Assembly (NCBI RefSeq): GCF_001677475.2 | Contig: NZ_CP015229.1 | DNA from: Escherichia coli | GTDB taxonomy: Bacteria > Pseudomonadota > Gammaproteobacteria > Enterobacterales > Enterobacteriaceae | Reading direction: 5' to 3' (one strand) | DNA: 64,000 nucleotides | Notes under the pieces: generated by a model | What the model was told of the DNA's origin: nothing | Database searches by the model: none | The model's input: only the letters and a program-made list of their open reading frames with translations | Program-made: the position numbers and the translations under genes | Shown here: one piece after another, positions 1-64,000 of the stretch | Layout: every line of letters begins with the position of its first letter | How positions within the stretch are numbered: the first letter of the stretch is position 1

Positions 1-766
1 CAATGGTGCGCCCGCTGACTTTGGTCATTGCCGTACCAAATGGCTGGAAATCATTATTTTTGGTTTGGTCGACCAGAATGTTGCGATCGGCAAGGAACAG
101 AATGCGTTTTTTATTTTTTGATTTCCACAGGCGCCAGATGATCTGGAATGCGGTATAGGTTTTCCCTGTTCCGGTCGCCATTACCAGCAGAACACGGTTT
201 TGCCCGTTGGAGACGGCTTCTATGGTTTTGTTGATTGCCTGAAGCTGGTAATAACGTGGCGATTTACCGCTGCCATCGTCGTAATAGTCCTGAGTAATCA
301 CCGGAAGCTGAGCTTGTGTGTATCCTTTCCAGAGGCAGAATTTTTGCCAGAGTTCAGCGGGGGAGGGGAAGTCATCCAGCGTTATTTGCTTTTCAAGGCA
401 TTCACCTTCGGCTGCGGTAGCATCGCGGAAGATAAAGCCATCACCGTTGGTGGCAAAAACAAAAGGAACGTCCAGCAGGCGCGCGTATTCAATGCCCTGT
501 TGCATCCCTTTGCCAATTTCATGTTTGTTGGCTTTTGCTTCAATCACGGCTAAGGGAATGCCTGGTTTGTGATACAGCACGATGTCAGCAGATTTTACCG
601 TTCTGCGTGCCGCAACTTTACCACGTACGATGACTTTACCGTCCCGGAGTTTGACCTCCTGTCTGATTTGCGTTGTGTTGTCCCAGCCTGCATTGAGAAT
701 GGCTGGCATAACGCATTTGGTAATGATGTCTGCTTCCGTCAGGTTACTTAGGTTCAGTTCCGCCAT
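1..766 (-). CDS. hsdR: Type I restriction enzyme R subunit-like protein, N-terminal ~255 aa; gene continues beyond window start
   Basis: Own reverse-strand translation from ATG (complement 764-766) gives [18 protein letters not shown]... open to position 1; nuclease-like D..IEAK motif and helicase motif [15 protein letters not shown]; N-terminus differs from EcoKI HsdR as I recall it. Confidence 0.6.
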
Positions 767-906
767 GGGGTGTTCTCATCTAAATGCGATGCGCAAATTC
801 TACACAGAAAAATAGATGAATTCATCTGTTCAAAGAGTATTATCAGCGTTAAGTCACTGTTTTAAAGGTATTCTTGAGTTTCATCAATAGTAGGATAAGG
901 ATTCAT

Positions 907-1875
907 ATGGAGAATGTTCGGTTCTTGCAAGGAGTGAAACAATATTTTTGTACTAAGGCATTAGATGTCATTCTGCTAATTTATCTACTCCTTGGTTTTA
1001 TACTTCTCCCTTATAAATATCTGTGGAAAGATATTATTTTATCTCTGTGCTTTGTTGGTATTCTTCTTTATGCATTAGTGGAAGAAAATCGCATTACAGA
1101 ATATATGGGGTATTTTGTCAAGTTCAGTAATAAAAACAGTTTGAATAGTTGTGCTGCCTGGTGTTCACTTATTGCATGGTTTATATTTTTGTTTTTTGTG
1201 CTTTCAATTAATATTTTTCCAGTCAGTGTCTCTGTATACGTTTTTAGTGCTTTTTCAGTATTTGTTTTTCTGGGAGGTGTTTTTATTATATTAGAGTTGG
1301 AATTTAAAAATAATAAAAAATTAATGATTATTAGGTCTATGACTTTAGCTGTCATACCAATTATATATTTATTCTCAAGTAGTTTTTCTTCCAGTTTATT
1401 TTTAAGTTTGAGTAATCTAAATATCACACTATCACCATGGGTTGAGTATTTCTGGAAAGGGATGGCTTTTTTGTTTCTTTTCTTCATGTTAATGCAACTT
1501 ATTATCTATTTTACTTTTTTAACTCTGTGGGCTAAATTAAGTGTGTACAGGTTGTTTATACTTGCCGGAGCATTTATAGCATCTACTATTTTAGTGGTTT
1601 TTGCTTCAAAAAACGTAGAGAGTATTTCGTACTACGTTTTAAAAAGTACTATAGATTTTGAATGGCGCAGTCAGGTTAAATGTGGACAGTTGAATATTTC
1701 ACATCCGGATGAAAGGTATTTCGGGTTTAATACCGATAAATATACTGTATTTTATTCCAATAGAGAGGGTAAATGGGGGTTCAATGAGTTGAAATGTAAG
1801 AAAGGTTCTGACAGGAGAGATGCATATTCCATTGAGAATGTCTCAGAATATAACGTGCCAGGATGGCTGAAATAA
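907..1875 (+). CDS. Hypothetical polytopic membrane protein (about 7 predicted TM helices plus ~85 aa hydrophilic C-terminal domain); AT-rich orphan gene
   Basis: ORF track 874..1875 (TTG start); ATG at 907 with AAGGA-like RBS preferred; very low GC relative to flanks; occupies the slot where K-12 has mrr. Confidence 0.5.
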   Translation: MENVRFLQGVKQYFCTKALDVILLIYLLLGFILLPYKYLWKDIILSLCFVGILLYALVEENRITEYMGYFVKFSNKNSLNSCAAWCSLIAWFIFLFFVLSINIFPVSVSVYVFSAFSVFVFLGGVFIILELEFKNNKKLMIIRSMTLAVIPIIYLFSSSFSSSLFLSLSNLNITLSPWVEYFWKGMAFLFLFFMLMQLIIYFTFLTLWAKLSVYRLFILAGAFIASTILVVFASKNVESISYYVLKSTIDFEWRSQVKCGQLNISHPDERYFGFNTDKYTVFYSNREGKWGFNELKCKKGSDRRDAYSIENVSEYNVPGWLK

Positions 1876-1914
1876 GTTATCTTTATAATTAAATCGTAAA
1901 GGTTCTGGACATAA

Positions 1915-2106
1915 ATGAGCATGGTTAAACATAAACGGGGCACACTCTACACACTTGATGTGCAGCAAGAAGCTGAACTCAAGGCTTTGGTTAATAAATC
2001 CGACGATTATATTGATTACAGCGATATTCCTGCGTCTGGTAGCGATGCATGGGCTGACGCCAAACGCAGCAATTTTTTGCCAAATCCAGGTATTCACGCG
2101 CAATAA
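1915..2106 (+). CDS. Hypothetical small protein (63 aa)
   Basis: ORF track; ATG start; followed by hairpin at ~2115-2146 shared with convergent yjiA; no family recognised. Confidence 0.3.
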   Translation: MSMVKHKRGTLYTLDVQQEAELKALVNKSDDYIDYSDIPASGSDAWADAKRSNFLPNPGIHAQ

Positions 2107-2185
2107 AACTTAGCGGAGGGGAGCTCGTCGTTCTGCTTCCCCCTCACTGCTAAATGGGGCATTGAACTGCTTTACACTCAACCTT

Positions 2186-3148
2186 TCACGCAGACTTCCT
2201 CAACCCCGCAAACGCCGCCCGAATCTCATCCTCCGGCAGCTGAATCCCGATAAACACCATCGTGCTATGCGGTTTTTCATCGCCCCACGGGCGGTCCCAG
2301 TCGGCGCTGTAGAGGCGCTGGACGCCCTGGAACAGCAGGCGGTTAGGTTCGCCGTCAATCCATAGCATCCCTTTGTAACGCAGCAGTTTATCCGCCGACT
2401 CCAGCAGCAGGTTTTCCATCACCCGGGAAACTTCGCTGATATCTACCGGGTAATCCAGTTCCACCACAATCGACGAAATATCGTTTTGTTTATCCGCGAT
2501 AAAGTGAAAACGTGGCTTGGTGCTGACGACGTTCTCTTCCAGCATAAAACCGTTGGTGTTGAACAGCAGGCCCAGGTCGATGTCGCCGTGGGTGACGGTG
2601 TAGACCGGTGCGCGGGCGTTGATGCGCGCCAGGCGTTCACGCAGTTTCTCTGCTTCGCCTGCGACGTCGGTTTTAGTCAGCAGAATACGGTCGGCGTAGC
2701 CAACCTGGGACTGGGCGATGGTGAACTGGTTCATCTGCTCATCGGCATGTACCGCATCCACCAGCGCAATCACGCCGTCCAGCAGGTAGCGCTGGCATAA
2801 AATCTCATGGGAGAAAAAGGTCTGAATAATCGGGCCGGGATCGGCCATGCCGGTGCATTCAATGACCAGACGGTCGAACTGAATATTGCCCTTGTCGAGA
2901 TTATCCAGCAGGTCGAGTAGCGCGTCTTCCAGCTCGTTGGAGCGCGAACAGCAGATGCAGCCGTTGGTCAGCGTTTTGATCTGCGTGGCGCGGTCGCCAA
3001 TCAGTTGATCATCAACGGAGACTTCGCCGAATTCGTTTTCAATCACGGCAATCTTGTAGCCGTGTTGTTCGTTAAGAATATGGCGCAACAGGGTGGTTTT
3101 GCCCGCGCCTAAAAAACCGGTGAGTAGGGTAACTGCAATCGGGTTCAT
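2186..3148 (-). CDS. yjiA: GTP-binding protein YjiA (CobW/P-loop GTPase family)
   Basis: ORF track 2186..3232; start set at internal Met giving MNPIAVTLLTGFLGAGKTTLL (Walker A), 318 aa as recalled for YjiA. Confidence 0.9.
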   Translation of the reverse strand: MNPIAVTLLTGFLGAGKTTLLRHILNEQHGYKIAVIENEFGEVSVDDQLIGDRATQIKTLTNGCICCSRSNELEDALLDLLDNLDKGNIQFDRLVIECTGMADPGPIIQTFFSHEILCQRYLLDGVIALVDAVHADEQMNQFTIAQSQVGYADRILLTKTDVAGEAEKLRERLARINARAPVYTVTHGDIDLGLLFNTNGFMLEENVVSTKPRFHFIADKQNDISSIVVELDYPVDISEVSRVMENLLLESADKLLRYKGMLWIDGEPNRLLFQGVQRLYSADWDRPWGDEKPHSTMVFIGIQLPEDEIRAAFAGLRKSA

Positions 3149-3158
3149 GCTCTCTCCA

Positions 3159-3362
3159 TTAACAACAGCGCATACCGCCTTTACCATCGCCGCCGTAGCG
3201 CGCGTTCTGGCGTTCGCGGAAGAATTCTTCATAGCTCATGTACGGCTTGTCGGGATGGTTGGTCTTCATATGCTCGACGTAGTTGTCGTAGTCTGGAATG
3301 CCAATCAACATCTTCGCCGCCTGGCCGAGATATTTTTTTGCCTGTCCTAAGTTACCAAACAT
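3159..3362 (-). CDS. yjiX: Small DUF466 protein YjiX (67 aa)
   Basis: ORF track 3159..3488; internal Met [17 protein letters not shown] matches YjiX as recalled; upstream part of ORF overlaps REP repeats. Confidence 0.8.
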
Positions 3363-3404
3363 TTTGCCTTCCAGATATGCGTAAAGCCCGGAAGGTCCGG
3401 GCTG

Positions 3405-3490
3405 GGGATTTGCCGGATGCGGCGTACACGCCTTATCCGGCCTACGATAGACACTTTGTAGGCCGGATACGCGCAGCGCATCCGGCAACC
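3405..3490. repeat. REP (repetitive extragenic palindrome) elements
   Basis: gccggatgcggcgtacacgccttatccggcctac and inverted copy gtaggccggatacgcgcagcgcatccggca. Confidence 0.8.
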
Positions 3491-3492
3491 GG

Positions 3493-5643
3493 TTAGTGGT
3501 GCGAAGAGATCTTCACGCCGCCTTCCGGGATTGGAACGTACGGCGTTTCTTTGTCAGTACGTTTGTCGCTGTTACGCACCTTCAGCCAGGTTTTGAAACC
3601 GTAGAAGATGATGCTGTACACCACAATCAGGAACAGAATACTCAGGCCTGCGTTGGTGTAGTTGTTCACAACGATGTGGTTCATGTTGGCAATCTGCTGC
3701 GCCGTCAGGTCAGTACCGTTAGCAATCTTCTCTTTGTACTGGCTTGCCATGTAGAAGAAGCCTTCCATCTGCGGGTTGGTGCTGAACAGTTTCAGACCCA
3801 GCGCCCAGGTGGTGCAGATAAGCAGCCATACCGCCGGAACAACAGTTACCCAGATGTATTGGGTGCGCTTCATCTTAATCAGCACAACGGTGCCCAGAAC
3901 CAGCGCTACGGCTGCCAGCATCTGGTTGGAGATACCGAACAGCGGCCACAGGCTCTTAACGCCGCCCAGCGGATCGACCACGCCCTGATACAGCAGGTAG
4001 CCCCACAGACCCACACAGCCCGCTGTACCGATGATACCGGCAACCAGAGAGTCGGTTTTTTTCAGGAACGGGATGAAGTTACCCAGCAGGTCTTGCAGCA
4101 TAAAGCGGCCAGAACGGGTACCGGCATCCAGCGCGGTCAGGATGAACAGGGCTTCGAACAGGATACCGAAGTGATACCAGAAGCCCATGTCAGCCATCGG
4201 CAGCACTTTGTGGAATACATGAGCGATACCTACCGCCAGCGTCGGCGCACCACCTGCACGGTTCAGGACAGAAGGCTCACCAATGTCTTTCGCGGTTTGC
4301 AGGATCTGCTCTGGCGAAATCACGAAGCCCCAGGAGCTGACAGTCGCCGCCGCGTGTGCGGTAACGTCTTTCAGCTGCGCCATGATGATTGGCGCGTTCT
4401 CGCCACCCATTTCATGCAGGTTAGGCATGGTGATGCCGAGGCCAGCAGGCGGGGTGTTCATCGCGAAGTAAAGACCCGGTTCGATGATGGACGCAGCAAC
4501 CAGCGCCATAATCGCCACGAAGGACTCCATCAGCATTGCGCCGTAGCCGATGAAACGCGCATCGGTTTCGTTAGCCAGCAGTTTCGGCGTCGTACCGGAA
4601 GAGATCAGCGCGTGGAAGCCAGATACCGCACCACAGGCGATGGTGATGAACAGGAACGGGAACAGAGCGCCTTTCCACAGCGGGCCAGTACCATCAATGT
4701 ACTGAGTCATCGCAGGCATTTTCAGTTCCGGGTTCAGCACCACGATACCCAGCGCCAGGCCGACGATAACGCCGATTTTCAGGAAGGTTGCCAGATAGTC
4801 GCGCGGTGCGAGGATCAGCCACACCGGCAGCAGTGCGGAAACAAACGCATAGCCAATCAGCGCGAAGGTAATGGTGGTGTCTTTAAAGGTCAGTGCCGGA
4901 CCCCAGTACGGATCGTGAGCAATCACGCCACCGAAGTAGATAGAGGCAACCAGCAGCACGATACCAATGACAGAGACTTCACCTACACGCCCCGGACGAA
5001 TAAAGCGCATGTAGATACCCATAAACAGCGCAATCGGTACGGTTGAGCAAACGGTGAAGACACCCCACGGACTTTCGGCCAGGGCTTTAACCACAATCAG
5101 CGCCAGGACGGCAAGGATGATGATCATGATTAAGAAACAGCCAAACAGCGCGATAGTCCCCGGTACTGGTCCCATCTCTTCTTTGATCATCTCACCGAGA
5201 GATGCGCCGTTACGGCGAGAGGAGATAAACAGCACCATAAAGTCCTGTACCGCACCGGCCAGCACTACCCCCGCCAGCAGCCACAGCGTGCCAGGCAGGT
5301 AGCCCATCTGCGCGGCGAGCACCGGACCAACCAGCGGACCGGCACCGGCGATAGCGGCGAAGTGGTGACCAAACAACACGTAACGGTTGGTCGGAACGTA
5401 GTTCAGACCGTCGTTGTTAATAACCGCAGGCGTCGCGCGCGTGGGGTCGAGTTTCATCACCTTCTGGGCGATGTACAGACTGTAGTAGCGATACGCCACC
5501 AGATACACCGACACAGAGGCGACCACGATCCACAGGGCGCTGACGTGCTCCCCCCGACGTAATGCAACTACCGCGAGGCAGAATGCACCGATGATTCCGA
5601 GAATCACCCAGGGTATGTGCTTGAATAGTTTTTTCGTATCCAT
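3493..5643 (-). CDS. btsT: Pyruvate/proton symporter BtsT (CstA family; YjiY)
   Basis: ORF track 3493..5658, 721 aa polytopic protein; start likely at [16 protein letters not shown]. Confidence 0.9.
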
Positions 5644-6035
5644 AGTAAAACCTGGCATTTTACTCGTCGTCTTTTGGCTTACAGGTGCGACAGCTGCATT
5701 TGTTCACCTCTGTCACTTACTGTTGTAAGCTCCCGGGGATTCACTCACTTGCTGCCTTCCTGCAAACCAAAATCCATTGAGTAATTTGTTAATCATAGGC
5801 CGAAGCCGTTCTAGGTTTGCGTTGCGTTTGAGGAGGTAAATTGACCGCTATCCTGCAGTGATGTTGCCAGAGTTACGCGCGCGTAAAGTAAGGTAAATAA
5901 CTGAGTGGTTATTTTAGGGACGTAAGCGGTCAGGAATGGCGGTGAGCGGTTGGGCAAGAATTATTCATCGGGTGGATATGTGATTGAGATCACAATAAAA
6001 ATGCCCCTTCGACGAATACGTGAAGGGGCTGGAGC

Positions 6036-6548
6036 TTAAATCGCAGCTTCCATTTCCAGCATCACCGGATGGAAACGGCGTTTAAAGTAGATAAGTCCGT
6101 GACCTTCTGCACTGAGGATGATGTTTTTAATCTCCACCAGATACACCAGATGTGTGCCAATTGCCTGCACATCGCGGATCTCACCTTCAAGACTGGCCAG
6201 CGAACCTTTCAGCACCGGCTGCGCCAGCGGACCTTTTTGCCAGCATGAGAGGCTAAAACGCTCTTCCATCGCCATGCCTGTCATGCCCGCGAAGTGGCGT
6301 GCCATCAGTTCCTGCTCATGGTTGAGGACGTTGACGCACAACTTGCCGTTGCCCTGAAAAACCGGGTTCATCGCACTGTTGGCGTTAATGCACACCATCA
6401 GCGACGGTGGTGTATCCGTGACCGAGCAGACAGCCGTTGCCGTAATCCCGCATTGTCCGGCGTCGCCCTCGGTGGTGATAATATTTACCGCTGCCGACAG
6501 GCTGGCCATCGCGTCACGAAAGCGCAGGCGTTGTTCATCTAATTGCAT
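6036..6548 (-). CDS. hpaC: 4-hydroxyphenylacetate 3-monooxygenase reductase component HpaC (flavin reductase)
   Basis: ORF track 6036..6566; MQLDEQRLRFRDAMASLSAAVNIITT... matches HpaC as recalled; immediately downstream of hpaB. Confidence 0.85.
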   Translation of the reverse strand: MQLDEQRLRFRDAMASLSAAVNIITTEGDAGQCGITATAVCSVTDTPPSLMVCINANSAMNPVFQGNGKLCVNVLNHEQELMARHFAGMTGMAMEERFSLSCWQKGPLAQPVLKGSLASLEGEIRDVQAIGTHLVYLVEIKNIILSAEGHGLIYFKRRFHPVMLEMEAAI

Positions 6549-6565
6549 CTTAACCTCCTGCTGCA

Positions 6566-8128
6566 TTATTTCAGCAGCTTATCCAGCATGTTGATATCGT
6601 CGTTGTTGTGCAGGTGCGGCACAGTCCAGCCGTTCTGGTCGTATTCCGACAGGCAGCGATCAACCATCGCCATCATCTTGTCCATATTGCCGGAGCTTTG
6701 TGCCTGGCGCAGACATTGCAGGCGAATCTCATCCTGGCTACCGGAGTAGTTGATTTCATACAGTTCGTGACGACCACCAAATTCGCTGCCAATGGCATCC
6801 CACATCAGTTTGAGGATCTTGATGCGCTGGACGTGATCCATACCATTCGAACCGCGCACATACTTCGCCAGATACTGGTCGATCTGCGGATTGTTCAGGT
6901 CACGGGCACTGGAAGGGAGATAGATCAGGCCACTGGTAACGTTGCGTTCGATAATGTTTTTGATCTTCGCGTAGGCCATTGGTGCCAGTACGCGATAGGT
7001 TTGCAGTGCGGCATGATCCGGTAAATAAGCCCCGTTGACCCACGGCGTCGCTTCAGAACACATCGAGTCACTCAATGCCCAGAAGGTGTTGCGCCACGCC
7101 ACCACTTCACCGAGATCGGCCTGCACACCACGGAACTCCAGGGTGCCGGTACATTCGAGTGATTTTTTCAGCAGTGCCGTAATGAAGTCTAATTTCACTG
7201 CCAGGCGCACACAGGCTTGCAGCGGATACATACGGGCAAAACCACCTTCCATTGTCCAGCGACGGCAGCGATCGAAATCGCGGTAGATCAGTACGTTTTC
7301 CCATGGGATCAGCACGTTATCCATCACCAGAATCGCATCGTTCTCATCAAAGCGGCTGGAGAGCGGGTAGTCGTACGGCGAGCCGGTAGCACCCGCGACC
7401 ATCTCATAAGAGGCGCGGGAGATTAATTTCACGCCATCGGCATCCATTGGCGCAACGAACATCAGTGCGAAGTCCGGGTTTTCGCCCATCACTTGTGCCG
7501 AGCCGAAGCCAATCATGTTGTAGTGAGTCAGCGCCGAGTTGGTGGCAACCACTTTCGCACCGCTGACGATAATCCCGGCGTCAGTCTCTTTTTCCAGCTT
7601 GATGTAAACGTCTTTCACTTTATCGGTCGGCAAATGACGATCGATCGGTGGGTTAACAATCGCGTGGTTAAAGTAGAGGCCAGTTTCCTGAATACGGGTG
7701 TACCAGTTACGGGCGTTCTGCTCGAACTGACCGTAAAAGCCCGGATTCGCGCCCAGTGCGCAACCGAAAGCAGCTTTGTAGTCTGGGGTACGGCCCATCC
7801 AGCCATAGCTCAGGCGTGACCACTCAGCGATGGCGTCGCGTTGCTGGCGCAGGTCGTCGGCACTTTTCGCCACGCGGAAGAATTTATGGGTATAGCCGCC
7901 GCTGCCGGTGTCGGTGTTCCAACACAGAGAGTCCTGCATCTCCGGTTTGTGTAGCGCGTCGTACAGTTGGGCAACAGACGCTGCCGCATTACGAAATGCC
8001 GGATGAGTGGTGACGTCTTTCACTCGCTCGCCGTAGATATAGATCTCGCGACCATCCTGCAGGCTTTTCAGATACTCTTCCCCGGTGAACGGACGTTGGG
8101 TACTGGCGCGGAAATCTTCTGGTTTCAT
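6566..8128 (-). CDS. hpaB: 4-hydroxyphenylacetate 3-monooxygenase oxygenase component HpaB
   Basis: ORF track, 520 aa, MKPEDFRASTQRPFTGEEYLKSLQDGREIYIYGERV. Confidence 0.9.
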   Translation of the reverse strand: MKPEDFRASTQRPFTGEEYLKSLQDGREIYIYGERVKDVTTHPAFRNAAASVAQLYDALHKPEMQDSLCWNTDTGSGGYTHKFFRVAKSADDLRQQRDAIAEWSRLSYGWMGRTPDYKAAFGCALGANPGFYGQFEQNARNWYTRIQETGLYFNHAIVNPPIDRHLPTDKVKDVYIKLEKETDAGIIVSGAKVVATNSALTHYNMIGFGSAQVMGENPDFALMFVAPMDADGVKLISRASYEMVAGATGSPYDYPLSSRFDENDAILVMDNVLIPWENVLIYRDFDRCRRWTMEGGFARMYPLQACVRLAVKLDFITALLKKSLECTGTLEFRGVQADLGEVVAWRNTFWALSDSMCSEATPWVNGAYLPDHAALQTYRVLAPMAYAKIKNIIERNVTSGLIYLPSSARDLNNPQIDQYLAKYVRGSNGMDHVQRIKILKLMWDAIGSEFGGRHELYEINYSGSQDEIRLQCLRQAQSSGNMDKMMAMVDRCLSEYDQNGWTVPHLHNNDDINMLDKLLK

Positions 8129-8378
8129 GTCGACCTCTACAGTATTAATCGGAATACGATTGTTAATTTTGTGTGTTGTTTTTGTTATTCAATTGAAGCT
8201 TGCAGAGGCGATTACGGGAAGACACTTTTGGGACAATGGCTGGTACTTTTCAGGTCGGGTACGGTTTTGTGATCGAGGTCGCTTTTAGCAATTTTTGACG
8301 TTACTAAATCCCCTTGCTCCAGGCGGAGAAAGGGGAATAGCAGGTGGTGCCTGGTTTCCCGTTAAGGCTAAGGGATTT

Positions 8379-9269
8379 TCACGTCACAGGTACTTTTTTG
8401 GCACGATAAGCACTGGGCGAGCAACCGACTAAGCGATTAAAAAAGCGGGCAAAATAAGCCGGATCTTTAAAACCGAGTTGCCAGGCAATATTGTTCACGG
8501 CGTTATCAGAAAACAGCAGCAGCCGCTTGGCTTCTCGCAGCTGCCTGTCGAAAATCAACCGTTTTGGCGGACGGTTGGCAAAGCGGCGGCAGATGTCGGT
8601 GAGGCGTGATTCGGTGATATGCAGTTCGTTAGCGTAATCCGGTACTGTCCAGTGCTGATGAAAATGGCTTTCAATCAGCATATTAAAACGCTGGAACAGT
8701 TTTAATTCTCCGCGCATTCCGCTGGCGGCATGGTCGTCGAGTTTTGCGTTACGCAGCAGTAGGGTGAACACTGCCTGTGCCAGTAACGTCAGGGTGTGTT
8801 CCCGTCCAGGCAGTTGTTCCACCGATTCCCGCTCTATCAGTTGCCAATAGTGTTCCAGCGCCGCCAGTTCGTCGGGTTTATCTGCCAGTGACAGGCAAAT
8901 CCCCGGGAGGCCGAAGGTTTCCCGAGTGCCCGGATAAAGAACTTCCAGCAGGGGCCAGATCAGATCTTCCCGTACCGTCAATACATGACCGTCGGCGTCA
9001 GACTCCGTAATAAACGCATGAGGTACTGACGGCGGCGTCAGGACAAACAGGGGCGCTTCCACCGAGTAACGATGATCGTCAAGCTGTAGCTCAATCTGTC
9101 CGCTATTGAGGAAATGCATCTGAAAGTACTGTTCGTGGCGATGTGGCAGCATATGGCGGCCAAAAAATGCCGCCATGCGGGCGAACGACTGATAATGCAC
9201 ATCGTCCGTGCCCAGGCTTTCATCGTACTCTTTGCTGATATCAATATTGGCAATCTGAGGGTCACACAT
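8379..9269 (-). CDS. hpaA: AraC/XylS-family transcriptional activator HpaA
   Basis: ORF track 296 aa; C-terminal AraC-type HTH; position between hpaX and hpaBC. Confidence 0.8.
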   Translation of the reverse strand: MCDPQIANIDISKEYDESLGTDDVHYQSFARMAAFFGRHMLPHRHEQYFQMHFLNSGQIELQLDDHRYSVEAPLFVLTPPSVPHAFITESDADGHVLTVREDLIWPLLEVLYPGTRETFGLPGICLSLADKPDELAALEHYWQLIERESVEQLPGREHTLTLLAQAVFTLLLRNAKLDDHAASGMRGELKLFQRFNMLIESHFHQHWTVPDYANELHITESRLTDICRRFANRPPKRLIFDRQLREAKRLLLFSDNAVNNIAWQLGFKDPAYFARFFNRLVGCSPSAYRAKKVPVT

Positions 9270-9278
9270 CGTCGTTCC

Positions 9279-10655
9279 TTACGGGGTCGCTCGCGGACGG
9301 GAGGACTGCATTGGAATCGCCCAGATAATCCCCGCACCAATCACCAGCAGCGCGGCAACAAACCACAATCCACTGTTAAAGCTGCCGGTCAGATCTTTCA
9401 ACCAGCCGATCATAAACGGACTTAACGCTGAACCAATGTTGCCAGTGGCGTTGATCACCGCAATACCGATCGCTCGTGCCCGCAGGCTGATGGATTGATC
9501 CGGTGTTGTCCAGAAAATCGCCATTGCGCTGAATGATCCGGTCGAAGCCATAATGATCCCCAGCATCTGGATCATGTTGTGATCAGTTGCCGAAGCCAGT
9601 AACCAACCAGCGGCAGCGAACAAATAAGGAAGGGCGGTGTGATGCCTTCGTTCCTGGCGGCGATCTGAGTGACGGCTCCAGTAGATCATCCCGAGAATGG
9701 TACAAATCTGCGGTACGGCGGCCAGCAGGCCGATGGTGATATTACTGCTGCCCTGATTAAAACTTTGCAGGATCTGCGGTGTCCAGATGCTGATCGCACT
9801 AAGTGTGTTGGTCAGGCAGAAATACGCCAGGGTATACATCATCACCACCGGAGTGAAGATCTCCCGCCACATACTGCGTTGTTGCATGGCGTGGTGGCTG
9901 ATGGCTCCCTCTGGCTGAACCAGCTTCAGACGATCGTTATCCATCATCTCTTGCAGGCATTTTTTGTCTTCTTTCGTCAGCCACTTAGCTTTGTCCGGTG
10001 AGTCATCAAGCCAGAACCACACCATGACGCCGAGTAATACCGACGGGAAGCCTTCCAGCAAAAACAGCCACTGCCAGCCTTTTAATGCCATTACACCATC
10101 CAGCGACAAAATGTAGCCGGAAACGATCGAGCCCAACGCTGTCGTTACCGGCATTGCTACCATAAACAAGGCGTTGGCACGGGCGCGGAAGTAGGCCGGA
10201 AACCAGAAGGTTAAATAGAGCAGAATGCCAGGCAGAAAGCCGGCTTCGGTAATGCCAACCAGTATACGCAGTACGTATAAGCTGGTGGGGCCAGTGGCAA
10301 ACATGGTAGCAGTAGAGGCGATGCCCCAAAGCACCATGATGGTGGCGATCCAGCGCCGCGCACCGACAATACTCAGCATAATGTTGCTGGGAATGCCGAA
10401 GATGACATAAGCGGCATAGAACAGGGTGGTAGCTAGGCCAAACATGGTGGCGCTCAGACCGAGATCGCGTCCCATCGTTAGTCCGGCAAAGCCGATGTTG
10501 ATGCGATCAAGGAACGAGAAGATAAACAGCACGAACAGAAAGACGATCAGGCGGCGAAATAGCTTCTTAATAACCGCCTGTTGTCCGGCAGTCAGCGCTT
10601 TATGCTGATTCGCCGGATCGATACTCTCCGGTATGGCAGGTGAGGTGTCGCTCAT
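9279..10655 (-). CDS. hpaX: 4-hydroxyphenylacetate MFS transporter HpaX
   Basis: ORF track 9279..10715; start set at MSDTSPAIPES; 12-TM MFS-like composition. Confidence 0.8.
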   Translation of the reverse strand: MSDTSPAIPESIDPANQHKALTAGQQAVIKKLFRRLIVFLFVLFIFSFLDRINIGFAGLTMGRDLGLSATMFGLATTLFYAAYVIFGIPSNIMLSIVGARRWIATIMVLWGIASTATMFATGPTSLYVLRILVGITEAGFLPGILLYLTFWFPAYFRARANALFMVAMPVTTALGSIVSGYILSLDGVMALKGWQWLFLLEGFPSVLLGVMVWFWLDDSPDKAKWLTKEDKKCLQEMMDNDRLKLVQPEGAISHHAMQQRSMWREIFTPVVMMYTLAYFCLTNTLSAISIWTPQILQSFNQGSSNITIGLLAAVPQICTILGMIYWSRHSDRRQERRHHTALPYLFAAAGWLLASATDHNMIQMLGIIMASTGSFSAMAIFWTTPDQSISLRARAIGIAVINATGNIGSALSPFMIGWLKDLTGSFNSGLWFVAALLVIGAGIIWAIPMQSSRPRATP

Positions 10656-10699
10656 TTTTCTTCCTCTAATGGGATTTTTGTAGGGTACGACAAGGTTTA

Positions 10700-10829
<130 letters not shown>

Positions 10830-11618
10830 TTAATACACGCCGGGCTTCACGGCGGTGGCCTGCGCACCAAACCGTGCTGCCAGCGCTTCGGCGGCGCGGG
10901 CGAGCAGGGTGGTGTCAACGCCGACGGCGACAAACAGCGCGCCCAGTTCCAGATAGCGTTTTGCCAGTTGCTCATTGGCGATCAGGATCCCCGGTGCTTT
11001 GCCCGCTTCGCGGATCTGCACGATCGCCTGCTCAATAGCGGCCTGTACTTCCGGGTGCTGCGGATTACCGGCATAACCCATATCGGCGCTCAGATCCGCC
11101 GGGCCGATAAACACGCCGTCTACTCCTTCCACGTCCAGAATCTGCGGTAAGTTCTTCATTGCCTCACGCGTTTCGATCTGCACCAGCACGCACATTTGAT
11201 CGTTGGCTTTTTGTAGGTAATCAGGAATACGATTCCAGCGCGAGGCGCGGGCCAGCGCACTGCCCACACCGCGAATACCGGCGGGGGGATAACGGGTGGC
11301 GCGTACCGCTTCACGGGCTTCGTCGGCGTTTTGTACCATCGGCACCAGTAAGGTTTGTGTGCCGACGTCCAGCAGTTGTTTGATTTGCACCGGATCGTTC
11401 CACGACGGACGCACTACCGGCTGGCTGGGGTAGGGCGCAATCGCCTGTAGCTGGGTGAGCACGGTTTGCACGTTATTCGGCGCGTGCTCACCGTCGATCA
11501 ACAACCAGTCGAATCCTGCTCCGGCCAGTAACTCTGCGCTGTAGCTGCTACTCAGCCCCAGCCATAATCCGATCTGCGGGCGGCCTGCTTTCAGCGCCGC
11601 TTTAAAACTGTTTTCCAT
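10830..11618 (-). CDS. hpaI: 2,4-dihydroxyhept-2-ene-1,7-dioate aldolase HpaI
   Basis: ORF track 10830..11759; internal Met [19 protein letters not shown] gives 262 aa class II aldolase-like protein. Confidence 0.85.
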
Positions 11619-11628
11619 CGTTCTCTCC

Positions 11629-12432
11629 TTAAACAAAGCGGCAGCTAATGGAACCCATGTTGCCGTAATCGACGTGGAAGGTGTCCCCCTTACGCGCCGG
11701 AACCGGGCGGGTGAACGAACCGCCGAGAATGATTTGCCCGGCTTCCAGTTGCACGTCATACGGTGCGAGTTTGTTCGCCAGCCAGGCCACGCCGTTTGCC
11801 GGATGATTCAGCACACCAGCGGCGACGCCGGTTTCTTCAATCACGCCATTGCGATACATCAGGGCGGAGATCCAACGTAGATCCAACTCATCGGGCTTAA
11901 TGGGACGACCTCCGAGAATCACCCCGGCATTGGCGGCGTTATCGGAAATGGTGTCGAATACTTTGCGCGGGCGCTGGGTTTCCGGATCGATGTTGTGGCA
12001 GCGAGCGTCGATCAGCTCCAGCGCCGGGATCACGTAGTCCGTGGCGTTGTAAACGTCGAACAGCGTGCAGTTTGGCCCACGCAGCGGTTTTGCCAGCACA
12101 AAAGCCAGCTCCACTTCAATGCGCGGCACGATGAAGCGATCGGTCGGGATATCGCTGCCATCGTGGAAGAACATGTCATCCAGCAGGGCACCGTAATCCG
12201 GTTCGCTGATTTGTGAGCTGGCCTGCATCGCTTTCGAGGTCAGGCCGATTTTGTGGCCTTTCAGCGTGCGGCCTTCGGCAATTTTCAGGCGTACCCATTC
12301 GCGCTGTACGGCGTAGGCGTCTTCGATGGTGATCTCCGGGTAATCCAGCGAGATCGCGCGGATCTGTTCGCGCTGTTTTTCTGCCTGATCCAGACGCTGG
12401 GCGATCAGTGTGTAGGTGTGTTTGTCGAACAT
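11629..12432 (-). CDS. hpaH: 2-oxo-hept-3-ene-1,7-dioate hydratase HpaH
   Basis: ORF track 11629..12498; start set at [19 protein letters not shown], 267 aa. Confidence 0.85.
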
Positions 12433-12500
12433 AGCGATATCCTGTGGCATTGCCGGATGGCGGCTGCGCCTTATCATCCGGCCTGGAAGCTGGTGCAAAT

Positions 12501-12881
12501 TTATTTAAACAACGCGTGTACGTTGTTCTGTTTGAAATTCAACGTCGGGTGCAGCTCTGCAATCTCAAATGAAAGCGCCAGGTAACGGCTCTCCATCAGT
12601 GAGGCGAAGTGCGTTTTAATCAGATCAAACAGCATTTCGCCCACTTCCTGACGGCTTTCCAGACTGCGTCCGCTGCCGATTTTTAGTGTCATATGCACAA
12701 AGGCGTAATCGTGCTTGCCATCAGCCATTTGCCAGGTATCGATCCAGTGCGCCCGGCTACGTATTCCCCCAAGCGGAAAAATCCCCGTCGCCGCCAGTGC
12801 AGTGTTAACACTGGCAAACAGCTCAGGTAAGCGGGCTTCTTGACGAATATTTTCAGTACATTCCACGATAAAGTGCGGCAT
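12501..12881 (-). CDS. hpaF: 5-carboxymethyl-2-hydroxymuconate isomerase HpaF
   Basis: ORF track, 126 aa, [22 protein letters not shown]. Confidence 0.85.
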
Positions 12882-12890
12882 GGTGGTTCC

Positions 12891-13742
12891 TTACGCGGGC
12901 AGCGGGAAAACAGCGTTAACCTGACCGGTGCCAGAGCTTGGGAACAGCTCGGTGATAAACTCCACCTTGCCGTCGTATTTATCCCAGCCGAGCATCCCCA
13001 GCAGCATCACCGTGTCGTGCATATTGCCTTCGCCGTAGCAGTAGTCGGCGTACTCCGGCAGCATATTGCAGAACTCTTTGAACTGGCCTTCGCGCCACAG
13101 CTTCACCACGCGCTCGTCCATCTGGCGGTCGAACTCGCGGGTGTAGCTGTTCATCCCTTCTTCTGCACGCTGATCGTCAATAAAGCGGTGCGATAACGAA
13201 CCGCTGGCAAGGACCGCCACGGTACCGTCGTACTGTTCGATCGCTTTCAGAATCGCTTCGCCCAGCTTGCGGCTGTCGGCAAAATCGTGAACCGTGCAGA
13301 AAGCCGAAATGGAAACCACTTTGAAGTGCTTGTCTTCATTCATGTAGCGCATTGGCACCAGCGTGCCGTATTCCAGTTTCAGGCTGGGAATGTTGTGCGC
13401 TTTCGCCCGCACGCCGAGCTTTAAGGCTTCATCGGCAATTAGCTGCCCCAACTCCGGGTTGCCCTCGTAGTTGTAGGTCATGTCACGAATAAAATGCGGC
13501 AGCTCGTTACTGGTGTAGACGCCTTCAAAATGGTCTGCACAGTTGATGTGATAAGCACTGTTGACCAGCCAGTGGGTATCGAAAACGATAATGGTATCGA
13601 CGCCCATTTCCCGGCAACGCTTGCTGATCTCTTTATGCCCGTCGATCGCGCCCTGGCGGCAACCGTGGTTTTTCCCTGGCAGTTCAGAGAGATACATCGA
13701 CGGTACGTGCGTGATCTTGGCGGCTAACGCTAACTTACCCAT
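12891..13742 (-). CDS. hpaD: 3,4-dihydroxyphenylacetate 2,3-dioxygenase HpaD
   Basis: ORF track, 283 aa extradiol dioxygenase-like; position in hpa operon. Confidence 0.85.
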   Translation of the reverse strand: MGKLALAAKITHVPSMYLSELPGKNHGCRQGAIDGHKEISKRCREMGVDTIIVFDTHWLVNSAYHINCADHFEGVYTSNELPHFIRDMTYNYEGNPELGQLIADEALKLGVRAKAHNIPSLKLEYGTLVPMRYMNEDKHFKVVSISAFCTVHDFADSRKLGEAILKAIEQYDGTVAVLASGSLSHRFIDDQRAEEGMNSYTREFDRQMDERVVKLWREGQFKEFCNMLPEYADYCYGEGNMHDTVMLLGMLGWDKYDGKVEFITELFPSSGTGQVNAVFPLPA

Positions 13743-13743
13743 A

Positions 13744-15210
13744 TCAGACTCCCCATTTCGGAATTGGATGGTCGCCCATGGAAATGCAGACGTTCTTCAT
13801 TTCCGCGAACACTTCGAAGCTGTACTCACCGCCTTCACGCCCGGTGCCGGAGGCTTTTACGCCGCCAAACGGCTGGCGCAGGTCGCGCACGTTCTGGGTG
13901 TTGACGAACACCATGCCTGCTTCAATGCCACGCGCCAGGCGTAACACTTTGCTGACATCCTGTGTCCAGATGTACGACGCGAGGCCGTACTCCACGTCGT
14001 TTGCCAGGCGCAGACCTGCGGCTTCGTCTTTAAACGGCAGCAGGCAGGCGACCGGCCCGAAAATCTCTTCCTGGGCGACGCGCATACGGTTATCAACGTC
14101 TGCCAGCACCGTTGGGCGCAGGAAGTTACCGCCTTTCAGGTGCGCAGGCAGGTCGGACGGTTTATCCGGACCGCCCGCCAGCAGGGTTGCGCCTTCTTCA
14201 ATGCCGAGACGGATATAGCCGGAGACTTTTTCCCAGTGTTGCTGGCTGATAAGCGCCCCAACCTGGGTATTCGGATCGTTCGGATCGCCCACGCGCAGAC
14301 GGTTGGCGCGTTCGGCAAAGCGTTTAACGAATTCTGGATAGATGCTCTGTTGAATAAAGATGCGCGAACCGGCGGTGCAGCGTTCGCCGTTGATTGAGAA
14401 GATGGTGAACAGGGCGGCGTCCAGCGCGCGCTCAATATCGGCATCTTCAAAAATCAGCACCGGCGATTTTCCGCCCAGTTCCATGGAGTATTTTTTCAGC
14501 CCGGCGTTTTTCATGATGTTGCGCCCGGTGGCGGTACCGCCGGTGAACGACACGGCACGCACGTCATGATGACGGACCAGCGCATCGCCTGCGGTTGCGC
14601 CGTAGCCCTGTACCACGTTCAGCACGCCCGCCGGAATACCGGCTTCCAGCGCCAGCTCACCCAGGCGGTCAGCGGTCAGCGGGGAGAGTTCTGACATTTT
14701 CAGTACCGCGGTATTGCCCAGCGCCAGACACGGCGCGACTTTCCAGGTGGCGGTCATAAACGGCACGTTCCACGGCGACACCAGTGCACAAACGCCTACC
14801 GGCTGCACCAGCGTGTAGTTGAGCATCTTGTCGTCGACCGGATAAGTCTTGCCGTTCATCTGCTGGCAGACTTCCGCGAAAAATTCAAAGTTGTGGGAAG
14901 CGCGTGGGATCAACACATTTTTGGTCTGATGGATTGGCAGGCCCGTGTCAGCGGTTTCCATCGCGGCGATCTCAGGCACGTTCTGGTCGATCAGATCGCC
15001 CAGACGGCGCATCAGGCGCGCACGCTCTTTCATCGGCAGATTGGCCCATTTCGGGAACGCCTCTTTCGCTGCCGCTACCGCCTGATTGATCTCCGCTTCA
15101 CCGCCGGAGGCCACATCCGCCAGCACCTCACCGGTTGCTGGATTGGTGGTCTGGAAATAGTCGTTACCTGCAACATTTTTGCCGTTGATCCAATGATTTA
15201 CTTTTTTCAT
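13744..15210 (-). CDS. hpaE: 5-carboxymethyl-2-hydroxymuconate semialdehyde dehydrogenase HpaE
   Basis: ORF track, 488 aa aldehyde dehydrogenase family. Confidence 0.85.
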   Translation of the reverse strand: MKKVNHWINGKNVAGNDYFQTTNPATGEVLADVASGGEAEINQAVAAAKEAFPKWANLPMKERARLMRRLGDLIDQNVPEIAAMETADTGLPIHQTKNVLIPRASHNFEFFAEVCQQMNGKTYPVDDKMLNYTLVQPVGVCALVSPWNVPFMTATWKVAPCLALGNTAVLKMSELSPLTADRLGELALEAGIPAGVLNVVQGYGATAGDALVRHHDVRAVSFTGGTATGRNIMKNAGLKKYSMELGGKSPVLIFEDADIERALDAALFTIFSINGERCTAGSRIFIQQSIYPEFVKRFAERANRLRVGDPNDPNTQVGALISQQHWEKVSGYIRLGIEEGATLLAGGPDKPSDLPAHLKGGNFLRPTVLADVDNRMRVAQEEIFGPVACLLPFKDEAAGLRLANDVEYGLASYIWTQDVSKVLRLARGIEAGMVFVNTQNVRDLRQPFGGVKASGTGREGGEYSFEVFAEMKNVCISMGDHPIPKWGV

Positions 15211-16496
15211 TTCGCTGTATCCTCACTCACAATTCGGTTCACCAGGTGGCCCACGCCTTCTACTTCCACCACTACTTCATCGCCAGGCACCACGTCAGAT
15301 AAGCCTTTTGGTGTGCCGGTGGCGATCATGTCGCCCGGATTCAGGGTCATAAATTCGCTTAAGTAGGCGATCAGGAAGGGCACGCTGAAGATCAGATCGG
15401 CGGTGGTGCCTTGCTGGCGTAACTCGCCGTTGACGAAGGTGCGAAGGGTCAGATTATGCGGGTCCGGGATCGCCTCTTTCGGCACGATGGTTGAAAGCAT
15501 CGGCGTCAGTCCGTCGCGGCTTTTTACCCGCAGGTTAGGGCGGTAGTAGTTTTCCAGATAGTCGCGAATGGCGTAGTCGTTACACACGGTGTAGCCCGCG
15601 ACATAATCCATGGCATCGGCTTCACTGACGTTACGCGCCTGCTTGCCAATAACTACCACCAGCTCCGCTTCGTAGTGCATGTATTCAATCTTGTTCGGGC
15701 GCACGGAGGTCTGGTTATCGCCAGTGAGGGTATTCGACGCTTTCAGGAACACCAGCGGCTCTTCCGGTGGCTTAAATTCCAGTTCGCTGGCGTGGTCGGC
15801 GTAGTTCAGGCCGAGGGCAAACAGCGTACCGTGCGGGTGTGGCAGCGTTGGGAAGCTCTTGCGCGTGGTCACTTCACGTTCGTCCACTACCGGATTTTCC
15901 AGCGGCGGGAAACCTTCTGCGAGAACACGAACGCGATCGCCTGGCTGTATTTCCACGCGCGCCTGTGGCGTGCCGAGCAGAATGGCATCGCCTGGATTCA
16001 GCGTGGCAAATTCGCTCAGGGCGCTCAGCAGCTGTGCGGCGTTACGTTGTAAATCGGCGGTGTTCCAGTGATCGGCAGGACGCCCGTTGATCTCGGTATA
16101 GATGGTCAGATTATCGACATTGCTGAGAGCCACGGTTTCGCCAATGGGGCAGAATCCATCACGACATTTTGCTTTGATTGCCGGGCGGTAAAAGCTCTCT
16201 TCCGGCAGGCTGACGTCGTTAGCCAGCGCATATCCGGCGATGTACTCTGCCGCATCTTCTTCACGTACTTTCGTCGCCGTTTTCCCCACAATCAGCGCAA
16301 CAGTCGCACCGCTCAGTACCTTTTCACCCTGTGGAAAGGGAATCGGTTCACCGCAACCAATCACCGTATTGCGCGGTTTAATAAACCAGACCGCAGTTTT
16401 AGGCGGGGCTTTGTAGGGGGATTTCTGGAACGCTTCCTGCCATGCATCAAGTTGGCTGCGATGGTTCAACGCTACGGCGAAGATAGTGCCTTTCAT
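15207..16496 (-). CDS. hpaG: Bifunctional 4-hydroxyphenylacetate degradation isomerase/decarboxylase HpaG
   Basis: ORF track 15207..16502 (GTG); ATG two codons in gives MKGTIFAVALNHRSQLDAW, 429 aa, duplicated FAH-like halves. Confidence 0.85.
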   Translation of the reverse strand: MKGTIFAVALNHRSQLDAWQEAFQKSPYKAPPKTAVWFIKPRNTVIGCGEPIPFPQGEKVLSGATVALIVGKTATKVREEDAAEYIAGYALANDVSLPEESFYRPAIKAKCRDGFCPIGETVALSNVDNLTIYTEINGRPADHWNTADLQRNAAQLLSALSEFATLNPGDAILLGTPQARVEIQPGDRVRVLAEGFPPLENPVVDEREVTTRKSFPTLPHPHGTLFALGLNYADHASELEFKPPEEPLVFLKASNTLTGDNQTSVRPNKIEYMHYEAELVVVIGKQARNVSEADAMDYVAGYTVCNDYAIRDYLENYYRPNLRVKSRDGLTPMLSTIVPKEAIPDPHNLTLRTFVNGELRQQGTTADLIFSVPFLIAYLSEFMTLNPGDMIATGTPKGLSDVVPGDEVVVEVEGVGHLVNRIVSEDTAK

Positions 16497-16521
16497 TACC
16501 ACTCCTCGGATTCGATCATCT

Positions 16522-16545
16522 TAATCATTAATATATTAATGATTA
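16522..16545. promoter_or_regulatory. Perfect 24-bp palindrome in hpaG/hpaR divergent promoter region; candidate HpaR operator
   Basis: taatcattaatatattaatgatta is its own reverse complement; lies ~25 bp upstream of hpaG start. Confidence 0.5.
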
Positions 16546-16767
16546 CTTTTATTCCCGATTGCGTAGTTTGGCAAAAGTAAGTGATGTAAATGTGATCTAA
16601 TTAACAAACTATTTACATTTAAAGATAATAAAATATTAAATATCAGCAAGTTAACAAAACATGCTCAATTTTGATAAAATGAAGAATTGCAGGGGCAGCG
16701 CAGTCCCGGTAACGTGATGATTAACTGTTTCTATATTAATGATTTTGAATTTTTCAGGGGAAAGATA

Positions 16768-17214
16768 ATGCACGACTCTCTAACCATTGCGTTGCTCCAG
16801 GCGCGAGAAGCGGCGATGAGTTATTTTCGCCCAATCGTTAAACGGCATAATTTGACTGAGCAACAGTGGCGCATCGTGCGTATTCTGGCGGAAAGCCCAT
16901 CAATGGATTTTCACGATCTGGCGTATCGCGCCTGCATTTTGCGCCCAAGCCTGACCGGGATCCTCACGCGGATGGAACGCGACGGTTTAGTGTTGCGATT
17001 AAAGCCGATCAATGATCAGCGGAAGCTCTATATCTCGCTGACCAAAGAGGGGCAGGCGCTGTATAACCGCGCTCAGACACAGATTGAAGAAGCCTATCGG
17101 CAGATTGAAGCTCAGTTTACTGCTGAGAAAATGCAACAGTTAACCCATCTGTTAGAGGAATTTATTGCTCTGGGTAATTCCCGACAAGAAGACATCCCGG
17201 GCGATAATGAATAA
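16768..17214 (+). CDS. hpaR: MarR-family repressor of the hpa meta-cleavage operon HpaR
   Basis: ORF track 16687..17214; ATG at 16768 preceded by AGGGGAAAG RBS; MHDSLTIALLQAREAAMSYFRP, 148 aa winged-helix protein divergent from hpaG. Confidence 0.8.
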   Translation: MHDSLTIALLQAREAAMSYFRPIVKRHNLTEQQWRIVRILAESPSMDFHDLAYRACILRPSLTGILTRMERDGLVLRLKPINDQRKLYISLTKEGQALYNRAQTQIEEAYRQIEAQFTAEKMQQLTHLLEEFIALGNSRQEDIPGDNE

Positions 17215-17332
17215 CTTTTTAGTATCTGATAACCAGCGTCTGGTTTTTCCATGGATGGCGGGTTACACCTTTTCATAAAGTTTTTGCTTTCCAGGCCGAA
17301 AATCTTGCATCGGTCCACAGGAAAGAGAAACC

Positions 17333-18997
17333 ATGTTAAAACGTATCAAAATTGTGACCAGCTTACTGCTGGTTTTGGCCGTTTTTGGCCTTTTACAACT
17401 GACATCAGGCGGTCTGTTCTTTAATGCCTTAAAGAATGACAAAGAAAATTTCACTGTTTTACAAACCATTCGCCAGCAGCAATCCACGCTGAATGGCAGC
17501 TGGGTCGCGTTGTTGCAGACGCGTAACACCCTCAACCGCGCGGGTATCCGCTACATGATGGATCAGAATAATATTGGTAGCGGTTCAACCGTTGCTGAGC
17601 TGATGCAGAGTGCCAGTACTTCGCTGAAACAGGCGGAAAAAAACTGGGCGGATTACGAAGCGTTGCCGCGTGACCCGCGTCAGAGCACCGCCGCAGCGGC
17701 AGAGATCAAACGTAATTACGATATTTATCACAATGCGCTGGCGGAGCTGATCCAACTATTAGGTGCAGGCAAAATCAACGAGTTCTTTGATCAGCCGACT
17801 CAGGGATATCAGGACGGTTTCGAGAAGCAGTATGTGGCTTACATGGAGCAAAACGATCGGCTCTATGATATTGCCGTCAGCGATAACAATGCCTCCTACA
17901 GCCAGGCGATGTGGATTCTGGTGGGCGTGATGGTCGTCGTACTGGCGGTCATCTTCGCCGTCTGGTTCGGTATTAAAGCCTCGTTGGTAGCGCCAATGAA
18001 TCGCCTGATTGACAGCATTCGTCATATTGCAGGCGGCGATCTGGTGAAACCGATTGAGGTGGATGGCTCTAATGAGATGGGGCAACTGGCAGAGAGTTTG
18101 CGCCATATGCAGGGAGAGCTGATGCGTACCGTCGGTGATGTGCGCAACGGGGCCAATGCCATCTATAGCGGTGCCAGCGAAATAGCTACCGGCAATAACG
18201 ATCTCTCTTCGCGCACCGAGCAACAGGCCGCTTCGCTGGAAGAGACGGCAGCCAGCATGGAGCAACTGACCGCAACGGTGAAGCAGAACGCCGAAAATGC
18301 GCGCCAGGCCAGCCACCTGGCGTTAAGTGCTTCCGAAACGGCGCAACGCGGTGGCAAAGTGGTGGATAACGTGGTGCAGACTATGCGCGATATCTCCACC
18401 AGTTCGCAGAAAATCGCCGATATTATCAGCGTAATTGACGGCATTGCCTTCCAGACCAATATTCTGGCTTTGAACGCGGCGGTTGAGGCTGCGCGTGCTG
18501 GTGAGCAAGGACGCGGTTTTGCGGTGGTCGCGGGAGAAGTGCGTAATTTAGCCCAGCGTAGCGCTCAGGCGGCTCGTGAAATTAAAAGCCTGATTGAAGA
18601 CTCGGTGGGGAAAGTAGATGTTGGCTCTACGCTGGTCGAAAGCGCTGGGGAAACAATGGCGGAGATTGTCAGCGCCGTGACCCGCGTGACGGACATTATG
18701 GGCGAAATTGCTTCTGCTTCTGATGAGCAGAGCCGTGGTATCGATCAGGTTGGCTTAGCGGTTGCTGAGATGGACCGGGTAACTCAACAGAACGCCGCGC
18801 TGGTGGAAGAATCTGCCGCCGCCGCCGCCGCGCTGGAAGAGCAGGCCAGTCGCCTGACCGAAGCAGTGGCAGTGTTCCGGATTCAGCAACAGCAGCAACA
18901 GCATCGTGAAACATCGGCTGTGGTAAAAACCGTGACGCCAGCTACGCCGCGTAAAATGGCCGTGGCAGATAGCGAGGAGAACTGGGAAACATTTTAA
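17333..18997 (+). CDS. tsr: Methyl-accepting chemotaxis protein I (serine chemoreceptor) Tsr
   Basis: ORF track 554 aa; [40 protein letters not shown]..., HAMP and MCP signalling domain, C-terminal NWETF. Confidence 0.95.
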
Positions 18998-19010
18998 TCG
19001 TCATAAAAAT

Positions 19011-19036
19011 GCCCGATAAGCAAAATGTTATCGGGC
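19011..19036 (-). terminator. Hairpin terminator between convergent tsr and lgoT
   Basis: gcccgataa/ttatcgggc stem, A-run upstream and T-run on minus strand. Confidence 0.5.
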
Positions 19037-19045
19037 ATAGGGAGA

Positions 19046-20407
19046 TTAATCTTTCCGTGGGTCGTTGATCGGCTGACGAACCAGGAAGATGTACGCCAGT
19101 GCCCCCGCTGCGGTGACGCAACCGCAGATGATTAGTGCCAGACGGAATGAGTGGGTGGTATCAACAATAAAACCAGTAATGATCGGCGCGAAAGAGGCGC
19201 AGATGAAGCTGGCAAAGTTCTGGATACTGCCCACCGACGCAGTCATGCGAGAAGCAACTGCGACGTGGATCAATCCCCAGCAGGATGTTCCTGCAAAGTG
19301 AATACAGAACAGTGCCATACCAATCAGCAGAACCGCTGTCATAGATGTTGTCGCTTGCGGTACGACCAGCGTAAAGGCGGCAGAACAGAACATCCCGGCA
19401 ATAATGCAGATCTTACGGCTTTTAATCGGAGCCATTCCCCCTTTGACCAGCCAGTCAGTAACGTAACCGTTGACCAGCATCCCGGCAGCCCCAAACAGGA
19501 AAGGGATAGCCGCCATCAACCCTGTGCTTTTTAAATCCAGGTTATAGGCTGTTTGCAGGTAACCAGGAAGCCAGGCCAGGTACAGCCACGCAGTGTAGTT
19601 GATGCCACTGAATCCGAGCATCATTCCCCACATTGTGCGGTTACGGAACAGGCTGCGCCATTCGGCAAAACTGAGCGGATCTCGGCGGGCATTGACACTA
19701 CCAGCATTGAGGTAAGCTTGTTCAACGGCAGTCAGTTCTACGTGCTCGCGGTTGCGATAGAGCATATACCAGCCAATGGCGAGAAAAATCCCCAGCACAC
19801 CAATGGTAATAAACATCCCACGCCAGCCCATCACCAGCATCATCGCCGCCAGAATCGGTGGGCTTACGGCAACGCCAATGGTAGAAGCTGCGTTGAAGAA
19901 GCCCATCGGGCGTCCGCGCTCTTTGATGTTGAACCAGTCATTAATGACTTTTACACCACATGGGTTCATCGGCGCTTCACCAATTCCCATACCGATACGC
20001 ACCAACACGAACTGCGTAAAGCTGTGCACCATGCCAGACATTGCCTGGAACAGTGACCAGAAGAACATCCCAAGTCCCAGCATCAGGCGCGGGCCTTTAC
20101 GATCCAATAGTGGGCCGCAAGGAAGTTGCGCAATCCCGTAAGCGAGTGAAAACACGGAGAGCAAAGCGCCGATTTCGGTGGCACTTAATCCCAATTCTTC
20201 ACGAATCGTTAAATTTGCTACCGACAGCGAACTGCGGTCGAGATAATTGATTACCGCCGCAAAAAATAATAACAACATGGCGGTGGTTTGAATGCGTTTA
20301 ATTCGGGTACTGCGTTGAACTAATCCATCTGGTGGCACGGGAATATCTGCCGACGAAGATGGAGTAAATGAAGAACGCGGATCGAGGGTGATATTTTCTT
20401 TTTCCAC
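19046..20407 (-). CDS. lgoT: L-galactonate MFS transporter LgoT (YjjL)
   Basis: ORF track 453 aa MFS protein; synteny tsr-yjjL-yjjM-yjjN. Confidence 0.85.
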   Translation of the reverse strand: MEKENITLDPRSSFTPSSSADIPVPPDGLVQRSTRIKRIQTTAMLLLFFAAVINYLDRSSLSVANLTIREELGLSATEIGALLSVFSLAYGIAQLPCGPLLDRKGPRLMLGLGMFFWSLFQAMSGMVHSFTQFVLVRIGMGIGEAPMNPCGVKVINDWFNIKERGRPMGFFNAASTIGVAVSPPILAAMMLVMGWRGMFITIGVLGIFLAIGWYMLYRNREHVELTAVEQAYLNAGSVNARRDPLSFAEWRSLFRNRTMWGMMLGFSGINYTAWLYLAWLPGYLQTAYNLDLKSTGLMAAIPFLFGAAGMLVNGYVTDWLVKGGMAPIKSRKICIIAGMFCSAAFTLVVPQATTSMTAVLLIGMALFCIHFAGTSCWGLIHVAVASRMTASVGSIQNFASFICASFAPIITGFIVDTTHSFRLALIICGCVTAAGALAYIFLVRQPINDPRKD

Positions 20408-20621
20408 GCCGGACTCCTGTATTTATAATTTTAATTGTTTACGTAATTGTGCATTACGCAAGGTTGACATTAACGGCAGGTTAAAGTTTTAGGACTTTAC
20501 TACCGCTCACAAAAACATTTTTAGTCGACTGATTGTGAGCATAGGTAAGCGGGAATTTCCCGGTATTTATCTTTTGATAAAACCGTGCACCCGCTAATAG
20601 TTTGCTGTTTTTAATCCGTAC

Positions 20622-21536
20622 TTAATGAGCATAACGCGTGTTCTCATTAATGGATCGAATCATTGATTGTTTAGCTGAATTCAAATGGTTACGGAGCGCA
20701 AGGGTGGCATCAAGGTCACTGCGGCAAATCAGAGCGCTGAGAATGGTCATATGCTCATCGACGGCAATGATATTGCGCTGTTTAAGATCGCTTTCGTCCC
20801 ATTGATAGTGAAAATGAAAGATGACTGAGATGATCTCAAGCGATTGATCAAAAAAGATATTGTCGGCAGCTGAAAGCAGTAAGGAGTGAAAATCTCTGTC
20901 AAGTTGCGAGAACATGCGAAAGCTATTGCCGATGTTGTCACGCAGTAGCCGATGACGTTCGAGCATGGTTTTCGCCTGCAGCCAGCGGGGATCATGATCA
21001 GGCAGGTTGAGAAAGTGCTGAAGTGAATGTGTTTCGAGCATTTCGCGTAGCTCAAACAGCTGCTCGGCGTAGGATTGATCGAATTGTTTCATGCTCCACT
21101 GGCCGCGCTTTTCGCTTTGAATAAGATTATAACGGCCGAATTTTAAAAGATATTCTCTTACTACAACCGGGCTGACACCCGCGGCCCGAGCCAGTTGCAG
21201 TTCAGAAAAAGTTTCCCCAGGGCGTAACTGACGCTGGTTTATCATCGTGAAAAAAGCCTGCTCAAACACTTTGTTTTGTTCACTCATTGAAGCGGTAGTA
21301 CAGGCGAAACCGTCATCATGGTCAGGTTTACGCGCAATAACATAGTCGTTTCCAACCTGCGTTAAGACGCCGCATTCGCGTAAGTGGCTGAGAATATGAC
21401 GCACTGTAGTGCGGCTGATGTTGTACATTTCCGCCAGCGCACTTTGCGATGGAAGTGGGGAAGGGATATGACCCCGCGCCATATCATCAATGACCTGGTT
21501 AATCACATTGTGGCGTAAATTTTGTGAACGACTCAT
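20622..21536 (-). CDS. lgoR: GntR-family regulator LgoR (YjjM)
   Basis: ORF track 304 aa; N-terminal GntR HTH; synteny. Confidence 0.85.
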   Translation of the reverse strand: MSRSQNLRHNVINQVIDDMARGHIPSPLPSQSALAEMYNISRTTVRHILSHLRECGVLTQVGNDYVIARKPDHDDGFACTTASMSEQNKVFEQAFFTMINQRQLRPGETFSELQLARAAGVSPVVVREYLLKFGRYNLIQSEKRGQWSMKQFDQSYAEQLFELREMLETHSLQHFLNLPDHDPRWLQAKTMLERHRLLRDNIGNSFRMFSQLDRDFHSLLLSAADNIFFDQSLEIISVIFHFHYQWDESDLKQRNIIAVDEHMTILSALICRSDLDATLALRNHLNSAKQSMIRSINENTRYAH

Positions 21537-21674
21537 ATTTTCCTCCTTGTGAGTCCATTAAAACCCGATTTAAAACATTTTTATGCGTGTGTTTTCACAA
21601 AACAGATTTTCCGTTCCGCTGCCATTTTTCATTTTCATTGATATCTAAGGCAACAAAAAATGGAGAGCCGAATC

Positions 21675-22697
21675 ATGTCTACGATGAATGTTTTAATTTG
21701 CCAGCAGCCGAAAGAATTAGTCTGGAAACAACGCGAGATACCTATTCCGGGTGACAATGAAGCATTAATAAAAATTAAGTCTGTCGGGATTTGCGGTACC
21801 GATATTCATGCCTGGGGTGGAAATCAACCATTTTTTAGTTATCCACGGGTTTTAGGCCATGAAATATGTGGGGAGATTGTTGGGCTGGGTAAAAATATTG
21901 CTGATCTTAAAAATGGTCAGCAAGTTGCTGTGATCCCTTATGTTGCCTGTCAGCAATGCCCGGCGTGTAAAAGCGGTCGTACCAATTGCTGTGAAAAAAT
22001 TTCAGTCATTGGCGTGCATCAGGATGGCGGTTTTAGTGAGTATTTGAGCGTGCCGGTGGCGAACATTTTGCCCGCAGATGGTATTGACCCGCAGGCGGCA
22101 GCATTGATTGAACCTTTCGCTATTAGCGCTCATGCGGTGCGTCGCGCAGCCATTGCTCCCGGCGAGCAGGTGCTGGTGGTCGGGGCGGGGCCAATCGGTC
22201 TGGGCGCGGCGGCAATCGCTAAAGCCGATGGCGCACAGGTGGTGGTGGCGGATACCAGTCCGGCGCGCCGTGAACATGTGGCAACGCGTCTGGAATTACC
22301 TGTACTGGACCCGTCAGCCGAAGATTTTGACGCGCAGCTGCGGGCGCAGTTTGGTGGTTCTCTGGCGCAGAAAGTGATCGACGCGACAGGTAATCAACAT
22401 GCGATGAATAACACCGTGAATCTGATTCGTCACGGCGGCACGGTGGTATTTGTCGGCCTGTTTAAAGGTGAGTTGCAGTTCTCCGATCCGGAATTCCATA
22501 AAAAAGAAACGACGATGATGGGCAGCCGCAACGCCACGCCGGAAGATTTCGCTAAAGTCGGTCGACTGATGGCGGAAGGGAAAATCACTGCCGACATGAT
22601 GTTAACCCATCGCTATCCGTTCGCCACGCTGGCAGAAACCTACGAGCGCGATGTGATTAACAATCGTGAGTTGATTAAGGGTGTAATTACTTTCTGA
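21675..22697 (+). CDS. lgoD: L-galactonate-5-dehydrogenase LgoD (YjjN), zinc-dependent MDR family
   Basis: ORF track 21660..22697; start set at MSTMNVLICQQPKELVWKQ; GHEICGEIV zinc-ADH motif. Confidence 0.85.
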   Translation: MSTMNVLICQQPKELVWKQREIPIPGDNEALIKIKSVGICGTDIHAWGGNQPFFSYPRVLGHEICGEIVGLGKNIADLKNGQQVAVIPYVACQQCPACKSGRTNCCEKISVIGVHQDGGFSEYLSVPVANILPADGIDPQAAALIEPFAISAHAVRRAAIAPGEQVLVVGAGPIGLGAAAIAKADGAQVVVADTSPARREHVATRLELPVLDPSAEDFDAQLRAQFGGSLAQKVIDATGNQHAMNNTVNLIRHGGTVVFVGLFKGELQFSDPEFHKKETTMMGSRNATPEDFAKVGRLMAEGKITADMMLTHRYPFATLAETYERDVINNRELIKGVITF

Positions 22698-22778
22698 TAA
22701 GGCGAGATTATTAAAGTTGCCATGCAGCGTCCGGGGAAGTGTTGGGCGCTGTTTTTTTCTGTTTCTCAATGATGTTTT

Positions 22779-22826
22779 GTAGGCCGGAGAAGGTGTGTAG
22801 GTCGCACCTTATGCGACCTACACATC
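22779..22826. repeat. REP-like palindromic element
   Basis: gtaggccggagaaggtgtgtaggtcgcaccttatgcgacctacac. Confidence 0.6.
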
Positions 22827-22835
22827 AGTCAGGAA

Positions 22836-25127
22836 TTACCCTTCACGTTCTACCACTTTAATTTCCACCATGCCGATCCCGAGCTTACGCGGCGAGTGTC
22901 CGAGGATATTCCCTTCGTTGGTTGAGACAGGTTCCGGCGGCACAATTACCAGTGTGTCTGCATCGGTTGGGTTATCGAAATGCAGTGTGGTGGTGGTCAC
23001 TTCATTGCCCAGCACAAGGGTTTGTTCTTCATTGCCTACGCGTACCGGAATAGGACGGCTGGCGTTATTGCCGTATGCTTTGGCGGTAATTACCAGGTCA
23101 AATTTCTTCGGCAGCGGATGCTTGTACTCGATTTTTACTTCATCGCCCAGCTGAGCGTTGGACCAGCGGCCCCACGACTCCGGACGGGAAATTCCGCTAA
23201 ACTGTTTCACCTCTTCTGGCGCACCGGCGACGTTAAAGATGAAACTGTCGGCTTTGTAGCGAATATCGTTATCAACAATCTTCAGCGTATCGACATTGCC
23301 TTTGTAACGCGCCATGTCGATGACCGTATCTTTAAATGCCGTTTTGCCCTTCCATGTTGTTTTGTCAACATGCTGAACAATTTGCTGACCGCCAAGCTGC
23401 CCTTGCGAGACACACCAGTCGGTGGAAAGTGCCAGTTCCGGAGCCCAGAGTTGTGCCATCTTATAGCAACGGTCAACCCAGACGAAATTGTCGCGTGGAG
23501 CGAAATCGGCCAGCTGGAAACGCAGCGGTGCTGAGTATTCGCTTTCCGGCAGCGGTTCCACGCGTTTGTCTGAAACCCGCAACAGCAGCGGCAAACGGAA
23601 ATGGCTACCCGAGAAGGCAATCATGTTTTTCTGCTGGTCGATGGTGAACTCTTTCATCTCTTTAGGGAATTTCCACAGGCGGATGATATCCGGCTTCCAC
23701 GCCAATGTTTTCTCTTTGATATTGAGGAAGATTTCCGACATTGACTGCCCGGATAAACTGCTACGACCAAGTCCGAGATAGTTATCGCCACCGAGAATGT
23801 CCAGCACCGTCGCGCCGTTATCCATCGTGTTACGCTTCACCGCCAGCGTCTCTTGCTGCGGCTTGTCGCCACGGATGACAAAAAACAGGTTATTGCGATC
23901 CTGTTTATTAAGGTATTTCCACGCCGTGTTGTTCATCGCTAAATGGTCAGAAGAGACGACGATAACAGTATCTTTAAACCACGGTGACGCTTTGATTTTG
24001 TTGATAAACGTCGCGATATTCTCCTGACTGCAACTTACCGCGCTGAATGACTGATTCGGCTTACCGTCAAAATCATATTTTTTGCGGTGACAGGTACGCG
24101 AGATAAAACCATCCGGGTGATGGGTATCGACTGTCAGGGTAAACAGTGAGAATCGCTGACCTGAGCGGGAAAGCTCTTCAAACTTTTTCCACGCTTCATC
24201 GAGAACGGTATCGTCGTAGAATCCCCAGTCGTTGCGATAGTGCGGGTCGGCCACCACGCTTTTCAGCTCTTCTGAGCCGAATAAGTGGTCGAAGCCGTGC
24301 GATTTCAGGAACACATCTTTACCGGCAAAACGCAGATTCGCGCCCTGCACGAAATAGTTCTGATAACCCGAGTTTTTCAGGATATCGCCCAGACAGATGT
24401 TCTGCGGGAAGAAGCTGGAGACAGAGGCGGAGGCGTTGCCTTCAAAGGGGGCAAACAGCGGTATGCCGCACTGAGAAGCCACCATGCCCGCAATCGTGTA
24501 ATCCGTTCCTGGCAGCTGCTGCGTGTGGCTGAAATCCAGGCCTTCATTTTTCAACGCGCCCAGTTCAGGCGTGAGATCCGGGAAAGCTTCGTTATCAAAA
24601 TAGGTTCGCTCGAGACTTTCGCCGTAGATATAAACCAGGTTGAGTTTCGGGTCAGGTATAGTTTTCGACGGCTCTTTATAATAAGCCGCAAAGTCCGGGT
24701 CGCCGTCGCGTGACTGGGATTTCACCAGTTCCGTTATCTGACGAAATGCCGGGCTGGCATCCACTGAACCCAGCGCCAGTAAGAGTGCCAGCAGGCTGTA
24801 ACCAAAATGGTGCGGATGATGACGACGACGGCGCAGGATCCAGCCCAGAGCACCGAACACCGCCGTCAGCCCCAGCACAATGCCGATACCCGGAAGAATG
24901 TATTTGCTGACGCCAGCACCGGTCAGGCTGTTGGTTAAGGTATAGAGAACCGCGTCGTTAATACCATCACCAGTAAAATAGTCGCTGGCAAACAGGGTGA
25001 TATTTAAAACGACAAATAGCCCCAGCACCGTTAACGTGGCTGCAAACCACCAGGTGTTACGTCCCGCTTTCCATGCGTAAATCAGCACAGAGGCGAGAAA
25101 AAGGGCGAAAGAGAGTAGTTCTGACAA
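22836..25127 (-). CDS. opgB: Phosphoglycerol transferase I OpgB (MdoB)
   Basis: ORF track 763 aa, N-terminal TM segments plus sulfatase-like domain; synteny. Confidence 0.9.
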
Positions 25128-25380
25128 CGGGCGATCCTCACTAAACCGGGCCGTTTAGCCAACGTTTAAGCTTTTTGAGAAGCACAATGTAATGGCGTCG
25201 CCATATTGCTGCAATTCTAGTGTCAAAAAAATGCGATGTTGTTAGGAATTAGTTTATAAACAGACTTTTTTGATTACGGTCGCTTCCCGTGTAACAGGGG
25301 GAAAACCGTCCAGGAGCAGGGAAAAGCGCAGGAGAGAGCCGCGTCAGCCGGGTAACAGCTAAAACGCGGCGTTTCGCGGT

Positions 25381-25875
25381 TCAGGAAATGAAGTTCAGCC
25401 CCTGTTTTAACACCAGATCGCAGGCTTTGGTTTTCACCTTTTCTGCCAGCGGAGTCGTTCCGATATTATCCAGATTGAGTTGCTGACCATCTTTAGTTTT
25501 CAGCAAACCCTGAATGCCATCCAGATAGTTGGTGTCTTCTTTTTGCTCTTCACTGTTCAGGCCCAGTTTTTCCAGTACCTGATTCTTGATGTTTTCGGCA
25601 TCGGTTACCGAAGCCAGCTTTTGCTTCGCGCAGTATTGCAGAATGCCTGCGGCATTGTTCATGTTATCTGCGCTTAAGGCCTGGTTCCCGCTGCTAAGCA
25701 AGTTAGTTAATGACGCGAGCGACCAACCGCCTTCCTGTGTCGTGTTGTTTTGGTTGCCAAGTTCGCTGGCGGCGCTGGAGAGCGCATCTTTCCATGACGC
25801 AGCATGTGCCCCGGTGGAAATTAATGCGCTGGCGGCAATGGCACAGCACAGAAGATGTTTAATAGTTTTCATCAT
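25381..25875 (-). CDS. yjjA: DUF2501 periplasmic protein YjjA
   Basis: ORF track 25381..25878; signal peptide MMKTIKHLLCCAIAASALISTGAHA; synteny upstream of dnaC. Confidence 0.8.
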   Translation of the reverse strand: MMKTIKHLLCCAIAASALISTGAHAASWKDALSSAASELGNQNNTTQEGGWSLASLTNLLSSGNQALSADNMNNAAGILQYCAKQKLASVTDAENIKNQVLEKLGLNSEEQKEDTNYLDGIQGLLKTKDGQQLNLDNIGTTPLAEKVKTKACDLVLKQGLNFIS

Positions 25876-25923
25876 CATTACTCAAGGTTGAATTGTGTCA
25901 CAGTATACCGCCCGAAACGGGGA

Positions 25924-26661
25924 TTAATACTCTTTACCTGTTACACGGCTACGGTAGCTATCCCAGTTGAAGATCACCCACAAACTGTTACCCAGGCGCA
26001 TACGGTCCATCACGCGTTCGCCCAGCAACTTGGTCATCTCTTCCATATTACTGTTGGTCAGCATCCCGGTTGGGCGTTTGGAAGAAGAGCGGCGATCGAC
26101 GATCTGGTTGATGATCACTTTTTCGTATTTCGATTCGGTCTGCACGCCGATCTCATCGATCACCAGCAGATCAACGTTACTCAGATCGTTAAGCAGTTGT
26201 TCTTCGCTTGTACCGCTATTCCTGAAGGTATCTTTCATCGCCGACATAATATCGGCCACGGTGATAATCAATACGGATTTACCGCGTAGCAGCAGTTCGT
26301 TGCAGATTGCCGCCGCCAGATGGTTTTTGCCGGTTCCTGGCTTACCAGAAAAGATGAAGCTGGCGATGTTGCCGTCAAACTCTTCGACATACTGGCGCGC
26401 TTTGCTTAACGCATTCATTTGCCCTTCACACTCAACGCGATAGTTCTCAAAGGAGCAGTTCTGATGCAGTGGACGAATACCGGAGCGGTTAAAGGTGCGC
26501 TGCATTTTCATCGCCCGATTTTCACGTTCGAGAGCGGCGGAGCGGATCGCCCCTTGTTCTTTCTGCCAGGCCAGTAGTTCTTCACCCGTTTTGAAAGCAG
26601 GTTTGATATGGGCAGGCATCATTTTTTGCAGGCGTTGCATCAGGTCGCCAACGTTTTTCAT
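25924..26661 (-). CDS. dnaC: DNA replication helicase loader DnaC
   Basis: ORF track 245 aa; MKNVGDLMQRLQKMMPAHIKPAF...; Walker A GKPGTGKNHLAAA. Confidence 0.95.
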   Translation of the reverse strand: MKNVGDLMQRLQKMMPAHIKPAFKTGEELLAWQKEQGAIRSAALERENRAMKMQRTFNRSGIRPLHQNCSFENYRVECEGQMNALSKARQYVEEFDGNIASFIFSGKPGTGKNHLAAAICNELLLRGKSVLIITVADIMSAMKDTFRNSGTSEEQLLNDLSNVDLLVIDEIGVQTESKYEKVIINQIVDRRSSSKRPTGMLTNSNMEEMTKLLGERVMDRMRLGNSLWVIFNWDSYRSRVTGKEY

Positions 26662-26663
26662 CG

Positions 26664-27203
26664 TTACCCTCTGAATCCTGGTGGAATTTGGCTGTCAGGT
26701 TCACTGACCGTATTCACATCTCGTTTCGGCAGTCCGCCGTTGCTGGCACGGCCGATTTGCAGGCTGCGCGCCAGTTTTTGTTGCCACTGTACATGGTGAA
26801 AGACTTTACCTTCCGCCTGCCAGTAGGCAATGAATGAGGCCAGTTCTTCGGTGGTCACCGGCTCTCTTAGCGCCACGCCCCATAGCGCCGCCAGGCGGAT
26901 AAAGTCGGCATCGGGTTGCCAGTCCGGATACATGGCGAATTTCCCCATGGGTACAGCAACGGGAGCAGCTTGCGGTTCCTGATAGAGTTGATCGTCCAGA
27001 GCGACATCGCTTCCCGGACGCGCCAGCTTTTCTTCCAGCGCCAGCAGTTCAGCCAGGCGTGCAGGCGTGACGGCATAAAACGCCGGGGCATTGTTAGCAA
27101 ATACGGCAACCACACCGCCTTCAGCTTTTGCCAGAACGGTTTGGTGATCGTGTACCAGGGCGTCAATACCAACGACGTCCGGGGTCAAAACTCTGGAAGA
27201 CAT
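26664..27203 (-). CDS. dnaT: Primosomal protein 1 DnaT
   Basis: ORF track 26664..27215; start at [17 protein letters not shown], 179 aa; ends ...[10 protein letters not shown]. Confidence 0.95.
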
Positions 27204-27309
27204 ACTGTTTCTCAAATATGGAACGATGAACGAGAAGGGAGATAACTTTTATAGTAACACACGGAGGAGAGGAGGCTGTCTCTCATCCGTGTGCTTAAGC
27301 GAGGCAATT

Positions 27310-27783
27310 TTATACGCGAGGGCGCTTGCGGTACAACCATAATCCAGGAATGGAAAGACCGATGGATAATGCACCAACAATCGATGAAGCTGTAAGAAAG
27401 TTGGTTAACAGGGTAATCATCAATGACTCGCTGTAGCCTAACTGGCTGATTTTTACCGCCGAAATCATTGCGGTATAAGCCGATATGCCAGGGAACATAG
27501 GGATAACGGCCGCCACGGTAAACACTTTCGGATGCGCCAGATACCAGCGCGACCATTGAATACCAATGGTGCCGACCAGCATGGAGGCCATAAAGGTTGA
27601 CCACTCAATATTCAGCCCGCTGGTCATTAAGATCATTCGTGAACCATGACCAATCGCGCCAAGCAGCGCACACCAGCGTAACGCCCGAACGGGAACGTTG
27701 AACACCATCGCAAAGCCGACCGCTGGAATGGCGGCGAGGATCATATCCTGCGCCAACGCTAACAGAAATTCGATCACACCCAT
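27310..27783 (-). CDS. yjjB: ThrE-family exporter small subunit YjjB
   Basis: ORF track 27310..27798; start at [24 protein letters not shown], 157 aa. Confidence 0.85.
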
Positions 27784-28544
27784 CCGCGTAGCCCCCAAAT
27801 CGTCAGTGCCATCACCACGCCGACGCAGGTAGCCAGTGTCAGCAGACTGGCGATCGCCCAGCGTGCCAGTCCGGTATTGATGTGGCCTTTAAACATATCG
27901 GCGACGGCATTAATCAACGGAAAACCCGGCACCAGCAGCAGAACGCTGGCGGCCATCGCGATAGTGGGTGTATTGCTGAAAGTTGGAAGTTGCAAAAGCA
28001 AACCGGAAATGGTGGTGGCGGCGAAAGCGGTGAGGCAAAAGTTGATCTGTGGATGAAGATGACGTTGTGCCAGCAGCTGGCGGATATACATCGCGACCGT
28101 ACTGGCAAAGAAGGTGATGACGGCACCATCCCAGCCACCTTTATTGAGTTTACAGAAACAGGCGCAAGAAAGGCCGACCATTAAGGCTACCAGCCATCTC
28201 GGGTAACGTAATGGCTGAATTTGGCTAAATCGTTTCTCTACACCTTTGTAATCCAGCAGATGATGCTCCGCCAGAATTACAATGTGCTGGACTTCAGTCA
28301 CCACATGCATATTAATGCCGCGATCGTGATTTTTTCGTGTCGATGTCAGGCATTGCCCATCTTTAATGGTTGTCAGCACTATGGCGTTCGAAGAGATAGA
28401 ACTTTCGACGCTGTCCATTCCCAACGCCCGACCCAGTCGTGAGGAAAGCTCATCAACCAACGCGCTTTCCGCACCATGTTGCAAAAGAAATAATCCACAC
28501 TGGATACAAAGCCGTGTTACGGCTCGCTGTTGCTCAGTTTGCAT
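27774..28544 (-). CDS. yjjP: ThrE-family exporter large subunit YjjP
   Basis: ORF track 27774..28607; start at [21 protein letters not shown], 256 aa. Confidence 0.85.
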
Positions 28545-29162
28545 AACTCGCCCTTTGTCATAGACGTGCTGCGTATTGTTCAGATAATGAGAATCCATTT
28601 GTATCATGAAGCACGGTTGTTTTGCGGTAGGTTAAGATCAAAATTGCGCTGATTAATCCTGGTTATCGGGAGAAGCTCGGTGATAAAAAGCGAATTATCT
28701 CTCGTCGCAAACAAATTATCACATGAATATTATCACTATAATGAATTTATTGTTTAGCCTTTACGAATCAGGATAAAAGATAACTGGGCGCGTTTTTTAA
28801 TTTTTACAAGTTAAAACTATCAGATTTTATTGAATAAATATTGATTGTGTGATTTTTCATTCTGTGGGAAGGGATATCAGTTAATTATAAATTAAATGAA
28901 TGAGAATTCTGTTTTCTATTAAGTATTTCTAACAACTTAATGTAGATATTTTAAATGTCTCCAGGCTATTTCACCAGGTTATCATTTGATGCTAACCTTC
29001 TGACACATGCAGTGGAGTTGTTGTGCAGCAGGAGTATGCTGATATGAAAGTGAATGCTAAGGATAATTTATTCGCTTAATCTATTAATTTGCTGGAAACA
29101 TGTAAGGAATGAATATCCTGAATAAACCATCATGATTTTTAGACAGTGGATGTGGAGGAAAT

Positions 29163-29888
29163 ATGTTGCCAGGATGCTGCAAAAATGGAATTGTTATCAG
29201 TAAAATACCTGTTATGCAAGCAGGGTTAAAAGAGGTCATGAGGACTCACTTCCCTGAATATGAAATAATATCCAGCGCCTCTGCGGAGGACCTTACCTTA
29301 TTACAATTACGTCGTTCCGGATTAGTCATTGCTGATTTAGCCGGTGAAAGTGAAGATCCACGTTCTGTTTGTGAACATTATTATTCTTTAATCTCGCAAT
29401 ATCGGGAAATTCACTGGGTTTTCATGGTGTCACGCTCCTGGTATTCCCAGGCAGTAGAATTGCTCATGTGCCCTACGGCGACGTTATTGTCTGATGTTGA
29501 ACCCATTGAGAATCTGGTCAAGACCGTACGTTCCGGCAATACGCACGCAGAGCGTATCAGCGCCATGCTGACCTCTCCGGCAATGACTGAAACTCATGAT
29601 TTTAGCTATCGCTCCGTCATTCTCACTCTTTCAGAGCGCAAGGTACTGCGGCTATTAGGTAAAGGATGGGGCATCAACCAGATAGCTTCATTGCTTAAGA
29701 AAAGTAATAAAACTATCAGCGCCCAAAAAAACAGTGCGATGCGTCGACTGGCAATTCACAGCAACGCTGAAATGTATGCATGGATAAATAGCGCGCAGGG
29801 TGCAAGAGAACTTAACTTGCCTTCTGTTTATGGAGATGCCGCAGAATGGAACACAGCCGAATTAAGAAGAGAAATGTCGCACTCATAG
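29163..29888 (+). CDS. yjjQ: LuxR-family transcriptional regulator YjjQ
   Basis: ORF track 241 aa; C-terminal LuxR-type HTH; AT-rich upstream region. Confidence 0.85.
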
Positions 29889-30523
29889 AAAAATGCGTCA
29901 TGAGCAGTATCGGTATTGAGAGTTTATTCAGAAAGTTTGCGGGTAACCCTTATAAGCTCCATACCTATACCAGTCAGGAGCCATTTCAGGATGCCATGTC
30001 GCGGATCTCGTTTGCGGCGGTCATTTTTTCTTTTTCTGCCATGAGAAGTGAGCGCAGAGAGGGATTATCTTGCCTGACTGAACTGGCGATTAAGTTTCCG
30101 CGTACCCGGCGTTTAGTTATTGCGGATGATGATATTGAAGCTCGGCTGATTGGTTCATTGTCGCCATCACCGCTGGACGGTGTATTAAGTAAAGCATCAA
30201 CGCTGGAGATTTTTCATCAGGAACTCTTTTTGTCATTAAATGGTGTACGTCAGGCGACCGACCGACTGAACAATCAGTGGTACATTAACCAAAGTCGGAC
30301 GCTAAGCCCGACGGAGAGAGAAATATTGCGCTTTATGTCGCGTGGCTACTCAATGACACAAATTGCCGAGCAGCTTAAACGCAATATCAAAACGATCCGT
30401 GCACATAAATTTAATGTGATGTCGAAACTGGGCGTCAGTTCTGATGCAGGGTTGTTGGAGGCCGCAGATATTCTGTTATGTATGCGGCATTGCGAAGCAA
30501 GTAATGTGTTGCATCCCTATTAA
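29846..30523 (+). CDS. bglJ: LuxR-family transcriptional activator BglJ
   Basis: ORF track 225 aa; overlaps yjjQ 3' end as in yjjQ-bglJ operon. Confidence 0.85.
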
Positions 30524-30560
30524 TCCGCATGATGCCGGGTTTACTTCCCCGGCAGTGCTT

Positions 30561-31349
30561 TCATTTCAGCGTACAATCGCCACATTGCTGCACATCCGGT
30601 AAGCGATAACGCTGGCAGCAAGTGCGGCGCACCAGCAGGCCGTCGCGCAGTACCACGGTACGCCAGAGTGGATTATCATCACCGTTCGTGAGCGTTTTCT
30701 CAAAAAAGAGGGCATGGCGCAGCGATTCAACAGTAGCCTCGCCGAGCAGTTGCTTCATCTCAGTGAGATACCAGTTGATCAAATAACCGGTATTACTCCA
30801 GATAAGTTTGCCGTTGATCTCTCCGGTCGCTTCTAGTGCTTGCACAACCGGAACCAGCGCCTGGCTGATTAACGTTTCCATTCGATGCTGCGGCGAATGT
30901 GGTGTTGCGTTTTTATCTTCACACACATCGACCCAGAAACAGGCGACGCGTCCGGTTTCGTGAAACTCAGCATGGAAATGTTCCGGCGACACATCTAATG
31001 CTTTTTCCTGCGTCAGTAGCGCCAGCATTAATGGTGGCACCATCAGGCCGATATACCATTGTGCCCATAGTGAGATCAGCGGTTTGTTCTCGCGGATCAT
31101 CGTTGGTTGGTTGCGATAGATATGATCGGAATAGACCGCGAGTAGAGAACTTAGCGCATTCGGTGATGACCATTGCGCCAGCGTCATGGCGTTAAGCGGA
31201 GCGGGTTCATCCAGGCGGATAAACTCCAGCAAATGTTCACGATGTTCGGCGATCGTCGCCCGTACGGCTTGTGCAAGCCCAGCATCCTGCGGCTGGAGAT
31301 GCGTTCGCCAGATAACATCTTCATAGAGCGGTGCGGAACGATAGGCCAT
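30561..31349 (-). CDS. fhuF: Ferric-siderophore reductase FhuF (2Fe-2S)
   Basis: ORF track 262 aa; C-terminal cysteine cluster RRTCCQRYRLPDVQQCGDCTLK. Confidence 0.9.
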   Translation of the reverse strand: MAYRSAPLYEDVIWRTHLQPQDAGLAQAVRATIAEHREHLLEFIRLDEPAPLNAMTLAQWSSPNALSSLLAVYSDHIYRNQPTMIRENKPLISLWAQWYIGLMVPPLMLALLTQEKALDVSPEHFHAEFHETGRVACFWVDVCEDKNATPHSPQHRMETLISQALVPVVQALEATGEINGKLIWSNTGYLINWYLTEMKQLLGEATVESLRHALFFEKTLTNGDDNPLWRTVVLRDGLLVRRTCCQRYRLPDVQQCGDCTLK

Positions 31350-31365
31350 AATCGGGATAGTAATC

Positions 31366-31476
31366 TAAATGATAATGATTGCTAATCCTAGCGATAGGTT
31401 TACCCGATAGCAAGGGATTTCTCTGGCTTGCAAATGATAAAAATTATCATATGATATTAGTTATCATTATCAATGA
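31366..31476. promoter_or_regulatory. Fur-box-like iron-regulatory sites in fhuF/yjjZ divergent promoter region
   Basis: gataatgattgctaatcc and tgataaaaattatcatatgatattagttatcattatc resemble Fur consensus GATAATGATAATCATTATC. Confidence 0.6.
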
Positions 31477-31489
31477 AAGAGATGAAACC

Positions 31490-31726
31490 ATGTTGCAACG
31501 TACGCTGGGCAGTGGCTGGGGAGTGTTGCTGCCGGGATTGCTGATTGCAGGGCTGATGTATGCGGATTTATCGCCGGATCAATGGCGGATTATCATTCTG
31601 ATGGGATTAGTATTGACGCCGGTGATGCTGTATCACAAACAGTTGCGGCATTACGTTTTGCTGCCATCGTGCCTGGCGCTTATTGCTGGCGTCATGCTGA
31701 TGATGATGAATTTGAAGCAGGGATGA
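31490..31726 (+). CDS. yjjZ: Small inner-membrane protein YjjZ (78 aa)
   Basis: ORF track 31379..31726; ATG at 31490 gives MLQRTLGSGWGVLLPGLLIAGLMYADL... Confidence 0.75.
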   Translation: MLQRTLGSGWGVLLPGLLIAGLMYADLSPDQWRIIILMGLVLTPVMLYHKQLRHYVLLPSCLALIAGVMLMMMNLKQG

Positions 31727-31764
31727 TAAAACAGGGAAGCAACAAGAAAGGAAGTAAAGATAAT

Positions 31765-31851
31765 TGGTGCGAGGGGGGGGACTTGAACCCCCACGTCCGT
31801 AAGGACACTAACACCTGAAGCTAGCGCGTCTACCAATTCCGCCACCTTCGC
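31765..31851 (-). tRNA. leuV: tRNA-Leu (anticodon CAG)
   Basis: Reverse complement reads GCGAAGGTGGCGGAATTGGTAGACGCGCTAGCTTCAGGTGTTAGTGTCCTTACGGACGTGGGGGTTCAAGTCCCCCCCCTCGCACCA; encoded CCA. Confidence 0.95.
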
Positions 31852-31885
31852 ACAGTCATCTTACTTTTTTTGATATCGCCTCGTT

Positions 31886-31972
31886 TGGTGCGAGGGGGGG
31901 GACTTGAACCCCCACGTCCGTAAGAACACTAACACCTGAAGCTAGCGCGTCTACCAATTCCGCCACCTTCGC
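31886..31972 (-). tRNA. leuP: tRNA-Leu (anticodon CAG), one-base variant in variable arm
   Basis: Same 87-nt tRNA with aagaacac instead of aaggacac on plus strand. Confidence 0.95.
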
Positions 31973-32000
31973 CCAGTGCGAGCAATATCAACGTGGTTTT

Positions 32001-32087
32001 TGGTGCGAGGGGGGGGACTTGAACCCCCACGTCCGTAAGGACACTAACACCTGAAGCTAGCGCGTCTACCAATTCCGCCACCTTCGC
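32001..32087 (-). tRNA. leuQ: tRNA-Leu (anticodon CAG)
   Basis: Third tandem copy identical to the first. Confidence 0.95.
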
Positions 32088-32192
32088 ATACCGTCAATTC
32101 TTAAAAAGAATTGCTACCACGGAGGCGCATTCTAGTGGTTTTCAGCTTTTCGTCAATAGTTAATTATCGCCGGAGGTGTAATTGCTGGAAAA

Positions 32193-32387
<195 letters not shown>

Positions 32388-33419
32388 TTAACCTTTCTTC
32401 GCCTGGCGGGTCATAATGGCGCGATACACCTTGAAACGCCCGGTTTGCGCGATAACTTCGTGGAAGCCAAATGTCTCATCCAGCACGTCCGGATAAGGCA
32501 GGAAGGCGTTCGCTACAATTCGCAGCTCGCCGCCGCTATTAAGATGACGCACCGCGCCGCGAATCAGCGTTTGCGCGGCATCCAGGCTGGTTTGCATCCC
32601 ATCGTGGAACGGCGGGTTGGAGATGATCATATCAAAACGACCTTTCACCTCGGAAAAGACGTTACTGGCAAAGACTTCACCTTCAACACCGTTGGCCGCA
32701 AGTGTTGCGCGGCTGGCTTCTACCGCTGGCGCAGAGACATCGCACAGAGTGAGACGAATTTTCGGTGAATGGCGCGCAAAGGCAACCGAAAGCACGCCCG
32801 CGCCGCAGCCGACATCCAGCACTTTACCTTTCGTGTGCGGAGTTAACGTCGAGAGCAGCAACTGGCTACCGACATCCAGACCGTCGCGGCTAAACACGCC
32901 AGGCAGCGTTTTGACCGTCAGGCCATCGACGCTGTATTCGCCCCAGAATTTATCGGCATCAAACACCGGCTGTTTTTCCAGACGACCAAAATAGAGGCCA
33001 CAGCGACGGGCGCTGTCGACTTTATTCAACGGCGCATAATCTGCCAGCATCTGTTCGGCGCTGCGCACGCCGCTGCGGTTCTCGCCAACGACAAAAATAT
33101 CCGTGCCCACCGGCAGCAGAGAAAGTAAATTCATCAACTGGAACTGGGCTTCCGGTTTGTTCTTCGGCCAGTAGTAAATCAAAGTATCGCAATCTGCGAC
33201 GTCATCCGCCGTGGCGACCAGGCTAAAACGGGCGTTATCCCCCATCTGGCGGCTTAACACCTGCCAATGGTGGAATTGCTGGGTATGAGCACGGCTGGCC
33301 GCGGTATCTAAACGCGCGGGCAGGTCATCCTGTAAGTCTCCGGCAAAAAGAATACGGCTTTGTTCGAAATCATCACTGTGACGCAGCAAGACTTCACTTG
33401 CCGGGGTAAATGCAGACAT
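32388..33419 (-). CDS. rsmC: 16S rRNA (guanine1207-N2)-methyltransferase RsmC
   Basis: ORF track 343 aa; SAM-MTase motif [11 protein letters not shown] and NPPFH. Confidence 0.9.
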
Positions 33420-33521
33420 GGAATGCTCCTCAATTAATACTGGCGGCGATTATAGCCATATGTTGGCGCGGTATCGACGAATTTGCTATATTTGCGCCCC
33501 TGACAACAGGAGCGATTCGCT

Positions 33522-33935
33522 ATGACATCCCGACGAGACTGGCAGTTACAGCAACTGGGCATTACCCAGTGGTCGCTGCGTCGCCCTGGCGCGTTGCAGG
33601 GGGAGATTGCCATTGCGATCCCGGCACACGTCCGTCTGGTGATGGTGGCAAACGATCTTCCCGCCCTGACTGATCCTTTAGTGAGCGATGTTCTGCGCGC
33701 ATTAACCGTCAGCCCCGATCAAGTGCTGCAACTGACGCCAGAAAAAATCGCGATGCTGCCACAAGGCAGTCGCTGCAACAGCTGGCGGTTGGGTACTGAC
33801 GAACCGCTATCACTGGAAGGCGCTCAGGTGGCATCACCGGCGCTCACCGAATTACGGGCAAACCCAACGGCACGCGCCGCGTTATGGCAACAAATTTGCA
33901 CATATGAACACGATTTCTTCCCTCGAAACGACTGA
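33522..33935 (+). CDS. holD: DNA polymerase III psi subunit HolD
   Basis: ORF track 137 aa; synteny rsmC-holD-rimI. Confidence 0.9.
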   Translation: MTSRRDWQLQQLGITQWSLRRPGALQGEIAIAIPAHVRLVMVANDLPALTDPLVSDVLRALTVSPDQVLQLTPEKIAMLPQGSRCNSWRLGTDEPLSLEGAQVASPALTELRANPTARAALWQQICTYEHDFFPRND

Positions 33936-34350
33936 TTTACCAGCGGCTTACCACATTGAACAACGCGCCCACGCCTTTCCGTGGAGTGAAAAAACCTTTG
34001 CCAGCAACCAGGGCGAGCGTTATCTCAACTTTCAGTTAACGCAAAACGGCAAAATGGCGGCGTTTGCGATTACGCAAGTGGTGCTAGATGAAGCTACATT
34101 GTTCAATATTGCGGTCGATCCTGACTATCAGCGTCAGGGATTGGGAAGGGCGCTGCTGGAACATCTGATCGACGAACTGGAAAAACGCGGCGTGGCGACG
34201 CTATGGCTGGAAGTCCGTGCTTCAAACGCTGCCGCCATTGCCCTGTACGAAAGTTTAGGCTTTAACGAGGCGACAATTCGCCGCAATTACTACCCCACCA
34301 CGGACGGTCGCGAAGACGCCATCATCATGGCGTTGCCAATCAGTATGTAA
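33904..34350 (+). CDS. rimI: Ribosomal protein S18 alanine N-acetyltransferase RimI
   Basis: ORF track 148 aa GNAT; overlaps holD 3' end. Confidence 0.9.
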
Positions 34351-34364
34351 GACAAGGTGGAATA

Positions 34365-35042
34365 ATGAAGTGGGACTGGATTTTCTTTGATGCCGATGAA
34401 ACGCTGTTTACCTTTGACTCATTCACCGGCCTGCAGCGGATGTTTCTTGACTACAGCGTCACCTTTACCGCTGAAGATTTTCAGGACTATCAGGCCGTTA
34501 ACAAGCCACTGTGGGTGGATTATCAAAACGGCGCGATCACTTCATTACAGCTTCAGCACGGGCGGTTTGAGAGCTGGGCCGAACGGCTGAACGTCGAGCC
34601 GGGTAAACTCAACGAAGCCTTTATTAATGCGATGGCGGAAATCTGTACGCCGCTGCCGGGCGCGGTTTCTCTGCTTAACGCCATTCGTGGCAACGCCAAA
34701 ATCGGCATCATCACCAACGGCTTTAGTGCCTTGCAACAGGTGCGTCTGGAACGCACGGGCCTGCGTGATTACTTCGATTTGCTGGTGATTTCCGAAGAAG
34801 TTGGCGTTGCCAAACCGAATAAGAAAATTTTCGATTATGCGCTGGAACAGGCGGGCAATCCTGACCGTTCACGCGTGCTGATGGTTGGCGACACTGCCGA
34901 GTCCGATATTCTCGGTGGCATCAACGCCGGGCTTGCGACCTGCTGGCTGAATGCGCACAATCGCGAGCAACCAGAAGGCATCGCGCCCACCTGGACCGTT
35001 TCTTCGTTGCACGAACTGGAGCAGCTCCTGTGTAAACACTGA
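34365..35042 (+). CDS. yjjG: Pyrimidine 5'-nucleotidase YjjG (HAD family)
   Basis: ORF track 225 aa; HAD motif [10 protein letters not shown]. Confidence 0.9.
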
Positions 35043-35427
35043 TTGCCTCCCCCCCGTTGATGGGTAAAATAGCCGCAATTTTTCGTTTTCAACAAGCGCG
35101 GCGCGATGCCGCTTACTCAAGAAGAAAGAATTATGACGTTGTCTCCTTATTTGCAAGAGGTGGCGAAGCGCCGCACTTTTGCCATTATTTCTCACCCCAA
35201 TAATTAAGCCTAAATTAAAGCTCTTTTACTTTTTCAAAGTCCTTTCAGTTAATTGATGTTTGGTTTTATAAGTCATTTAAATACAGTTAGTTATGTGGCT
35301 TCTTTAATTGAAAATTCTTTCATGTAACTTTAAATCGATCAGGTTGCTTTCATCAAAAATCTGTACATATGCTTGTACATAATGTACAAAGCAGCAGAGG
35401 TGTTTTGCGATTTGTACAAGGTGAGTA

Positions 35428-36663
35428 ATGGCGCTGTCTGATGCGTGGTTGCGTTCAGTCGTTGGAAAGGAACGTGATAAGGTTTTGGTTAAATCCGATC
35501 GTGATGGTCTGTCTGTCAGAGTATCACCGAAAGGTCGCGTAGTGTTCCAATATCGTTATCAATGGGCAGGGAAAGGTGAGCGCCTTGATATCGGAACTTA
35601 CCCGGCAACTGGATTAAAAGAGGCCAGAGAAGAAGTTATCCGTCTCCGTGGTGAACTCGAGTCAAACCGCAATCCACGATTAGTCAAGCAGGCTGAAAAA
35701 CGAAAAGCTACTGAAGCCATGACGGTAGAGTCTGTGATCCGTGCCTGGTATGAAGCATATTGTGTAAAAAATAAAAAAGGTTCTGAACAGATACTCCGCT
35801 CGTTTGAGCTGCACCTGTTCTCTAAAATCGGGAATATCCCTCACGATGCAGCTACATTGCATGATTGGTTAGAAGTCCTGGAGCCTCTTAGCACCAAGAC
35901 TCCAGCAATAGTAGACCGATTGCTAATTAACGCAAAGCAGGCTCATGTCTGGGCGTATAAGAGAAAGCTCATTGAAACTCGCCCACTGTCGGATATCACG
36001 GGTAAAGATATGGATATCCGTAAAGGTCAGAAAAAACGGTTTCTGACACATGATGAAATTAACATCCTTTATGCTGCGATCGATGGTTCTCGAATGGTTC
36101 CTAAATACCGAGCCTTCATTAAACTATTGCTGCATTTTGGTTGCCGTAGTTCAGAGCTAATTACTGCTAGGGTGGATGATTTTGATTTCATAAATAAGGT
36201 ATGGACTGTACCACCAGAACGACATAAGACTGGGGACATAACAGGCGAACCGCTAAAGCGGCCCATTATTGAACCGGTTGAAGAGCTTATAAAATACGTT
36301 ATCTCTATGAACAACGGTTCCGATATGCTTTTTACTAAGGAAGGAAGCAGGGAGCCAGTTGGTCGGACATCATTGCAGTCGCTGCCTTACAATTTAATGC
36401 AGTTCGCATGGCGACGTTTGGGGTATCAATTTCCTCATTGGTCTCTTCATGATTTGAGACGAACAGCACGAACAAACTTTTCTGATCTTACTGCTCCTCA
36501 TATTGCTGAAATAATGCTTGGTCATAAACTGCCAGGTGTATGGCAAGTTTATGATAAGAGCGATTATCTAGAAGAACAGCGTAAAGCTTACTGGGCATGG
36601 TGGGAGAGGGTTGAATCGATCGTTACTTGTACTGACTTAATCTCCAACGGACAGTTTGCGTAG
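35428..36663 (+). CDS. int: Phage tyrosine integrase
   Basis: ORF track 411 aa; C-terminal catalytic region with HDLRRTARTN and LGH..VYD motifs; RBS AAGGTGAG. Confidence 0.85.
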   Translation: MALSDAWLRSVVGKERDKVLVKSDRDGLSVRVSPKGRVVFQYRYQWAGKGERLDIGTYPATGLKEAREEVIRLRGELESNRNPRLVKQAEKRKATEAMTVESVIRAWYEAYCVKNKKGSEQILRSFELHLFSKIGNIPHDAATLHDWLEVLEPLSTKTPAIVDRLLINAKQAHVWAYKRKLIETRPLSDITGKDMDIRKGQKKRFLTHDEINILYAAIDGSRMVPKYRAFIKLLLHFGCRSSELITARVDDFDFINKVWTVPPERHKTGDITGEPLKRPIIEPVEELIKYVISMNNGSDMLFTKEGSREPVGRTSLQSLPYNLMQFAWRRLGYQFPHWSLHDLRRTARTNFSDLTAPHIAEIMLGHKLPGVWQVYDKSDYLEEQRKAYWAWWERVESIVTCTDLISNGQFA

Positions 36664-36821
36664 CCAGAGCGTAATCATATCTGCCAGTCCGCTGCGGATA
36701 CCTTGTGTACTGGGTTTTTAGCCAGACTACGTTAACCGGTAGCTTCAGTATTTGGGGTGTCGGCAGGAGTTTGATGGTTTATTGGGTTACTGTGGGACTA
36801 AGGATGTAGGGATGCCAATCG

Positions 36822-37955
36822 ATGAATTATGAAAAATATCATAGCACAAACAGAAGCAAGGGTTTGCGAACCTTCTGCTACTTAATTTATTATGTGCAGG
36901 TGATTTTTAATGTGATGAAGTGTTTTATGACTCGCGGAAACTTTGATTTTATAAACTCTAACGTGGTTTTCTCAGAAGCCGATAAGTCATTGTGGATTGA
37001 TCTCATTAACACCGATTGTATTTGGTATGATATGATAATTAATCCTCCTGATGATATAAGAACAAATAAGATAATAAAGAACTATCTCAGAATTATGGAA
37101 AAATATACGAGGGAAAGCTGTGAAAAGAGATTTATTTATTTCTTAGGTTCAAGAAAAAAAGTGAGGTTTTCAACCAAGAAACAGCCTAGGTATAACCCAT
37201 TCACAAAAAATATAGTATTCACTCTGTTGATTGGCAAAGAAGAGCGAAAGCTTCGGATAAAATATTCCTTTTGCACGTTTACGCAGAATGGGGTAGTGAA
37301 GGTAACTCCAAATGTTAGAGTAACTGAGAAGTTTCTCTACATTGAATATGAAAATGGCAATTTATGTGTGATGTCAGTTCATGATTTCGTAAACGGACAT
37401 TATATTGATTTAGGAATTCATACAGAAGTGCATTACGTAGGATATACACGTCATCCGCATCGGCGCCCTGTTGATTTTATTCACCGTGGCTTATCAAAGA
37501 TGCTGTATAGCGTTTCAAATGACGATAATGATTTTTTTGTTTGTTTTAGTATATTTAATCCAAGGATTATATCTCTGAATAATAAATGTAATGTGGTCTT
37601 TAATATTTCAAATTCTCTACTGGATGAAATTGATGTTGATAATGAGGGGAGAATTATTGAAAACTGCTTAATACGTTACTTTGATCCTAAGCTTCAAGAT
37701 GATGACAAGGAAAGTAAAAGGTCAGATTTAAATAAAATGTTTATGGACCTGGTGGAAAATAAAAAAATTAAAAAAATATACGTTAATTTTCAATATGAAA
37801 GGAATAATGAGTATTTCTGCTTTTACTCTAAAGTTGTTCCGCCGAAATTTCATCATTTCTTTGTGTTGGATTTTTCTGATGGCAAGATAAATATTGATAG
37901 AGACCAGGATATGATGACTCAGATGGCATTGTGCATGGGGTATTATAATTATTAA
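36822..37955 (+). CDS. Hypothetical protein, AT-rich orphan gene adjacent to integrase (candidate moron)
   Basis: ORF track 377 aa; ATG start; GC far below prophage average; no recognisable domain. Confidence 0.45.
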   Translation: MNYEKYHSTNRSKGLRTFCYLIYYVQVIFNVMKCFMTRGNFDFINSNVVFSEADKSLWIDLINTDCIWYDMIINPPDDIRTNKIIKNYLRIMEKYTRESCEKRFIYFLGSRKKVRFSTKKQPRYNPFTKNIVFTLLIGKEERKLRIKYSFCTFTQNGVVKVTPNVRVTEKFLYIEYENGNLCVMSVHDFVNGHYIDLGIHTEVHYVGYTRHPHRRPVDFIHRGLSKMLYSVSNDDNDFFVCFSIFNPRIISLNNKCNVVFNISNSLLDEIDVDNEGRIIENCLIRYFDPKLQDDDKESKRSDLNKMFMDLVENKKIKKIYVNFQYERNNEYFCFYSKVVPPKFHHFFVLDFSDGKINIDRDQDMMTQMALCMGYYNY

Positions 37956-38164
37956 TATTTCGCCTGATGCCAACTCAAAATCTTTTTTGTCGCATCCATT
38001 GTGGATTAATATTCAGAGGTAAGGGGTATCTGCGGAATTTATATTTTGCAGGATGAGCATACAATACATGATATAACATCTGTTTTTGGCACAGAGCATA
38101 TAGTCAGATTATGTTTAGTTCTGTGCCATAGATGGATATTATCTCACCTCTTGGCTAACTCTCA

Positions 38165-38359
38165 TTACTCAATAACTCCAGCAAATCTGTATATTTTGCG
38201 TGATGCCCATTTATTTGGGCAGGATTTAATATCAGGATCTGGAAAATCTGGCCTGTATTTCTGGCCTGTCCTCCTGTTTACGCTGTTCCAGCGAAGCACC
38301 GTCGATATTGAAACGCCACAGAATTCGGCGACTTGTTTTGTTGTCATTAAGTTGCTCAT
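38165..38359 (-). CDS. xis: Excisionase / AlpA-family DNA-binding protein
   Basis: ORF track 64 aa; TTKQVAEFCGVSISTVLRW HTH typical of phage Xis/AlpA. Confidence 0.7.
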   Translation of the reverse strand: MSNLMTTKQVAEFCGVSISTVLRWNSVNRRTGQKYRPDFPDPDIKSCPNKWASRKIYRFAGVIE

Positions 38360-38393
38360 TGCTACCCCTCCAGCGGTTGTTCAGTTGAAAGAC

Positions 38394-38930
38394 TCATGCG
38401 CATGTGCGTAACTCCGATAACTCGTTAAAGCGTTCCATAAACATCCCGTAGGCATGGCCTGGCGACAGTGGAATAACTTTGAACATCTCTGTGGCAGAGA
38501 TGCCTTCCAGTACTGGCCAGAAAGAGCCATCATCAAGCCCGAGATCGCGGCGTTCGGTTGCCAGCATGATGAGATCGGCATATTTCACGGGTGTACTCAT
38601 AACCGGGGGTAACCCGTATTTCTCACGGATTACTGTGTCTATTTTTTCTTCCATCCGTTTATAGTCAGGAAGAAAGCGTTTCAGTGGTGCGGGGATGTCC
38701 TGGCAATACGCTTCTGTTGCATCATGCATTAACGCTTCAAAAGCAAATTCCTGCGGTACCAGCTGGCTGCAAAGCACCGCATGTTGGGCGACGCTGTAGA
38801 AGTGTGAAAGATGACCGGCAAAGCGACAGATATTTGAAAGGGAAACCGCGATATCGTTAATATCGATGTCGTCTTTATTTATCCTGTCATAATAAAAATG
38901 CTTCCCGGAAAAAGTTTTAATAAATGACAT
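38394..38930 (-). CDS. HD-domain phosphohydrolase (YfdR-like)
   Basis: ORF track 38394..38957; ATG at 38930 with GGAG RBS gives 178 aa; H..HD metal-binding motifs (AQHAVLC, LMHDATE). Confidence 0.6.
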   Translation of the reverse strand: MSFIKTFSGKHFYYDRINKDDIDINDIAVSLSNICRFAGHLSHFYSVAQHAVLCSQLVPQEFAFEALMHDATEAYCQDIPAPLKRFLPDYKRMEEKIDTVIREKYGLPPVMSTPVKYADLIMLATERRDLGLDDGSFWPVLEGISATEMFKVIPLSPGHAYGMFMERFNELSELRTCA

Positions 38931-39057
38931 TTTGTTCTCCACGTATATGCGTTGCACCGTGCTGAATTCTGGTAAAAGGAAGCCCTCACCATCTGGCGAT
39001 TATTGGGTAAATTATGTTGACATAAATGCCCCCGCAGGGGCATTTGCAGTAATGAAA

Positions 39058-39882
39058 TCAGGCGGTGAAAGTACCAATAAAGGTTTCTACTTTGCTGTCT
39101 TTGAATTTCTCAACAAGCAGATCACGAAATTCGTTAGCCATTTCTTCCTGCACCGCTTCCAGCTGAATAATGCGCAGAACCAGTACAGGACGATCGCCAG
39201 TGATAATGCTGAGGCGTAATTTAAACGGACGTTCTTTCAGACCTTCAAACGGAACGCATTTAAATTCAAATGCCACTGGCATAATGTCTTTGGTCTTCGC
39301 TTCGACAGACTCCATCAGGGAGCGTTTGCCGCTGAAGTCATTATCTTCAAAATCAGCGGTCTGGTTCGCTTCAATTGTGATTTTACGGATCGCCGCAGCC
39401 GCTTTGGTTGCCTGAATGGCGTCACCATTAGCATCAAAGCCCACAAGGTAGTCGGCCCAGTCTTCAATCCATTCTGCCAGTGACTTCTGGGAGTTACGCT
39501 CGCCGTTAACAGACAACAGGGCAGAGAACGGTGCTGTCTTTTTCAGTTTGAGAGTGGCGGTGTTATCTGCGTGACCTGGTTCATCAATAGTACCCAGGTT
39601 AAGCACACTGACTGCTCGCATATTATCGGCATCGATAAAGCAGCGGGTGCCTTCATCTGCAAGATCTTTAGAATAACGGGTAAAGTCATCGATGCTGGCA
39701 GTGGAAAGCGCACCACGGAAACGGAAGCGATTTAAATTAAATTTTTCCAGATCATGAATGCGGAAATTCTCAGGCAATGCCACAGCATCGGCACCAATCT
39801 TACTGATAATTTCATTAACACCCTGAGCAGAAATAAGGGCATGGATTTGATTAATTGCGGTTGCGTCTAAGTTCTGAGACAT
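39058..39882 (-). CDS. Hypothetical prophage protein (YfdQ-like, 274 aa)
   Basis: ORF track; good RBS GTGAGGA; length and position match yfdQ as recalled. Confidence 0.5.
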
Positions 39883-39947
39883 AATAAGTCCTCACTATAT
39901 AAAGATATTCAGTGATGAGATAAATAATCGGTTAATTAAGAACGATA

Positions 39948-40310
39948 TTAATGACCTGCTGCGCGGAGTTTTCCGTCAGGTTCACCGGCAAGAGTCAGTA
40001 ATTGTCCCTGGTCTTCCTGCAGAATAGTCAGGCGACCACCGCGATTGACATACATCGGCGTTTCGGTGGTGTCTTCTTCGGAAATTTTCCCGCGGTTAGT
40101 CGGGCGAACATATGAGAGTTTGTGTTTGATTTTCACACGGTTCTCATCAAATGGTTCGATTTCCAGGTTGAGTGAGACCTTACCTTTGGTTTTCGTGTTC
40201 ATCACACCTGAAGCGACTTCACTGAGAACTGCGCCGATTTTGGTTTCAAATACGCCGCCGTCCAGCTCCCCGATAAATGCCTGCACATCAGTACTGCGTT
40301 CGCTAGCCAT
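39948..40310 (-). CDS. Hypothetical prophage protein (YfdP-like, 120 aa)
   Basis: ORF track 39948..40496; internal ATG with GAGGAGCAGCAA RBS gives MASERSTDVQAFIGELDGGVFETK... Confidence 0.45.
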   Translation of the reverse strand: MASERSTDVQAFIGELDGGVFETKIGAVLSEVASGVMNTKTKGKVSLNLEIEPFDENRVKIKHKLSYVRPTNRGKISEEDTTETPMYVNRGGRLTILQEDQGQLLTLAGEPDGKLRAAGH

Positions 40311-40990
40311 TTTGCTGCTCCTCATCATATCGACCCTGCAAGGTCGGTTGGTTTCTCCACAAAACAGAGAAGAACACCTGCGGTGGCAGCCGCCCGGATG
40401 GATTGGGTTATGAGCCCGTCGTCCGGTGATGCTCTTCTCTGTTTTGTAAAAAGAGCGGTACCAGCCGGAAGCAAGTGTACAAACTGGTACCGCCAAAGCA
40501 GTGGCTGTTGTGGTGACCGGTGCTGATCTCCGGCTTGCGGTTATTTCAGACTCTCACGGGTGTTTAATTGCCCCGCCGAACAGCTCTTTTCCGCAATAGC
40601 TGCAATGTCTTTCGCGCATCAGCCTGCGCATTCACCACAACGCTGAGAGCACTTAGCCAGTTACGGCACCACACTTTGTCGCGGTTCCATAAATGCCCTC
40701 ATCGTTGCACCCTGGTCTCTTCCCAGGTGTCAAACCGAACCGCCACGCTGGTTAGGCGTCTTATCAGCATCATCATTGACTTGCACATTCCGGCTACCTG
40801 GTTTGTTTGCCCGAGCAAGGAGTGGATTGTCCCCTTTAACGTCCCCAGACCGCTAACGACGCATGTGCCATACGCCGTGTTACAACCAAATTTTGTTAGT
40901 ACCTTGTTTGTTGGTCTGGAAAGAAAGATAAAATGAAGTTGCGCATTATGCAAGTGTTTTTGTTGCGAGATATGCAATTTGATGGGTAAT

Positions 40991-41012
40991 GAAAAGCCAC
41001 CTTCGGGTGGCT
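40991..41012 (-). terminator. Putative intrinsic terminator downstream of cI
   Basis: agccacc-ttcg-ggtggct hairpin followed on minus strand by T-run. Confidence 0.5.
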
Positions 41013-41032
41013 AATTGATGAGGAGGTAAGGG

Positions 41033-41725
41033 TTAATTGTGTCGCTTAAGGGTTTGTGACTGGCTGATTAAGACCTTTCCAAAGACCATAAACCGGTGTT
41101 CATTTTCGCTGGTAATTCCCCATTCACGGTAAATCTGGTTATCAGAAATCACCAGTAGTTTGTCAGGTATCATTTGCAGTCGTTTGACATAAATTTTATC
41201 ATCAAAACCAAATACATAGATACCATCTCCATCAAACTGATTGATACTGACATCAACGAAGATGAGATCTCCTGGCTCAATGGTTGGACACATACTGTCC
41301 CCACGAACGTTGATTACTTTAATGTGATTTGCTGGCCGTCCGCCAAACATCGATACAGCATTATCAGTTCTGTATTCAATGGCATGAATCACATCAATGA
41401 CATCACCGCCCTGGATAAGGCCATTTCCCGCACTGGCACTGATATCCAGCATTTCAATACGGAATACATCCTTCACCTGCGCAACATCCTCACTAATACT
41501 GTTTTTACATACAGTATTACTTTTGAAGTCTGAGGTAAAGAGATCAGCAATATCAACACCTAAGCTCCTGGCAATATTACTCAGGGCTTGTTCAGTGAAT
41601 TGTTTCTGCTTACCTGTTTCCAGGCGCGAGATATTTGCCGCATCCACTCCTATTGCTTCAGCGAGATCGGCGATTTTCATGTTCTTCGCTTGGCGAAGTT
41701 GTCTGACTCGATTTCCTATGTTCAT
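41033..41725 (-). CDS. cI: CI-like phage repressor (XRE HTH + S24 LexA-like peptidase domain)
   Basis: ORF track 230 aa; N-terminal HTH VRQLRQAKNMKIADLAEAIGVDAANISRLETGK; C-terminal GDSMCPTIEPGD..KRL. Confidence 0.85.
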   Translation of the reverse strand: MNIGNRVRQLRQAKNMKIADLAEAIGVDAANISRLETGKQKQFTEQALSNIARSLGVDIADLFTSDFKSNTVCKNSISEDVAQVKDVFRIEMLDISASAGNGLIQGGDVIDVIHAIEYRTDNAVSMFGGRPANHIKVINVRGDSMCPTIEPGDLIFVDVSINQFDGDGIYVFGFDDKIYVKRLQMIPDKLLVISDNQIYREWGITSENEHRFMVFGKVLISQSQTLKRHN

Positions 41726-41822
41726 GCGTTTATTACATTTCTTTATTGCGCGTTAAGCAAATCAACTTGCGCAAAATATTTGCGTGAAATAATATGCTCA
41801 TCACGCAATATGTGGAGGTTAT
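41726..41822. promoter_or_regulatory. Immunity-region divergent promoters/operators between cI and cro
   Basis: Repeated TTGCGC/GCGCAA half-sites and inverted repeat ttgcgtga-N13-tcacgcaa. Confidence 0.55.
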
Positions 41823-42083
41823 ATGCAATCACCATTACGGAATGTGCGTAAAGCGCACGGATTTACTTTGCAGCATGTTGCTGCTGGCGTTCAGGTCAAT
41901 CCAGCGACGCTGAGTCGTATTGAAAGACTGGAACAAATTCCATCTATCGAGCTTGCAGAACGTCTGGCCAATTTTTTTAAGGGTGAAATCAGCGAAATGC
42001 AGATTCTTTATCCGGCACGTTTTCAATCTAGCCAAAACCAGAATGGGTTTAAACCACAGGAACAGGAGATAAGCCGTGGGTAA
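41823..42083 (+). CDS. cro: Cro-like HTH regulator
   Basis: ORF track 86 aa; HTH AHGFTLQHVAAGVQVNPATLSRIER; divergent from cI. Confidence 0.75.
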   Translation: MQSPLRNVRKAHGFTLQHVAAGVQVNPATLSRIERLEQIPSIELAERLANFFKGEISEMQILYPARFQSSQNQNGFKPQEQEISRG

Positions 42084-42627
42084 GCATCACTGGAAAGTGG
42101 AAAAACAGCCTGAGTGGTACGTGAAAGCTGTCAGAAAAACTATCGCGGCGTTGCCGGGGGGTTACGCTGAAGCTGCTGAGTGGCTGGATGTAACAGAGAA
42201 CGCTTTATTCAACCGCCTTCGTGCAGATGGCGATCAGATTTTCCCGCTGGGATGGGCAATGATTTTACAGCGCGCTGCTGGCACTCACTACATTGCGGAT
42301 GCTGTCGCACAGTCTGCTGGTGGGGTGTTTGTATCGCTTCCTGAAATTGAGGAAGTAGAGAACGCCGATATAAACCAGCGCCTGCTGGAAGTCATCGAAC
42401 AAATCGGGAGTTACTCAAAGCAGATTCGTTCGGCAATCGAAGATGGGGTAGTGGAGCCACACGAGCAGACAGCAATTAATGATGAGTTGTATCTGTCGAT
42501 TTCGAAGCTCCAGGAGCATGCGGCACTGGTCTACAAAATTTTCTGCGCTCCAGAAAAGAGTGACGCCCGCGAGTGTGCAGCTCCGGGCGTCGTGGCGTTT
42601 TGTGTCTGTGGAGAAACTAACGCATGA
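42076..42627 (+). CDS. Putative CII-like early regulatory protein
   Basis: ORF track 183 aa directly after cro; family assignment is a guess. Confidence 0.35.
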   Translation: MGKHHWKVEKQPEWYVKAVRKTIAALPGGYAEAAEWLDVTENALFNRLRADGDQIFPLGWAMILQRAAGTHYIADAVAQSAGGVFVSLPEIEEVENADINQRLLEVIEQIGSYSKQIRSAIEDGVVEPHEQTAINDELYLSISKLQEHAALVYKIFCAPEKSDARECAAPGVVAFCVCGETNA

Positions 42628-42952
42628 ACAGTTTAACGGCAAATAACCGTTTGTCGCAACAGCTGGTGGTCAGCGTCTCTGAACACCTGTTGTTACGGCA
42701 TGAATGCAGATTACCAAATCACCAGGCTGTAAGTAACCACAGAGAACTTTACCTGACTGTGGGGGGCGAGTTGTGCAGGAACTTAACCGCTGGTTTCGTG
42801 ACGGAAGAGGGCTTTATGTTCATGTTATTCGTTGGGAACCAGAAACACAGCGCGTTATCTATCTTCGCAAAGACTACCCGCATGAGTGCTTTAGTCCTTT
42901 GTGGAAATTCAGGCGTGATTTTGTTGAGTGTGACGGACCACCAACACATTGA
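42624..42952 (+). pseudogene. Putative frameshifted early gene (~109 aa if restored) interrupted at a G6 tract
   Basis: ATG at 42624 overlaps upstream stop (ATGA); at G-run 42761-42766 the protein-like reading moves to another frame (VQELNRWFRDGRGLYVHVIRWEPETQRVIYLRKDYPHE...) ending TGA 42950-42952. Confidence 0.35.
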
Positions 42953-43229
42953 TTCTGCCATTCCGGGACGTTACACTGTTCAGGCACCTTATAAAACGGG
43001 TGCCGGGCGTGGAAACCCGGAATTCACCAAAGCGCACAACCGCGCTCTTGCGGTTTTTTTGTGTCATGAGCAGCATTACGCCCAAATTATGGTGGGGCGT
43101 GCAGGGCCAACTTCGGTTGGGCCGGGTTCTTTGGTGACCGGTATTTCCACCCCTGTACGTCTCACCACCAATAAGGTCGTGGAAAGCCTTGGTGGTGAGT
43201 TATTAAAAATCACCAAAGAGGCTGCCATC

Positions 43230-43775
43230 ATGGCTACGATCCCAACCCTCACTCAACCTGAAATTGCCATCGTTGATGGTCAGGTTGTTACTTCATCCCT
43301 GGCTGTTGCCAACTTCTTCTCCAAACGTCATGACGATGTACTGAAAAAGATCCGCACGCTTGAATGCTCAGCATCATTCACTGCCCGCAATTTTTCGGTG
43401 AGTGATTACACTGATTGCACAGGTCGCAAACTTCATTGCTACCAAATCACACGCGACGGTTTTGCGTTTCTTGCTATGGGTTTCACGGGTAAACGTGCTG
43501 CCCAGTTCAAAGAGGCATATATCAATGCCTTTAACCAGATGGAGAAACAGCTTTCAAAGCCCGCTGTACCGAGCGACGTTGCACATAACGCCAGCGTTCT
43601 CTGTTCCTACATTTCATCAATTCATCAGGTCTGGCTGCAGCAGCTTTATCCTATGTTGGCAAAAGCCGAATCTCCGCTGGCTGTTAGCTTATATGATTAT
43701 ATTAATGATGCTTCGGCGCTGGCCTGCCTCATAAATTTGTCGCTGAACCCTTCAGAGGTAAGGGGGCGCAAATGA
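43230..43775 (+). CDS. rha: Rha-family phage regulatory protein
   Basis: In-frame ATG with AAGAGG RBS inside ORF-track 42624..43775; MATIPTLTQPEIAIVDGQVVTSSLAVANFFSKRHDDVLKKI matches Rha domain. Confidence 0.65.
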   Translation: MATIPTLTQPEIAIVDGQVVTSSLAVANFFSKRHDDVLKKIRTLECSASFTARNFSVSDYTDCTGRKLHCYQITRDGFAFLAMGFTGKRAAQFKEAYINAFNQMEKQLSKPAVPSDVAHNASVLCSYISSIHQVWLQQLYPMLAKAESPLAVSLYDYINDASALACLINLSLNPSEVRGRK

Positions 43776-43996
43776 TCCGGAATATTTTCAAACGTTTTAC
43801 CAATCAGACTTTCCGTTGTCCTCGTCCGGGTCAGTGGTACACCACGCCTGCAGGGCATGTTCTACGTGTTAGCCTGGTTGACCGTGAATGTCAGAAGGTG
43901 GTTTGTGAACCGCTGGGCCGTAATTACCGCGTCAGTATGCCGCTTATAGCCTTTTGCTCCGGAAAAAACATGAAGCATCTCGGAGGTGCAGCATGA
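43772..43996 (+). CDS. Hypothetical small phage protein (74 aa)
   Basis: ORF track; ATGA overlap with rha stop. Confidence 0.4.
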   Translation: MIRNIFKRFTNQTFRCPRPGQWYTTPAGHVLRVSLVDRECQKVVCEPLGRNYRVSMPLIAFCSGKNMKHLGGAA

Positions 43997-44811
43997 GTAT
44001 GGAGCTGATGGTTAAAGCGATGAAAATTCGAGTGGGTAATCCATTGCGAAAACTGGTTCTGATCAAGCTGGCTGATAATGCCAGCGATCAGGGTGAGTGC
44101 TGGCCCAGCTACCAGCATATTGCTGACCAGTGCGAGATTAGCAAACGTTCTGTGATGAATCATATTGCGGCCCTTTGTGATTCCGGGCTGGTAAAAAAAG
44201 TCACCCGGAAAGGTGAAAAAGGTAACTCAAGTAATATCTATCTCCTTCATCTTGATGGTGCAGGAGATTCACTAGGGGGTAGTGCAAATAATTCACTATC
44301 TGGTGCAGCAAATTCACCAGGTAGTGCAGGAGTTGCACCAGGGGGTGGTGCAGGAGATTCACCCAGAACCAGTCACTCTTTTGAACCAGTCAAAGAACCA
44401 GTCAATGAACCAATAGCTGTTGGTGCATCTGCTGATGAGTCTGTGCGAGTTCGTTCAAACCGACCGGAATACTCTCCGGAGTTTGAGCAGGCATGGCTGG
44501 CATACCCCAAACGTGCTGGTGGCAATTCAAAATCTGCAGCCTTCAAAGCCTGGAAAGCCCGTTTGAATGAGGGGGTAAAACCCGAAACCATGCTGGAAGG
44601 TGTGAAACGCTACGCGGGCTGGGTATCTGCGATGGGTAACAGCGGCACACAATTTGTGAAACAGGCTGTCACGTTCTTTGGTCCGGATCGTCATTTCGAA
44701 GAATCCTGGGAAGTTCCTGCGGTATCTGCAGCCAGACGCGAGGACCCGTACTTCAAAGCCAGTTACGACAACGTGGACTACAGCCAGATCCCGGCAGGAT
44801 TCAGGGGGTAA
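43993..44811 (+). CDS. Phage replisome organiser with DnaT-like C-terminal domain
   Basis: ORF track 43954..44811; N-terminal HTH (LIKLADNASDQGECWPSYQHIADQCEISKRSVMNHIAAL); Gly/Ser/Ala linker; C-terminus ...DYSQIPAGFRG close to host DnaT ...[10 protein letters not shown]. Confidence 0.65.
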   Translation: MSMELMVKAMKIRVGNPLRKLVLIKLADNASDQGECWPSYQHIADQCEISKRSVMNHIAALCDSGLVKKVTRKGEKGNSSNIYLLHLDGAGDSLGGSANNSLSGAANSPGSAGVAPGGGAGDSPRTSHSFEPVKEPVNEPIAVGASADESVRVRSNRPEYSPEFEQAWLAYPKRAGGNSKSAAFKAWKARLNEGVKPETMLEGVKRYAGWVSAMGNSGTQFVKQAVTFFGPDRHFEESWEVPAVSAARREDPYFKASYDNVDYSQIPAGFRG

Positions 44812-44813
44812 TC

Positions 44814-45302
44814 ATGAGTCTTTTGAATGAAGTTCAGAAATTCATTGAAGCCCATCCGGGGTGTACTTCCGGAGACATTGCAGATGCTTTTGCAGGTTAC
44901 TCACGGCAGCGCGTTCTGCAGTCAGCAAGCAAGTTACGTCAGAGTGGGCGTGTGGCTCACCGTTGTGAAGGAGATACACGCAGACATTTCCCGCGCCTGA
45001 CTGAGAGAGCGCAGGAGCCGGAACCACAACCAGTTCGTGAAACCAGACCTGTGCGCAATTTCTATGTCGGCACTAACGATCCCCGGGTAATTTTGTGCCT
45101 GACCCGCCAGGCTGAAGAACTGGAGTCCAGGGGCTTATACCGTCGTGCTGCAACCGTGTGGATGGCGGCATTCCGTGAAAGCCACTCCCAGTCAGAACGA
45201 AACAATTTTCTGGCGCGCCGTGAGCGGTGCTTACGGAAAAGCAGCAAGCGCGCTGTATCGGGTGATGAGTGGTATCTGTCAGGGAATTACGTGGGGGCTT
45301 AA
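44814..45302 (+). CDS. PerC-family-like transcriptional regulator
   Basis: ORF track 162 aa; LESRGLYRRAATVWMAAF...RRERC resembles PerC/Pch motif. Confidence 0.5.
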   Translation: MSLLNEVQKFIEAHPGCTSGDIADAFAGYSRQRVLQSASKLRQSGRVAHRCEGDTRRHFPRLTERAQEPEPQPVRETRPVRNFYVGTNDPRVILCLTRQAEELESRGLYRRAATVWMAAFRESHSQSERNNFLARRERCLRKSSKRAVSGDEWYLSGNYVGA

Positions 45303-45955
45303 TGAGTAATAAATATTGCCAGGCGCTGGTGGAACTGCGGAACAAACCAGCCCATGAACTGAAGGAAGTGGGCGATCAGTGGCGCACGCCGGACAACATT
45401 TTCTGGGGAATTAACACCCTGTTTGGCCCGTTTGTTCTGGATCTGTTCACCGACGGTGATAACGCCAAATGTGCCGCGTATTACACGGCGGAAGACAATG
45501 CGCTGGCGCATGACTGGTCAGAACGTCTTGCGGAGCTTAAAGGTGCTGCCTTTGGTAATCCCCCATACAGCCGCGCCAGTCAGCATGAGGGGCAATACAT
45601 CACCGGCATGCGTTACATCATGAAGCATGCCAGTGCCATGCGTGATAAGGGCGGACGCTATGTTTTCCTGATCAAAGCTGCCACCAGCGAAGTGTGGTGG
45701 CCGGAAGATGCAGATCATATTGCTTTTATTCGCGGGCGTATTGGTTTTGAAGTGCCTGCCTGGTTTATCCCGAAAGACGAGAAGCAGGTGCCGACAGGCG
45801 CTTTCTTCGCTGGTGCTATTGCTGTTTTCGATAAGACCTGGAAGGGACCGGCAATCAGCTACATCGGGCGCGATGAACTTGAGGCATGTGGTGAGGCGTT
45901 TCTGGCGCAGGTTCGCCAGCAGGCAGAACGGCTGGTCAGGGAGATAGTGGCATGA
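45302..45955 (+). CDS. Phage DNA N6-adenine methyltransferase (Dam-like)
   Basis: ORF track 45269..45955; start at MSNKYCQALVEL; catalytic NPPY motif (FGNPPYS). Confidence 0.7.
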   Translation: MSNKYCQALVELRNKPAHELKEVGDQWRTPDNIFWGINTLFGPFVLDLFTDGDNAKCAAYYTAEDNALAHDWSERLAELKGAAFGNPPYSRASQHEGQYITGMRYIMKHASAMRDKGGRYVFLIKAATSEVWWPEDADHIAFIRGRIGFEVPAWFIPKDEKQVPTGAFFAGAIAVFDKTWKGPAISYIGRDELEACGEAFLAQVRQQAERLVREIVA

Positions 45956-46341
45956 AGCTGATCCTGCCTTTTCCGCCCAGCGTGAACACGTACTGGCGAC
46001 ACCCCAACAAAGGGGCGTTTGCAGGTAAGAGCCTGATAAGCGCGGCGGGGCGCAAATTCCAGAGCGCGGCGTGTGCAGCAATAGTTGAGCAGTTACGTCG
46101 TCTGCCGAAACCAACGTCGGCACCTGCTTCAGTGGAGATCGTGTTGTTTCCTCCGGATAACCGGATCCGCGATCTGGACAACTATAACAAGGCGCTGTTT
46201 GACGCCCTGACCCACGCGGGTGTGTGGGAAGACGACAGTCAGGTGAAAAGAATGCTGGTGGAGTGGGGACCGGTTATCCCGGAAGGGAAGGTCGAGATCA
46301 CTATCAGTAAGTACGAGAAAACGGCGGGTGCAGCCGCCTGA
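45952..46341 (+). CDS. rusA: RusA-family Holliday junction resolvase
   Basis: ORF track 129 aa; MKLILPFPPSVNTYWRH...RDLDNYNKALFDALTHAGVWEDDSQV. Confidence 0.8.
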   Translation: MKLILPFPPSVNTYWRHPNKGAFAGKSLISAAGRKFQSAACAAIVEQLRRLPKPTSAPASVEIVLFPPDNRIRDLDNYNKALFDALTHAGVWEDDSQVKRMLVEWGPVIPEGKVEITISKYEKTAGAAA

Positions 46342-46360
46342 TCAAGAGGAGAAACGAAGT

Positions 46361-47203
46361 ATGAATAATCTGATGGTCATTGATGGTATTGAAGTTCGTC
46401 GTGATGCTTATGGGCGTTACAGCCTGAACGATCTGCATCGGGCTGCTGTTGCATCTGGTGCAAATGCCAGAACTAAGGAGCCGGGAAAGTTTCTTTCCAG
46501 CCAACAGATTACTGAGCTGGTTCAGGAATTGATCGATACCCAAAATTTGGGTGTCGGTTCATTCAATGAAACTACCCAAAATTTGGGTAGTAAACCAGTA
46601 AGTAAAATAGAAGGGCGGAATGGAGGAACGTATGTCTGCAAGGAACTGGTGTATGCCTATGCAATGTGGATCAGCCCGTCATTCCATCTGAAGGTGATCC
46701 GTACTTTCGATATGGTAACCAGCACACCGGAAAAATTATCCGGGCAGGCTGCTGACAAGATGCAGGCTGGCGTGATCCTGCTGGACTTTATGCGCCGGGA
46801 ATTAAACCTGTCTAACTCATCAGTGCTTGGAGCCTGTCAGAAGCTTCAGGAGGCTGTTGGCTTACCGAATCTGGCACCGCGCTATGCCATTGATGCTCCT
46901 GCTGACGCGCCTGATGGCTCAAGTCGCCCCACGCTGTCGCTGAGTGCACTGCTGAAACAGTATGGTATCCGCCTGACGGCTAATCAGGCATATCACCAGA
47001 TGGTGAAGCTGGGGATCGTTGAACAACGCGAACGATACAGCCGTACCGCGATTAACAACATCAAAAAATTCTGGTCGCTGACGGCGAAAGGCTGCATGTT
47101 CGGCAAGAACATCACCAGTCCTGCAAATCCGCGCGAGACGCAGCCGCATTTCTTCGAATCCCGATTCCCTGAGCTGTTAAAGCTGCTCGATACCGTTCAT
47201 TGA
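46361..47203 (+). CDS. KilA-N domain protein
   Basis: ORF track 46328..47203; start MNNLMVIDGIEVRRD with GAGGAG RBS; N-terminal KilA-N-like region. Confidence 0.55.
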   Translation: MNNLMVIDGIEVRRDAYGRYSLNDLHRAAVASGANARTKEPGKFLSSQQITELVQELIDTQNLGVGSFNETTQNLGSKPVSKIEGRNGGTYVCKELVYAYAMWISPSFHLKVIRTFDMVTSTPEKLSGQAADKMQAGVILLDFMRRELNLSNSSVLGACQKLQEAVGLPNLAPRYAIDAPADAPDGSSRPTLSLSALLKQYGIRLTANQAYHQMVKLGIVEQRERYSRTAINNIKKFWSLTAKGCMFGKNITSPANPRETQPHFFESRFPELLKLLDTVH

Positions 47204-47204
47204 G

Positions 47205-48200
47205 GTGACCGTGAGAGCACTACTGACCCCTGAAATTGCCCCGCGTATGGGGATCGTATTGTTCAGGCCAGGTTCAGAGCTGATGCCCCTGTTTATGCAG
47301 GGGCGTGTCCTGCTGGAGCCTGAGCCGGAACGTTATTCATCTTTCGCCAGTGGTGCCGTTCCGGCGGCATCACAACCGCTGGCGGATGATCCTGCCGTTC
47401 GGGCCGTGTTCCGCAATGAGGCAGTGATCCGTCGTGCTGGTGGCGTGGAATGTCTTGAAAGCTGGTTACTTCGTGAAAAGGGCTGTCAGTGGCCTCATTC
47501 CGACTGGCACAGCGAGAACATGACCACAATGCGACACGCGCCGGGCGCAATCCGTCTGTGTTGGCACTGCGATAACCAGTTGCGTGATCAGTTCACGGAA
47601 CGGCTGGAATCAATGGCAACGGATAACTGTGCCCGCTGGGTGTTATCTGTCGTGCGTCGGGATCTCGGTTTTGATGACAGTCACGTAGTGACAATGCCGG
47701 AACTGTGCTGGTGGCTGGTTCGTAATGACCTGGCGGATGCCTTACCGGAAAGTGCAGCCCGTAAGGCACTGAGATTACCGAAGCCTGTTGTGCCGTCTGT
47801 CACCCGGGAAAGTGACCTTGTGCCTTCGGTTCCTGCCACCAGCATCATCCAGGATAAAGCGAAAAAGGTGCTGGCGCTGAAAGTGGATCCGGAGTCGCCG
47901 GAGTCTTTTATGTTACGCCCAAAACGTCGCCGCTGGGTTAATGAAAAGTACACGCGCTGGGTTAAGACACAGCCGTGTGCATGTTGTGGAAAGCCCGCTG
48001 ATGATCCCCACCACCTGATAGGCCACGGTCAGGGTGGAATGGGTACAAAAGCGCATGACCTTTTTGTGTTGCCTTTGTGCAGAAAGCATCACGACGAGCT
48101 GCATGCGAATACCGTGGCATTTGAAGAGAATTATGGCTCCCAGCTGGAGCTGATATTTCGTTTTATCGATCGTGCGCTGGCAATAGGCGTACTGGCGTAA
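47205..48200 (+). CDS. DUF968-like prophage protein with C-terminal HNH-like zinc finger
   Basis: ORF track 331 aa; CACCGKPADDPHHLIGHGQGG...LCRKHHDELH; resembles YdfU-type proteins found next to Q. Confidence 0.55.
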   Translation: MTVRALLTPEIAPRMGIVLFRPGSELMPLFMQGRVLLEPEPERYSSFASGAVPAASQPLADDPAVRAVFRNEAVIRRAGGVECLESWLLREKGCQWPHSDWHSENMTTMRHAPGAIRLCWHCDNQLRDQFTERLESMATDNCARWVLSVVRRDLGFDDSHVVTMPELCWWLVRNDLADALPESAARKALRLPKPVVPSVTRESDLVPSVPATSIIQDKAKKVLALKVDPESPESFMLRPKRRRWVNEKYTRWVKTQPCACCGKPADDPHHLIGHGQGGMGTKAHDLFVLPLCRKHHDELHANTVAFEENYGSQLELIFRFIDRALAIGVLA

Positions 48201-48213
48201 GTGGAGAACGAGC

Positions 48214-48966
48214 ATGAACCTTGAAGCTTTACCAAAATATTACTCCCCAAAATCGCCAAAATTGAGTGATGACGCACCGGCGACAGGCTCGGGTGGTTTA
48301 ACAATAACAGATGTGATGGCTGCGCAGGGGATGGTGCAGTCGAAAGCTCCGCTTGGTTTTGCCTTATTCCTGGCAAAAGTTGGTGTTCAGGATCCTCAGT
48401 TTGCGATTGAAGGTCTGCTCAATTACGCGATGGCAATGGATAATCCGACATTGAACAAATTGAGTGAAGAAATCCGGTTACAGATCATCCCTTACCTTGT
48501 GAATTTTGCCTTTGCTGATTATTCCAGGTCTGCGGCAAGTAAGGCTCGCTGTGAGTATTGTGCTGGTACTGGATTTCATAATGTATTGCGCGAAGTGGTG
48601 AAACACTCCAGAAGCGGGGAATCTGTTATCAAGGAAGAGTGGGTGAAGGAACTATGTCAGCATTGCCATGGTAAGGGAGAAGTCAGCACAGCGTGCAGAG
48701 GGTGTAAGGGGAAAGGTATTGTCCTGGATGAAAAAAGAACCCGGCTTCATAGCACGCCTGTTTATAAGGTTTGTGGGCGTTGCAATGGAAACCGGTTTAG
48801 TCGTTTACCAACGACACTGGCGCGGTGTCATGTCCAGAAGCTGGTACCAGACCTGACGGATTATCAGTGGTACAAAGGATATGCAGATGTCATTGATAAA
48901 CTGGTTACAAAGTGCTGGCAGGAAGAAGCATATGCTGAGGTGCAATTAAGAAAAGTGACGAGATAA
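48214..48966 (+). CDS. Q: Late-gene antitermination protein Q (phage 82/Qin QuuQ type)
   Basis: ORF track 250 aa; zinc-finger repeats CEYCAGTG, CQHCHGKG, CRGCKGKG; immediately upstream of lysis module. Confidence 0.75.
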   Translation: MNLEALPKYYSPKSPKLSDDAPATGSGGLTITDVMAAQGMVQSKAPLGFALFLAKVGVQDPQFAIEGLLNYAMAMDNPTLNKLSEEIRLQIIPYLVNFAFADYSRSAASKARCEYCAGTGFHNVLREVVKHSRSGESVIKEEWVKELCQHCHGKGEVSTACRGCKGKGIVLDEKRTRLHSTPVYKVCGRCNGNRFSRLPTTLARCHVQKLVPDLTDYQWYKGYADVIDKLVTKCWQEEAYAEVQLRKVTR

Positions 48967-49111
48967 ATGATTTTCACCGAACGATGGCGACATAACGATT
49001 GTATTTTCTAAGGAAACGTGCAAAGAGTTTTCCAATGATGAGCCTTATATGCATACCGGTGGAAAATATCAATAAGCCGCGCAGAGTGGTTTTTTTGTGG
49101 ACATAAACTTT

Positions 49112-49155
49112 GTGCAGAACGGTAACCATTATGGTTGCCGTGAATGCAGTTTTTT
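49112..49155 (+). terminator. Putative tR'-like intrinsic terminator downstream of Q
   Basis: tgca-gaa-cggtaacca tta tggttgccg-tgaa-tgca hairpin followed by TTTTTTT. Confidence 0.5.
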
Positions 49156-49727
49156 TACATTGCTGGCTTTTTTAGATTTGTGTTAGTTATTGATATTAAC
49201 AAGAAGGGGAAAAGACATGCTAAAACGGCAGGATATGAAGGAAACGGTTATGCGTGAATGTTCCAGTGTGATTAACCATATCATCTGGAGAAGCCATCCT
49301 GATGCAGGGAAGAGGTAACAGTAACGCGCATCAATCAGGCTGCAAATAAATGGCTTACGCCGGAAATCTGGCTATCGATGTATTACCGGTTTGTTACCCA
49401 TGAAGAAAATTAAGGTGATAACGAAACTGATTTTATAGGTGTCTTGTCAGAGTGTTGCGATGAAACTTGTGTTGGCAGTGCAGGGAAAACAGTAGGATGA
49501 AAATTATAAATTGCTTTAAATTAGCTTGATTTTCCTCATGTTATGAGATATTTGTCTTATATTGCTGGTTAATTATGAAAATTTTTGTAAATCTACAGCA
49601 ATAAAATCCATATTAATTAAAGCACTAGATGCGTTTCTGATTTGTGCATGAAACATACATATCATAATGATTAATTGCATCTATAATTACAGATACAGCA
49701 TTGTGCTGTTAAAAAACTGGAGTCCCC

Positions 49728-49835
49728 ATGAATACATTATATGTAAGTGATTCAAATGAAAAATCTCATGACAGGAATAAAAACAATGAGGATAGTAAGG
49801 GTAAGGATAATAAAAAAGACAACCGGAAAGAGTAA
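49728..49835 (+). CDS. Candidate small hydrophilic protein (35 aa)
   Basis: Own reading: ATG with GGAG RBS, MNTLYVSDSNEKSHDRNKNNEDSKGKDNKKDNRKE; below ORF-track length cut-off. Confidence 0.3.
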   Translation: MNTLYVSDSNEKSHDRNKNNEDSKGKDNKKDNRKE

Positions 49836-49870
49836 ATAATCTTTCCTGCATAAAAATACTAGGGTGGAAT

Positions 49871-49990
49871 ATGTCAGAACATCCAGATTTTGATGACCGT
49901 AAGCCTGATGATGAGCCCGTTGAGCGTCCTGATGAGGGGCAACCATTGAACCCTTTTTCACCGGATGATAAAAGAGATCCTATTATTTAG
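49871..49990 (+). CDS. Candidate small acidic protein (39 aa)
   Basis: Own reading: ATG with GGGTGG RBS, MSEHPDFDDRKPDDEPVERPDEGQPLNPFSPDDKRDPII; followed by terminator. Confidence 0.3.
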   Translation: MSEHPDFDDRKPDDEPVERPDEGQPLNPFSPDDKRDPII

Positions 49991-50044
49991 ATATAGCAGA
50001 ATATAGCCGTTTAAAGTAGGTTGTGTTTTGTTGCTATCCTTAAA

Positions 50045-50069
50045 CCACCTCCACAGGAGGTGGTTTTTT
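50045..50069 (+). terminator. Intrinsic terminator
   Basis: ccacctcc-aca-ggaggtgg then TTTTTT. Confidence 0.7.
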
Positions 50070-50126
50070 ACTAATGGAACATTAATTGGCAGATGTGATT
50101 GTGTACAACTTATGGGAGGCTTAAGA

Positions 50127-50315
50127 TTATTTTCTGCCAATAATAAAACCAAGCGTTAACCCTATGCTTAGAGCAACCACCACGCTAGTCAGTGGATAAT
50201 TTCTAAATTTATCTTTAACGTTTTCTTTGCCTCCCTGCAAAGCATCGTCAGCACATGATGCATATTTTTTGACAGTATTAACTATTTCGTTTTCAGATTG
50301 ATTTGAAGTCATGTT
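50127..50315 (-). CDS. Small membrane-anchored protein with ElaB/DUF883-like C-terminal tail
   Basis: ORF track 50127..50411; internal ATG gives MTSNQSENEIVNTVKKYASCADDALQGGKENVKDKFRNYPLTSVVVALSIGLTLGFIIGRK. Confidence 0.4.
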   Translation of the reverse strand, partial: NMTSNQSENEIVNTVKKYASCADDALQGGKENVKDKFRNYPLTSVVVALSIGLTLGFIIGRK

Positions 50316-50765
50316 TGAAGTCCTGATGTTAAGTGGCTTTTTAATTATAGCAGATATGCTTTCAATGATAGGGCGGAGAGTTGTTATTGAGGTGATACTA
50401 TGACCACTCAATCAACATTACATAAAATGACGTTTACTCCTGTTTGGCACAGTAGCAGAATTTTGCTTCTGCTACTGAAGTCGCTTTAGCACTAGAATAT
50501 GCAGATGGATAAAGCAGTTCAGCGTATGTACTGCGTCATGCATATCGGTCTTGCAGATATGACGAGAAGGGGAGACAAGGTGTGTGTAATGTAGAAGTCT
50601 TTAAAGTGCTGTCTGGGATAACTCTATACTGAAGTGCAATTGATAAAAGTAACACGATAAAGGTTTTTCAATGAAGATGGTAACGTGATGCTTGCATTTT
50701 TCAAAAAATATGGATAAAATTTTTTCAACGATGGGCTTTGTATACCCGACGTTAAGAAAAAGTAG

Positions 50766-50788
50766 AAAACCCGCTGATGAGCGGGTTT
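50766..50788 (-). terminator. Hairpin terminator downstream of cspF-like gene
   Basis: aaacccgct-gatg-agcgggttt with T-rich flanks both sides. Confidence 0.5.
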
Positions 50789-51081
50789 TGTGCTTTAAAT
50801 GGGGCAATGGTAATGTTGAATCTCATCCCGGGACTCATGTCTGTTAACTTATTATTTAGCTGGTGACTTGGTTATTTGCCTGATGTTTAAAATGTTTTCT
50901 TCCAGTACAATGTCCCTAAACACAATGAGTCTGCTTATTATATTATTAGCAGAGCTATTACGGCCAAAGTACAGCATAAGCTTTTAAAGCCAGTCAACCA
51001 GTCATCAAGACAGACGGGGTTATTCATAAAAACTCTCCATGTGTGATCCGATGGGGCCTGAAATTAAAGCTTTAATATAGC

Positions 51082-51294
51082 TCATGAAAGGTAAACATTG
51101 GCAGCTGAAGGGCCACGCAGAGCATTTATCCGGCAAAATTCCACGCGTAATCCGGTGGTAATTTCTTCTGCATCGCGGAGATTGAGCGCTGAAACATGAA
51201 GCTGGACATCGATACGACCATCGGATGGGGTGATAAGACCCTTGCCGCTTTTGCCGTCAAAGGTTTTGACAATTCCTGTCATTTTACGGGACAA
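51082..51294 (-). CDS. cspF: Cold-shock-domain protein, CspF/CspH-like
   Basis: ORF track 70 aa; [37 protein letters not shown]... Confidence 0.8.
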
Positions 51295-51594
51295 AAAAAT
51301 TCCTTAATACTGATAACTTGGCGCACTATACACACGTTCCTGAAGAAAGCTATAGTTTTTTGATGGGGTTGAAGATGGCTGGATGTCTAAAATAAACATT
51401 GCTTCATATGTTCAACTATGCGTTAATGATTGCGTCGGTTTGAAGAACAGACGATATACGAAGTAGTTTACTAAAGCAGTTCTCATTTCAGGTGTTATTC
51501 ACTTATTCCTTCTTTGAGTCTCTCCAATTAAGTACGAAGTCGTTTCTGTTATACAAGCCATTTATGCCGAAAGGCTCAAGTTAAGGAATGTAGA

Positions 51595-51810
51595 ATGTCA
51601 AATAAAATGACTGGTTTAGTAAAATGGTTTAACGCTGATAAAGGTTTTGGCTTTATTTCTCCTGTTGATGGTAGTAAAGATGTGTTTGTGCATTTTTCTG
51701 CGATTCAGAATGATAATTTTCGAACCTTATTTGAAGGTCAAAAGGTTACCTTCTCTGTAGAGAGTGGTGCTAAAGGTCCTGCAGCAGCAAATGTCATAAT
51801 TACTGATTAA
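51595..51810 (+). CDS. cspB: Cold-shock protein, CspB-like
   Basis: ORF track 71 aa; [38 protein letters not shown]; divergent from cspF as in Qin. Confidence 0.85.
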
Positions 51811-52093
51811 AATTAATAGTTTGTCTGTATACGATAACGAAGAAGGCTGATGCCTGAGTGGAGATACAGACAGAGTGGTGAATATTGGATCTCTTTAATA
51901 AATAGTAAGGAGATCCAATACATGAAACAATGGCCAGCATATTTGGCAATAACTTAATCAGGAAAAGTATGCTAACCATTGTGGTGAAGTGCAGGTTTGC
52001 TGCATGAATAGTTTTACAGCAGAAGCTAACTGCTAGCATAGCAAAACAAAGTGCGTAAGTGGATGACTCCCACAAAAAGCACCACAATATTAA

Positions 52094-52116
52094 ACCCGCT
52101 CAGGCGGGTTTTTTAT
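52094..52116 (+). terminator. Intrinsic terminator after cspB
   Basis: acccgc-tcag-gcgggt followed by TTTTTT. Confidence 0.7.
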
Positions 52117-52173
52117 TATCTGCTTTAAATATGTTATTAAAATATAAAAAATACTTGTTACGAATAAAATCAA

Positions 52174-52344
52174 TCAAGCTACAGCTTTAAGATTTGTCTG
52201 GAATACTTTGTTGCAATGAGGGCAGATCAAAAGAGCACCTTTTTGTACTCTTGAAAAACTGTGTTCTGACTCTTGGGTGCAGTTTGGGCAGGAACATTTA
52301 ACGAGATAATTACGGCGTGATTTTGAGTCTTTACGTTCTGACAT
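52174..52344 (-). CDS. Hypothetical small zinc-ribbon protein
   Basis: ORF track 52174..52395; CSCPNC...CPHC cysteine pairs; start uncertain. Confidence 0.3.
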   Translation of the reverse strand: MSERKDSKSRRNYLVKCSCPNCTQESEHSFSRVQKGALLICPHCNKVFQTNLKAVA

Positions 52345-52562
52345 AGGCTTTTCCTGTATAAATGGCCGTATACAGTACACTAAATATGAAAACATATCTC
52401 GTATTATTATTTAATATATGATTTTCTTTTAAAATAATTACCCACATTTTTAATGTGTCTGTTTTTTAGCGCCGTTGAGAACAACGTTTGCTATAAAAAC
52501 TAACCCATAGACTCCGATCTTTTCAAACATATTGCACCATCTGTGTACATCGGGGTGAGGAT

Positions 52563-52778
52563 ATGAAATCAATGGATAAGTTAACAACAGGTATCGCCTA
52601 TGGCACATCGGCTGGTAATGCTGGTTTCTGGGCATTGCAGTTACTCGATAAAGTAACTCCGTCACAGTGGGCTGCAATCGGTGTGCTGGGTAGTCTGGTT
52701 TTTGGCCTGCTGACATATCTGACAAACCTTTATTTCAAGATTAAAGAAGACAGGCGTAAGGTTGCGAGAAGAGAGTAA
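52563..52778 (+). CDS. Phage holin (phage 21 S-type pinholin, EssQ/EssD-like) with dual-start motif
   Basis: ORF track 71 aa; [66 protein letters not shown]. Confidence 0.85.
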
Positions 52779-52782
52779 TCCA

Positions 52783-53334
52783 ATGACTCAAGACTATGAA
52801 CTGGTTGTGAAAGGAGTTCGCAATTTTGAGAATAAAGTGGCGGTAACTGTAGCCTTACGGGACAAAAAACACTTTGACGGTGAAATTTTTGACCTGGACA
52901 TCTCGCTGGACCGTGTTGAAGGTGCCGCGCTGGAGTTTTATGAGGCAGCAGCCAGAAGGAGCATCAGACAGGTCTTCCTGGATGTTGCTGCCGGGTTATG
53001 TGAAGGGGATGAGCAGTCGCCGGAAAAGCGCCCCATAATTTTAGAGGCGCAGAATGTGTGGATAACCTACAAAGGAAAGCTACCGGGAAGAATTACTGGT
53101 TCTCTGAAGACGCCACCGACGGCATTGCGGTCAGAAAAAGATGATATTGAATCGCCCATTGAAAAACTGGAGGGCAGCGTCGCTGATCTGAATAAAAAAT
53201 TGTCGGTGCTGATTCCTTCTGAAGATGAAAAAAAACGCCGCGATGAGCAGTTTGCGGCGTTTTACGATTATTGCATTGAAGTTACTCGCAGGAATTTTGT
53301 GAAGATTTTTGAGGAGGGTAAATCTCTTCAGTAA
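52783..53334 (+). CDS. Hypothetical protein inserted between holin and endolysin (183 aa)
   Basis: ORF track 52762..53334; ATG at 52783 just after holin stop; no recognised domain. Confidence 0.45.
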   Translation: MTQDYELVVKGVRNFENKVAVTVALRDKKHFDGEIFDLDISLDRVEGAALEFYEAAARRSIRQVFLDVAAGLCEGDEQSPEKRPIILEAQNVWITYKGKLPGRITGSLKTPPTALRSEKDDIESPIEKLEGSVADLNKKLSVLIPSEDEKKRRDEQFAAFYDYCIEVTRRNFVKIFEEGKSLQ

Positions 53335-53542
53335 GCTTATTGGCGGACGCTGCAATTAATTCAGGAAGGTCCGCAAGGTCATCTGTCAGTGGATATGATG
53401 AAAAATCGGCGGCAGTTCTGTTAAGAAGCGCTTTAACTAATTCCTTTTCCTTCTCCGGCAACAAGTTGATTAGAGCTACGACTGCTTGCCTGAGTGCGAT
53501 TAAATCAGCAAAAGTTTGTTTTGGTAGATTTGTGTAATCCAT
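53282..53542 (-). CDS. Hypothetical acidic protein (86 aa), convergent with and overlapping the preceding gene
   Basis: ORF track; ATG at top with GAGG RBS; 3' end overlaps 3' end of 52783..53334 by ~50 nt. Confidence 0.4.
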   Translation of the reverse strand: MDYTNLPKQTFADLIALRQAVVALINLLPEKEKELVKALLNRTAADFSSYPLTDDLADLPELIAASANKLTEEIYPPQKSSQNSCE

Positions 53543-53655
53543 AGTCGCCTCGGTGTTTATCAGATTGACATCCTCCTCCCGCCAGTGCCCATCACTGGTG
53601 AGGTAAGATTTAACATATCCGGGGATTTGAAGCCGATAAATCCTGATAAATATCC

Positions 53656-54683
<1,028 letters not shown>

Positions 54684-55045
54684 ATTAATATTAAATCGGA
54701 TTATTTTTAGCGCTGAATGTGAAATTTAAATAAAAAGGACTCTTCCATGAGTCAAAATCCTTGAAATCTTAAGGGTAAGATAAAAGGTCATTAGACAGAA
54801 TGACACGTTTTATTAATAAATAAAGCTATTGTTTCATTCGTGTGTTTTTCTTTACAAAAGTAATCCTTGCTATGGTTGGTTAATCATGCGTTAATGGTGT
54901 TCTGGTTTGTTACAAAATTATCTGAAGCAGTCATTGTTATAATTTTATTATTTGTACCTCTTGAGATTTCCTTGTTGGTTTTTCTCTCTGATATTTTTTT
55001 CGGACCATTCTGCCCAAGGGCTAACTTCTTCAAAAGGTAATAATG

Positions 55046-55258
55046 ATGTCTAACAAAATGACTGGTTTAGTGAAATGGTTTAACCCTGAAAAAGGTTTTG
55101 GTTTCATCACGCCGAAAGATGGTAGCAAAGATGTGTTTGTCCATTTCTCAGCTATTCAGAGCAACGATTTCAAAACGTTAACTGAGAATCAGGAAGTCGA
55201 ATTTGGTATTGAGAACGGACCTAAAGGCCCCGCGGCTGTTCATGTTGTGGCACTTTGA
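55046..55258 (+). CDS. cspI: Cold-shock protein, CspI-like
   Basis: ORF track 55043..55258; [45 protein letters not shown]. Confidence 0.85.
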
Positions 55259-55457
55259 GGTAGAAAATATTACAAACCATATTCACTTTAGATGCCCGTG
55301 TTGCCATGGTTCTCAGTATAGAACATCATCTTTTGATGTTTCTGACAGGAATCCTTTCGGGGCAAAATGTATCTTTTGTAAATCAATGATGATTACATTT
55401 GATAATATTTCACAATACTTAAATGTTAGCCGTCTGTCGTTAGATTTAAGAAAGTGA
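55242..55457 (+). CDS. Hypothetical small zinc-ribbon protein overlapping cspI 3' end
   Basis: ORF track 55203..55457; internal Met gives [26 protein letters not shown]...CIFCKS. Confidence 0.3.
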
Positions 55458-55463
55458 AAATGA

Positions 55464-55486
55464 AGGCTCCTTCGGGAGCTTTTTTG
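55464..55486 (+). terminator. Intrinsic terminator
   Basis: aggctcc-ttcg-ggagctt then TTTTT. Confidence 0.7.
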
Positions 55487-55529
55487 CTTAGTGTCTAGTC
55501 GATGGATACTCACATATTACGGTAACATT

Positions 55530-55760
55530 ATGAAAAAAATAATAGTTTTTTTTAACTCTGAACCAGCAATGGTAGTGCCAGTGATGACCGGAGTTAACAC
55601 CATCATGCGTGAATATCCAAATGGCGAAACAACACACCTCACTGTAATGGCTGCAGGGTTTCCATCTCTGACCGGAGATCATAAAGTCATTTATGTAGCA
55701 GCGGATCGACATGTAACTTCAGAAGAAATTCTGGAAGCAGCAATGAGACTCTTGAATTGA
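55530..55760 (+). CDS. Hypothetical small protein (76 aa)
   Basis: ORF track 55491..55760 (GTG); first ATG gives MKKIIVFFNSEPAMVVPVMTGVNT...; weak RBS. Confidence 0.3.
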   Translation: MKKIIVFFNSEPAMVVPVMTGVNTIMREYPNGETTHLTVMAAGFPSLTGDHKVIYVAADRHVTSEEILEAAMRLLN

Positions 55761-55932
55761 TTTGATTCTAATGCATTGATAATAAATGATAATCATCTTT
55801 ATCTGTTTGTGTGAAATTTAGACCGTCGTATGTTGATTATTGCGATGTTTCATCTTATCTTTTATACGTTTGCTCCATATAATTGACACTACTGTGTACC
55901 AGGAAAGTCATAACAGACTAAAAGAGGAAATG

Positions 55933-56106
55933 ATGAACATTGAAGAGTTAAAAACAAAAACAGAAGCAGATATTTCTGAATATATAACAAAAAAAATCAT
56001 TGAGCTTAAGAAAAAGACCGGGAAAGAAGTTACCAGTATCCAGTTTACTGCACGGGAAAAAATGACTGGTCTTGAAAGCTATGATATCAAGATTGATTTA
56101 ATCTAG
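55933..56106 (+). CDS. gnsB: GnsA/GnsB-family protein
   Basis: ORF track 55840..56106; ATG with AAAGAGG RBS gives MNIEELKTKTEADISEYITKKIIELKKKTGKEVTSIQFTAREKMTGLESYDIKIDLI. Confidence 0.75.
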   Translation: MNIEELKTKTEADISEYITKKIIELKKKTGKEVTSIQFTAREKMTGLESYDIKIDLI

Positions 56107-56401
56107 TCTGTTTATAGTATTAGCATCAATTTCTTGTCAGATGCTATTCAACAATACAATTTACCCATAAACCTCGTTTTTACGGGGTTTTGTTATATTT
56201 AAACATTACCGAATAGATATAAATCTCGATAGTCGGTGGTATTGGTTGTGTGACAATACCTAGTCTTTTCGGTATGCCTGGAGAGAATACAAACGACAGA
56301 TTATGTAAGGGAAACGCGCTGAAACTTTCACACTTTCATGCTGAGTGATTTGACGTTATATTTTTAGCCGCAAGTGAAGAGCAAACGCATGGAGCGACAA
56401 A

Positions 56402-56608
56402 ATGCATAAAGATCAATACACTGATGACTCATCCCTGGATCAGGTCCGTGTAAAAACTATGCTCACTAGCACCATTTCTATGAGTTATCCGGATGTTGTA
56501 ATTGCATGTATAGAACATCAAGTGTCTCTGGAAGCATTCAGGGCAATTGAGGCAGCGTTGGTGAAGCACGATAAGAATTCGAAGGATTATTCCCTGGTGG
56601 TTGACTGA
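56402..56608 (+). CDS. Hypothetical small protein (68 aa)
   Basis: ORF track; ATG with GGAG RBS. Confidence 0.35.
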
Positions 56609-56858
56609 TCACCATAACTGCTAACCATTCAAACTATTTCACCTGTGACAGAGTCAATATCGCATTCTGTCACTGTCAGGCTAATACAGAACTACAATTC
56701 AACTACTGCAATGCCTCGTAATTAGGTGAATTTACAATATCGTCCTGTTCGGATGCCAACTGCATTTCTGAGGATAAGGCGTTTATGACTCACATATTTG
56801 TCCCACACGCTCGCCAGTCCTGTGCGGGGTGGGAGGGGAGGTAAAGAAACCGGGATGT

Positions 56859-57053
56859 TCATCCATCATCACTTTGGATTGATGTATATGCTCTCTTTTC
56901 TGACGTTAGTCTCCGACGGCAGGCTTCAATGACCCAGGCTGAGAAATTCCCAGACCCTTTTTGCTCAAGAGCGATGTTAATTTGTTCAATCATTTGGTTA
57001 GGAAAGCGGATGTTGCGGGTTGTTGTTCTGCAGGTTCTGTTCTTCGTTGACAT
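56859..57053 (-). CDS. Small basic ribbon-helix-helix-like protein next to cos
   Basis: ORF track 64 aa, MSTKNRTCRTTTRNIRFPNQMIEQINIALEQKGSGNFSAWVIEACRRRL; matches my recollection of the small ORF adjacent to cos in lambda. Confidence 0.55.
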   Translation of the reverse strand: MSTKNRTCRTTTRNIRFPNQMIEQINIALEQKGSGNFSAWVIEACRRRLTSEKRAYTSIQSDDG

Positions 57054-57252
57054 GAGGTTGCCCCGTATTCAGTGTCGCTGATTTGTATTGTCTGAAGTTG
57101 TTTTTACGTTAAGTTGATGCAGATCAATTAATACGATACCTGCGTCATAATTGATTATTTGACGTGGTTTGATGGCGTAGATGCACGTTGTGACATGTAG
57201 ATGATAATTATTATCATTTTGCGGGTCCTTTCCGGCGATCCGACAGGTTACG

Positions 57253-57264
57253 GGGCGGCGACCT
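57253..57264 (+). other. cosN cohesive-end site, lambda type (GGGCGGCGACCT); cosB expected just downstream
   Basis: Exact 12-nt lambda cohesive-end sequence, flanked by ...caggttacg and cgcggtttttcgctatttatga as at lambda genome ends; ~220 bp upstream of the small terminase gene. Confidence 0.8.
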
Positions 57265-57480
57265 CGCGGTTTTTCGCTATTTATGAGATTTTTTGAGGGG
57301 GTGGTTGTTGTTTAATTGTTTGGTATATCTAATTGATAAGTAAGGTGAAAATAAAATAAATACAACAACCTTACGATGTGCTTTGATGTCATTAATGTGA
57401 AAAAATTAAATGATATCAAATGGTTTTGTAAAAACACATGGTTGTTGTATCGCTTTTTATCGATGACTTATGGAGAGGAG

Positions 57481-57987
57481 ATGGCCTTTTTATTGAATAA
57501 AAGTGATATGGCCTCCTCCATCGGTATCTCTGTTCAGGCATTTGATAAATGGGGCGTTCCTCCTGTCGAGCGTCGGGGGAGGGAAGTTTTTTATGACGTT
57601 AAAACTGTACTGGAGATAGATCGCGAGCGGCGACAACACAATCATAGAACACCTGATGACGGGGGCGATCTGGAGGAAAGGCTGCTTCGGGCCAGAGCTG
57701 AACTGACAGAAGAACAGGCCGTAGCTCAAAAACTTAAAAATCAGGTAACCGAAGGTAAGCTCATCGATTCAGACTTCTGCGTTTTCGCCCTCAGCAAGCT
57801 GGCGATGGCATTGTCCAGTACGCTTGATTCTATTCCGTTATCCATGCAGCGACAGTTCCCGGATTTAACGCCACGTCATCTTGACCATCTGAAAACCCTT
57901 ATTGCGAAGGGCGCAAATCAGTGTGCGCGGGCAGGGGATAAATTACCGGATTTGCTGGATGAATATATCAGAGCAACAACTGAATAA
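57481..57987 (+). CDS. nu1: Terminase small subunit (Nu1-like)
   Basis: ORF track 57376..57987; ATG with GGAGAGGAG RBS; VFYDVKTVLE...FCVFALSKLAMALSSTLDSIPLSMQRQFPDLTPRHLDHLK close to lambda Nu1. Confidence 0.85.
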   Translation: MAFLLNKSDMASSIGISVQAFDKWGVPPVERRGREVFYDVKTVLEIDRERRQHNHRTPDDGGDLEERLLRARAELTEEQAVAQKLKNQVTEGKLIDSDFCVFALSKLAMALSSTLDSIPLSMQRQFPDLTPRHLDHLKTLIAKGANQCARAGDKLPDLLDEYIRATTE

Positions 57988-59887
57988 TCTGATGGCTGCC
58001 GTTTCGGTTGCGCTGCAGCCTCTGGTCAGGGTTGTACCGATGACGGCAGTTGAATGGGCTGACCAGTATTATTATCTGCCGAAAGAATCCTCATACGGTG
58101 ACGGCGAATGGAAAACGCTGCCGTTCCAGATCGCCATCATGAACAGTATGGGGAATGATCAGATCCGCACTGTTAATCTGATTAAATCTGCCCGTGTTGG
58201 CTATACAAAGATGTTGCTGGGGGTGGTCGGGTATTTTATTGAGCATAAATCCCGAAACAGTCTGCTTTTTCAGCCCACGGATTCTGCCGCTGAAGATTTT
58301 ATGAAGTCTCACGTGGAGACGACGATTAGGGACGTGCCATGCCTGAAAGACCTTTCCCCATGGCTGGGTCGTAAACATCGTGATAATACCCTCACGCTGA
58401 AACGCTTTTCATCGGGCGTCGGTTTCTGGTGCCTGGGCGGCGCTGCCGCCAAAAACTACCGTGAAAAATCCGTGGATGTGGTCTGCTATGACGAACTTTC
58501 CTCGTTCGAACCGGATGTTGAAAAAGAGGGTTCGCCAACCCTGCTGGGGGATAAACGTATTGAGGGCTCTGTATGGCCAAAATCCATTCGCGGCTCGACG
58601 CCTAAAATCAAAGGCTCCTGCCAGATCGAAAAAGCCGCTAACGAGTCGGCACATTTCATGCGTTTTTATGTGCCCTGTCCGCACTGTGGGGGGGAGCAGT
58701 ATCTGAAATTTGGCGATGATGCCTCGCCTTTCGGTCTTAAGTGGGAGAAGAATAAGCCAGAAAGTGTTTTCTACCTTTGTGAGCATCATGGCTGTGTGAT
58801 CCATCAGTCTGAGCTTGACCAGAGTAACGGGCGGTGGATCTGTGAAAACACGGGCATGTGGACCCGTGACGGCCTGATGTTTTTCAGCGCCCGGGGTGAT
58901 GAAATTCCGCCGCCGCGCTCCATCACTTTCCATATCTGGACGGCGTACAGTCCGTTCACCACCTGGGTACAGATTGTCTATGACTGGCTGGATGCACTGA
59001 AAGATCCCAACGGCCTGAAAACCTTTGTGAACACCACGCTGGGCGAGACCTACGAAGAGGCCGTGGGCGAAAAACTCGATCACCAGGTACTGATGGATAA
59101 GGTTGTGCGTTACACGGCGGCGGTGCCTGCCCGGGTGGTTTATCTGACGGCCGGCATTGACTCGCAGCGAAACCGTTTTGAGATGTATGTCTGGGGATGG
59201 GCTCCGGGAGAGGAAGCCTTTCTGGTGGATAAAATCATCATTATGGGGCGTCCCGATGAGGAAGAGACGCTGTTACGTGTGGATGCGGCGATCAACAAAA
59301 AATACCGCCATGCAGACGGAACCGAAATGACCATTTCCCGTGTCTGCTGGGACATCGGGGGGATCGATGGCGAAATCGTTTATCAGAGGTCAAAAAAACA
59401 CGGTGTTTTCCGGGTGCTGCCGGTAAAAGGCGCATCTGTCTATGGCAAGCCGGTGATCACCATGCCAAAAACCCGCAATCAGCGGGGCGTGTATCTGTGT
59501 GAAGTGGGGACGGACACCGCAAAAGAAATTCTCTATGCCCGTATGAGAGCCGATCCCACGCCTGCGGATGAAGCCACGTCGTATGCCATCCGTTTTCCTG
59601 ATGATCCGGAGATTTTTTCGCAGACAGAGGCGCAGCAACTGGTGGCGGAAGAGCTTGTGGAGAAGTGGGAAAAAGGAAAGATGCGTCTGCTGTGGGATAA
59701 CAAAAAGCGGCGTAACGAAGCGCTGGACTGCCTGGTGTATGCCTACGCGGCATTACGTGTGTCCGTGCAACGTTGGCAGCTTGATCTGGCTGTACTGGCA
59801 AAATCCCGGGAAGAAGAGACGACCCGGCCAACCCTTAAAGAACTGGCAGCGAAGCTGTCCGGAGGAGTGAATGGTTACAGTCGCTGA
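57959..59887 (+). CDS. A: Terminase large subunit (gpA-like)
   Basis: ORF track 57902..59887; start MNISEQQLNNL; strong similarity to lambda gpA as recalled (AVEWADQYYYLPKESSYGDGEWKTLPFQ, SPFTTWVQIV). Confidence 0.9.
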   Translation: MNISEQQLNNLMAAVSVALQPLVRVVPMTAVEWADQYYYLPKESSYGDGEWKTLPFQIAIMNSMGNDQIRTVNLIKSARVGYTKMLLGVVGYFIEHKSRNSLLFQPTDSAAEDFMKSHVETTIRDVPCLKDLSPWLGRKHRDNTLTLKRFSSGVGFWCLGGAAAKNYREKSVDVVCYDELSSFEPDVEKEGSPTLLGDKRIEGSVWPKSIRGSTPKIKGSCQIEKAANESAHFMRFYVPCPHCGGEQYLKFGDDASPFGLKWEKNKPESVFYLCEHHGCVIHQSELDQSNGRWICENTGMWTRDGLMFFSARGDEIPPPRSITFHIWTAYSPFTTWVQIVYDWLDALKDPNGLKTFVNTTLGETYEEAVGEKLDHQVLMDKVVRYTAAVPARVVYLTAGIDSQRNRFEMYVWGWAPGEEAFLVDKIIIMGRPDEEETLLRVDAAINKKYRHADGTEMTISRVCWDIGGIDGEIVYQRSKKHGVFRVLPVKGASVYGKPVITMPKTRNQRGVYLCEVGTDTAKEILYARMRADPTPADEATSYAIRFPDDPEIFSQTEAQQLVAEELVEKWEKGKMRLLWDNKKRRNEALDCLVYAYAALRVSVQRWQLDLAVLAKSREEETTRPTLKELAAKLSGGVNGYSR

Positions 59888-60077
59888 ACTGCAGGCGCTG
59901 CGTCAGGCGCGCCTTGATTTATTAACCGGTAAACGGGTGGTGTCTGTCCAGAAAGATGGTCGCAGAATTGAATATACGGCGGCTTCTCTGGATGAGCTTA
60001 ACCGGGCGATCAATGATGCGGAGTCGGTACTGGGGACAACCCGACGTCGCCGTCGTCCGCTGGGAGTGAGGTTATGA
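59871..60077 (+). CDS. W: Head-tail joining protein (gpW-like)
   Basis: ORF track 68 aa; LTGKRVVSVQKDGRRIEYTAASLDELNRAINDAE. Confidence 0.8.
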   Translation: MVTVAELQALRQARLDLLTGKRVVSVQKDGRRIEYTAASLDELNRAINDAESVLGTTRRRRRPLGVRL

Positions 60078-61666
60078 AACGAACGCCTGTCCTGATTGAT
60101 GTGAACGGTGTTCCGCTTCGTGAGAGTCTCAGCTACAACGGGGGCGGCGCAGGATTTGGCGGGCAAATGGCGGAGTGGTTGCCACCGGCGCAGAGTGCCG
60201 ATGCGGCCCTGCTGCCCGCGTTGCGTCTGGGGAATGCCCGGGCAGATGATCTGGTGCGCAATAACGGAATAGCGGCTAATGCGGTTGCCCTGCATAAGGA
60301 TCACATTGTCGGGCATATGTTTCTGATCAGCTACCGTCCGAACTGGCGCTGGCTGGGGATGCGGGAGACCGCAGCAAAAAGCTTTGTCGATGAGGTGGAG
60401 GCGTCCTGGTCGGAATACGCCGAAGGGATGTTTGGCGAGATCGACGTGGAAGGAAAACGCACGTTCACGGAATTTATCCGTGAAGGTGTGGGCGTTCATG
60501 CGTTTAACGGCGAAATCTTTGTGCAGCCGGTCTGGGATACGGAAACCACGCAGTTATTCCGTACGCGTTTTAAAGCTGTGAGTCCGAAACGGGTGGACAC
60601 GCCTGGACACGGTATGGGGAACCGTTTTCTGCGGGCCGGTGTGGAGGTCGATCGATATGGCCGTGCCGTCGCGTACCATATCTGTGAGGATGATTTTCCG
60701 TTCTCTGGTAGTGGACGATGGGAACGGATCCCGCGTGAACTTCCCACCGGGCGTCCGGCCATGCTGCATATTTTCGAGCCGGTGGAGGACGGGCAGACCC
60801 GTGGGGCTAATCAGTTTTACAGCGTCATGGAACGGCTGAAGATGCTCGATTCCCTGCAGGCAACACAGCTTCAGTCGGCCATAGTGAAGGCGATGTATGC
60901 AGCGACGATTGAAAGTGAACTTGATACCGAAAAGGCCTTTGAATATATCGCCGGCGCGCCACAGGAGCAGAAGGATAATCCGCTTATTAATATTCTGGAG
61001 AAGTTCTCCAGCTGGTATGACACGAATAACGTGACACTGGGCGGAGTCAAAATTCCGCACCTTTTCCCTGGTGATGATCTGAAACTACAGACTGCGCAGG
61101 ATTCAGACAATGGATTTTCTGCACTTGAACAGGCGCTGCTGCGGTATATCGCCGCCGGTCTTGGCGTTTCCTACGAACAGTTGTCCCGTGATTACTCGAA
61201 GGTCAGTTACTCAAGTGCCCGCGCCTCCGCCAATGAGTCGTGGCGCTATTTTATGGGGCGGCGAAAATTTATTGCGGCCCGGCTGGCCACGCAGATGTTT
61301 TCCTGCTGGCTGGAAGAGGCACTTCTTCGGGGGATTATTCGTCCGCCACGGGCACGTTTTGATTTTTATCAGGCGCGATCAGCCTGGTCACGGGCAGAGT
61401 GGATTGGTGCCGGAAGAATGGCCATTGACGGGCTCAAGGAAGTCCAGGAATCAGTGATGCGCATTGAGGCCGGACTGAGCACGTATGAGAAAGAGCTGGC
61501 GCTAATGGGCGAGGATTATCAGGACATTTTCCGCCAGCAGGTCAGGGAATCTGCAGAGCGGCAAAAAGCCGGACTCTCACGTCCGGTGTGGATATCGCAG
61601 GCGTATCAGCAGCAGATAGCGGAGAGTCGCAGGCCGGAAGAGGAGACAACACCACGTGAGACGTAA
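60074..61666 (+). CDS. B: Portal protein (gpB-like)
   Basis: ORF track 530 aa; position after W and before protease; lambda-like. Confidence 0.85.
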   Translation: MKRTPVLIDVNGVPLRESLSYNGGGAGFGGQMAEWLPPAQSADAALLPALRLGNARADDLVRNNGIAANAVALHKDHIVGHMFLISYRPNWRWLGMRETAAKSFVDEVEASWSEYAEGMFGEIDVEGKRTFTEFIREGVGVHAFNGEIFVQPVWDTETTQLFRTRFKAVSPKRVDTPGHGMGNRFLRAGVEVDRYGRAVAYHICEDDFPFSGSGRWERIPRELPTGRPAMLHIFEPVEDGQTRGANQFYSVMERLKMLDSLQATQLQSAIVKAMYAATIESELDTEKAFEYIAGAPQEQKDNPLINILEKFSSWYDTNNVTLGGVKIPHLFPGDDLKLQTAQDSDNGFSALEQALLRYIAAGLGVSYEQLSRDYSKVSYSSARASANESWRYFMGRRKFIAARLATQMFSCWLEEALLRGIIRPPRARFDFYQARSAWSRAEWIGAGRMAIDGLKEVQESVMRIEAGLSTYEKELALMGEDYQDIFRQQVRESAERQKAGLSRPVWISQAYQQQIAESRRPEEETTPRET

Positions 61667-63161
61667 TCTTTCACACATTATTGCCGCAGCATTCAATGAA
61701 CCGCTGCTTCTGGAGCCCGCCTATGCGCGGGTTTTCTTTTGCGCGCTCGGGCGCGAGATGGGGGCAGCAAGTCTTTCGGTACCACAACAACAGGTACAGC
61801 TTGATGCTCCCGGAATGCTGGCTGAAACGGACGAGTATATGGCCGGAGGTAAACGACCGGCCCGTGTTTACCGGGTGGTGAACGGTATTGCTGTACTGCC
61901 GGTGACCGGCACGCTGGTGCACCGGCTGGGTGGTATGCGGCCATTTTCCGGAATGACAGGCTATGACGGCATTGTCGCCTGTCTTCAGCAGGCAATGGCG
62001 GATAGCCAGGTGCGGGGCGTACTGCTGGACATTGACAGTCCGGGCGGGCAGGCCGCCGGCGCGTTTGACTGCGCTGACATGATTTACCGCCTCCGTCAGC
62101 AGAAGCCGGTCTGGGCACTGTGCAATGACACGGCCTGTTCTGCAGCCATGCTGCTGGCGTCGGCCTGCTCCCGACGGCTGGTTACCCAGACATCCCGTAT
62201 CGGCTCCATTGGCGTGATGATGAGCCATGTCAGCTATGCCGGTCATCTGGCGCAGGCCGGTGTGGATATCACGCTGATTTACTCAGGGGCGCACAAGGTG
62301 GATGGCAATCAGTTTGAAGCGTTGCCGGCAGAGGTTCGCCAGGACATGCAGCAGCGGATTGATGCGGCGCGCCGGATGTTTGCCGAAAAAGTGGCGATGT
62401 ATACCGGTCTGTCTGTTGATGCCATCACGGGAACAGAGGCTGCCGTTTTTGAAGGTCAGTCCGGCATTGAGGCCGGGCTGGCGGATGAATTAATCAATGC
62501 GTCGGATGCCATCAGTGTGATGGCCACGGCGCTGAACAGTAATGTCAGAGGAGGCACTATGCCGCAATTAACTGCAACGGAAGCCGCCGCGCAGGAGAAC
62601 CAGCGAGTGATGGGGAGCCTGACATGCCAGGAAGCGAAAGGACGTGAACAGCTTGCCACGATGCTGGCAGGACAACAGGGCATGAGCGTTGAACAGGCCC
62701 GGGCGATTCTGGCCGCGGCGGCACCGCAGCAGCCGGTGGCATCCACGCAGAGTGAAGCCGATCGCATTATGGCGTGTGAAGAAGCGAACGGTCGTGAACA
62801 ACTGGCGGCAACGCTGGCGGCGATGCCGGAGATGACGGTGGAAAAAGCCCGCCCGATCCTGGCTGCTTCACCGCAGGCGGATGCCGGACCATCACTCCGT
62901 GATCAGATCATGGCACTGGATGAGGCAAAAGGGGCTGAGGCGCAGGCTGAACAGCTGGCTGCCTGCCCGGGAATGACAGTGGAGAGCGCCCGGGCTGTGC
63001 TGGCTGCGGGATCAGGTAAGGCAGAACCGGTCTCTGCATCCACAACCGCCATGTTTGAACATTTCATGGCGAACCATTCACCGGCAGCGGTACAGGGTGG
63101 CGTGGCACAGACGTCAGCAGACGGTGATGCGGACGTGAAAATGCTCATGGCCATGCCATGA
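61656..63161 (+). CDS. C: Head maturation protease / scaffold (gpC with Nu3-like C-terminal region; S49 family)
   Basis: ORF track 501 aa; S49 peptidase core; C-terminal third has three tandem ~40-aa repeats. Confidence 0.8.
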   Translation: MRRNLSHIIAAAFNEPLLLEPAYARVFFCALGREMGAASLSVPQQQVQLDAPGMLAETDEYMAGGKRPARVYRVVNGIAVLPVTGTLVHRLGGMRPFSGMTGYDGIVACLQQAMADSQVRGVLLDIDSPGGQAAGAFDCADMIYRLRQQKPVWALCNDTACSAAMLLASACSRRLVTQTSRIGSIGVMMSHVSYAGHLAQAGVDITLIYSGAHKVDGNQFEALPAEVRQDMQQRIDAARRMFAEKVAMYTGLSVDAITGTEAAVFEGQSGIEAGLADELINASDAISVMATALNSNVRGGTMPQLTATEAAAQENQRVMGSLTCQEAKGREQLATMLAGQQGMSVEQARAILAAAAPQQPVASTQSEADRIMACEEANGREQLAATLAAMPEMTVEKARPILAASPQADAGPSLRDQIMALDEAKGAEAQAEQLAACPGMTVESARAVLAAGSGKAEPVSASTTAMFEHFMANHSPAAVQGGVAQTSADGDADVKMLMAMP

Positions 63162-63197
63162 AGTCAGTGCTGACCATCAATAGGAGGTTTTTACAAT

Positions 63198-63545
63198 ATG
63201 GTGACGAAAACCATCACTGAACAGCGTGCGGAAGTACGTATTTTTGCCGGTAATGATCCGGCTCATACCGCCACAGGCAGCAGCGGGATTTCTCAGGCAA
63301 CACCGGCACTGACGCCCCTGATGCTGGATGAGTCTACCGGGAAACTGGTGGTCTGGGACGGACAGAAAGCCGGTAGTGCGGCTGGCATACTGGTACTGCC
63401 GCTTGAAGGCACAGAGACGGTGCTGACGTATTACAAGTCGGGAACCTTTGCGACGGAGGCAATCCACTGGCCTGAAAGTGTGGATGAACACAAAAAGGCC
63501 AACGCCTTTGCCGGCAGTGCCCTGAGTCACGCGGCGCTGCCGTAA
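63198..63545 (+). CDS. D: Head decoration protein (gpD-like)
   Basis: ORF track 115 aa; MVTKTITEQRAEVRIFAGNDPAHTATGSSG... Confidence 0.85.
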   Translation: MVTKTITEQRAEVRIFAGNDPAHTATGSSGISQATPALTPLMLDESTGKLVVWDGQKAGSAAGILVLPLEGTETVLTYYKSGTFATEAIHWPESVDEHKKANAFAGSALSHAALP

Positions 63546-63602
63546 CACGTTATCAGGCCACCGCGGTGGCCTGACTGATTTCTGAATGAAAGGAACTGAT
63601 TT

Positions 63603-64000
63603 ATGGGATTGTTTACGACCCGCCAGTTGCTCGGTTATACCGAACAAAAAGTGAAATATCGTGCGCTGTTTCTGGAGCTGTTTTTCCGCCGTACGGTGAA
63701 TTTCCATACCGAAGAGGTGATGCTGGACAAAATTACCGGAAAAACGCCGGTGGCGGCCTATGTCTCCCCGGTTGTTGAAGGAAAAGTGCTGCGTCATCGT
63801 GGTGGTGAAACCCGCGTGTTGCGTCCGGGCTACGTCAAGCCGAAACACGAATTTAATTACCAGCAGGCGGTTGAGCGCCTTCCTGGTGAAGATCCATCTC
63901 AACTGAACGATCCGGCTTACCGCCGTCTGCGTATCATTACCGATAACCTCAAACAGGAAGAGCACGCGATTGTCCAGGTGGAAGAAATGCAGGCGGTAAA
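63603..64000 (+). CDS. E: Major capsid protein (gpE-like), 5' part; continues beyond window
   Basis: Own translation from ATG ~63603: MGLFTTRQLLGYTEQKVKYRALFLELFFRRTVNFHTEEVMLDKITGKTPVAAYVSPVVEG...; RBS AAAGGAACTG. Confidence 0.8.
   Translation, partial: MGLFTTRQLLGYTEQKVKYRALFLELFFRRTVNFHTEEVMLDKITGKTPVAAYVSPVVEGKVLRHRGGETRVLRPGYVKPKHEFNYQQAVERLPGEDPSQLNDPAYRRLRIITDNLKQEEHAIVQVEEMQAV

What the first reader, a model, noticed from the sequence alone, without database searches (positions are those of the whole stretch)
31366..31476. Fur-box-like sites in the fhuF/yjjZ intergenic region
Two stretches match the Fur consensus well, consistent with iron regulation of divergent fhuF and yjjZ.
Basis: partly seen in the sequence, partly recalled or inferred. 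Interest (0 to 1): 0.2.

Follow-up and report, generated by a model that had tools for sequence, protein, structure and literature searches.

The report
Known Fur operators between fhuF and yjjZ
The short gap between the iron-reductase gene fhuF and the small gene yjjZ holds two clusters of binding sites for the iron-sensing repressor Fur, one over each gene's promoter; these sites were footprinted in E. coli K-12 years ago, so the finding is correct but ordinary.

Summary
The window is an Escherichia coli chromosome. fhuF (30561-31349, minus strand) and yjjZ (31490-31726, plus strand) diverge from a 140-bp spacer.

I built a position weight matrix (PWM) from nine other footprinted Fur sites. 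It finds a strong cluster at 31430-31471 (19.3, 17.5, 11.7 and 11.3 bits) and a weak cluster at 31365-31389 (9.4 and 8.7 bits). The spacer is the best-scoring 140-bp stretch of the 64-kb window. Local shuffles reach the top score in 0.08% of trials.

Transferred to window coordinates, the two clusters fall inside the high-affinity (31426-31478) and low-affinity (31343-31396) DNase I footprints of Chen et al. 2007. The strong cluster covers the yjjZ promoter and start site (31463). The weak one covers the fhuF -10 and start site (31379/31380).

In Citrobacter and Salmonella a 354-codon (1,065-bp) GGDEF gene separates the two genes. There the weak cluster stays with fhuF and the strong cluster stays with yjjZ, so each is its own gene's operator.

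Published ChIP-exo, fur-deletion and iron-reporter data agree. Novelty: already known. Interest: low.

The parts
30561..31349 (-). fhuF coding sequence (262 aa, ferric-siderophore reductase)
   Evidence: ORF. Pfam FhuF (PF06276) and FhuF_C (PF11575). Annotated fhuF in matching E. coli genomes.
31490..31726 (+). yjjZ coding sequence (78 aa, DUF1435 membrane protein; the end coordinate includes the stop codon)
   Evidence: Sequence. It aligns to the K-12 yjjZ start. Pfam DUF1435, E = 6e-37.
31430..31471 (.). Strong Fur-box cluster, the yjjZ operator. Overlapping 19-mers at 31430-48 (17.5 bits), 31436-54 (11.7), 31447-65 (11.3) and 31453-71 (19.3). It spans -33 to +9 of the yjjZ promoter.
   Evidence: Consensus scans. 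Independent PWM and shuffles. It lies inside the published high-affinity Fur footprint, 4603763-4603815 in K-12 version 2 coordinates = window 31426-31478 (mapping). 32 of 42 columns are invariant across Escherichia, Citrobacter and Salmonella, and the cluster stays with yjjZ where the genes are separated.
31365..31389 (.). Weak Fur-box cluster, the fhuF operator. Overlapping 19-mers at 31365-83 (8.7 bits) and 31371-89 (9.4 bits). It spans +16 to -9 of the fhuF promoter.
   Evidence: PWM and shuffles. It lies inside the published low-affinity Fur footprint, 4603680-4603733 = window 31343-31396. 20 of 25 columns are invariant across three genera against 25 of 56 for the rest of the region (Fisher p = 0.003), and the cluster stays with fhuF in Citrobacter and Salmonella.
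31428..31463 (+). yjjZ sigma-70 promoter: -35 TTGCAA 31428-31433, 16-bp spacer, -10 TATGAT 31450-31455, transcription start 31463
   Evidence: Promoter scan. The same hexamers are listed for yjjZ in PMC3946193. The K-12 start at 4,605,777 (PMC10301672) maps to 31463 using the coordinates.
31379..31414 (-). fhuF promoter: -35 TTGCTA 31414..31409, 17-bp spacer, -10 TAGGAT 31391..31386 (TATGAT in K-12), transcription starts at 31380 and 31379
   Evidence: Starts at 4603717/4603716 in Chen et al. 2007 Figure 5, mapped. I read the hexamers from the sequence. The simple promoter scan did not list them. The -35 and the T-A---T frame of the -10 are conserved in alignment A2.
31372..31408 (.). Possible OxyR site overlapping the fhuF core promoter (a lead only)
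   Evidence: 13 of 20 specified positions of the OxyR consensus, which I recalled from memory. Only 14 of about 64,000 window positions reach 13 or more. A review lists fhuF among genes that transcriptome data suggest are repressed by oxidised OxyR (PMC8115020). The primary footprint paper (Zheng et al. 2001) could not be read.

Best explanation
The 140-bp spacer between the divergent genes fhuF and yjjZ carries two separate operators for the iron-sensing repressor Fur.

When iron is plentiful, Fe2+-loaded Fur dimers occupy the overlapping 19-bp boxes at 31430-31471. These cover the yjjZ -35, -10 and transcription start, so RNA polymerase is excluded and yjjZ is tightly shut off.

A second, lower-affinity pair of boxes at 31365-31389 covers the fhuF -10 and start site and represses fhuF. 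Because this site is weak, fhuF should be released at milder iron limitation or Fur depletion. From my own knowledge, not verified here, that is why fhuF::lacZ serves as the Fur titration reporter.

Shown, in K-12 by others: Fur protects both regions, and both genes are Fur- and iron-regulated. Shown here: the window carries the same boxes with good PWM scores, they overlap the core promoters, and each cluster is conserved and travels with its own gene across genera. Inferred: promoter occlusion as the mechanism, and the assignment of the strong cluster mainly to yjjZ and the weak cluster mainly to fhuF.
For: - Sequence: 16/19 and 15/19 consensus matches against 0.04 expected.
- The independent PWM gives 19.3 and 17.5 bits in the strong cluster and 9.4 and 8.7 bits in the weak one. 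These parallel the published 22.3/20.8/16.1 and 14.6/9.3 bits.
- The spacer is the top cluster of the window, and the shuffle p is about 8e-4.
- Published DNase I footprints map to 31426-31478 (high affinity) and 31343-31396 (low affinity).
- Promoter overlap: yjjZ start at 31463 and promoter TTGCAA-16-TATGAT; fhuF starts at 31380/31379.
- Natural experiment: in four Citrobacter genomes and Salmonella enterica arizonae a 354-aa GGDEF gene lies between the two genes. The weak cluster is retained beside fhuF (8.7-14.7 bits). The strong box is retained at the same distance from the yjjZ ATG (19.3-21.1 bits).
- Function: both genes are in the core Fur pan-regulon. yjjZ is derepressed in a fur deletion strain. 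A PyjjZ-gfp reporter in Salmonella is iron-repressed. yjjZ is a direct Fur target in CFT073. fhuF::lacZ is derepressed by Fur titration.
Against: - No binding or expression data exist for this particular strain.
- It differs from K-12 at 31459 (A for G) inside the best box, which costs 1.9 bits (19.3 against 21.1). It also differs at 31388 (C for A) in the fhuF -10 and weak cluster.
- The weak cluster alone is only marginally above chance on sequence (3.6% of local shuffles). Its conservation could partly reflect the overlapping -10, start site and a possible OxyR site.
- Chen et al. described both clusters as parts of 'the fhuF promoter'. The one-operator-per-gene split is my inference from geometry and synteny, not an experiment.
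Confidence: 0.9

Rival explanations
1. The matches are chance products of an AT-rich promoter region (32% G+C) and are not Fur sites.
For: The spacer is AT-rich. The Fur consensus is itself AT-rich and resembles -10 elements. The weak cluster's top score is reached in 3.6% of local shuffles. Other AT-rich parts of the window also collect moderate PWM scores.
Against: Composition-matched local shuffles reach the observed maximum in 0.08% of trials and never the observed number of sites. Both clusters coincide with published Fur DNase I footprints. Both are conserved across three genera.
Confidence: 0.02
2. Only the strong cluster is a functional operator. It represses both promoters in Escherichia, and the fhuF-proximal 'weak cluster' is conserved merely because it is the fhuF -10, start site and leader, perhaps with an OxyR site.
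For: The PWM scores are modest at 8.7-9.4 bits. The stretch overlaps the fhuF -10 and start site and the best local OxyR-consensus match. Chen et al. saw only weak protection at 50 nM Fur.
Against: The region is nevertheless protected by Fur in vitro. In Citrobacter and Salmonella, fhuF has only this cluster nearby, about 1.3 kb from the strong one. There it scores as high or higher, up to 14.7 bits, with the core AATCTAAATGATAAT invariant.
Confidence: 0.1
3. In Escherichia the two clusters work as one cooperative unit. Fur spreads or bridges between them (centres about 74 bp apart), so the high-affinity yjjZ operator helps load the weak fhuF operator. This is compatible with the best explanation, as an added layer.
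For: Fur is reported to extend its protection at higher concentrations ('secondary footprinting'). The clusters are adjacent only in Escherichia. The sub-site facing fhuF (31430-31448) is 16.3-17.5 bits in all seven Escherichia sequences but 8.8 bits or less in Citrobacter and Salmonella.
Against: There is no direct evidence. The published footprints are two separate regions with an unprotected gap. fhuF remains the most easily derepressed Fur reporter, which argues against strong help from the neighbouring site.
Confidence: 0.2
4. The dominant regulator acting on these sequences is another protein, such as OxyR or H-NS, rather than Fur.
For: There is an OxyR-like 37-mer at 31372-31408. A review lists fhuF among genes that transcriptome data suggest are repressed by oxidised OxyR. 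AT-rich DNA is typical H-NS substrate.
Against: Fur footprints, Fur ChIP-exo and fur-deletion derepression are all reported for these genes. In the genomic RNA-polymerase-binding table of PMC3946193, the fhuF/yjjZ spacer is not flagged H-NS, although neighbouring entries such as yjjP/yjjQ are. OxyR control would add to Fur control, not replace it.
Confidence: 0.03

Closest known systems
fhuF1 and fhuF2 Fur-binding clusters of E. coli K-12 (Chen, Lewis, Shultzaberger, Lyakhov, Zheng, Doan, Storz, Schneider 2007, Nucleic Acids Res 35:6762)
   Same: It is the same locus, with the same two clusters at the same positions relative to both start codons. 136 of the 140 spacer bases are identical. The window clusters fall inside the published high- and low-affinity footprints.
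   Different: There are four SNPs. A for G at 31459 lowers the best box by 1.9 bits. C for A at 31388 changes the fhuF -10 from TATGAT to TAGGAT. The paper treats both clusters as fhuF promoter elements. Synteny in Citrobacter and Salmonella shows here that the strong one belongs to yjjZ.
yjjZ promoter with Fur sites as recorded in EcoCyc/RegulonDB and confirmed by ROSE in vitro transcription (PMC10301672)
   Same: The promoter hexamers TTGCAA and TATGAT are the same, as is the start site (K-12 4,605,777 = window 31463). Two Fur sites are reported around the start, and the promoter is silent unless fur is deleted.
   Different: Nothing substantive. The paper quotes an 18-bp spacer, whereas the sequence and PMC3946193 give 16 bp.
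Divergent Fur-controlled promoter regions such as fepA-fes and fepB-entC
   Same: These are short AT-rich spacers between divergent iron genes, with clustered overlapping Fur boxes over the promoters. They were used as PWM training sites.
   Different: In the fhuF-yjjZ spacer the two operators differ strongly in strength. They are separable modules that sit about 1.3 kb apart in related genera.

Membership tests
Fe2+-Fur operator (Fur box) of the E. coli Fur regulon | A match to the 19-bp palindromic Fur box (GATAATGATAATCATTATC or its PWM) within the range of footprinted sites | tested here: met
   The strong cluster scores 19.3 and 17.5 bits. The nine training sites score 14.1-20.8 bits, self-scored. 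Consensus matches are 16/19 and 15/19. The weak cluster at 8.7-9.4 bits is below the training range and meets the criterion only marginally.
Fe2+-Fur operator (Fur box) of the E. coli Fur regulon | Several overlapping sites forming a cluster with about 6-bp register, beyond chance | tested here: met
   Positive-scoring sites lie at 31430/31436, at 31447/31453/31459 and at 31365/31371. No local shuffle out of 5000 gave six sites of 8 bits or more.
Fe2+-Fur operator (Fur box) of the E. coli Fur regulon | Position overlapping the core promoter of the regulated gene (repression by occlusion) | tested here: met
   The strong cluster spans -33 to +9 of yjjZ. The weak cluster spans +16 to -9 of fhuF. 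Published start sites were mapped onto the window.
Fe2+-Fur operator (Fur box) of the E. coli Fur regulon | Evolutionary conservation of the boxes relative to flanking non-coding DNA | tested here: met
   20 of 25 columns invariant against 25 of 56 (p = 0.003) for the weak cluster, and 32 of 42 against 9 of 18 (p = 0.047) for the strong cluster, across 12 sequences of three genera.
Fe2+-Fur operator (Fur box) of the E. coli Fur regulon | [quoted passage not shown] | not testable with these tools
   Reported for K-12 (DNase I footprints and gel shift) and by ChIP-exo in several strains. Not measured for this strain's alleles.
Fe2+-Fur operator (Fur box) of the E. coli Fur regulon | Iron- and fur-dependent expression of the adjacent genes | not testable with these tools
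   Reported in the literature: yjjZ derepressed in a fur deletion strain, PyjjZ-gfp repressed by iron in Salmonella, the fhuF::lacZ Fur titration reporter, and membership of the core pan-regulon.
OxyR binding site | A match to four ATAG-type elements spaced one helical turn apart (ATAGnTnnnAnCTATn7ATAGnTnnnAnCTAT, recalled from memory) | tested here: inconclusive
   The best local match is 13/20 at 31372-31408. Only 14 window positions reach 13 or more, but two unrelated places reach 14. The primary paper was not available.

The most novel reading that the evidence does not exclude
In the Escherichia lineage, loss of the intervening GGDEF gene (or failure to gain it) placed the high-affinity yjjZ operator about 74 bp from the weak fhuF operator. 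The sub-site facing fhuF (31430-31448) then became strong: 16.3-17.5 bits in Escherichia against 8.8 bits or less in Citrobacter and Salmonella. On this reading the juxtaposition rewired fhuF regulation through cooperative Fur loading, so the iron threshold of fhuF in Escherichia depends on its neighbour's operator.
Probability: 0.15. Interest if true: 0.3.

Novelty: already known. Interest (0 to 1): 0.08.

Why it matters
It matters little beyond correct annotation. It confirms that this strain keeps the standard Fur control of fhuF and yjjZ.

The one modest addition is the cross-genus comparison. It shows that the historically named 'fhuF1' high-affinity site is really the yjjZ operator. fhuF's own operator is the weak proximal one. 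That fits the use of fhuF as the most easily derepressed Fur reporter.

Tried and rejected
- The DNA search allows only 3 mismatches, so I did full consensus and PWM scans in Python.
- The supplement of Chen et al. 2007, which lists their 24 sites, is not held. I therefore rebuilt a PWM from the nine footprinted regions in their Table 3, fetched from K-12. One script failed because all loci are stored in a single file.
- Zheng et al. 2001, the OxyR footprint at fhuF, could not be read. The OxyR site therefore remains a lead based on a consensus recalled from memory.
- A first search for yjjZ within 1 kb upstream of fhuF in Citrobacter and Salmonella found nothing. Extending to 1.5 kb found it beyond a GGDEF gene.
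- Rfam found no RNA family in the spacer, only the three tRNA-Leu genes and a sub-threshold REP-like naRNA4 match downstream.
- The strongest walker coordinate in Chen et al. (4603779 = window 31442) does not coincide with the centre of either of my two best 19-mers (31439 and 31462). I could not resolve their model's zero position, so I rely on the footprint ranges instead.
- Whether the GGDEF gene was lost in Escherichia or gained in the other genera could not be settled.

Full report
**Identity of the locus**

The 1.5 kb around the finding matches 5,423 of 5,426 complete E. coli genomes over at least 80% of its length, at 95-99% identity in nearly all. The genes under the match are annotated bglJ, fhuF, yjjZ and tRNA-Leu.

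In the window, fhuF is the 262-codon ORF at 30561-31349 on the minus strand. Pfam assigns it FhuF and FhuF_C. yjjZ is the 78-codon ORF starting at the ATG at 31490, and Pfam assigns it DUF1435. The non-coding spacer is 31350-31489, which is 140 bp at 32% G+C.

Aligned to K-12 MG1655 (locus L001), the spacer has no indels and four substitutions:
- 31388: C in the window, A in K-12
- 31421: C in the window, A in K-12
- 31459: A in the window, G in K-12
- 31488: C in the window, T in K-12

Two places in the 64-kb window match the 19-bp consensus GATAATGATAATCATTATC at 16/19. One is 31453-31471. Dinucleotide-preserving shuffles expect 0.04 such matches. A full mismatch count adds 31430-31448 at 15/19.

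I fetched nine other Fur regions footprinted in K-12: fepA-fes, fepB, entC, fur, tonB, cir, sodA, fecA and fecI. Their coordinates come from Table 3 of Chen et al. 2007. I took the best 19-mer in each and built a palindromised PWM of 14 bits information.

Scanning the window gives these scores in the spacer:
- 31453-31471: 19.3 bits
- 31430-31448: 17.5 bits
- 31436-31454: 11.7 bits
- 31447-31465: 11.3 bits
- 31371-31389: 9.4 bits
- 31365-31383: 8.7 bits

Only seven positions in the whole window reach 14 bits. The spacer is the highest-scoring 140-bp stretch, with 94 summed positive bits against 65 for the runner-up. In 5000 composition-matched shuffles of the spacer, the maximum reached 19.3 bits in 0.08% of trials, and none produced six sites of 8 bits or more.

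The fhuF-proximal half is weaker. Its maximum is reached in 3.6% of shuffles, and two sites of 8 bits or more occur in 0.5%.

**Mapping to published experiments**

Chen et al. 2007 (PMC2189734) predicted two Fur clusters upstream of fhuF and footprinted them with DNase I:
- a high-affinity region, fhuF1, at 4603763-4603815
- a low-affinity region, fhuF2, at 4603680-4603733

They placed the fhuF transcription starts at 4603717/4603716, and the fhuF and yjjZ start codons at 4603686 and 4603827. Those two start codons correspond to window 31349 and 31490, so window coordinate = K-12 version 2 coordinate minus 4,572,337. The footprints therefore map to 31426-31478 and 31343-31396, and the fhuF starts map to 31380/31379.

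My strong cluster (31430-31471) and weak cluster (31365-31389) each fall inside one footprint. Their information-theory scores (22.3, 20.8 and 16.1 bits; 14.6 and 9.3 bits) show the same strong-versus-weak pattern as my independent matrix.

**Promoter geometry**

The yjjZ start site reported for K-12 is 4,605,777 in version 3 coordinates (PMC10301672). It maps to window 31463.

The promoter is TTGCAA (31428-31433), a 16-bp spacer, then TATGAT (31450-31455). The same hexamers appear in PMC3946193. The strong cluster thus spans -33 to +9 of yjjZ, which is classical promoter occlusion.

For fhuF, the published starts imply a -10 of TAGGAT (31391..31386; TATGAT in K-12) and a -35 of TTGCTA (31414..31409). 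I read these from the sequence. The weak cluster spans +16 to -9. The strong cluster lies at -50 to -91 of fhuF.

**Related sequences**

A scan of one genome per species with the FhuF protein returned ten loci: five from Escherichia (an E. coli strain, two unnamed Escherichia isolates, E. whittamii and E. albertii), four from Citrobacter, and Salmonella enterica subsp. arizonae.

In the Escherichia loci, yjjZ is adjacent to fhuF exactly as in the window.

In Citrobacter and Salmonella the arrangement differs. A 354-aa membrane GGDEF protein (ORF; Pfam PF00990) lies between the two genes, and yjjZ begins about 1.4 kb from fhuF. In those genomes:
- The weak cluster remains next to fhuF, at 8.7-14.7 bits.
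- The strong box remains at the same distance from the yjjZ ATG, at 19.3-21.1 bits.

In the alignments, AATCTAAATGATAAT is invariant beside fhuF (A2). TCATATG.TATT..TTATCATTATC is invariant at all its written bases beside yjjZ (A3).

Invariant columns are enriched in the boxes:
- weak cluster: 20 of 25 against 25 of 56, p = 0.003
- strong cluster: 32 of 42 against 9 of 18, p = 0.047

This natural separation shows that the two clusters are independent modules. The strong one is the yjjZ operator and the weak one is the fhuF operator.

Within E. coli, 5,424 of 5,426 genomes carry the spacer. It is at least 99% identical in 2,072 records and 95-99% identical in 3,344.

**Function**

This strain has not been tested, but published evidence on the same sequences elsewhere is consistent:
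- fhuF and yjjZ belong to the core Fur pan-regulon, defined by ChIP-exo plus expression in nine E. coli strains (PMC10164565).
- yjjZ is a direct Fur target in uropathogenic CFT073 (PMC7157518).
- The yjjZ start is undetectable in wild type but active in a fur deletion strain and in vitro.
- A PyjjZ-gfp reporter in Salmonella is induced by iron limitation and repressed by added iron (PMC8432900).
- A yjjZ-lacZ fusion in Salmonella behaves as Fur-repressed (PMC8970401).
- fhuF::lacZ is the reporter of the Fur titration assay (PMC3145626 and PMC1874648).

From my own knowledge, not verified here, fhuF was chosen for that assay because its promoter binds Fur weakly. That agrees with its own operator being the low-affinity cluster.

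**Mechanism and rivals**

Most likely (0.9), Fe2+-Fur dimers bind the overlapping boxes and occlude each core promoter. Repression of yjjZ would be tight, and repression of fhuF more easily relieved.

- The chance or AT-richness explanation is excluded by the shuffles, the footprints and the conservation.
- The idea that only the strong cluster is functional is weakened by two facts: the weak region is footprinted, and it is retained, and is often stronger, where fhuF stands apart from yjjZ.
- A cooperative layer in Escherichia remains open. The centres lie about 74 bp apart, and the sub-site facing fhuF is 16.3-17.5 bits in all Escherichia but 8.8 bits or less in the other genera.
- OxyR may also bind over the fhuF promoter. 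A review reports that transcriptome data suggest repression of fhuF by oxidised OxyR, and the best local consensus match is 31372-31408. I could not read the primary paper.

**Comparison, novelty and verdict**

This is the same element as the K-12 fhuF1/fhuF2 Fur clusters and the Fur-controlled yjjZ promoter recorded in the databases. Sequence-testable membership criteria are met for the strong cluster: PWM score, clustering, promoter overlap and conservation. They are met marginally on score, but clearly on conservation, for the weak one. Binding and expression cannot be tested with these tools but are published for near-identical DNA.

Novelty: already known. Interest: low (0.08). The only added value is the synteny argument that assigns each cluster to its own gene.

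Noticed in passing
window 57197-57221: The best Fur-PWM hit of the whole window (GATAATTATTATCATTTTG, 20.9 bits; also 16/19 to the consensus) is not at an iron gene. It lies in the cos region of a lambdoid prophage. Window 57098-57252 aligns to the right end of phage lambda, up to the ...ACAGGTTACG terminus, and is followed by the GGGCGGCG of the left cohesive end. Lambda itself has GATGATAATCATTATCAC at that spot. Whether Fur binds there is unknown.
   Followed up: partly
L012-L015 and L017, upstream flank of fhuF (e.g. L015 316-1380): Citrobacter species and Salmonella enterica arizonae carry a 354-aa membrane GGDEF diguanylate cyclase gene between fhuF and yjjZ, on the fhuF strand. All Escherichia loci lack it. 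Whether it was lost or gained was not determined.
   Followed up: partly
window 31430-31448: This sub-site of the yjjZ operator, the one facing fhuF, scores 16.3-17.5 bits in all seven Escherichia sequences. The homologous stretch scores 8.8 bits or less in Citrobacter and Salmonella, which have GAGAAA where Escherichia has GATAAA.
   Followed up: partly
window 31386-31391 (minus strand): The fhuF -10 hexamer is TAGGAT in the window, as in most of the Escherichia and Citrobacter sequences compared. K-12 MG1655 alone among the twelve has the better TATGAT. Promoter strength measured in K-12 may therefore overestimate that of other strains.
   Followed up: partly
window 31372-31408: This is the best local match (13 of 20 specified positions) to the OxyR consensus, which I recalled from memory. 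It overlaps the fhuF -10, start site and weak Fur cluster. The conserved CGATAG repeats at 31393-31398 and 31406-31411 lie in or next to it.
   Followed up: partly
window 1488-1506: A Fur-PWM hit of 15.6 bits (GTTAATGCAACTTATTATC) lies immediately upstream of a 139-codon minus-strand ORF (1068-1487) and inside a 333-codon plus-strand ORF (874-1875). I did not identify the genes.
   Followed up: no
window 32227-32300: A sub-threshold Rfam match to naRNA4 (a REP-type repeat; 51.4 bits against a gathering score of 59.5, cut off by the end of the searched stretch) lies between the leuV/leuP/leuQ tRNA genes (31768-32087, minus strand) and rsmC.
   Followed up: no

What the first reader, a model, noticed from the sequence alone, without database searches (positions are those of the whole stretch)
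31765..32087. Tandem tRNA-Leu(CAG) triplet with a single-base variant in the middle copy
Three 87-nt tRNA-Leu genes are separated by 34- and 28-bp spacers. The middle copy has A instead of G at one plus-strand position in the variable arm. This may be normal leuP heterogeneity or a strain-specific substitution.
Basis: seen in the sequence. Interest (0 to 1): 0.15.

Follow-up and report, generated by a model that had tools for sequence, protein, structure and literature searches.

The report
Standard E. coli leuQPV tRNA operon
This is the well-known three-gene leucine-tRNA operon of E. coli, and the one-base difference in its middle gene is the normal, reference-genome state of leuP, shared by most E. 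coli and many related genera, so it is ordinary.

Summary
Three 87-nt tRNA-Leu(CAG) genes lie on the minus strand at 31765-31851, 31886-31972 and 32001-32087, with spacers of 34 and 28 bp. The only difference is at 31925 (+ strand A, versus G at 31804 and 32040).

The locus is the leuQ-leuP-leuV operon between yjjZ and rsmC.

- About 4,526 of 5,426 complete E. coli genomes carry exactly this allele with the same leuQ-leuP spacer.
- Two papers already treat leuP as the one tRNA-Leu(CAG) gene that differs, by a single variable-loop nucleotide.
- The change (tRNA position 48, C to U) turns a C-G pair of the variable-arm stem into a G.U wobble, so pairing is kept.
- The C-T-C order recurs in at least 12 enterobacterial genera, so the difference is old.
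- Within E. coli, rare homogenised arrays (C-C-C, or T in leuQ) and one- or two-copy arrays show occasional recombination between copies.

Verdict: already known and ordinary, with very low interest. One weak open point remains: whether the U48 form persists through selection or simply through inheritance.

The parts
32151..32156 (-). -35 hexamer TTGACG of the leu operon promoter
   Evidence: Consensus scan, 10 of 12 matches with a 16-nt spacer. Identical in K-12 and conserved in 18 enterobacterial leaders. Promoter function is inferred from this identity and not tested here.
32129..32134 (-). -10 hexamer TAGAAT, followed by the G+C-rich discriminator GCGCCTCC (32121-32128)
   Evidence: The discriminator is invariant in all 18 leaders compared. 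Its role in stringent and growth-rate control is general knowledge of stable-RNA promoters and was not tested here.
32088..32128 (-). 5' leader region between the -10 hexamer and the mature leuQ 5' end. It contains a hairpin at 32095-32113 and a window-specific C (K-12 has T) at -6 from leuQ (32093).
   Evidence: Sequence. The hairpin shows compensatory changes in 13 leaders. The transcription start was not mapped here.
32001..32087 (-). leuQ: promoter-proximal tRNA-Leu(CAG), 87 nt, C at position 48
   Evidence: ARAGORN, Rfam, identical to K-12 leuQ.
31973..32000 (-). 28-nt leuQ-leuP spacer AAAACCACGTTGATATTGCTCGCACTGG
   Evidence: Identical to K-12. There is no U directly after the CCA, as Mohanty and Kushner noted for this RNase P-processed operon (PMC2190699).
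31886..31972 (-). leuP: middle tRNA-Leu(CAG), 87 nt, U at position 48
   Evidence: Identical to K-12 leuP.
31925..31925 (-). The variant base: + strand A, which is T/U at tRNA position 48. It pairs with G55 as a G.U wobble in the variable-arm stem.
   Evidence: The variable-arm hairpin weakens from -5.2 to -2.3 kcal/mol, and the constrained cloverleaf from -33.2 to -30.3 kcal/mol.
31852..31885 (-). 34-nt leuP-leuV spacer AACGAGGCGATATCAAAAAAAGTAAGATGACTGT
   Evidence: Identical to K-12. It contains an A7 run. Some E. coli genomes match this stretch with a 1-nt gap, and the A run is shorter in other genera.
31765..31851 (-). leuV: promoter-distal tRNA-Leu(CAG), 87 nt, C at position 48
   Evidence: Identical to K-12 leuV.
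31727..31764 (-). 38-bp region downstream of leuV, running up to the stop codon of the convergent yjjZ gene. It has no intrinsic terminator on the minus strand.
   Evidence: The terminator scan found none on the minus strand. This fits the Rho-dependent termination proposed in PMC2190699. The yjjZ ORF ends at 31726.

Best explanation
The feature is the chromosomal leuQ-leuP-leuV operon of an E. coli-type genome. It lies between yjjZ (convergent) and rsmC, and it encodes three copies of tRNA-Leu(CAG), which reads CUG.

Shown here: the three genes, both spacers, the leader (apart from one base at -6) and the promoter hexamers are identical to K-12 MG1655. The single difference between the copies, U instead of C at tRNA position 48 of the middle gene, is the reference state of leuP. 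It replaces a C-G pair with a G.U wobble in the variable-arm stem.

Taken from the literature on K-12 or inferred: the operon is transcribed from a strong sigma-70 promoter (TTGACG, 16 nt, TAGAAT, then the GC-rich discriminator GCGCCTCC) as one precursor. RNase P alone separates the precursor into pre-tRNAs. Transcription ends Rho-dependently, and PNPase and RNase II remove the 3' trailer (PMC2190699).

The U48 allele is an old, inherited feature of the middle gene, found in the same position in many enterobacterial genera. It is most likely close to neutral. Occasional recombination between the tandem copies erases it, spreads it or reduces the copy number in a minority of E. coli lineages.
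For: Gene calls. Single difference. K-12 annotation leuV/leuP/leuQ between yjjZ and rsmC. Alignment showing K-12 and SMS-3-5 with the same T in the middle copy. No mismatch to K-12 between 31741 and 32092.

Population: 4,526 of 5,426 genomes match the leuQ-leuP spacer plus leuP(1-65) with T exactly. Only about 111 match the C version (564 minus 453 partial-only records).

[quoted passage not shown] A tRNA-seq reference set lists (leuP) apart from (leuQ leuT leuV) (bioRxiv 10.1101/2020.02.21.958157). Processing and termination: PMC2190699.

Age: 33 of 36 three-copy arrays that contain a T are C-T-C, across at least 12 genera. The spacers and leader are orthologous.

Exchange between copies in E. 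coli: C-C-C in O55:H7, two copies in XH993, one copy in O157:H7 Z1723, and T in leuQ in about 56 genomes.
Against: Nothing contradicts the identification. There are limits.
- Transcription, processing and aminoacylation were not tested for this strain and are carried over from K-12 on the basis of sequence identity.
- The population counts are derived from BLAST identity bands, so they are approximate. About 339 genomes with a spacer mismatch were not resolved for the allele.
- Some database alleles may be assembly errors. One example is the MG1655-derived assembly NZ_CP025268.1, which has C-C-C and a 9-C run.
- Near-neutrality of U48 is an inference.
Confidence: 0.97

Rival explanations
1. 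The A at 31925 is a strain-specific new substitution, or a sequencing or assembly error, in one copy of an otherwise homogeneous triplet.
For: Database errors at this locus may exist: NZ_CP025268.1 has an 88-nt third gene.
Against: The same base is present in K-12 MG1655 and SMS-3-5, in about 83% of 5,426 complete E. coli genomes, and in the middle copy of arrays from at least 12 other genera. It is also described in the literature.
Confidence: 0.01
2. The U48 isodecoder is functionally distinct and is kept in the middle gene by selection, not by inheritance alone. The difference could lie in processing kinetics, modification, stability, tRNA-fragment production or interaction with LeuRS or EF-Tu.
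For: C-T-C is kept in 33 of 36 three-copy arrays that contain a T, across at least 12 genera. Over the same span, the 40 nt downstream of the operon have diverged to 50-78% identity in the non-Escherichia genera. In many genera the leuT-type copy in the argX-hisR-leuT-proM operon also carries T, so both forms coexist widely.
Against: - Ascertainment: only loci containing a T were retrieved, and the scan was truncated.
- Several species yielded only the leuT-type T locus and no T-bearing array, for example K. pneumoniae, E. cloacae and E. whittamii.
- In E. coli the T is lost (about 111 genomes) or spread to leuQ (about 56 genomes), roughly the 2:1 ratio expected from two C donors and one T donor.
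- Some arrays collapse to one or two copies without a T.
- The change keeps the base pair as G.U.
- From general knowledge, not tested here: E. coli LeuRS does not rely on the long variable arm for identity.
- The whole operon, spacers included, is so conserved that persistence of one more site is not remarkable.
Confidence: 0.1
3. The middle copy is a decaying or non-functional duplicate.
For: The variable-arm hairpin is weaker by 2.9 kcal/mol.
Against: The Rfam score is identical to that of the other copies. All other 86 positions are intact. The copy is conserved across genera with no further changes. Mohanty and Kushner treat leuP transcripts as part of the normal tRNA-Leu1 supply.
Confidence: 0.01

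Closest known systems
E. coli K-12 MG1655 leuQ-leuP-leuV operon (b4370, b4369, b4368; NC_000913.3 4606079-4606401)
   Same: Same flanking genes (yjjZ and rsmC), same strand arrangement, same three 87-nt genes, same 28- and 34-nt spacers, same promoter hexamers and discriminator, and the same T at leuP position 48. The window is 100% identical over 31741-32092.
   Different: One leader base at -6 from leuQ (window 32093). There are scattered differences in yjjZ and upstream of the -35 hexamer, and the REP-element content between the promoter and rsmC differs.
leuT in the argX-hisR-leuT-proM operon
   Same: The same tRNA-Leu(CAG) sequence. In K-12 it is identical to leuQ and leuV, with C48.
   Different: It sits at another locus, outside the window, in a mixed tRNA operon that is RNase E-dependent according to PMC2190699. 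In many other genera this copy carries T48.
valV-valW operon of E. coli
   Same: According to PMC2190699, both are polycistronic tRNA operons whose precursors are separated by RNase P without RNase E, and both end Rho-dependently.
   Different: It has two valine tRNA genes and lies at a different locus. It was not examined here.

Membership tests
tRNA-Leu(CAG), class II (long variable arm) bacterial tRNA | Cloverleaf recognised by tRNA detectors, with anticodon CAG | tested here: met
   ARAGORN calls three tRNA-Leu with anticodon cag. Rfam RF00005 scores each at 48.5 bits against a gathering score of 29.
tRNA-Leu(CAG), class II (long variable arm) bacterial tRNA | Long variable arm forming its own stem-loop | tested here: met
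   A 4-bp stem (positions 46-49 with 54-57) and a 4-nt loop fold in all three copies. The middle copy has U48.G55 in place of C48-G55.
tRNA-Leu(CAG), class II (long variable arm) bacterial tRNA | Encoded 3' CCA and discriminator A73 | tested here: met
   All three copies end in ...CUCGC-A-CCA.
tRNA-Leu(CAG), class II (long variable arm) bacterial tRNA | Aminoacylated with leucine and used in translation | not testable with these tools
   Carried over from K-12 on the basis of sequence identity.
E. coli leuQ-leuP-leuV operon | Three tandem tRNA-Leu(CAG) genes between yjjZ and rsmC, on the strand opposite to yjjZ | tested here: met
   K-12 and SMS-3-5 annotations, the syntenic locus L006, and window ORFs for yjjZ (ends at 31726) and rsmC (32388-33419).
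E. coli leuQ-leuP-leuV operon | Middle gene (leuP) differs from leuQ and leuV by one variable-arm nucleotide | tested here: met
   Stated in PMC12472396 and implied by the gene grouping in bioRxiv 10.1101/2020.02.21.958157.
E. coli leuQ-leuP-leuV operon | Single upstream sigma-70 promoter with a GC-rich discriminator | tested here: met
   TTGACG, 16 nt, TAGAAT, then GCGCCTCC at 32156-32121 on the minus strand. Identical to K-12. This is a sequence-level test only.
E. coli leuQ-leuP-leuV operon | RNase P-only separation of the precursor and Rho-dependent termination | not testable with these tools
   The sequence correlates are present: there is no U after the CCA of leuQ (CCAAAAACC) or leuP (CCAAACGAG), and no intrinsic terminator on the minus strand. 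The mechanism itself comes from PMC2190699.

The most novel reading that the evidence does not exclude
The U48 isodecoder has been held in the middle gene of the array (C-T-C) since before the enterobacterial genera diverged because it does something the C48 form does not. Candidate roles are a distinct processing or turnover rate, or a distinct set of tRNA-derived fragments. On this reading the difference is not merely an inherited neutral variant.
Probability: 0.08. Interest if true: 0.3.

Novelty: already known. Interest (0 to 1): 0.03.

Why it matters
It matters little. The result removes a candidate from the scan, because the variant is the textbook state of leuP in the K-12 reference and in most E. 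coli.

There are two small practical points. First, tRNA-Leu(CAG) arrays at this locus vary among E. coli genomes: alleles get homogenised and copy number ranges from 1 to 3. Second, some assemblies may carry errors here. Differences at this locus should therefore not be over-read in comparative work.

The long persistence of the C-T-C order across genera is a mild curiosity about how tandem tRNA genes escape homogenisation.

Tried and rejected
- Unconstrained RNAfold of the three copies did not return a cloverleaf and gave unremarkable z-scores. This is usual for unmodified tRNA sequences, so I evaluated an explicit cloverleaf instead.
- The first population query, anchored on the leuP-leuV spacer, was confounded by spacer polymorphism: 1,459 of the 4,841 matching genomes were non-exact for reasons unrelated to position 48. 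I replaced it with paired T and C queries anchored on the leuQ-leuP spacer.
- A literature search for 'leuV promoter' returned nothing useful. The promoter assignment therefore rests on the consensus scan and on identity to K-12.
- Part of one script failed on a file name. The K-12 comparison it printed before failing is the part used here.
- I considered and rejected three readings: a strain-specific mutation, a sequencing error and a decaying pseudogene copy (see the rival explanations).

Full report
**Observation.** ARAGORN reports exactly three tRNA genes in the 64-kb window. All are tRNA-Leu(CAG) on the minus strand, at 31765-31851, 31886-31972 and 32001-32087. Rfam's tRNA model matches each at 48.5 bits, against a gathering score of 29. 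Each gene is 87 nt and ends in an encoded CCA. The spacers are 34 bp (31852-31885) and 28 bp (31973-32000). The three copies differ in one column only, tRNA position 48: T in the middle copy and C in the outer two. On the + strand this is A at 31925 versus G at 31804 and 32040.

**What it is.** The 651 bp around the genes match 5,405 of 5,426 complete E. coli genomes over at least 80% of their length, and the features annotated there are yjjZ and three tRNA-Leu genes. In K-12 MG1655 the corresponding genes are leuV, leuP and leuQ (b4368-b4370), between yjjZ and rsmC. The same order is present in SMS-3-5 and in a 49-kb syntenic stretch of strain 1504D004 that is collinear with window 8000-56999. 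The window ORFs agree: fhuF at 30561-31349 (-), yjjZ ending at 31726 (+), rsmC at 32388-33419 (-) and holD at 33522-33935 (+). Because the operon is read on the minus strand, the copy at 32001-32087 is leuQ (promoter-proximal), 31886-31972 is leuP, and 31765-31851 is leuV.

**The decisive comparison.** It is. In the alignment of the window with K-12 and SMS-3-5, all three have T at position 48 of the middle gene and C in the other two. The three genes and both spacers are identical in all three sequences. A base-by-base comparison with K-12 shows no mismatch anywhere between 31741 and 32092. K-12 leuT, the fourth tRNA-Leu(CAG) gene at another locus, has C. In K-12, therefore, leuP is the only U48 copy.

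This is stated in the literature. [quoted passage not shown] A tRNA-seq study lists (leuP) separately from (leuQ leuT leuV) as distinct reference sequences (bioRxiv 10.1101/2020.02.21.958157).

**Population frequency.** A 93-nt query made of the leuQ-leuP spacer plus leuP positions 1-65, taken from the window, matches exactly in 4,526 records, about 83% of the 5,426 genomes.
- The same query with C at position 48 gives 564 records in the top identity band. Of these, 453 have no full-length match and score 100% only on the tRNA part. About 111 genomes, roughly 2%, therefore have C in the middle copy next to the same spacer.
- About 339 further genomes have a full-length match with another mismatch. 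Their allele at position 48 was not resolved.
- About 450 genomes lack this junction altogether.
- O55:H7 RM12579 has three copies, all C. XH993 has two copies, both C. O157:H7 Z1723 has a single C copy between rsmC and yjjZ.
- In the other direction, a query with T placed in leuQ matches exactly in about 56 genomes (61 minus 5 partial-only records).

The array therefore undergoes occasional homogenisation in both directions, and occasional copy loss, as expected for tandem repeats. The window's C-T-C state is the majority state.

One caution applies. An MG1655-derived assembly (NZ_CP025268.1) shows C-C-C and also a 9-C run that makes the third gene 88 nt. The C8 run of these genes is a documented indel hotspot in mismatch-repair-defective lines (PMC8510543). 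Assembly error is equally possible, so a few database alleles may not be real.

**Structure.** In an explicit class II cloverleaf, position 48 pairs with G55 as the third pair of the 4-bp variable-arm stem. C48-G55 becomes U48.G55. The isolated hairpin weakens from -5.2 to -2.3 kcal/mol, and the constrained cloverleaf from -33.2 to -30.3 kcal/mol. Unconstrained folding did not recover the cloverleaf and is uninformative. All copies, like K-12, have an A.C opposition at acceptor positions 5 and 79. From general knowledge, not tested here, E. coli LeuRS does not depend on the long variable arm for identity, so a wobble in that stem is expected to be tolerated.

**How the operon works.** Upstream of leuQ on the minus strand lies TTGACG, a 16-nt spacer and TAGAAT (32156-32129), followed by GCGCCTCC. 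This stretch is identical in K-12. The hexamers and the discriminator are invariant in 18 enterobacterial leaders. No intrinsic terminator is found on the minus strand after leuV.

Three points come from Mohanty and Kushner (PMC2190699). The leuQ leuP leuV precursor is separated into pre-tRNAs by RNase P, independently of RNase E. There is no U directly after the CCA of leuQ (CCAAAAACC) or leuP (CCAAACGAG), and the window has exactly these sequences. Termination appears to be Rho-dependent, with PNPase and RNase II removing the trailer. I carry these steps over to the window on the basis of sequence identity. They were not tested here.

- The loci come from Escherichia (coli, albertii, whittamii and an unnamed species), Salmonella enterica subsp. 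arizonae, Citrobacter, Klebsiella, Raoultella, Enterobacter, Kosakonia, Phytobacter, Pseudocitrobacter, Proteus, Morganella, Xenorhabdus, Photorhabdus and others.
- Of 36 three-copy arrays that contain a T, 33 are C-T-C, two are C-C-T and one is T-T-C. The C-T-C arrays come from at least 12 genera.
- The arrays are orthologous. In the 17 other arrays compared, the first spacer is 82-100% identical to the window and the second is 65-100% identical.
- The 40 nt downstream of the operon fall to 50-78% identity in the non-Escherichia genera.
- Twelve solitary T copies were checked. Ten lie in argX-hisR-leuT-proM-type operons, one of them cut off before tRNA-Arg by the end of the fetched locus. The Proteus and Photorhabdus loci do not.

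The U48 form is therefore old and widespread, and its place in the middle gene is inherited.

Whether selection keeps it there cannot be decided from these data, for four reasons. The scan sees only T-bearing loci and was truncated. Several species yielded only the leuT-type T locus. The E. coli data show losses and spreads at roughly the 2:1 ratio expected from donor numbers. The entire operon is so conserved that one more conserved site is not striking. I put the selected, functionally distinct reading at about 0.1.

**Comparison with known and novelty.** The locus meets every sequence-level criterion for the K-12 leuQPV operon, and the variant is the known leuP difference. It is already known.

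**Other things seen.**
- The 5' leader carries a hairpin (32095-32113) that keeps pairing through compensatory changes across genera. The window has an unusual C at -6 from leuQ (32093).
- REP-type elements fill the gap between the promoter and rsmC, with an Rfam naRNA4 match at 32227-32309.
- A lambdoid prophage sits beside yjjG at a prfC 5' fragment and runs from about 35.1 kb to beyond 57 kb. It carries the isrK, C4 and cspA-thermoregulator Rfam matches.

Noticed in passing
window 32088-32128 (hairpin 32095-32113; SNP at 32093), minus strand: The 5' leader of the leu operon contains an 8-bp hairpin (CAATTCTT-TTT-AAGAATTG). It is kept in 13 enterobacterial leaders, with changes on both sides at three pairs (for example AU to UA in 6 of 13). 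The window has C instead of T at -6 from leuQ, unlike K-12 and SMS-3-5. No complete E. coli genome matched the 651-bp region at 100%; the best was 99.2%.
   Followed up: partly
L003, L004, L005 (E. coli O157:H7 Z1723, O55:H7 RM12579, XH993); The leu array is polymorphic among E. coli genomes. C-C-C occurs in about 111 genomes, T in leuQ in about 56, and two-copy and single-copy arrays also exist. About 450 genomes lack the leuQ-leuP junction. This points to recurrent gene conversion or unequal crossing-over between the tandem copies.
   Followed up: partly
L007-L126 (genome-contig scan); The C-T-C order of position-48 alleles is conserved in 33 of 36 T-bearing three-copy arrays from at least 12 enterobacterial genera. 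In many genera the leuT-type copy in argX-hisR-leuT-proM carries T, whereas K-12 leuT carries C. Morganellaceae have two-copy T/C arrays.
   Followed up: partly
L128 (NZ_CP025268.1, MG1655-derived assembly): This K-12 assembly shows C in leuP and a 9-C run that makes the third gene 88 nt. It is either a laboratory mutation at the documented C8 indel hotspot (PMC8510543) or an assembly error. Either way, it is a caution for allele counts taken from databases.
   Followed up: no
window 32200-32385: REP/BIME-type palindromic elements lie between the leu promoter and rsmC, with an Rfam naRNA4 (CssrE) match at 32227-32309 (73 bits). The window has about 38 bp (32229-32266) that are unaligned relative to strain 1504D004, and the region also differs from K-12.
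   Followed up: no
window about 35130 to beyond 57000: A lambdoid prophage is inserted after yjjG at a truncated prfC 5' fragment. By transfer from L006 it carries an integrase (about 35428-36663), yfdR/yfdQ/yfdP-like genes, Rha, an antiterminator, a lysis cassette, and cspF/cspB/cspI-type cold-shock genes. Rfam matches are isrK (42984-43060), C4 antisense RNA (43085-43172) and two cspA thermoregulators (51434-51873 and 54889-55304). Only 330 of 5,426 genomes cover at least 80% of window 20000-44999.
   Followed up: partly
window 8000-32228 versus 32267-56999: Identity to strain 1504D004 is 98.1% on the fhuF/yjjZ/leu side of the REP region but 99.75% on the rsmC and prophage side. This suggests a recombination boundary near the REP elements.
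   Followed up: no

Follow-up and report, generated by a model that had tools for sequence, protein, structure and literature searches.

Why does the hexamer TGTACA occur four times within about 60 bp (35362-35418), directly in front of the ribosome-binding site of a phage integrase gene in E. coli? The locus lies within a 64,000-nucleotide (64-kb) stretch of E. coli DNA, here called the window. The initial annotation had noted the four copies, all of which are located in the sequence, and had proposed that they are either arm-type recombinase sites or a regulatory operator. The first of these proposals is favored by the presence of the word on both arms of the attachment site, by its conservation and by its fixed distance to the crossover core. 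We consider it likely that the region is the attL of a lambdoid prophage with its core in prfC, and that the TGTACA words are the arm-type sites for the N-terminal domain of the integrase (Int). From the coordinates, the core, the occurrence on both arms, the conservation and the geometry, which are directly visible, we infer that Int is the protein that binds TGTACA.

That this is the left junction of a prophage, and its int-proximal side, was borne out, but its position has to be corrected. Host DNA was thought to end after yjjG, with the prophage in the yjjG/prfC intergenic site and the expected prfC missing. In fact, 155 bp more of host DNA, identical to K-12, follow past 35042; the promoter region and the first 22 codons of prfC are present in the window, and the crossover lies within the prfC codons IISHP. 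The junction is made up of the following features:

34365-35042, plus strand: yjjG, from the list of open reading frames and so named in the annotation of strains A3 and K-12; no further intact host gene follows before the junction.
35043-35070, plus strand: promoter-like site of host prfC, TTGCCT-16-TAAAAT, found by consensus scan only; identical to K-12 attB.
35133-35207, plus strand: truncated host prfC stub, from reading the sequence and alignment to K-12 prfC.
35184-35197, plus strand: common core of attL, ATTATTTCTCACCC, the crossover region, from a four-way alignment; within the prfC codons IISHP.
35198-35427, plus strand: P' arm of the attachment site, 230 bp with 30% GC; contiguous with the other arm in free phages.

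Comparison with an unoccupied locus had been suggested as the way to find attR and the duplicated core. We aligned attB (K-12), attL (window), attR (strain A3) and attP (phage cdtI), and the 14 bp of ATTATTTCTCACCC at 35184-35197 are the sole stretch that is identical in all four, with host and phage flanks swapping around it. This placement of the core puts the prophage inside the 5' end of prfC. The stub starts with ATG at 35133 and has 22 authentic codons, followed by a phage-derived Asn-Asn-stop that closes the frame at 35207; RefSeq annotates it as a partial pseudogene in strain A3. Foreign, AT-rich DNA begins at 35198, where the GC content drops from 0.53 to 0.43-0.32, and the promoter-like site of prfC at 35043-35070 now faces the prophage int gene. 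The junction is present in 699 of 5,426 complete E. coli genomes.

The repeated words of the P' arm are arranged as follows:

35242-35352, plus strand: three CTTTCA words, at 35242, 35317 and 35347; the second most repeated hexamer of the arm.
35362-35367, plus strand: TGTACA site 1 (core +165), the first of a pair with a spacing of 12 bp; invariant in seven of seven aligned relatives.
35374-35379, plus strand: TGTACA site 2 (core +177), with a TAAT extension to 35383; the second of the pair.
35383-35388, plus strand: TGTACA site 3 (core +186); lineage-specific.
35413-35418, plus strand: TGTACA site 4 (core +216), adjoining the int ribosome-binding site; invariant in all relatives.

TGTACA is the most repeated hexamer of the P' arm. 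Site 2 together with its TAAT extension (TGTACATAAT) is invariant in all seven aligned relatives, site 3 is kept in E. coli, Salmonella and Pantoea and absent from Xenorhabdus and Serratia, and the end of site 4 abuts the Shine-Dalgarno sequence AGGTGAG (35419-35425) of int, whose ATG is at 35428. The first two CTTTCA words are semi-conserved in diverged relatives; the CTTTCA words are possible accessory sites for Xis or IHF.

In AT-rich foreign DNA such a cluster might be a mere chance or low-complexity feature. The arm has only 30% GC, the motif is AT-rich and the window as a whole contains 12 copies where 11 are expected, so there is no overall enrichment. However, four of these copies fall within 57 bp, and Markov-1 simulations (300 sequences of 64 kb) never gave more than two copies in a 60-bp span. 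When the arm itself was simulated (230 bp, 30% GC; n = 20,000), at least three copies were found in none of the sequences, compared with the four observed. Moreover, the sites are preserved unchanged in diverged relatives, and the word returns on the other arm. A chance origin is thus practically out of the question.

TGTACA is a perfect palindrome and TGTACATAATGTACA is a palindrome of the form 7+1+7. Since the word is palindromic, the orientation of a site can be read only from flanking bases such as TAAT. Arm-type sites are normally asymmetric, and a palindromic word is unusual among them; palindromes are typical of dimeric regulators. This symmetry speaks for a different reading, in which the TGTACA words are operators of another protein that controls int and the substitute prfC gene supplied by the phage; candidates are the excisionase, some phage repressor and host factors. 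The location of the sites, immediately upstream of these two genes, which are read in the same direction, would suit such a regulator as well.

A direct-repeat search found no match for attR within the window. The window stops about 20 kb before attR, which we located in strain A3 and in the closest genome, that of strain M114, which is 99.8% identical to the window. At attR, a phage-derived upstream region and a different N-terminus are fused to the remaining host RF3, and RefSeq calls this prfC intact. TGTACA is found there at -183, -114, -86 and -74 from the core in both strains. The 23-bp P-arm block TTGTACATATGATTGTACATAAT nearly repeats the attL block CTGTACATATGCTTGTACATAAT, and 17 bp separate the P-arm pair from the substitute prfC start codon, which lies downstream. 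In the free phages cdtI, Ayreon and 2H10 both arms are contiguous around the core, with four TGTACA copies on each.

The element belongs to the lambdoid prophages of the cdtI/Stx-phage type and has a length of about 48.7 kb. In M114 the two cores are about 48.7 kb apart, with a complete lambdoid prophage between them. RefSeq annotation of A3 and M114 lists genes for an antiterminator, holin, lysozyme, terminase and portal between attL and attR, as well as those for the tape measure, gpJ and tail fibre. The prophage in the window departs from that of A3 after about 21 kb; the attL/int module is identical and the late region is different, whereas M114 matches the entire window end at 99.8%. Mosaic breaks relative to the A3 prophage were seen at 45305-45952, 49007-50603 and beyond 56826 of the window.

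Some other repeats in the prophage were recorded on the way. The 17-mer TGGTGCAGGAGATTCAC occurs in four clustered copies at 44256-44362 with a spacing of 21-45 bp, and a fifth copy is present at 44963-44979, about 600 bp downstream of the cluster; the copies lie in the region of the prophage replication genes and look iteron-like. The palindrome TACCCAAAATTTGGGT is present in two exact copies, at 46537-46552 and 46573-46588, that are 36 bp apart. Outside the window, beside attR of strain A3 (46240-46300 of the A3 locus record), there are two LexA-box-like CTGT-N8-ACAG sequences that precede a dinI-like gene, the last phage gene before the P arm. For the TGTACA block itself, inspection led us to reject LexA-box and TyrR-box readings, whose spacing and half-sites do not fit.

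The proteins encoded next to the arm that are of interest as binding partners are:

35428-36663, plus strand: int, encoding a tyrosine integrase of 411 amino acids that is 97% identical to Int of phage cdtI.
38168-38359, minus strand: xis (excisionase) homologue of 64 amino acids, 92% identical to the excisionase of phage 2H10 in tblastn.

Int consists of the Pfam domains Arm-DNA-bind_3 (PF13356, residues 3-90), Phage_int_M (PF22022) and Phage_integrase (PF00589). Residues 1-80/96 match the solved arm-type binding domains 3JTZ/3JU0, the closest solved structures, and the catalytic residues R240, H341, R344, H366 and Y375 are invariant. The protein is 96-97% identical to Int of cdtI, Ayreon, 2H10 and many Stx1a- and Stx2c-converting phages. 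In distant integrases that use TGTACA, conservation is higher in the arm-binding domain than elsewhere in Int (73% vs 49% in one case and 60% vs 33% in another). TGTACA users share the strand motif S-[VI]-R-[VI]-[ST]-P-K-G-x-[IV]-x-F-Q-x-R-Y-R, and it is there that Int of Gifsy-1, whose word is TGTCCA, differs. This correlation between arm-domain residues and DNA word is suggestive for a small comparison set, in which the negative side consists of Gifsy-1/SPN3UB and P4 only; a profile-based search of viral contigs for diverse integrases returned almost exclusively E. coli relatives.

The xis homologue is co-conserved with Int in the prfC-targeting family and has its counterpart in a small ORF directly beside int in Pantoea (81%), Xenorhabdus (61%) and Serratia (44%; all by tblastn). 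This would be expected as well if the excisionase were the protein that recognizes TGTACA; since xis travels with Int, co-occurrence alone does not separate the two as binders. In lambda-type systems, though, excisionase sites are usually confined to one arm, which argues against the excisionase for a word that is present on both. Between int and xis the window has an ORF of 377 codons (36822-37955, plus strand) with a GC content of about 0.32 that matches phrog_7779, a family of unknown function; Pfam and PADLOC searches with it gave no match. In the relatives from Pantoea, Xenorhabdus and Serratia the xis-like ORF directly adjoins int, so the 377-codon ORF has the appearance of an inserted moron.

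Absence of the hexamers from related prophages had been named as an argument against the initial annotation; they are in fact kept in diverged relatives. Int homologues are found at the same prfC core in Salmonella (84% identity), Pantoea (82%), Xenorhabdus (65%) and Serratia (61%). The arms of these relatives can hardly be aligned any more; apart from the core, three TGTACA sites and the int start, no block is invariant. The P' arm has retained a length of 228-233 bp in all four. In all lineages its pair lies at +164/+176 (+165/+177 in the window) and its last site between +214 and +216, and in Serratia these core distances hold even though the distance to the int ATG has shifted by 4-5 nt. 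On the P side, a scan of species-representative genomes for TGTACA-N6-TGTACATAAT revealed pairs directly upstream of prfC in Xenorhabdus, Budvicia, an Osedax symbiont, two Moraxella, Vitreoscilla and a Burkholderiaceae metagenome-assembled genome. As in E. coli, these pairs are positioned at -86/-74 from the core, to within 2 nt, with a leader that ranges from 13 to 21 nt and a substitute N-terminus of 14-17 codons (42-51 nt) before the core. Altogether, the sites at -86/-74, +164/+176 and +215 are kept within 2 nt across eight genera, with Int identities down to 61%. As far as these alignments go, the positions track the crossover core and not the neighbouring genes. Since a promoter or an operator is expected to hold its distance to the gene and a recombination site its distance to the crossover, this favors a recombination site, and an operator of another protein is at odds with positions that are locked to the core and not to the start codons that follow. 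Conserved among the relatives are two pairs with a spacing of 12 bp, one per arm, and a single site by the int start; the E. coli phages have three additional copies. The attP extends from about -183 to +221 around the core, with two pairs and one site as the conserved minimum.

The same considerations apply to the idea that the conserved block is chiefly a promoter and that the repeats have no role in recombination. TGTACATAAT provides CATAAT, which equals the -10 consensus TATAAT at five of six positions, and copies of it precede the int ATG by 44 bp and the ATG of the substitute prfC by 16 bp. Furthermore, the phage must supply a promoter for prfC, since the authentic one is cut off by the integration (PMC2323221). 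However, no -35 partner at a spacing of 16-18 bp turned up in a consensus scan, and the first hexamer of the pair, just 10 bp upstream of CATAAT, is too near to it. The start codon is 13 to 21 nt away, or 58 nt in a relative that targets an aspartokinase gene, whereas the core distance is constant, and Acinetobacter-type relatives have TAAT on the other flank of the pair with respect to int. A block that is primarily a promoter is therefore very improbable, but a dual role, as arm site and as -10 element in analogy to KplE1, is possible.

How widespread is the word? Among 120 matches to TGTACA-N6-TGTACATAAT in viral contigs, 53 lie at most 150 bp upstream of the start of an Int homologue, and 20 of these 53 homologues have less than 60% identity to Int of the window. 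In species-representative genomes, 12 of 120 matches are upstream of an Int homologue and 8 of 120 directly upstream of prfC; since the pattern required TAAT, the conservation of TAAT among the matches holds by construction. The word is thus also encountered upstream of Int homologues of 32-55% identity, in other genera and with other targets, which argues against an operator of another protein, Int being the only partner protein tested for in these distant elements. The IMG/VR contig 3300046665_000308 of the Acinetobacter type is an example: its Int is 45% identical, it inserts into the 5' end of an aspartokinase-like gene (MALIVQKYGGTSMG), and it has TGTACA pairs at both ends as well as TGTACA directly before the int ribosome-binding site. 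A circular Morganella element (Int 50% identical) has the proximal pair and just one clear distal copy, so the rule of a pair on both arms is not universal outside the prfC family. In Moraxella catarrhalis, TGTGTACATAATTGTGTACATA was reported by PHAST as the "att site" of the prophages Mcat9, Mcat27 and Mcat28 (PMC4619438, Table 1). This sequence is the same 12-bp-spaced TGTACA pair, and probably an arm repeat that was taken for the crossover core; pairs on the arms explain why repeat-finding software reports them as "att site".

Integration into prfC has already been published, and the P4-type arm architecture is established. Ogura et al. (2007) described an Stx1 phage in prfC that alters the N-terminus of RF3 and deprives the gene of its native promoter and ribosome-binding site (PMC2323221). 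The attP is shared with the phages cdtI, Ayreon and 2H10 and the Stx1a/Stx2c phages, including the core, the substitute 5' end of prfC and the full set of eight TGTACA copies; in comparison with these phages, the cargo and structural genes of the window prophage are mosaic. Smyshlyaev et al. (2021) grouped Int of cdtI with IntSXT in a prfC-targeting "SXT cluster" of DUF4102 integrases (PMC8138268), and by its 97% identity to cdtI Int the integrase of the window would be placed in the same cluster. [quoted passage not shown]

The layout of the sites is that of P4. Int of P4 is of the same DUF4102 (IntSXT/P4) class, its gene is also read away from attP, and the arm is between core and int. In the GenBank record of P4, "attP arm sequence repeats" of 12 bp are annotated, two in tandem to either side of the core and a fifth over the int ATG; these five core-flanking repeats with their 12-bp period have the same 2+2+1 layout as the conserved TGTACA set. 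An operator of another protein would have to copy this arrangement, and with positions locked to the core and sites on both arms we regard such a regulator as unlikely. The two systems differ in the arm word (TTGGGGGCAT in P4), in the target (a tRNA-Leu gene in P4, the 5' end of a protein gene here) and in the length of the arms, which are shorter in P4 with pairs at about 54 and 113 bp from the core compared with about 68 and 164 bp here; P4 Int is only 23% identical to Int of the window. The next-closest phage integrases, those of Gifsy-1/SPN3UB from Salmonella (47% identity), go along with a TGTCCA-N6-TGTCCA pair on either arm and, before the int ATG, two copies in inverted orientation (TGGACA), but core, target and the residues of the recognition strand in the arm domain are different. 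By analogy, the TGTACA arm sites would be the ordinary lambda/P4 design with a new word. In the literature searched we found no description of the TGTACA arm sites of the prfC-phage attP and of their fixed geometry.

If the TGTACA words are arm-type sites, the C-terminal domains of Int would hold the core inside prfC and the N-terminal domains would bind TGTACA on the arms. Together with bending proteins, the P'-arm sites and the tandem pair of the P arm would then fold attP, or attL and attR, into the recombination complex, and the co-conserved excisionase (38168-38359) would set the directionality. Occupancy by Int would also throttle the expression of int in a negative autoregulation.

As to this expression, int is read away from attL and the TGTACA sites occupy positions -66 to -10 before its ATG. 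Since the arm sites cover the upstream region of a gene read in this direction, Int probably represses its own gene, and the regulatory operator of the initial annotation is then probably a secondary consequence of recombination sites, by autoregulation, and not a separate function. A consensus scan of the arm and of attP found no sigma-70 promoter that met the criteria within the arm (35198-35427), and an overlap of the arm sites with the int promoter is thus hypothetical. A scan for terminator-like sites between the promoter-like site of host prfC and int found none either; therefore, int may receive read-through from the host prfC promoter, through the stub of 24 codons. There is precedent for such an arrangement in KplE1 (CPS-53; IntS/TorI), where the int promoter is inside attL and is overlapped by arm-type sites of Int, and Int bound to the arm-type site near the -10 box represses int (PMC2951348). 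KplE1 differs from the prophage described here in its target, tRNA-Arg (argW), and in the sequence of its arm sites, and binding and repression were shown experimentally for KplE1. The same paper cites Piazzolla et al. (2006), a study that announces in its title a negative control of P4 int through Int and Vis.

Conceptually, nothing here goes beyond the lambda/P4 paradigm. However, knowledge of the true core and of the full extent of attP allows the exact calling of prophage ends, and the arm sites offer a mutable target for the control of int and the rebuilt prfC in lysogens. The same integration module carries phages for Shiga toxin and for the cytolethal distending toxin. One may also suggest, tentatively and with more doubt than confidence, that TGTACA pairs are the arm code of a clade of DUF4102 integrases in Gamma- and Betaproteobacteria, in which Int couples the expression of host genes to the element and lets elements cross-talk. 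That the word is common to the clade is largely apparent from the sequences compared; regulatory coupling and cross-talk are speculation. The integrases of this clade would invade the 5' ends of different housekeeping genes, prfC or, in the Acinetobacter type, an aspartokinase-like gene, and the int-distal pair would always come to lie a short distance before the point where translation of the rebuilt host gene starts. If true, occupancy by Int would tie the expression of RF3 to the recombination state of the element, and co-resident elements, such as an SXT-type integrative conjugative element and a prfC phage, could cross-talk via each other's integrases.

Follow-up and report, generated by a model that had tools for sequence, protein, structure and literature searches.

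A candidate GIY-YIG nuclease gene as exchangeable cargo between the integrase and excisionase of a prfC prophage in Escherichia coli

An AT-rich gene in a prophage integrated in prfC

We analyzed a window of 64,000 nucleotides from Escherichia coli (assembly GCF_001677475.2, contig NZ_CP015229.1), in which the 5' end of prfC harbours an integrated prophage. To the left of the prophage, rsmC, holD, rimI and yjjG are followed by the prfC duplicate at attL and then by the integrase; to the right of the excisionase, yfdR, yfdQ, yfdP, cI and cro lie on the minus strand. The features of the locus are as follows.

35133..35201, plus strand: second copy of the 5' part of prfC, located at attL, 22 codons, recognized by its translation (a partial pseudogene in the PGAP annotation)
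35428..36663, plus strand: tyrosine integrase (phrog_1, E 4.4e-74), the left conserved flank of the cargo slot
36692..38075, plus strand: mobile single-gene cassette of 1.38 kb, consisting of the gene, a leader of about 235 bp and a trailer of about 120 bp
36822..36926, plus strand: spurious N-terminal extension of 35 codons, in the revised gene model a part of the 5' leader
36927..37955, plus strand: coding sequence in the revised gene model, 342 codons and a stop, encoding a PHROG 7779 family protein
38165..38359, minus strand: excisionase of 64 aa (phrog_1553 'excisionase', E 1e-34), conserved and bounding the slot on the right

A preliminary description of this DNA had reported an orphan, strongly AT-rich gene of 377 codons without a recognizable domain, located between the integrase and excisionase of a prophage at prfC and transcribed opposite to the early-left operon. 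The setting was borne out in each respect: both flanking genes matched their PHROG families, the translation of the fragment at attL corresponds to the N-terminus of PrfC, and the plus-strand gene converges on the minus-strand xis/yfdR/yfdQ/yfdP operon. Over the stretch 36700-38100, identity to Escherichia phage PhiR63_1 (PV340573.1) was 100%; this inducible phage, deposited as a complete phage genome, carries the gene.

The open reading frame at 36822..37955 is uninterrupted on the plus strand, and its AT-richness was also as described. Its GC content was 0.30-0.34 in 400-nt windows, the lowest of the region, compared with approximately 0.53-0.56 in the left chromosomal flank and 0.42-0.50 in the neighbouring prophage genes. 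However, the reported length of 377 aa is an artefact, produced by a frame that happens to be open upstream of the start. The PGAP annotation begins the gene at Met36, the PHROG 7779 alignment spans residues 36-377 of the 377-aa frame, and an MxRGxF N-terminus is common to the 40 homologs in our alignment. Nucleotide homology with the Salmonella, Klebsiella and Proteus genes starts at 36915-36925, and the Klebsiella, Proteus, Budviciaceae and Serratia genes contain in-frame stops 3-8 codons 5' of the start methionine. The Serratia copy has indels within the putative 35-codon extension, which, together with the stops in the other homologs, indicates that the extension is not maintained as coding sequence. 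Judged from these sequence comparisons, the true start is Met36 of the long frame (36927), and the product is a predicted protein of 342 rather than 377 aa. The GC content of the gene so delimited (36927-37955) is 0.32.

The best sigma-70-like match (36864-36893) lies inside the spurious extension, i.e., in the leader. Promoter-like sites in the scan did not exceed the shuffle expectation (8 found versus 7.8 expected), and the terminator scan likewise gave no signal beyond that expected from shuffles. With such a high AT content, the gene might be subject to silencing in E. coli.

A variable cargo slot between int and xis

We compared the locus with five siblings, prophages that likewise occupy the prfC/yjjG site. 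Homology to the siblings ends at 36683-36693, 20-30 bp after the int stop, and resumes at 38061-38090, just beyond xis on its 3' side, or in one sibling at 38165. The five siblings carry five different cargos in this slot, which was never simply empty. The int-proximal accessory position proposed in the preliminary description was thus demonstrated by sharp breakpoints on both sides, and the related prfC prophages differ from ours by holding other cargo. One sibling cargo is a dGTPase-family protein (PADLOC dGTPase, E 1.7e-104), a known anti-phage type; another is a REase-like DUF4365 protein, which weakly resembles an REase domain associated with Argonaute (E 8.9e-9). The remaining three, of 417 aa, 331 aa and 436+81 aa, had no match. 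Conserved flanks, variable content and a known defence gene among the alternatives, the marks of a prophage defence hotspot, were all found here.

The cassette limits coincide with this slot. A conjugative plasmid of Serratia liquefaciens (NZ_CP068149) showed homology over exactly 36692-38075 with 84% identity, indicating that gene, leader and trailer are mobilized together. The leader was conserved about equally to the gene (84% in the Serratia comparison) and its GC content was higher; as an RNA it had no Rfam match and folded no better than shuffled sequences (z = -0.8). No terminal or tandem repeats were found at the cassette ends, where only short repeats at chance level occur. The cassette, like the whole interval between int and xis, holds a single open reading frame; neither an antitoxin, an immunity frame nor a methyltransferase was found there.

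Of 5426 complete E. coli genomes, 699 (about 13%) contain the integrase family and 61 the gene, leaving approximately 90% of such prophages without it. Integrase alleles at least 99% identical to ours number 60, near-equal to the gene count, which suggests, as far as totals can be compared, that the gene belongs to one prophage lineage. By tblastn, the gene was found in 1 of 50,697 phage genomes. IMG/VR (2.9 million contigs) contains 14 loci, all at least 98% identical, all at a prophage end and all of the same prophage lineage. The gene is not a phage core gene.

A widespread protein family under purifying selection

The gene is not an orphan, as had been described, but a member of a family of approximately 160 clusters at 50% identity across Proteobacteria. 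A word-indexed search yielded 47 clusters at 90% identity, and a HMMER search of 1.84 billion representatives yielded 160 proteins at E <= 1e-3, 58 of them at E <= 1e-30. A profile search of a 5.8-billion-protein index with the divergent alignment returned nothing beyond the family and no Pfam-annotated bridge. Family members are nearly all 300-345 aa long, are annotated as hypothetical in every source, and occur in Enterobacterales, Vibrionaceae, Acinetobacter, Pseudomonas, Burkholderiales, Arcobacter and other hosts. Pairwise dN/dS was 0.20 between E. coli and Serratia and 0.12-0.17 for the Salmonella, Klebsiella and Proteus copies; this range of 0.12-0.20 indicates a protein-coding gene under purifying selection. 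In each of the 12 hosts that we examined, the GC content of the gene was 6-25 points lower than that of the flanking DNA. The exact E. coli protein occurs on at least 1000 contigs, and about 60 complete genomes have an uninterrupted frame with 95% identity or above. In some genomes, copies are disrupted by IS1 or truncated, and one sub-branch of the family lacks the catalytic residues.

A probable remote GIY-YIG core

Searches of the query against Pfam (E <= 10), NCBIfam and PADLOC returned nothing, and to this extent the earlier statement that the protein has no recognizable domain holds. Neither the query nor the family profile had a significant match when searched against PDB sequences. However, AlphaFold2, Foldseek against AFDB50 and hhalign together pointed to a remote GIY-YIG core. 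The AlphaFold2 model, built from the 40-sequence alignment, had a pLDDT of 90.1 and a pTM of 0.88, and the protein is divided on the plus strand as follows.

Residues 1-65 (36927..37121), plus strand: N-terminal helix, beta-hairpin and long helix in the AlphaFold2 model, with conserved W22, L26 and W33
Residues 66-145, plus strand: all-beta domain with a DUF971-like fold in the AlphaFold2 model
Residues 146-280 (37362..37766), plus strand: divergent GIY-YIG-like core, from AlphaFold2 and hhalign
Putative catalytic residues of the core, plus strand: H152 (37380-37382), Y170 (37434-37436), R180 (37464-37466), H186 (37482-37484), E245 (37659-37661) and D260 (37704-37706)
Residues 281-342 (37767..37952), plus strand: C-terminal beta module in the AlphaFold2 model, with conserved S301, H310 and F312

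Foldseek, which had been named earlier as a check on the predicted structure, was informative on one side only. Against AFDB50, the model retrieved full-length relatives of approximately 320 aa, four of which are named GIY-YIG in UniProt (E 1.8e-16 to 3.8e-10); against the PDB, no match was significant. The alpha/beta fold of the core resembles solved GIY-YIG domains, and the best structural match of this kind was T4 EndoII. Among 47 relatives, a single divergent member matched Pfam PF01541 at E 1.8e-4 and the matches of others were weak (0.09-0.4), always covering the YIG...R segment; for instance, P0189 and P0140 matched on the right motif at E 0.4 and 0.14, respectively.

The alignment motif reads hHYVGyTknPxxRPxxxxHxG ... 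E-EG-iiE--lI-YF----Q--N, and its spacing is as in I-TevI, with 10 residues from Tyr to Arg and 15 from Glu to Asn. We compared residues 140-275 by hhalign with a reference profile of nine annotated I-TevI-type domains, in which the T4 sequence used was 100% identical to T4. The score was 27.3 (E 1.6e-4), whereas 150 column shuffles gave a mean of 10.5 (SD 2.0, maximum 19.1) and the reversed alignment gave 16.0; the hhalign probability was low, at 23-50% with the full-length comparison included. The alignment pairs Y170, G172, R180, H186, E245 and position 260 with Y17, G19, R27, H40, E75 and N90 of I-TevI, respectively. In a relaxed run, I151-H152 fell on I5-Y6 of I-TevI, a register of the 'GIY' strand that comes from a low-confidence global alignment.

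All 40 aligned sequences share Y170-V-G172 and R180, and in the E. coli clade Y170, R180, H186, E240 and E245 are all invariant. At the first-motif Tyr position (H152, in S-V-H), 37 of 47 members have His and five have Tyr. Position 260 is Asn in most members and Asp in the E. coli clade. The core further differs from the GIY-YIG norm by a helix-containing insert, about 7 residues longer, that separates the two motif strands, and by another insert preceding the Glu helix. Based on the model and the profile comparison, we consider it highly probable that the protein has a GIY-YIG fold, of a remote and divergent kind. An intact GIY-YIG active site is also probable, somewhat less so than the fold itself, and the predicted core would then be active as a nuclease.

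Conservation is highest at RFIYFLxSRKKVRF, which lies in residues 66-145 (F69, Y71, R76, K78, R80, F81). This DUF971-like domain is without the conserved Cys/His zinc site, and its invariant hairpin of basic and aromatic residues may bind nucleic acid. No NUMOD/HTH DNA-binding tail was detected in the protein, nor was a secretion signal or a T6SS-associated domain.

Homologs beside defence systems in other hosts

Most family members are encoded next to bacterial defence systems, on plasmids, ICEs or islands in the chromosome. The neighbourhoods were as follows.

Robbsia andropogonis: BrxR and BilABCD on one side, two RT genes on the other
Klebsiella variicola: an RT gene and a type I R-M system (HsdRMS) on one side, Tlde1/Hcp and a ScoMcrA-like HNH gene on the other
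Salmonella Carmel: within an ICE, adjoining cytosine MTase, DUF4928 and Vsr genes
Proteus mirabilis: CTD6/MC2 conflict genes, an rve integrase and DUF927, near smpB
Acinetobacter baumannii: adjoining a Tn7-like element and DUF4007 with a large ATPase
A Pseudomonadales MAG: CcdAB and PIN
Arcobacter, Budviciaceae, Psychrobium and Aeromonas: uninformative neighbourhoods

No neighbour gene was conserved across the examined loci, indicating that the system consists of a single gene.

Comparison with known systems

Three defence systems that consist of a single GIY-YIG gene, namely PD-T4-3, PD-Lambda-1 and Uzume, are listed in a 2024 survey (bioRxiv 10.1101/2024.10.26.620412). PD-T4-3, or CMoRE (PDB 9u75), is an E. 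coli type IV restriction enzyme formed by one GIY-YIG protein, the second domain of which reads 5hmC/ghmC (PMC12923530). The query and ten divergent relatives remained unmatched by the 5027 PADLOC models at E <= 1, candidate PDC families included, indicating that the gene family is distinct from all three systems as far as they are represented by PADLOC models. CMoRE has its nuclease at the N-terminus and its 5hmC sensor at the C-terminus, whereas the family described here has the reverse order, with the core at residues 146-280; CMoRE is also shorter (248 aa versus 342 aa), shows no detected sequence similarity to our protein, and has a 5hmC-sensing domain where the candidate sensor here is a DUF971-like fold. 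Uzume and PD-Lambda-1 are single-gene systems like the present cassette and were set apart from it through the PADLOC models only. In the accessible portion of the DefensePredictor supplement, UzuA has its GIY-YIG domain in the C-terminal half (about 186-282), a layout like that of our protein; no matching accession appeared in the accessible portions of these supplements.

Within the GIY-YIG superfamily (PF01541, clan CL0418, including I-TevI, UvrC, T4 EndoII and Eco29kI), the family stands out in that the first Tyr is mostly replaced by His. Homing GIY-YIG enzymes such as I-TevI and the Seg proteins have an N-terminal nuclease, a linker and a C-terminal DNA-binding domain, an order that differs from the one found here. 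We rejected a homing endonuclease owing to this domain order and to a slot that is never empty in siblings. A type II R-M system was rejected because no methyltransferase adjoins the gene and no neighbour is conserved across loci, and toxin-antitoxin systems of types II and III were rejected because no partner frame, repeats, Rfam match or unusual leader folding was found.

The slot resembles the P2/P4 hotspots (Rousset et al. 2022, PMC9122126) and the loci of Vassallo et al. 2022 (PMC9519451) in combining conserved flanks with swappable single-system cargo that includes known defence genes, represented here by the dGTPase of a sibling. Unlike the P2/P4 hotspots, it is bounded by int and xis, in a lambdoid/CPS-53-like prophage that integrates at prfC. 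ECOR13 appears in Vassallo et al. 2022 and in a 2026 Nature paper as a test host and is unrelated to the gene. The searchable literature held nothing on the gene family, the int-xis slot, the phage name, the protein accession or an anti-phage experiment.

Proposed function and alternative explanations

The best reading of the gene is defence cargo, because it occupies a sharply bounded variable slot that holds a dGTPase in a sibling, and because its homologs lie in defence islands; the reading combines this guilt by association with a nuclease fold. Of the cargo roles suggested in the preliminary description, defence fits these observations, and virulence is supported by none. With about even confidence, we propose that the gene encodes a stand-alone candidate GIY-YIG nuclease that would act as a single-protein anti-phage defence and travel as swappable prophage cargo.

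The protein, in which an N-terminal region with the DUF971-like domain, a GIY-YIG core ('S-V-H ... Y-V-G') and a C-terminal beta module are predicted to follow one another, would be expressed from the lysogen as a single-protein defence. Its N-terminal part may sense a feature of phage DNA (a base modification or structure) or a trigger made by the phage, and the GIY-YIG core would then cut DNA and block the superinfecting phage. As neither a methylase nor an antitoxin, an immunity protein or a partner RNA accompanies the gene, the protein presumably recognizes a non-self feature or stays inactive until infection. The unmodified host and prophage genomes would be spared, and so would the carrier prophage under either mode. 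The precedent of CMoRE (PMC12923530) led us to propose a sensor coupled to a GIY-YIG defence nuclease, with the N-terminal domains sensing. The sensor role, the defence phenotype and the nature of the trigger would all follow from this model.

We weighed four other explanations against defence. The gene might be a selfish nuclease cassette, a free-standing homing or addiction-type GIY-YIG endonuclease that spreads by cleaving unoccupied sites and benefits neither host nor phage. GIY-YIG domains are those of classic homing endonucleases, the best sequence-profile match was of I-TevI type, and a compact unit with identical limits in prophage and plasmid, AT-rich in every host and scattered over unrelated loci, is what such an element would look like. 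However, the nuclease is not N-terminal and has no detected NUMOD/HTH tail, the siblings hold unrelated cargo rather than an empty counterpart of a filled site, which fits recombinational cargo exchange, and the cassette shows long-term purifying selection across orders and lacks terminal repeats; we therefore regard this explanation as unlikely. A nuclease serving the phage itself in lytic growth, by degradation of host DNA, recombination or counter-defence, is a little less probable still. It would agree with the structural match to T4 EndoII, a phage enzyme that degrades host DNA, and with the presence of the gene in the complete genome of the inducible PhiR63_1. A lytic function is hard to reconcile with a gene that is nearly absent from phage genomes, occurs as a single lineage in IMG/VR, is missing from most prophages with this integrase family and is found in its other hosts mainly beside bacterial defence genes; it is also transcribed against the early-left operon, away from where lytic functions sit.

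Equally improbable, in our judgment, is a toxin or conflict effector unrelated to phages (inter-bacterial or plasmid-stabilizing), or else a catalytically dead DNA-binding protein. CcdAB and PIN in the Pseudomonadales genome and the Tlde1/Hcp T6SS pair in Klebsiella are neighbours that an effector might have, but the cassette holds no antitoxin or immunity frame, repeat array or structured RNA, and the protein has neither a secretion signal nor a T6SS-associated domain. The branch without catalytic residues and the His in place of the first catalytic Tyr would suit a dead protein, but Y170, R180, H186, E240 and E245 of the putative site are invariant in the E. coli clade. We give the least credence to a decaying, silenced passenger that is functionless in present-day E. 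coli. Its low GC content, the want of a convincing promoter and the IS1-disrupted and truncated copies would be expected of such a gene, whereas the number of intact frames and identical proteins, the low dN/dS and the conserved leader speak against it.

Single-protein defence carried as swappable cargo accordingly remains our preferred reading, and the gene family is a credible candidate for a fourth single-gene GIY-YIG defence family in an undescribed int-xis hotspot. A stronger form of this proposal, which we put forward only tentatively and regard as somewhat doubtful, would make the family a fourth, structurally distinct class of single-protein GIY-YIG defence with a catalytic His in place of the first Tyr and with a hitherto unrecognized DUF971-like domain as a novel reader of phage DNA (its modification or structure) or of a phage protein, and would make the int-xis slot a defence hotspot in which the 417-aa, 331-aa and 436+81-aa cargos are further new systems.

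By itself, the gene adds another well-supported candidate to many and is conceptually unsurprising. If the proposal is true, a new family with a new sensor domain would stand beside PD-T4-3/CMoRE, PD-Lambda-1 and Uzume, the int-xis junction would be a defence hotspot in a prophage group with the above share of complete E. coli genomes, and at least three further uncharacterized int-xis cargos could be mined. Such enzymes can also become tools, as CMoRE has been proposed for the detection of 5hmC.

Prophage attachment site and flanking genes

The prophage is integrated within the start of prfC. At attL, window 35133-35201 holds a second copy of the 5' end of prfC, coding for 22 residues, and the replacement 5' end of prfC is presumably supplied by the prophage at attR, outside the window. 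The integrase faces away from attL and converges on xis, an arrangement shared with the K-12 cryptic prophage CPS-53/KplE1; the early-left genes yfdR, yfdQ and yfdP likewise make up the same set as in that prophage. The tRNA-Leu(CAG) trio is ordinary E. coli chromosome and has no relation to the attachment site.

Features of the window around the prophage end
31765-32087, minus strand: three tandem tRNA-Leu(CAG) genes, between yjjZ and rsmC
38046-38411, plus strand: 121-aa ORF annotated in the record of phage PhiR63_1
38165-38359, minus strand: excisionase ORF (phrog_1553, E 1e-34)
38394-40310, minus strand: early-left genes yfdR (5'-deoxynucleotidase), yfdQ and yfdP

The excisionase ORF is left without annotation in both the PhiR63_1 GenBank record and the examined RefSeq genome. 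The 121-aa ORF of the PhiR63_1 record overlaps it on the other strand, and this antisense ORF is probably spurious.

Cargo of the int-xis slot and a homolog island

In three sibling prophages that share the prfC site, the int-xis slot is filled with uncharacterised cargo of other kinds. None of these cargos matched a PADLOC model, and all are additional candidates for defence genes.

Cargo in the int-xis slot of sibling prophages
L021:6397-7650, plus strand: 417 aa
L022:6591-7586, minus strand: 331 aa
L024:6396-7944, minus strand: 436 aa and 81 aa

In Robbsia andropogonis, a homolog of the studied gene lies in a compact defence island (L003:3969-13129), which comprises, in order, a BrxR-type WYL regulator, a four-gene Bil ubiquitin-like system, the homolog and two adjacent, DRT-like reverse-transcriptase genes (430 and 661 aa).

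Conservation and decay of the cassette

When the E. coli prophage is compared with the Serratia liquefaciens plasmid, the cassette leader (window 36692-36926, ~235 bp) shows ~84% conservation; the Serratia copy contains a 15-bp insertion. The GC content of the leader is well above that of the gene. The leader had no Rfam match, its folding energy was unremarkable and it contained no conserved ORF; it may serve as a promoter, a regulator binding site or a recombination site.

Among the relatives, P0120, P0122, P0123, P0167 and P0173 retain the N-terminal domains as well as the H-x-F module at the C-terminus, with degenerate Y-x-G, Arg, His and Glu catalytic positions and a long insert. The degenerate positions together with the insert suggest that this sub-branch is possibly a non-catalytic paralog.

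In the complete genome of E. coli 2015C-3121 (L046:1623-3533), IS1 interrupts the gene at ~codon 52, counted from the true start, and genome H15 likewise carries IS1 inside the span corresponding to window 36700-38100. Truncated copies of 251-293 aa occur in the Shigella members of the protein cluster and in some E. coli. As these interrupted and truncated copies show, the gene can be dispensed with, and in some lineages it decays.

Follow-up and report, generated by a model that had tools for sequence, protein, structure and literature searches.

Three genes at the start of the early-left operon of a lambda-like prophage are, with near certainty, yfdP, yfdQ and yfdR; the operon, probably under repressor control, lies in the window, the 64,000-nucleotide stretch of Escherichia coli DNA (contig NZ_CP015229.1) that was analysed here. 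The best explanation for this cassette is that it represents the head of the leftward early (pL-type) operon of an SfV/mEp460/LLS/PhiR63_1-type prophage and acts on the host replication supply, a reading to which we assign a probability of roughly 0.55, with the mechanism alone standing at about even odds.

As a finding, the identification is correct but ordinary: the trio is already known, as it carries RefSeq names, has been the subject of K-12 studies and has been described as a common lambdoid early-left cluster. What is new here is the strict adjacency of YfdP and YfdQ across distant phages, together with the isolation of the YfdQ fold, whose single PDB relative belongs to its own family. 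The cassette ranks among the commonest carried by E. coli prophages, being found (at a query coverage of at least 80%) in 2455 of 5426 complete genomes of the species, or about 45%, and two of its proteins, YfdP and YfdQ, are still without a known activity. It is 100% identical in phage PhiR63_1, to which the prophage is 99.8% identical over 22 kb; this near-identity to an isolated phage would make the prophage a cleaner test system than the decayed CPS-53 for control of replication or of the nucleotide pool. The leader RNA of the operon may be a more rewarding lead than the trio.

Identity of the trio and layout of the operon

The features of the operon, in the direction of transcription, are as follows:

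41033..41725, minus strand: cI-type repressor, 230 aa, with HTH_3/HTH_26 and Peptidase_S24 domains
40995-41012, minus strand: terminator-like hairpin at cI, a terminator-like site by scan
40963-40977 and 40939-40953, minus strand: putative OL operators, two exact TTGCN7GCAA palindromes read from the sequence
40953-40925, minus strand: candidate pL, TTGCAT-17-TATCTT, not called by the consensus scan
40311..40924, minus strand: untranslated leader of about 615 nt, from the putative pL to yfdP
40510..40638, minus strand: structured RNA-like element inside the leader, unannotated
39948..40310, minus strand: yfdP, 120 aa, first cassette gene
39058..39882, minus strand: yfdQ, 274 aa, DUF2303 / YfdQ family
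39024..39045, minus strand: GC-rich hairpin AAAUGCCCC-UGC-GGGGGCAUUU just past the yfdQ stop, read from the sequence
38394..38930, minus strand: yfdR, 178 aa, HD-domain 5'-deoxynucleotidase family
38165..38359, minus strand: excisionase, 64 aa, last leftward gene (phrog_1553, E=1e-34, full length)

A preliminary description had placed three minus-strand genes of 120, 274 and 178 aa between cI and xis, and had matched their lengths and order to those of yfdP-yfdQ-yfdR of prophage CPS-53. Both points hold, and the comparison with K-12 YfdP/Q/R that it had proposed gives 119/120, 273/274 and 169/178 identical residues on global alignment (99.2%, 99.6% and 94.9% protein identity, respectively), with RefSeq using the same names. 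At the DNA level, the cassette shares 96.8% identity with K-12, the matching interval being exactly 38394-40329 (1936 bp), so that a chance resemblance to K-12 is excluded. The borders of the cassette are sharp and mosaic, with the homology covering exactly this interval and ending 19 bp upstream of yfdP.

Two of the three ORFs can be read from more distant start codons. The ORF at 38394-38957 (minus strand) encodes 187 aa if read from a GTG and 178 aa if the ATG at 38930 is used; that at 39948-40496 (minus strand) encodes 182 aa with a TTG start and 120 aa with the ATG at 40310. The ORF at 39058-39882 (minus strand) encodes 274 aa. The short ATG starts agree with homologue alignments (M1 being invariant in one of them) and with the way RefSeq and K-12 are annotated; Shine-Dalgarno sequences, 7-9 nt upstream, lend further support.

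The genes between cI and xis/int (cI, yfdP/Q/R and xis) all run leftward, which is the arrangement of a lambdoid early-left operon, and cro and a cII-like gene are also present. The TTGCN7GCAA sequence recurs at 41746-41760, between cI and cro, and three of the eight exact matches in the 64 kb flank cI; no put-like repeat was found on the pR side. The pL sequence is a weak promoter candidate, and the operon would probably be expressed as a single, repressor-controlled transcript, with a Shine-Dalgarno sequence before each cassette gene and short gaps between genes. In K-12, yfdPQ have been treated as one operon (PMC9181523). The yfdQ-yfdR gap is 127 nt and holds the hairpin at 39024-39045, which was not called by the terminator scan and may function as an attenuator. 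In the case of the excisionase, the gene starts 34 nt past the yfdR stop on the same strand, and its N-terminus gives weak HTH_17/MerR matches; it is unannotated in RefSeq NZ_CP073589, and the PhiR63_1 annotation uses the opposite strand there.

The untranslated leader and its structured RNA

The leader (40311-40924) contains no convincing ORF, and RefSeq annotates nothing in it. It folds with a z-score of -4.0 (20 shuffles). The structured element within it is composed of a closing stem, a 5' hairpin with the loop GGCUGA, a hypervariable core, and a 3' hairpin with the loop AGAUCAGCA. In an alignment of the element, 98.6% of cells are paired, compensatory change is found in 11 of the 16 pairs, and 94 cells are changed on both sides, versus 16.7±3.3 in shuffles. 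The scaffold thus shows strong covariation, and it is widespread in phages; the element is not obligately linked to yfdPQR.

A search of the region against Rfam returned nothing at E≤1, ARAGORN finds no tRNA in the leader, and no SrsR boxes were found there. A 25-aa ORF at 40554-40631 (MRRLMRERHCSYCGK...), which has the look of an HNH remnant, was rejected, as the hairpin covariation alters its codons and some versions of the element are without the AUG.

The three proteins and their distribution

YfdQ matches PF10065 over its full length (E=6e-93), residues 7-272 aligning with positions 2-269 of the 269-position model. Its AF2 model is confident (pLDDT 92.4, pTM 0.85) and has no fold relative in the PDB save a new, unpublished family entry, 9O7M, which is tied to YfdQ by sequence, both fold libraries having been searched without 9O7M. 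This entry ('YfdQ Protein') has 36 chains, is 38% identical to the window YfdQ at the same length, and matches the family profile at E=2.9e-87. Its source is a CP2-like phage of Xanthomonas that shares 99% identity with phage MET23-P3. A PDB search with the YfdP homologue of that phage and two neighbouring genes found no partner in 9O7M, and a literature search for 9O7M or any YfdQ structure found no paper. All 137 YfdQ relatives were compared with Pfam, with no consistent second family. When a 10-sequence YfdQ alignment was used as the query for related loci, only near-identical E. coli prophages were returned.

YfdP matches phrog_204 (E=1e-49), and the clusters of its homologues bear PF27127 'YfdP' as a precomputed label. 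The start codon is preceded by GAGGAG 8 nt upstream and is kept in 23 homologues. Residues 70-110 are the most conserved stretch of the protein, yet the stretch of lowest model confidence, a pattern that would fit a partner-binding segment. The model as a whole (pLDDT 67) gave nothing below E=0.03 in a Foldseek search of the PDB, with TM below 0.36.

For YfdR, the HD phosphohydrolase signature noted in the preliminary description is borne out by a match to the Pfam YfbR-like family PF12917, only just above the gathering cut-off (26.2 bits against 25.9), and by retention of H50, H69-D70 and D119. Among 20 homologues, there is no variation at H50, H69 or D119, conservation at D70 is at least 90%, and none of the nine substitutions between the window and K-12 proteins falls at an HD residue. 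The protein matches phrog_318 (E=1.7e-108), a family annotated by PHROG as dNMP phosphatase, and RefSeq annotates it as a 5'-deoxynucleotidase. YfbR (PDB 2PAQ), the E. coli HD-domain 5'-deoxynucleotidase, shares PF12917 and the aligned H-D, E and D residues, with hhalign placing YfdR H69-D70-E73-D78 on YfbR H68-D69-E72-D77 in what is a local match only (36 columns, with a probability of 29%). Among solved structures, Atu1052 (PDB 2GZ4; E=2e-13) is the closer relative, and the HD motifs align to it as well. Against the YfbR equivalog NCBIfam NF003009, YfdR scores 21.4 bits, below the cut-off of 122; YfdR is, on these scores, a member of a YfdR-type paralogous family and not YfbR itself.

K-12 YfdR, a weak 5'-deoxynucleotidase, binds DnaA domain I via Phe46 and is a moderate competitor of DiaA and DnaB (PMC4776307). 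Carried over from this 94.9%-identical protein, the window YfdR is predicted to be a dNMP phosphohydrolase that would also bind DnaA domain I. The view that the role of the trio is not established therefore stands for the biochemistry of YfdP and YfdQ (PMC12315714) and falls for YfdR, given its 5'-deoxynucleotidase annotation, its DnaA domain I binding, and the multicopy effect of yfdQ+yfdR+yfdS/yfdT (PMC4776307).

In 12 of the 12 distant loci examined (YfdQ 37-43% identical), those of Xanthomonas and Pseudomonas phages included, YfdP is the gene immediately upstream of YfdQ. YfdR is found downstream in three of the six distinct loci with enough flank (L012, L100 and L101, two of which are Pseudomonas phages), and YfdQ occurs without YfdR in L005, L007-L009 and L014. 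All of 80 near-identical viral contigs have P; the counts for R, S and T are 77, 55 and 33. By tblastn, relatives of YfdR are found in 333 phage records, virulent and jumbo phages without YfdP/Q among them, and given such relatives the DnaA binding of YfdR may be incidental. PADLOC defence models gave no match for YfdP, YfdQ, YfdR or a neighbouring 377-aa ORF.

Proposed function and comparison with known systems

In a lysogen, the operon would be kept silent by cI occupying the two TTGCN7GCAA operators. On induction, the pL transcript would cross the 615-nt leader into yfdP, yfdQ, yfdR and xis, and the three Yfd proteins would then act early on the host DNA-replication supply, with YfdR hydrolysing dNMPs and/or keeping DnaA from DnaB and DiaA. 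YfdP-YfdQ would act as one unit, YfdQ being a large homo-oligomer, that assists or targets the activity of YfdR. In K-12, multicopy yfdQ+yfdR+(yfdS or yfdT) blocks initiation at oriC, with yfdP dispensable, an effect that the authors concede is possibly an artefact (PMC4776307). The same study also holds evidence against this mechanism, as deletion of yfdQRST left initiation and hydroxyurea resistance unchanged, and yfdQ+yfdR alone gave no hda-185 suppression; pull-downs revealed no strong YfdQ-YfdR or YfdQ-DnaA binding (PMC4776307). By tblastn, no homologue of YfdS, YfdT or TorI is found anywhere in the window, and the yfdQRST inhibitor set (yfdQ+yfdR+yfdS/yfdT; Noguchi & Katayama 2016) is thus incomplete. 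With yfdS and yfdT absent from the prophage, the window trio may fail to give the published phenotype.

It is possible, as a tentative alternative, that YfdR is purely an early dNMP phosphatase like T5 Dmp, in which case the DnaA binding would be a side effect of overexpression and YfdP-YfdQ a separate, co-travelling module. This would agree with the intact HD site of YfdR, the dNMP phosphatase / 5'-deoxynucleotidase labels of PHROG and RefSeq, the many virulent or jumbo phages with YfdR relatives and no YfdP/Q, and the occurrence of YfdQ without YfdR at L005, L007-L009 and L014. However, lambdoid phages are not known to break down the DNA of their host, which would leave no flood of dNMPs to clear in a lambdoid infection, and the P-Q-R linkage is seen again in Pseudomonas phages. 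T5 Dmp itself is an early dNMPase that boosts virulence and is toxic via pool imbalance (bioRxiv 10.64898/2026.04.02.716235), whereas a passage of PMC4776307, citing Zimmerman 2008, puts the nucleotide affinity of YfdR low, much below that of YfbR, and K-12 genetics required yfdQ along with yfdR (PMC4776307).

That YfdP/Q(/R) are a hidden recombination or replication-restart module, replacing the missing Exo/Beta/Gam-type Rec module, is improbable. The trio sits where a Rec module would, no SSAP, exonuclease or Gam homologue is found between cI and xis, and a K-12 yfdQ deletion is mildly sensitive to both MMS and H2O2 (PMC4776307). In Xanthomonas phage MET23-P3, too, genes for ERF, exonuclease and SSB follow just downstream of the pair. 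However, Pfam, PHROG, PDB and fold searches found no match to a lambdoid Rec module (Exo/SSAP/Gam/SSB), and MET23-P3 already encodes an ERF recombinase itself. Likewise, ArgO145 has both the cluster and a full Rec module, from which its authors concluded that a recombination role is unlikely (PMC12315714). Also improbable is a benefit to the lysogen, whereby prophage expression would aid host stress tolerance or control other prophages. Deletion of CPS-53 reduces H2O2 and acid tolerance, yfdQ affects production of phage SW1 (bioRxiv 10.1101/413146), and K-12 has its strongest SrsR target in the yfdO/yfdP spacer, with yfdPQ mRNA detected during growth (PMC9181523). Yet this K-12 control region is absent in the window, where homology begins 19 bp upstream of yfdP and the genes lie behind cI operators, and the pair is also present in apparently virulent Xanthomonas CP2-like phages.

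An early action on the host replication supply remains our preferred reading. A broader proposal, which we regard as doubtful, would join these observations: YfdP-YfdQ would be an ancient, obligate phage early pair (enterobacterial lambdoid, Pseudomonas and Xanthomonas) whose fold has no solved relative outside its own family, with YfdQ as a very large homo-oligomer (36 chains in 9O7M) and YfdP contributing a conserved partner-binding tail. With YfdR, the pair would constitute an unrecognised host-takeover device that stops DnaA-dependent initiation or re-routes deoxynucleotides in phages without a Rec module and N. Separately, the leader RNA would be one member of an undescribed family of structured phage RNAs, in which a tRNA-like scaffold stays constant and the core is hypervariable.

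Among known systems, CPS-53 (KplE1) of K-12, with yfdP-yfdQ-yfdR(-yfdS-yfdT), has the same genes, order and spacing as the window. In K-12, yfdR is followed by yfdS, yfdT, ypdJ and torI, whereas in the window it is followed directly by an unrelated excisionase, and the sites of integration also differ (argW in K-12, next to yjjG in the window). Both cI and pL have been lost from CPS-53, where an SrsR-bound spacer is found in their place (PMC9181523). The same cluster heads the early-left operon of SfV (orf29-31), ST64B (gp35-37), LLS (gp37-39), mEp460 (gp33-35) and PhiR63_1, a type with no canonical Rec module and no N homologue; downstream of yfdR, these lambdoid phages vary, with yfdS-like, DUF551, Ea22-like and exonuclease genes.

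At the level of function, T5 Dmp is alike in its working, as an early product that dephosphorylates dNMPs, but T5 couples Dmp to degradation of host DNA, which is not known of lambdoid phages. No sequence relation between Dmp and YfdR was found, with no T5-like phage in the organism tally or among the 30 listed of the 333 tblastn matches. Lambda P protein, B. subtilis SirA and Dps are DnaA binders that block initiation; they share no homology with YfdR, which has an enzyme fold and whose effect needs partner genes. If the K-12 result holds, YfdR would nonetheless resemble them in its action, since the Phe46/Phe49 patch of DnaA domain I is needed by SirA and YfdR alike.

Gene content and spread of the yfdP-yfdQ-yfdR cassette

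The preliminary description placed three minus-strand genes of 120, 274 and 178 aa between cI and xis, and likened their lengths and order to those of yfdP-yfdQ-yfdR from the K-12 prophage CPS-53. The three ORFs, the repressor and the excisionase were all found, and the span proposed for the trio, 38394-40310, has the yfdR stop and the yfdP start as its exact ends.

The cassette and its immediate neighbours
38165-38359, minus: excisionase, 64 aa (phrog_1553, E=1e-34), 34 nt past the yfdR stop
38394-38957, minus: yfdR ORF, 187 aa from a GTG, 178 aa with ATG at 38930
39058-39882, minus: yfdQ ORF, 274 aa
39948-40496, minus: yfdP ORF, 182 aa from a TTG, 120 aa with ATG at 40310
41033-41725, minus: cI-type repressor (HTH and Peptidase_S24), upstream of the trio

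The shorter starts are preferred because that of yfdP is the common start point in 23 YfdP homologues, M1 of the shorter YfdR is invariant among 20 homologues, a Shine-Dalgarno sequence lies 7-9 nt 5' of every trio ATG, and the short forms are those given by RefSeq as well as by the revised K-12 annotation. Directly past the yfdQ stop, inside the 127-nt yfdQ-yfdR gap, lies a GC-rich hairpin, AAAUGCCCC-UGC-GGGGGCAUUU (39024-39045, minus), which may be an attenuator, consistent with the description of the K-12 yfdPQ operon (PMC9181523). The excisionase is unannotated in the identical RefSeq genome, and the near-identical phage PhiR63_1 has at this site an annotated 121-aa ORF on the opposite strand instead.

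A megablast search of 5426 complete E. coli genomes recovered 100% identical DNA in RefSeq, with features named yfdP, yfdQ and yfdR (5'-deoxynucleotidase), while global alignment to CPS-53 of K-12 MG1655 gave 119/120 identities for YfdP, 273/274 for YfdQ and 169/178 for YfdR. Both results bear out the likeness, and the gene identity is near certain. DNA similarity to K-12 (96.8%) covers exactly 38394-40329, from 19 bp before yfdP through the final base of yfdR, and stops abruptly on either side; the trio is thus a sharply bounded mosaic cassette. At a coverage of at least 80%, the cassette is present in 2455 of the 5426 genomes, in up to seven places per genome. The finding of the trio is therefore correct and its interpretation supported, but the trio is already known and very common; exactly this cluster was described in a 2025 survey of lambdoid phages (PMC12315714).

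The three proteins

In the case of YfdR, the proposed HD phosphohydrolase signature is upheld by a match to phrog_318 ('deoxyribonucleoside 5' monophosphate phosphatase', E=2e-108), by a match to the solved HD protein Atu1052 (2GZ4, E=2e-13), and by a score barely over the threshold for the Pfam YfbR-like family (26.2 bits against 25.9). The active-site alignment agrees: H50, H69, D78 and D119 are invariant among 20 homologues, conservation is 90% or higher at D70 and E73, and hhalign places H69-D70-E73-D78 on H68-D69-E72-D77 of YfbR, reportedly the metal and catalytic residues of that enzyme. YfdR is ruled out as a YfbR equivalog by an NCBIfam score of 21 bits against a cut-off of 122. There are YfdR relatives in 333 phage records, of which many come from virulent or jumbo phages without YfdP or YfdQ.

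Profile searches of ORFs at 12 distant YfdQ loci, drawn from chromosomal prophages, metagenomic contigs and isolated phages (among them Xanthomonas phage MET23-P3 and two Pseudomonas phages) and representing 8 distinct YfdQ relatives (37-43% identical), found a YfdP homologue immediately 5' of YfdQ on the same strand in every case. A YfdR homologue follows downstream in only three of the six distinct loci with sufficient flank, both Pseudomonas phages included. YfdP-YfdQ would thus represent one unit, with YfdR a frequent but optional companion. In MET23-P3 (4493-5747 of locus L014), hhalign identifies a gene labelled 'translation elongation factor' as a YfdP homologue (probability 99.3%). The gene that follows shares 99% identity with PDB entry 9O7M, and ERF, exonuclease and SSB genes come after it.

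The high-confidence YfdQ model (pLDDT 92.4, pTM 0.85) had no meaningful match in two fold libraries, neither of which contained 9O7M (Foldseek TM below 0.25), and no consistent second Pfam family was found among 137 YfdQ relatives. A PDB sequence search recovered 9O7M, named 'YfdQ Protein', a single entry of 36 chains with a protein length of 274 residues. Its E-value against the YfdQ family profile is 2.9e-87 and its identity to YfdQ of the window is 38%; a literature search found no paper on it. The chain number is suggestive of a large homo-oligomer, although A and B may be other molecules, the chain given as example being C. For YfdP, the model is moderate (pLDDT 67) and shows one helix lying on a sheet of three to four strands; no fold match was found for it. 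Residues 70-110 have the highest conservation, with many invariant positions, yet the lowest model confidence, a combination that fits a segment folding on a partner.

Host prophage, control region and candidate leader RNA

The surrounding prophage, whose left end lies at about 35196 beside yjjG, is 99.8% identical to PhiR63_1 across 22 kb; beyond about 57.3 kb the two diverge. Judged by this match, the present copy of the cassette probably belongs to a functional lambdoid phage, not to a decayed remnant such as CPS-53.

Further features of the prophage
35428-36663, plus: int, convergent with xis, with a low-GC ORF between
36822-37955, plus: 377-aa ORF (342 aa in RefSeq) between int and xis, GC about 32%
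40638-40510, minus: modular RNA-like element in three parts, unannotated, inside the putative pL leader
40939-40953 and 40963-40977: exact TTGCN7GCAA palindromes in the sequence just left of the cI terminator
41746-41760: third TTGCN7GCAA palindrome in the sequence, between cI and cro

The 377-aa ORF, present in only 61 of the 5426 genomes, has phrog_7779 (unknown function) as its sole match and zero matches in Pfam, PADLOC or the PDB. It may be a moron or a gene for defence. Divergent from cI are cro and a cII-like gene, and cI itself is flanked by three of the eight exact TTGCN7GCAA matches in the 64 kb. TTGCAT-17-TATCTT, which overlaps the inner palindrome, is a weak promoter candidate; the promoter scan made no call there, and pL is thus putative. 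According to the 2025 survey, the cluster-bearing phage type has no N homologue (PMC12315714).

The leader of about 615 nt between the putative pL and yfdP holds no credible ORF and folds more stably than its shuffles (z=-4.0). A long imperfect hairpin (40359-40447, minus), with a 39-nt loop and 25-nt arms that are 84% complementary, is found 50-135 nt 5' of yfdP, just beyond the K-12-shared region. Further upstream, about 40635-40891 (minus) is 78-82% identical to unannotated tRNA-flanking DNA of unrelated phages, upstream of tRNA-Arg(UCU) in phiV10, and downstream of a CAU-anticodon tRNA, before ban, in a P1-like phage. ARAGORN found no tRNA in the leader, and the segment resembles a fragment of a tRNA cluster, of phage origin, from which the tRNAs have been lost.

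The adjoining modular element has a constant 5' block (GUGGUG-AAU-GCGCA-GGCUGA-UGCGC), a core wholly different in sequence and length among phages (total length of the element about 76-226 nt), and a constant 3' block (GCCGG-AGAUCAGCA-CCGGC/U-CACCAC); the conserved hairpin loops GGCUGA and AGAUCAGCA are mutually complementary. When relatives were collected with the 3' hairpin as the only query, their outer stems showed at least 15 different sequences, the complement matched each time, and the 5' hairpin stem also covaried. In a scaffold alignment of 53 sequences, made with pairing-aware rules and so leaning towards the structure, 98.6% of cells are paired, 11 of 16 pairs show compensatory change, and both sides have changed in 94 cells, where shuffles give 16.7±3.3 and slid controls no more than 20. 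The sole Rfam match is a weak, local one of the 3' hairpin to rydB, and a literature search found no paper containing the element sequences. More than 120 viral contigs carry the element; the exact version of the window is in 817 of the 5426 genomes, annotated in none, and also in P1-like plasmids. One copy, that of HK620, is located between qut and the late terminator. In phiV10, tRNA-Arg is at the equivalent position. The element may represent a new phage ncRNA family with a tRNA-like scaffold, but is found at only 13-17 of 80 yfdQ loci and is thus not part of the cassette.

Possible function and relation to the K-12 genes

The preliminary statement that the role of the trio is not established is true of YfdP and YfdQ, which the 2025 survey lists without known function (PMC12315714), but not of YfdR. 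Noguchi and Katayama found that K-12 yfdQRST in multicopy suppresses hda-185; yfdQ, yfdR and either yfdS or yfdT were needed, yfdP was dispensable and yfdQR alone insufficient (PMC4776307). Purified YfdR binds DnaA in a Phe46-dependent manner and competes moderately with DiaA and DnaB, and YfdQRST-rich extracts inhibit oriC replication in vitro; the nucleotide affinity of YfdR is described as far below that of YfbR (PMC4776307). The K-12 deletion has no phenotype, and the authors concede a possible overexpression artefact (PMC4776307). One preprint links yfdQ to the production of another phage (bioRxiv 10.1101/413146).

Loss of cI repression would initiate a leftward transcript expressing YfdP, YfdQ, YfdR and Xis; YfdR would then target the supply for host replication by dephosphorylating dNMPs, by binding DnaA domain I, or both, assisted or directed by the YfdP-YfdQ unit. 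We give this combined mechanism about even odds. The published function rests on overexpression (PMC4776307) and requires partner genes, which this copy lacks. A pure nucleotide-pool role, like that of Dmp, the early dNMP phosphatase of phage T5, is a less likely explanation; no sequence relation to T5 was seen in the organism tally or among the matches listed from the 333 phage records. A hidden recombination role is disfavoured, as ArgO145 has the cluster alongside a full Rec module (PMC12315714), the Xanthomonas phage encodes an ERF recombinase beside its YfdP-YfdQ pair, and fold similarity is absent. A benefit to the lysogen is likewise disfavoured here, since the K-12 regulatory region is absent.

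SrsR of K-12 binds the yfdO/yfdP spacer more strongly than any other target (PMC9181523); here, that control region is missing upstream of the trio, and no SrsR boxes were found in the leader. Unlike in CPS-53, an unrelated excisionase comes directly after yfdR, and tblastn found no YfdS, YfdT or TorI homologue anywhere in the 64-kb window. Judged by K-12 genetics, the trio alone may yield no replication phenotype. Of 80 viral contigs that carry a near-identical yfdQ, all 80 have YfdP, 77 YfdR, 55 YfdS and 33 YfdT, and 8 have the present layout, P-Q-R followed by this excisionase. Chi sites (GCTGGTGG) number 8 plus and 2 minus in the 28.8-kb prophage part, where they fall within 42316-54074, with seven of the eight plus-strand sites in 42.3-47.7 kb, and 3 plus and 2 minus in the 35-kb host part. 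The pattern is in keeping with the lambdoid type reported for phage LLS, 'no Rec module, many Chi' (PMC12315714). The right arm (44716-45568, plus) carries homologues of CPS-53 YfdN (96%), YfdM (100%) and part of YfdO; CPS-53 is thus a collapsed relative of this phage type.
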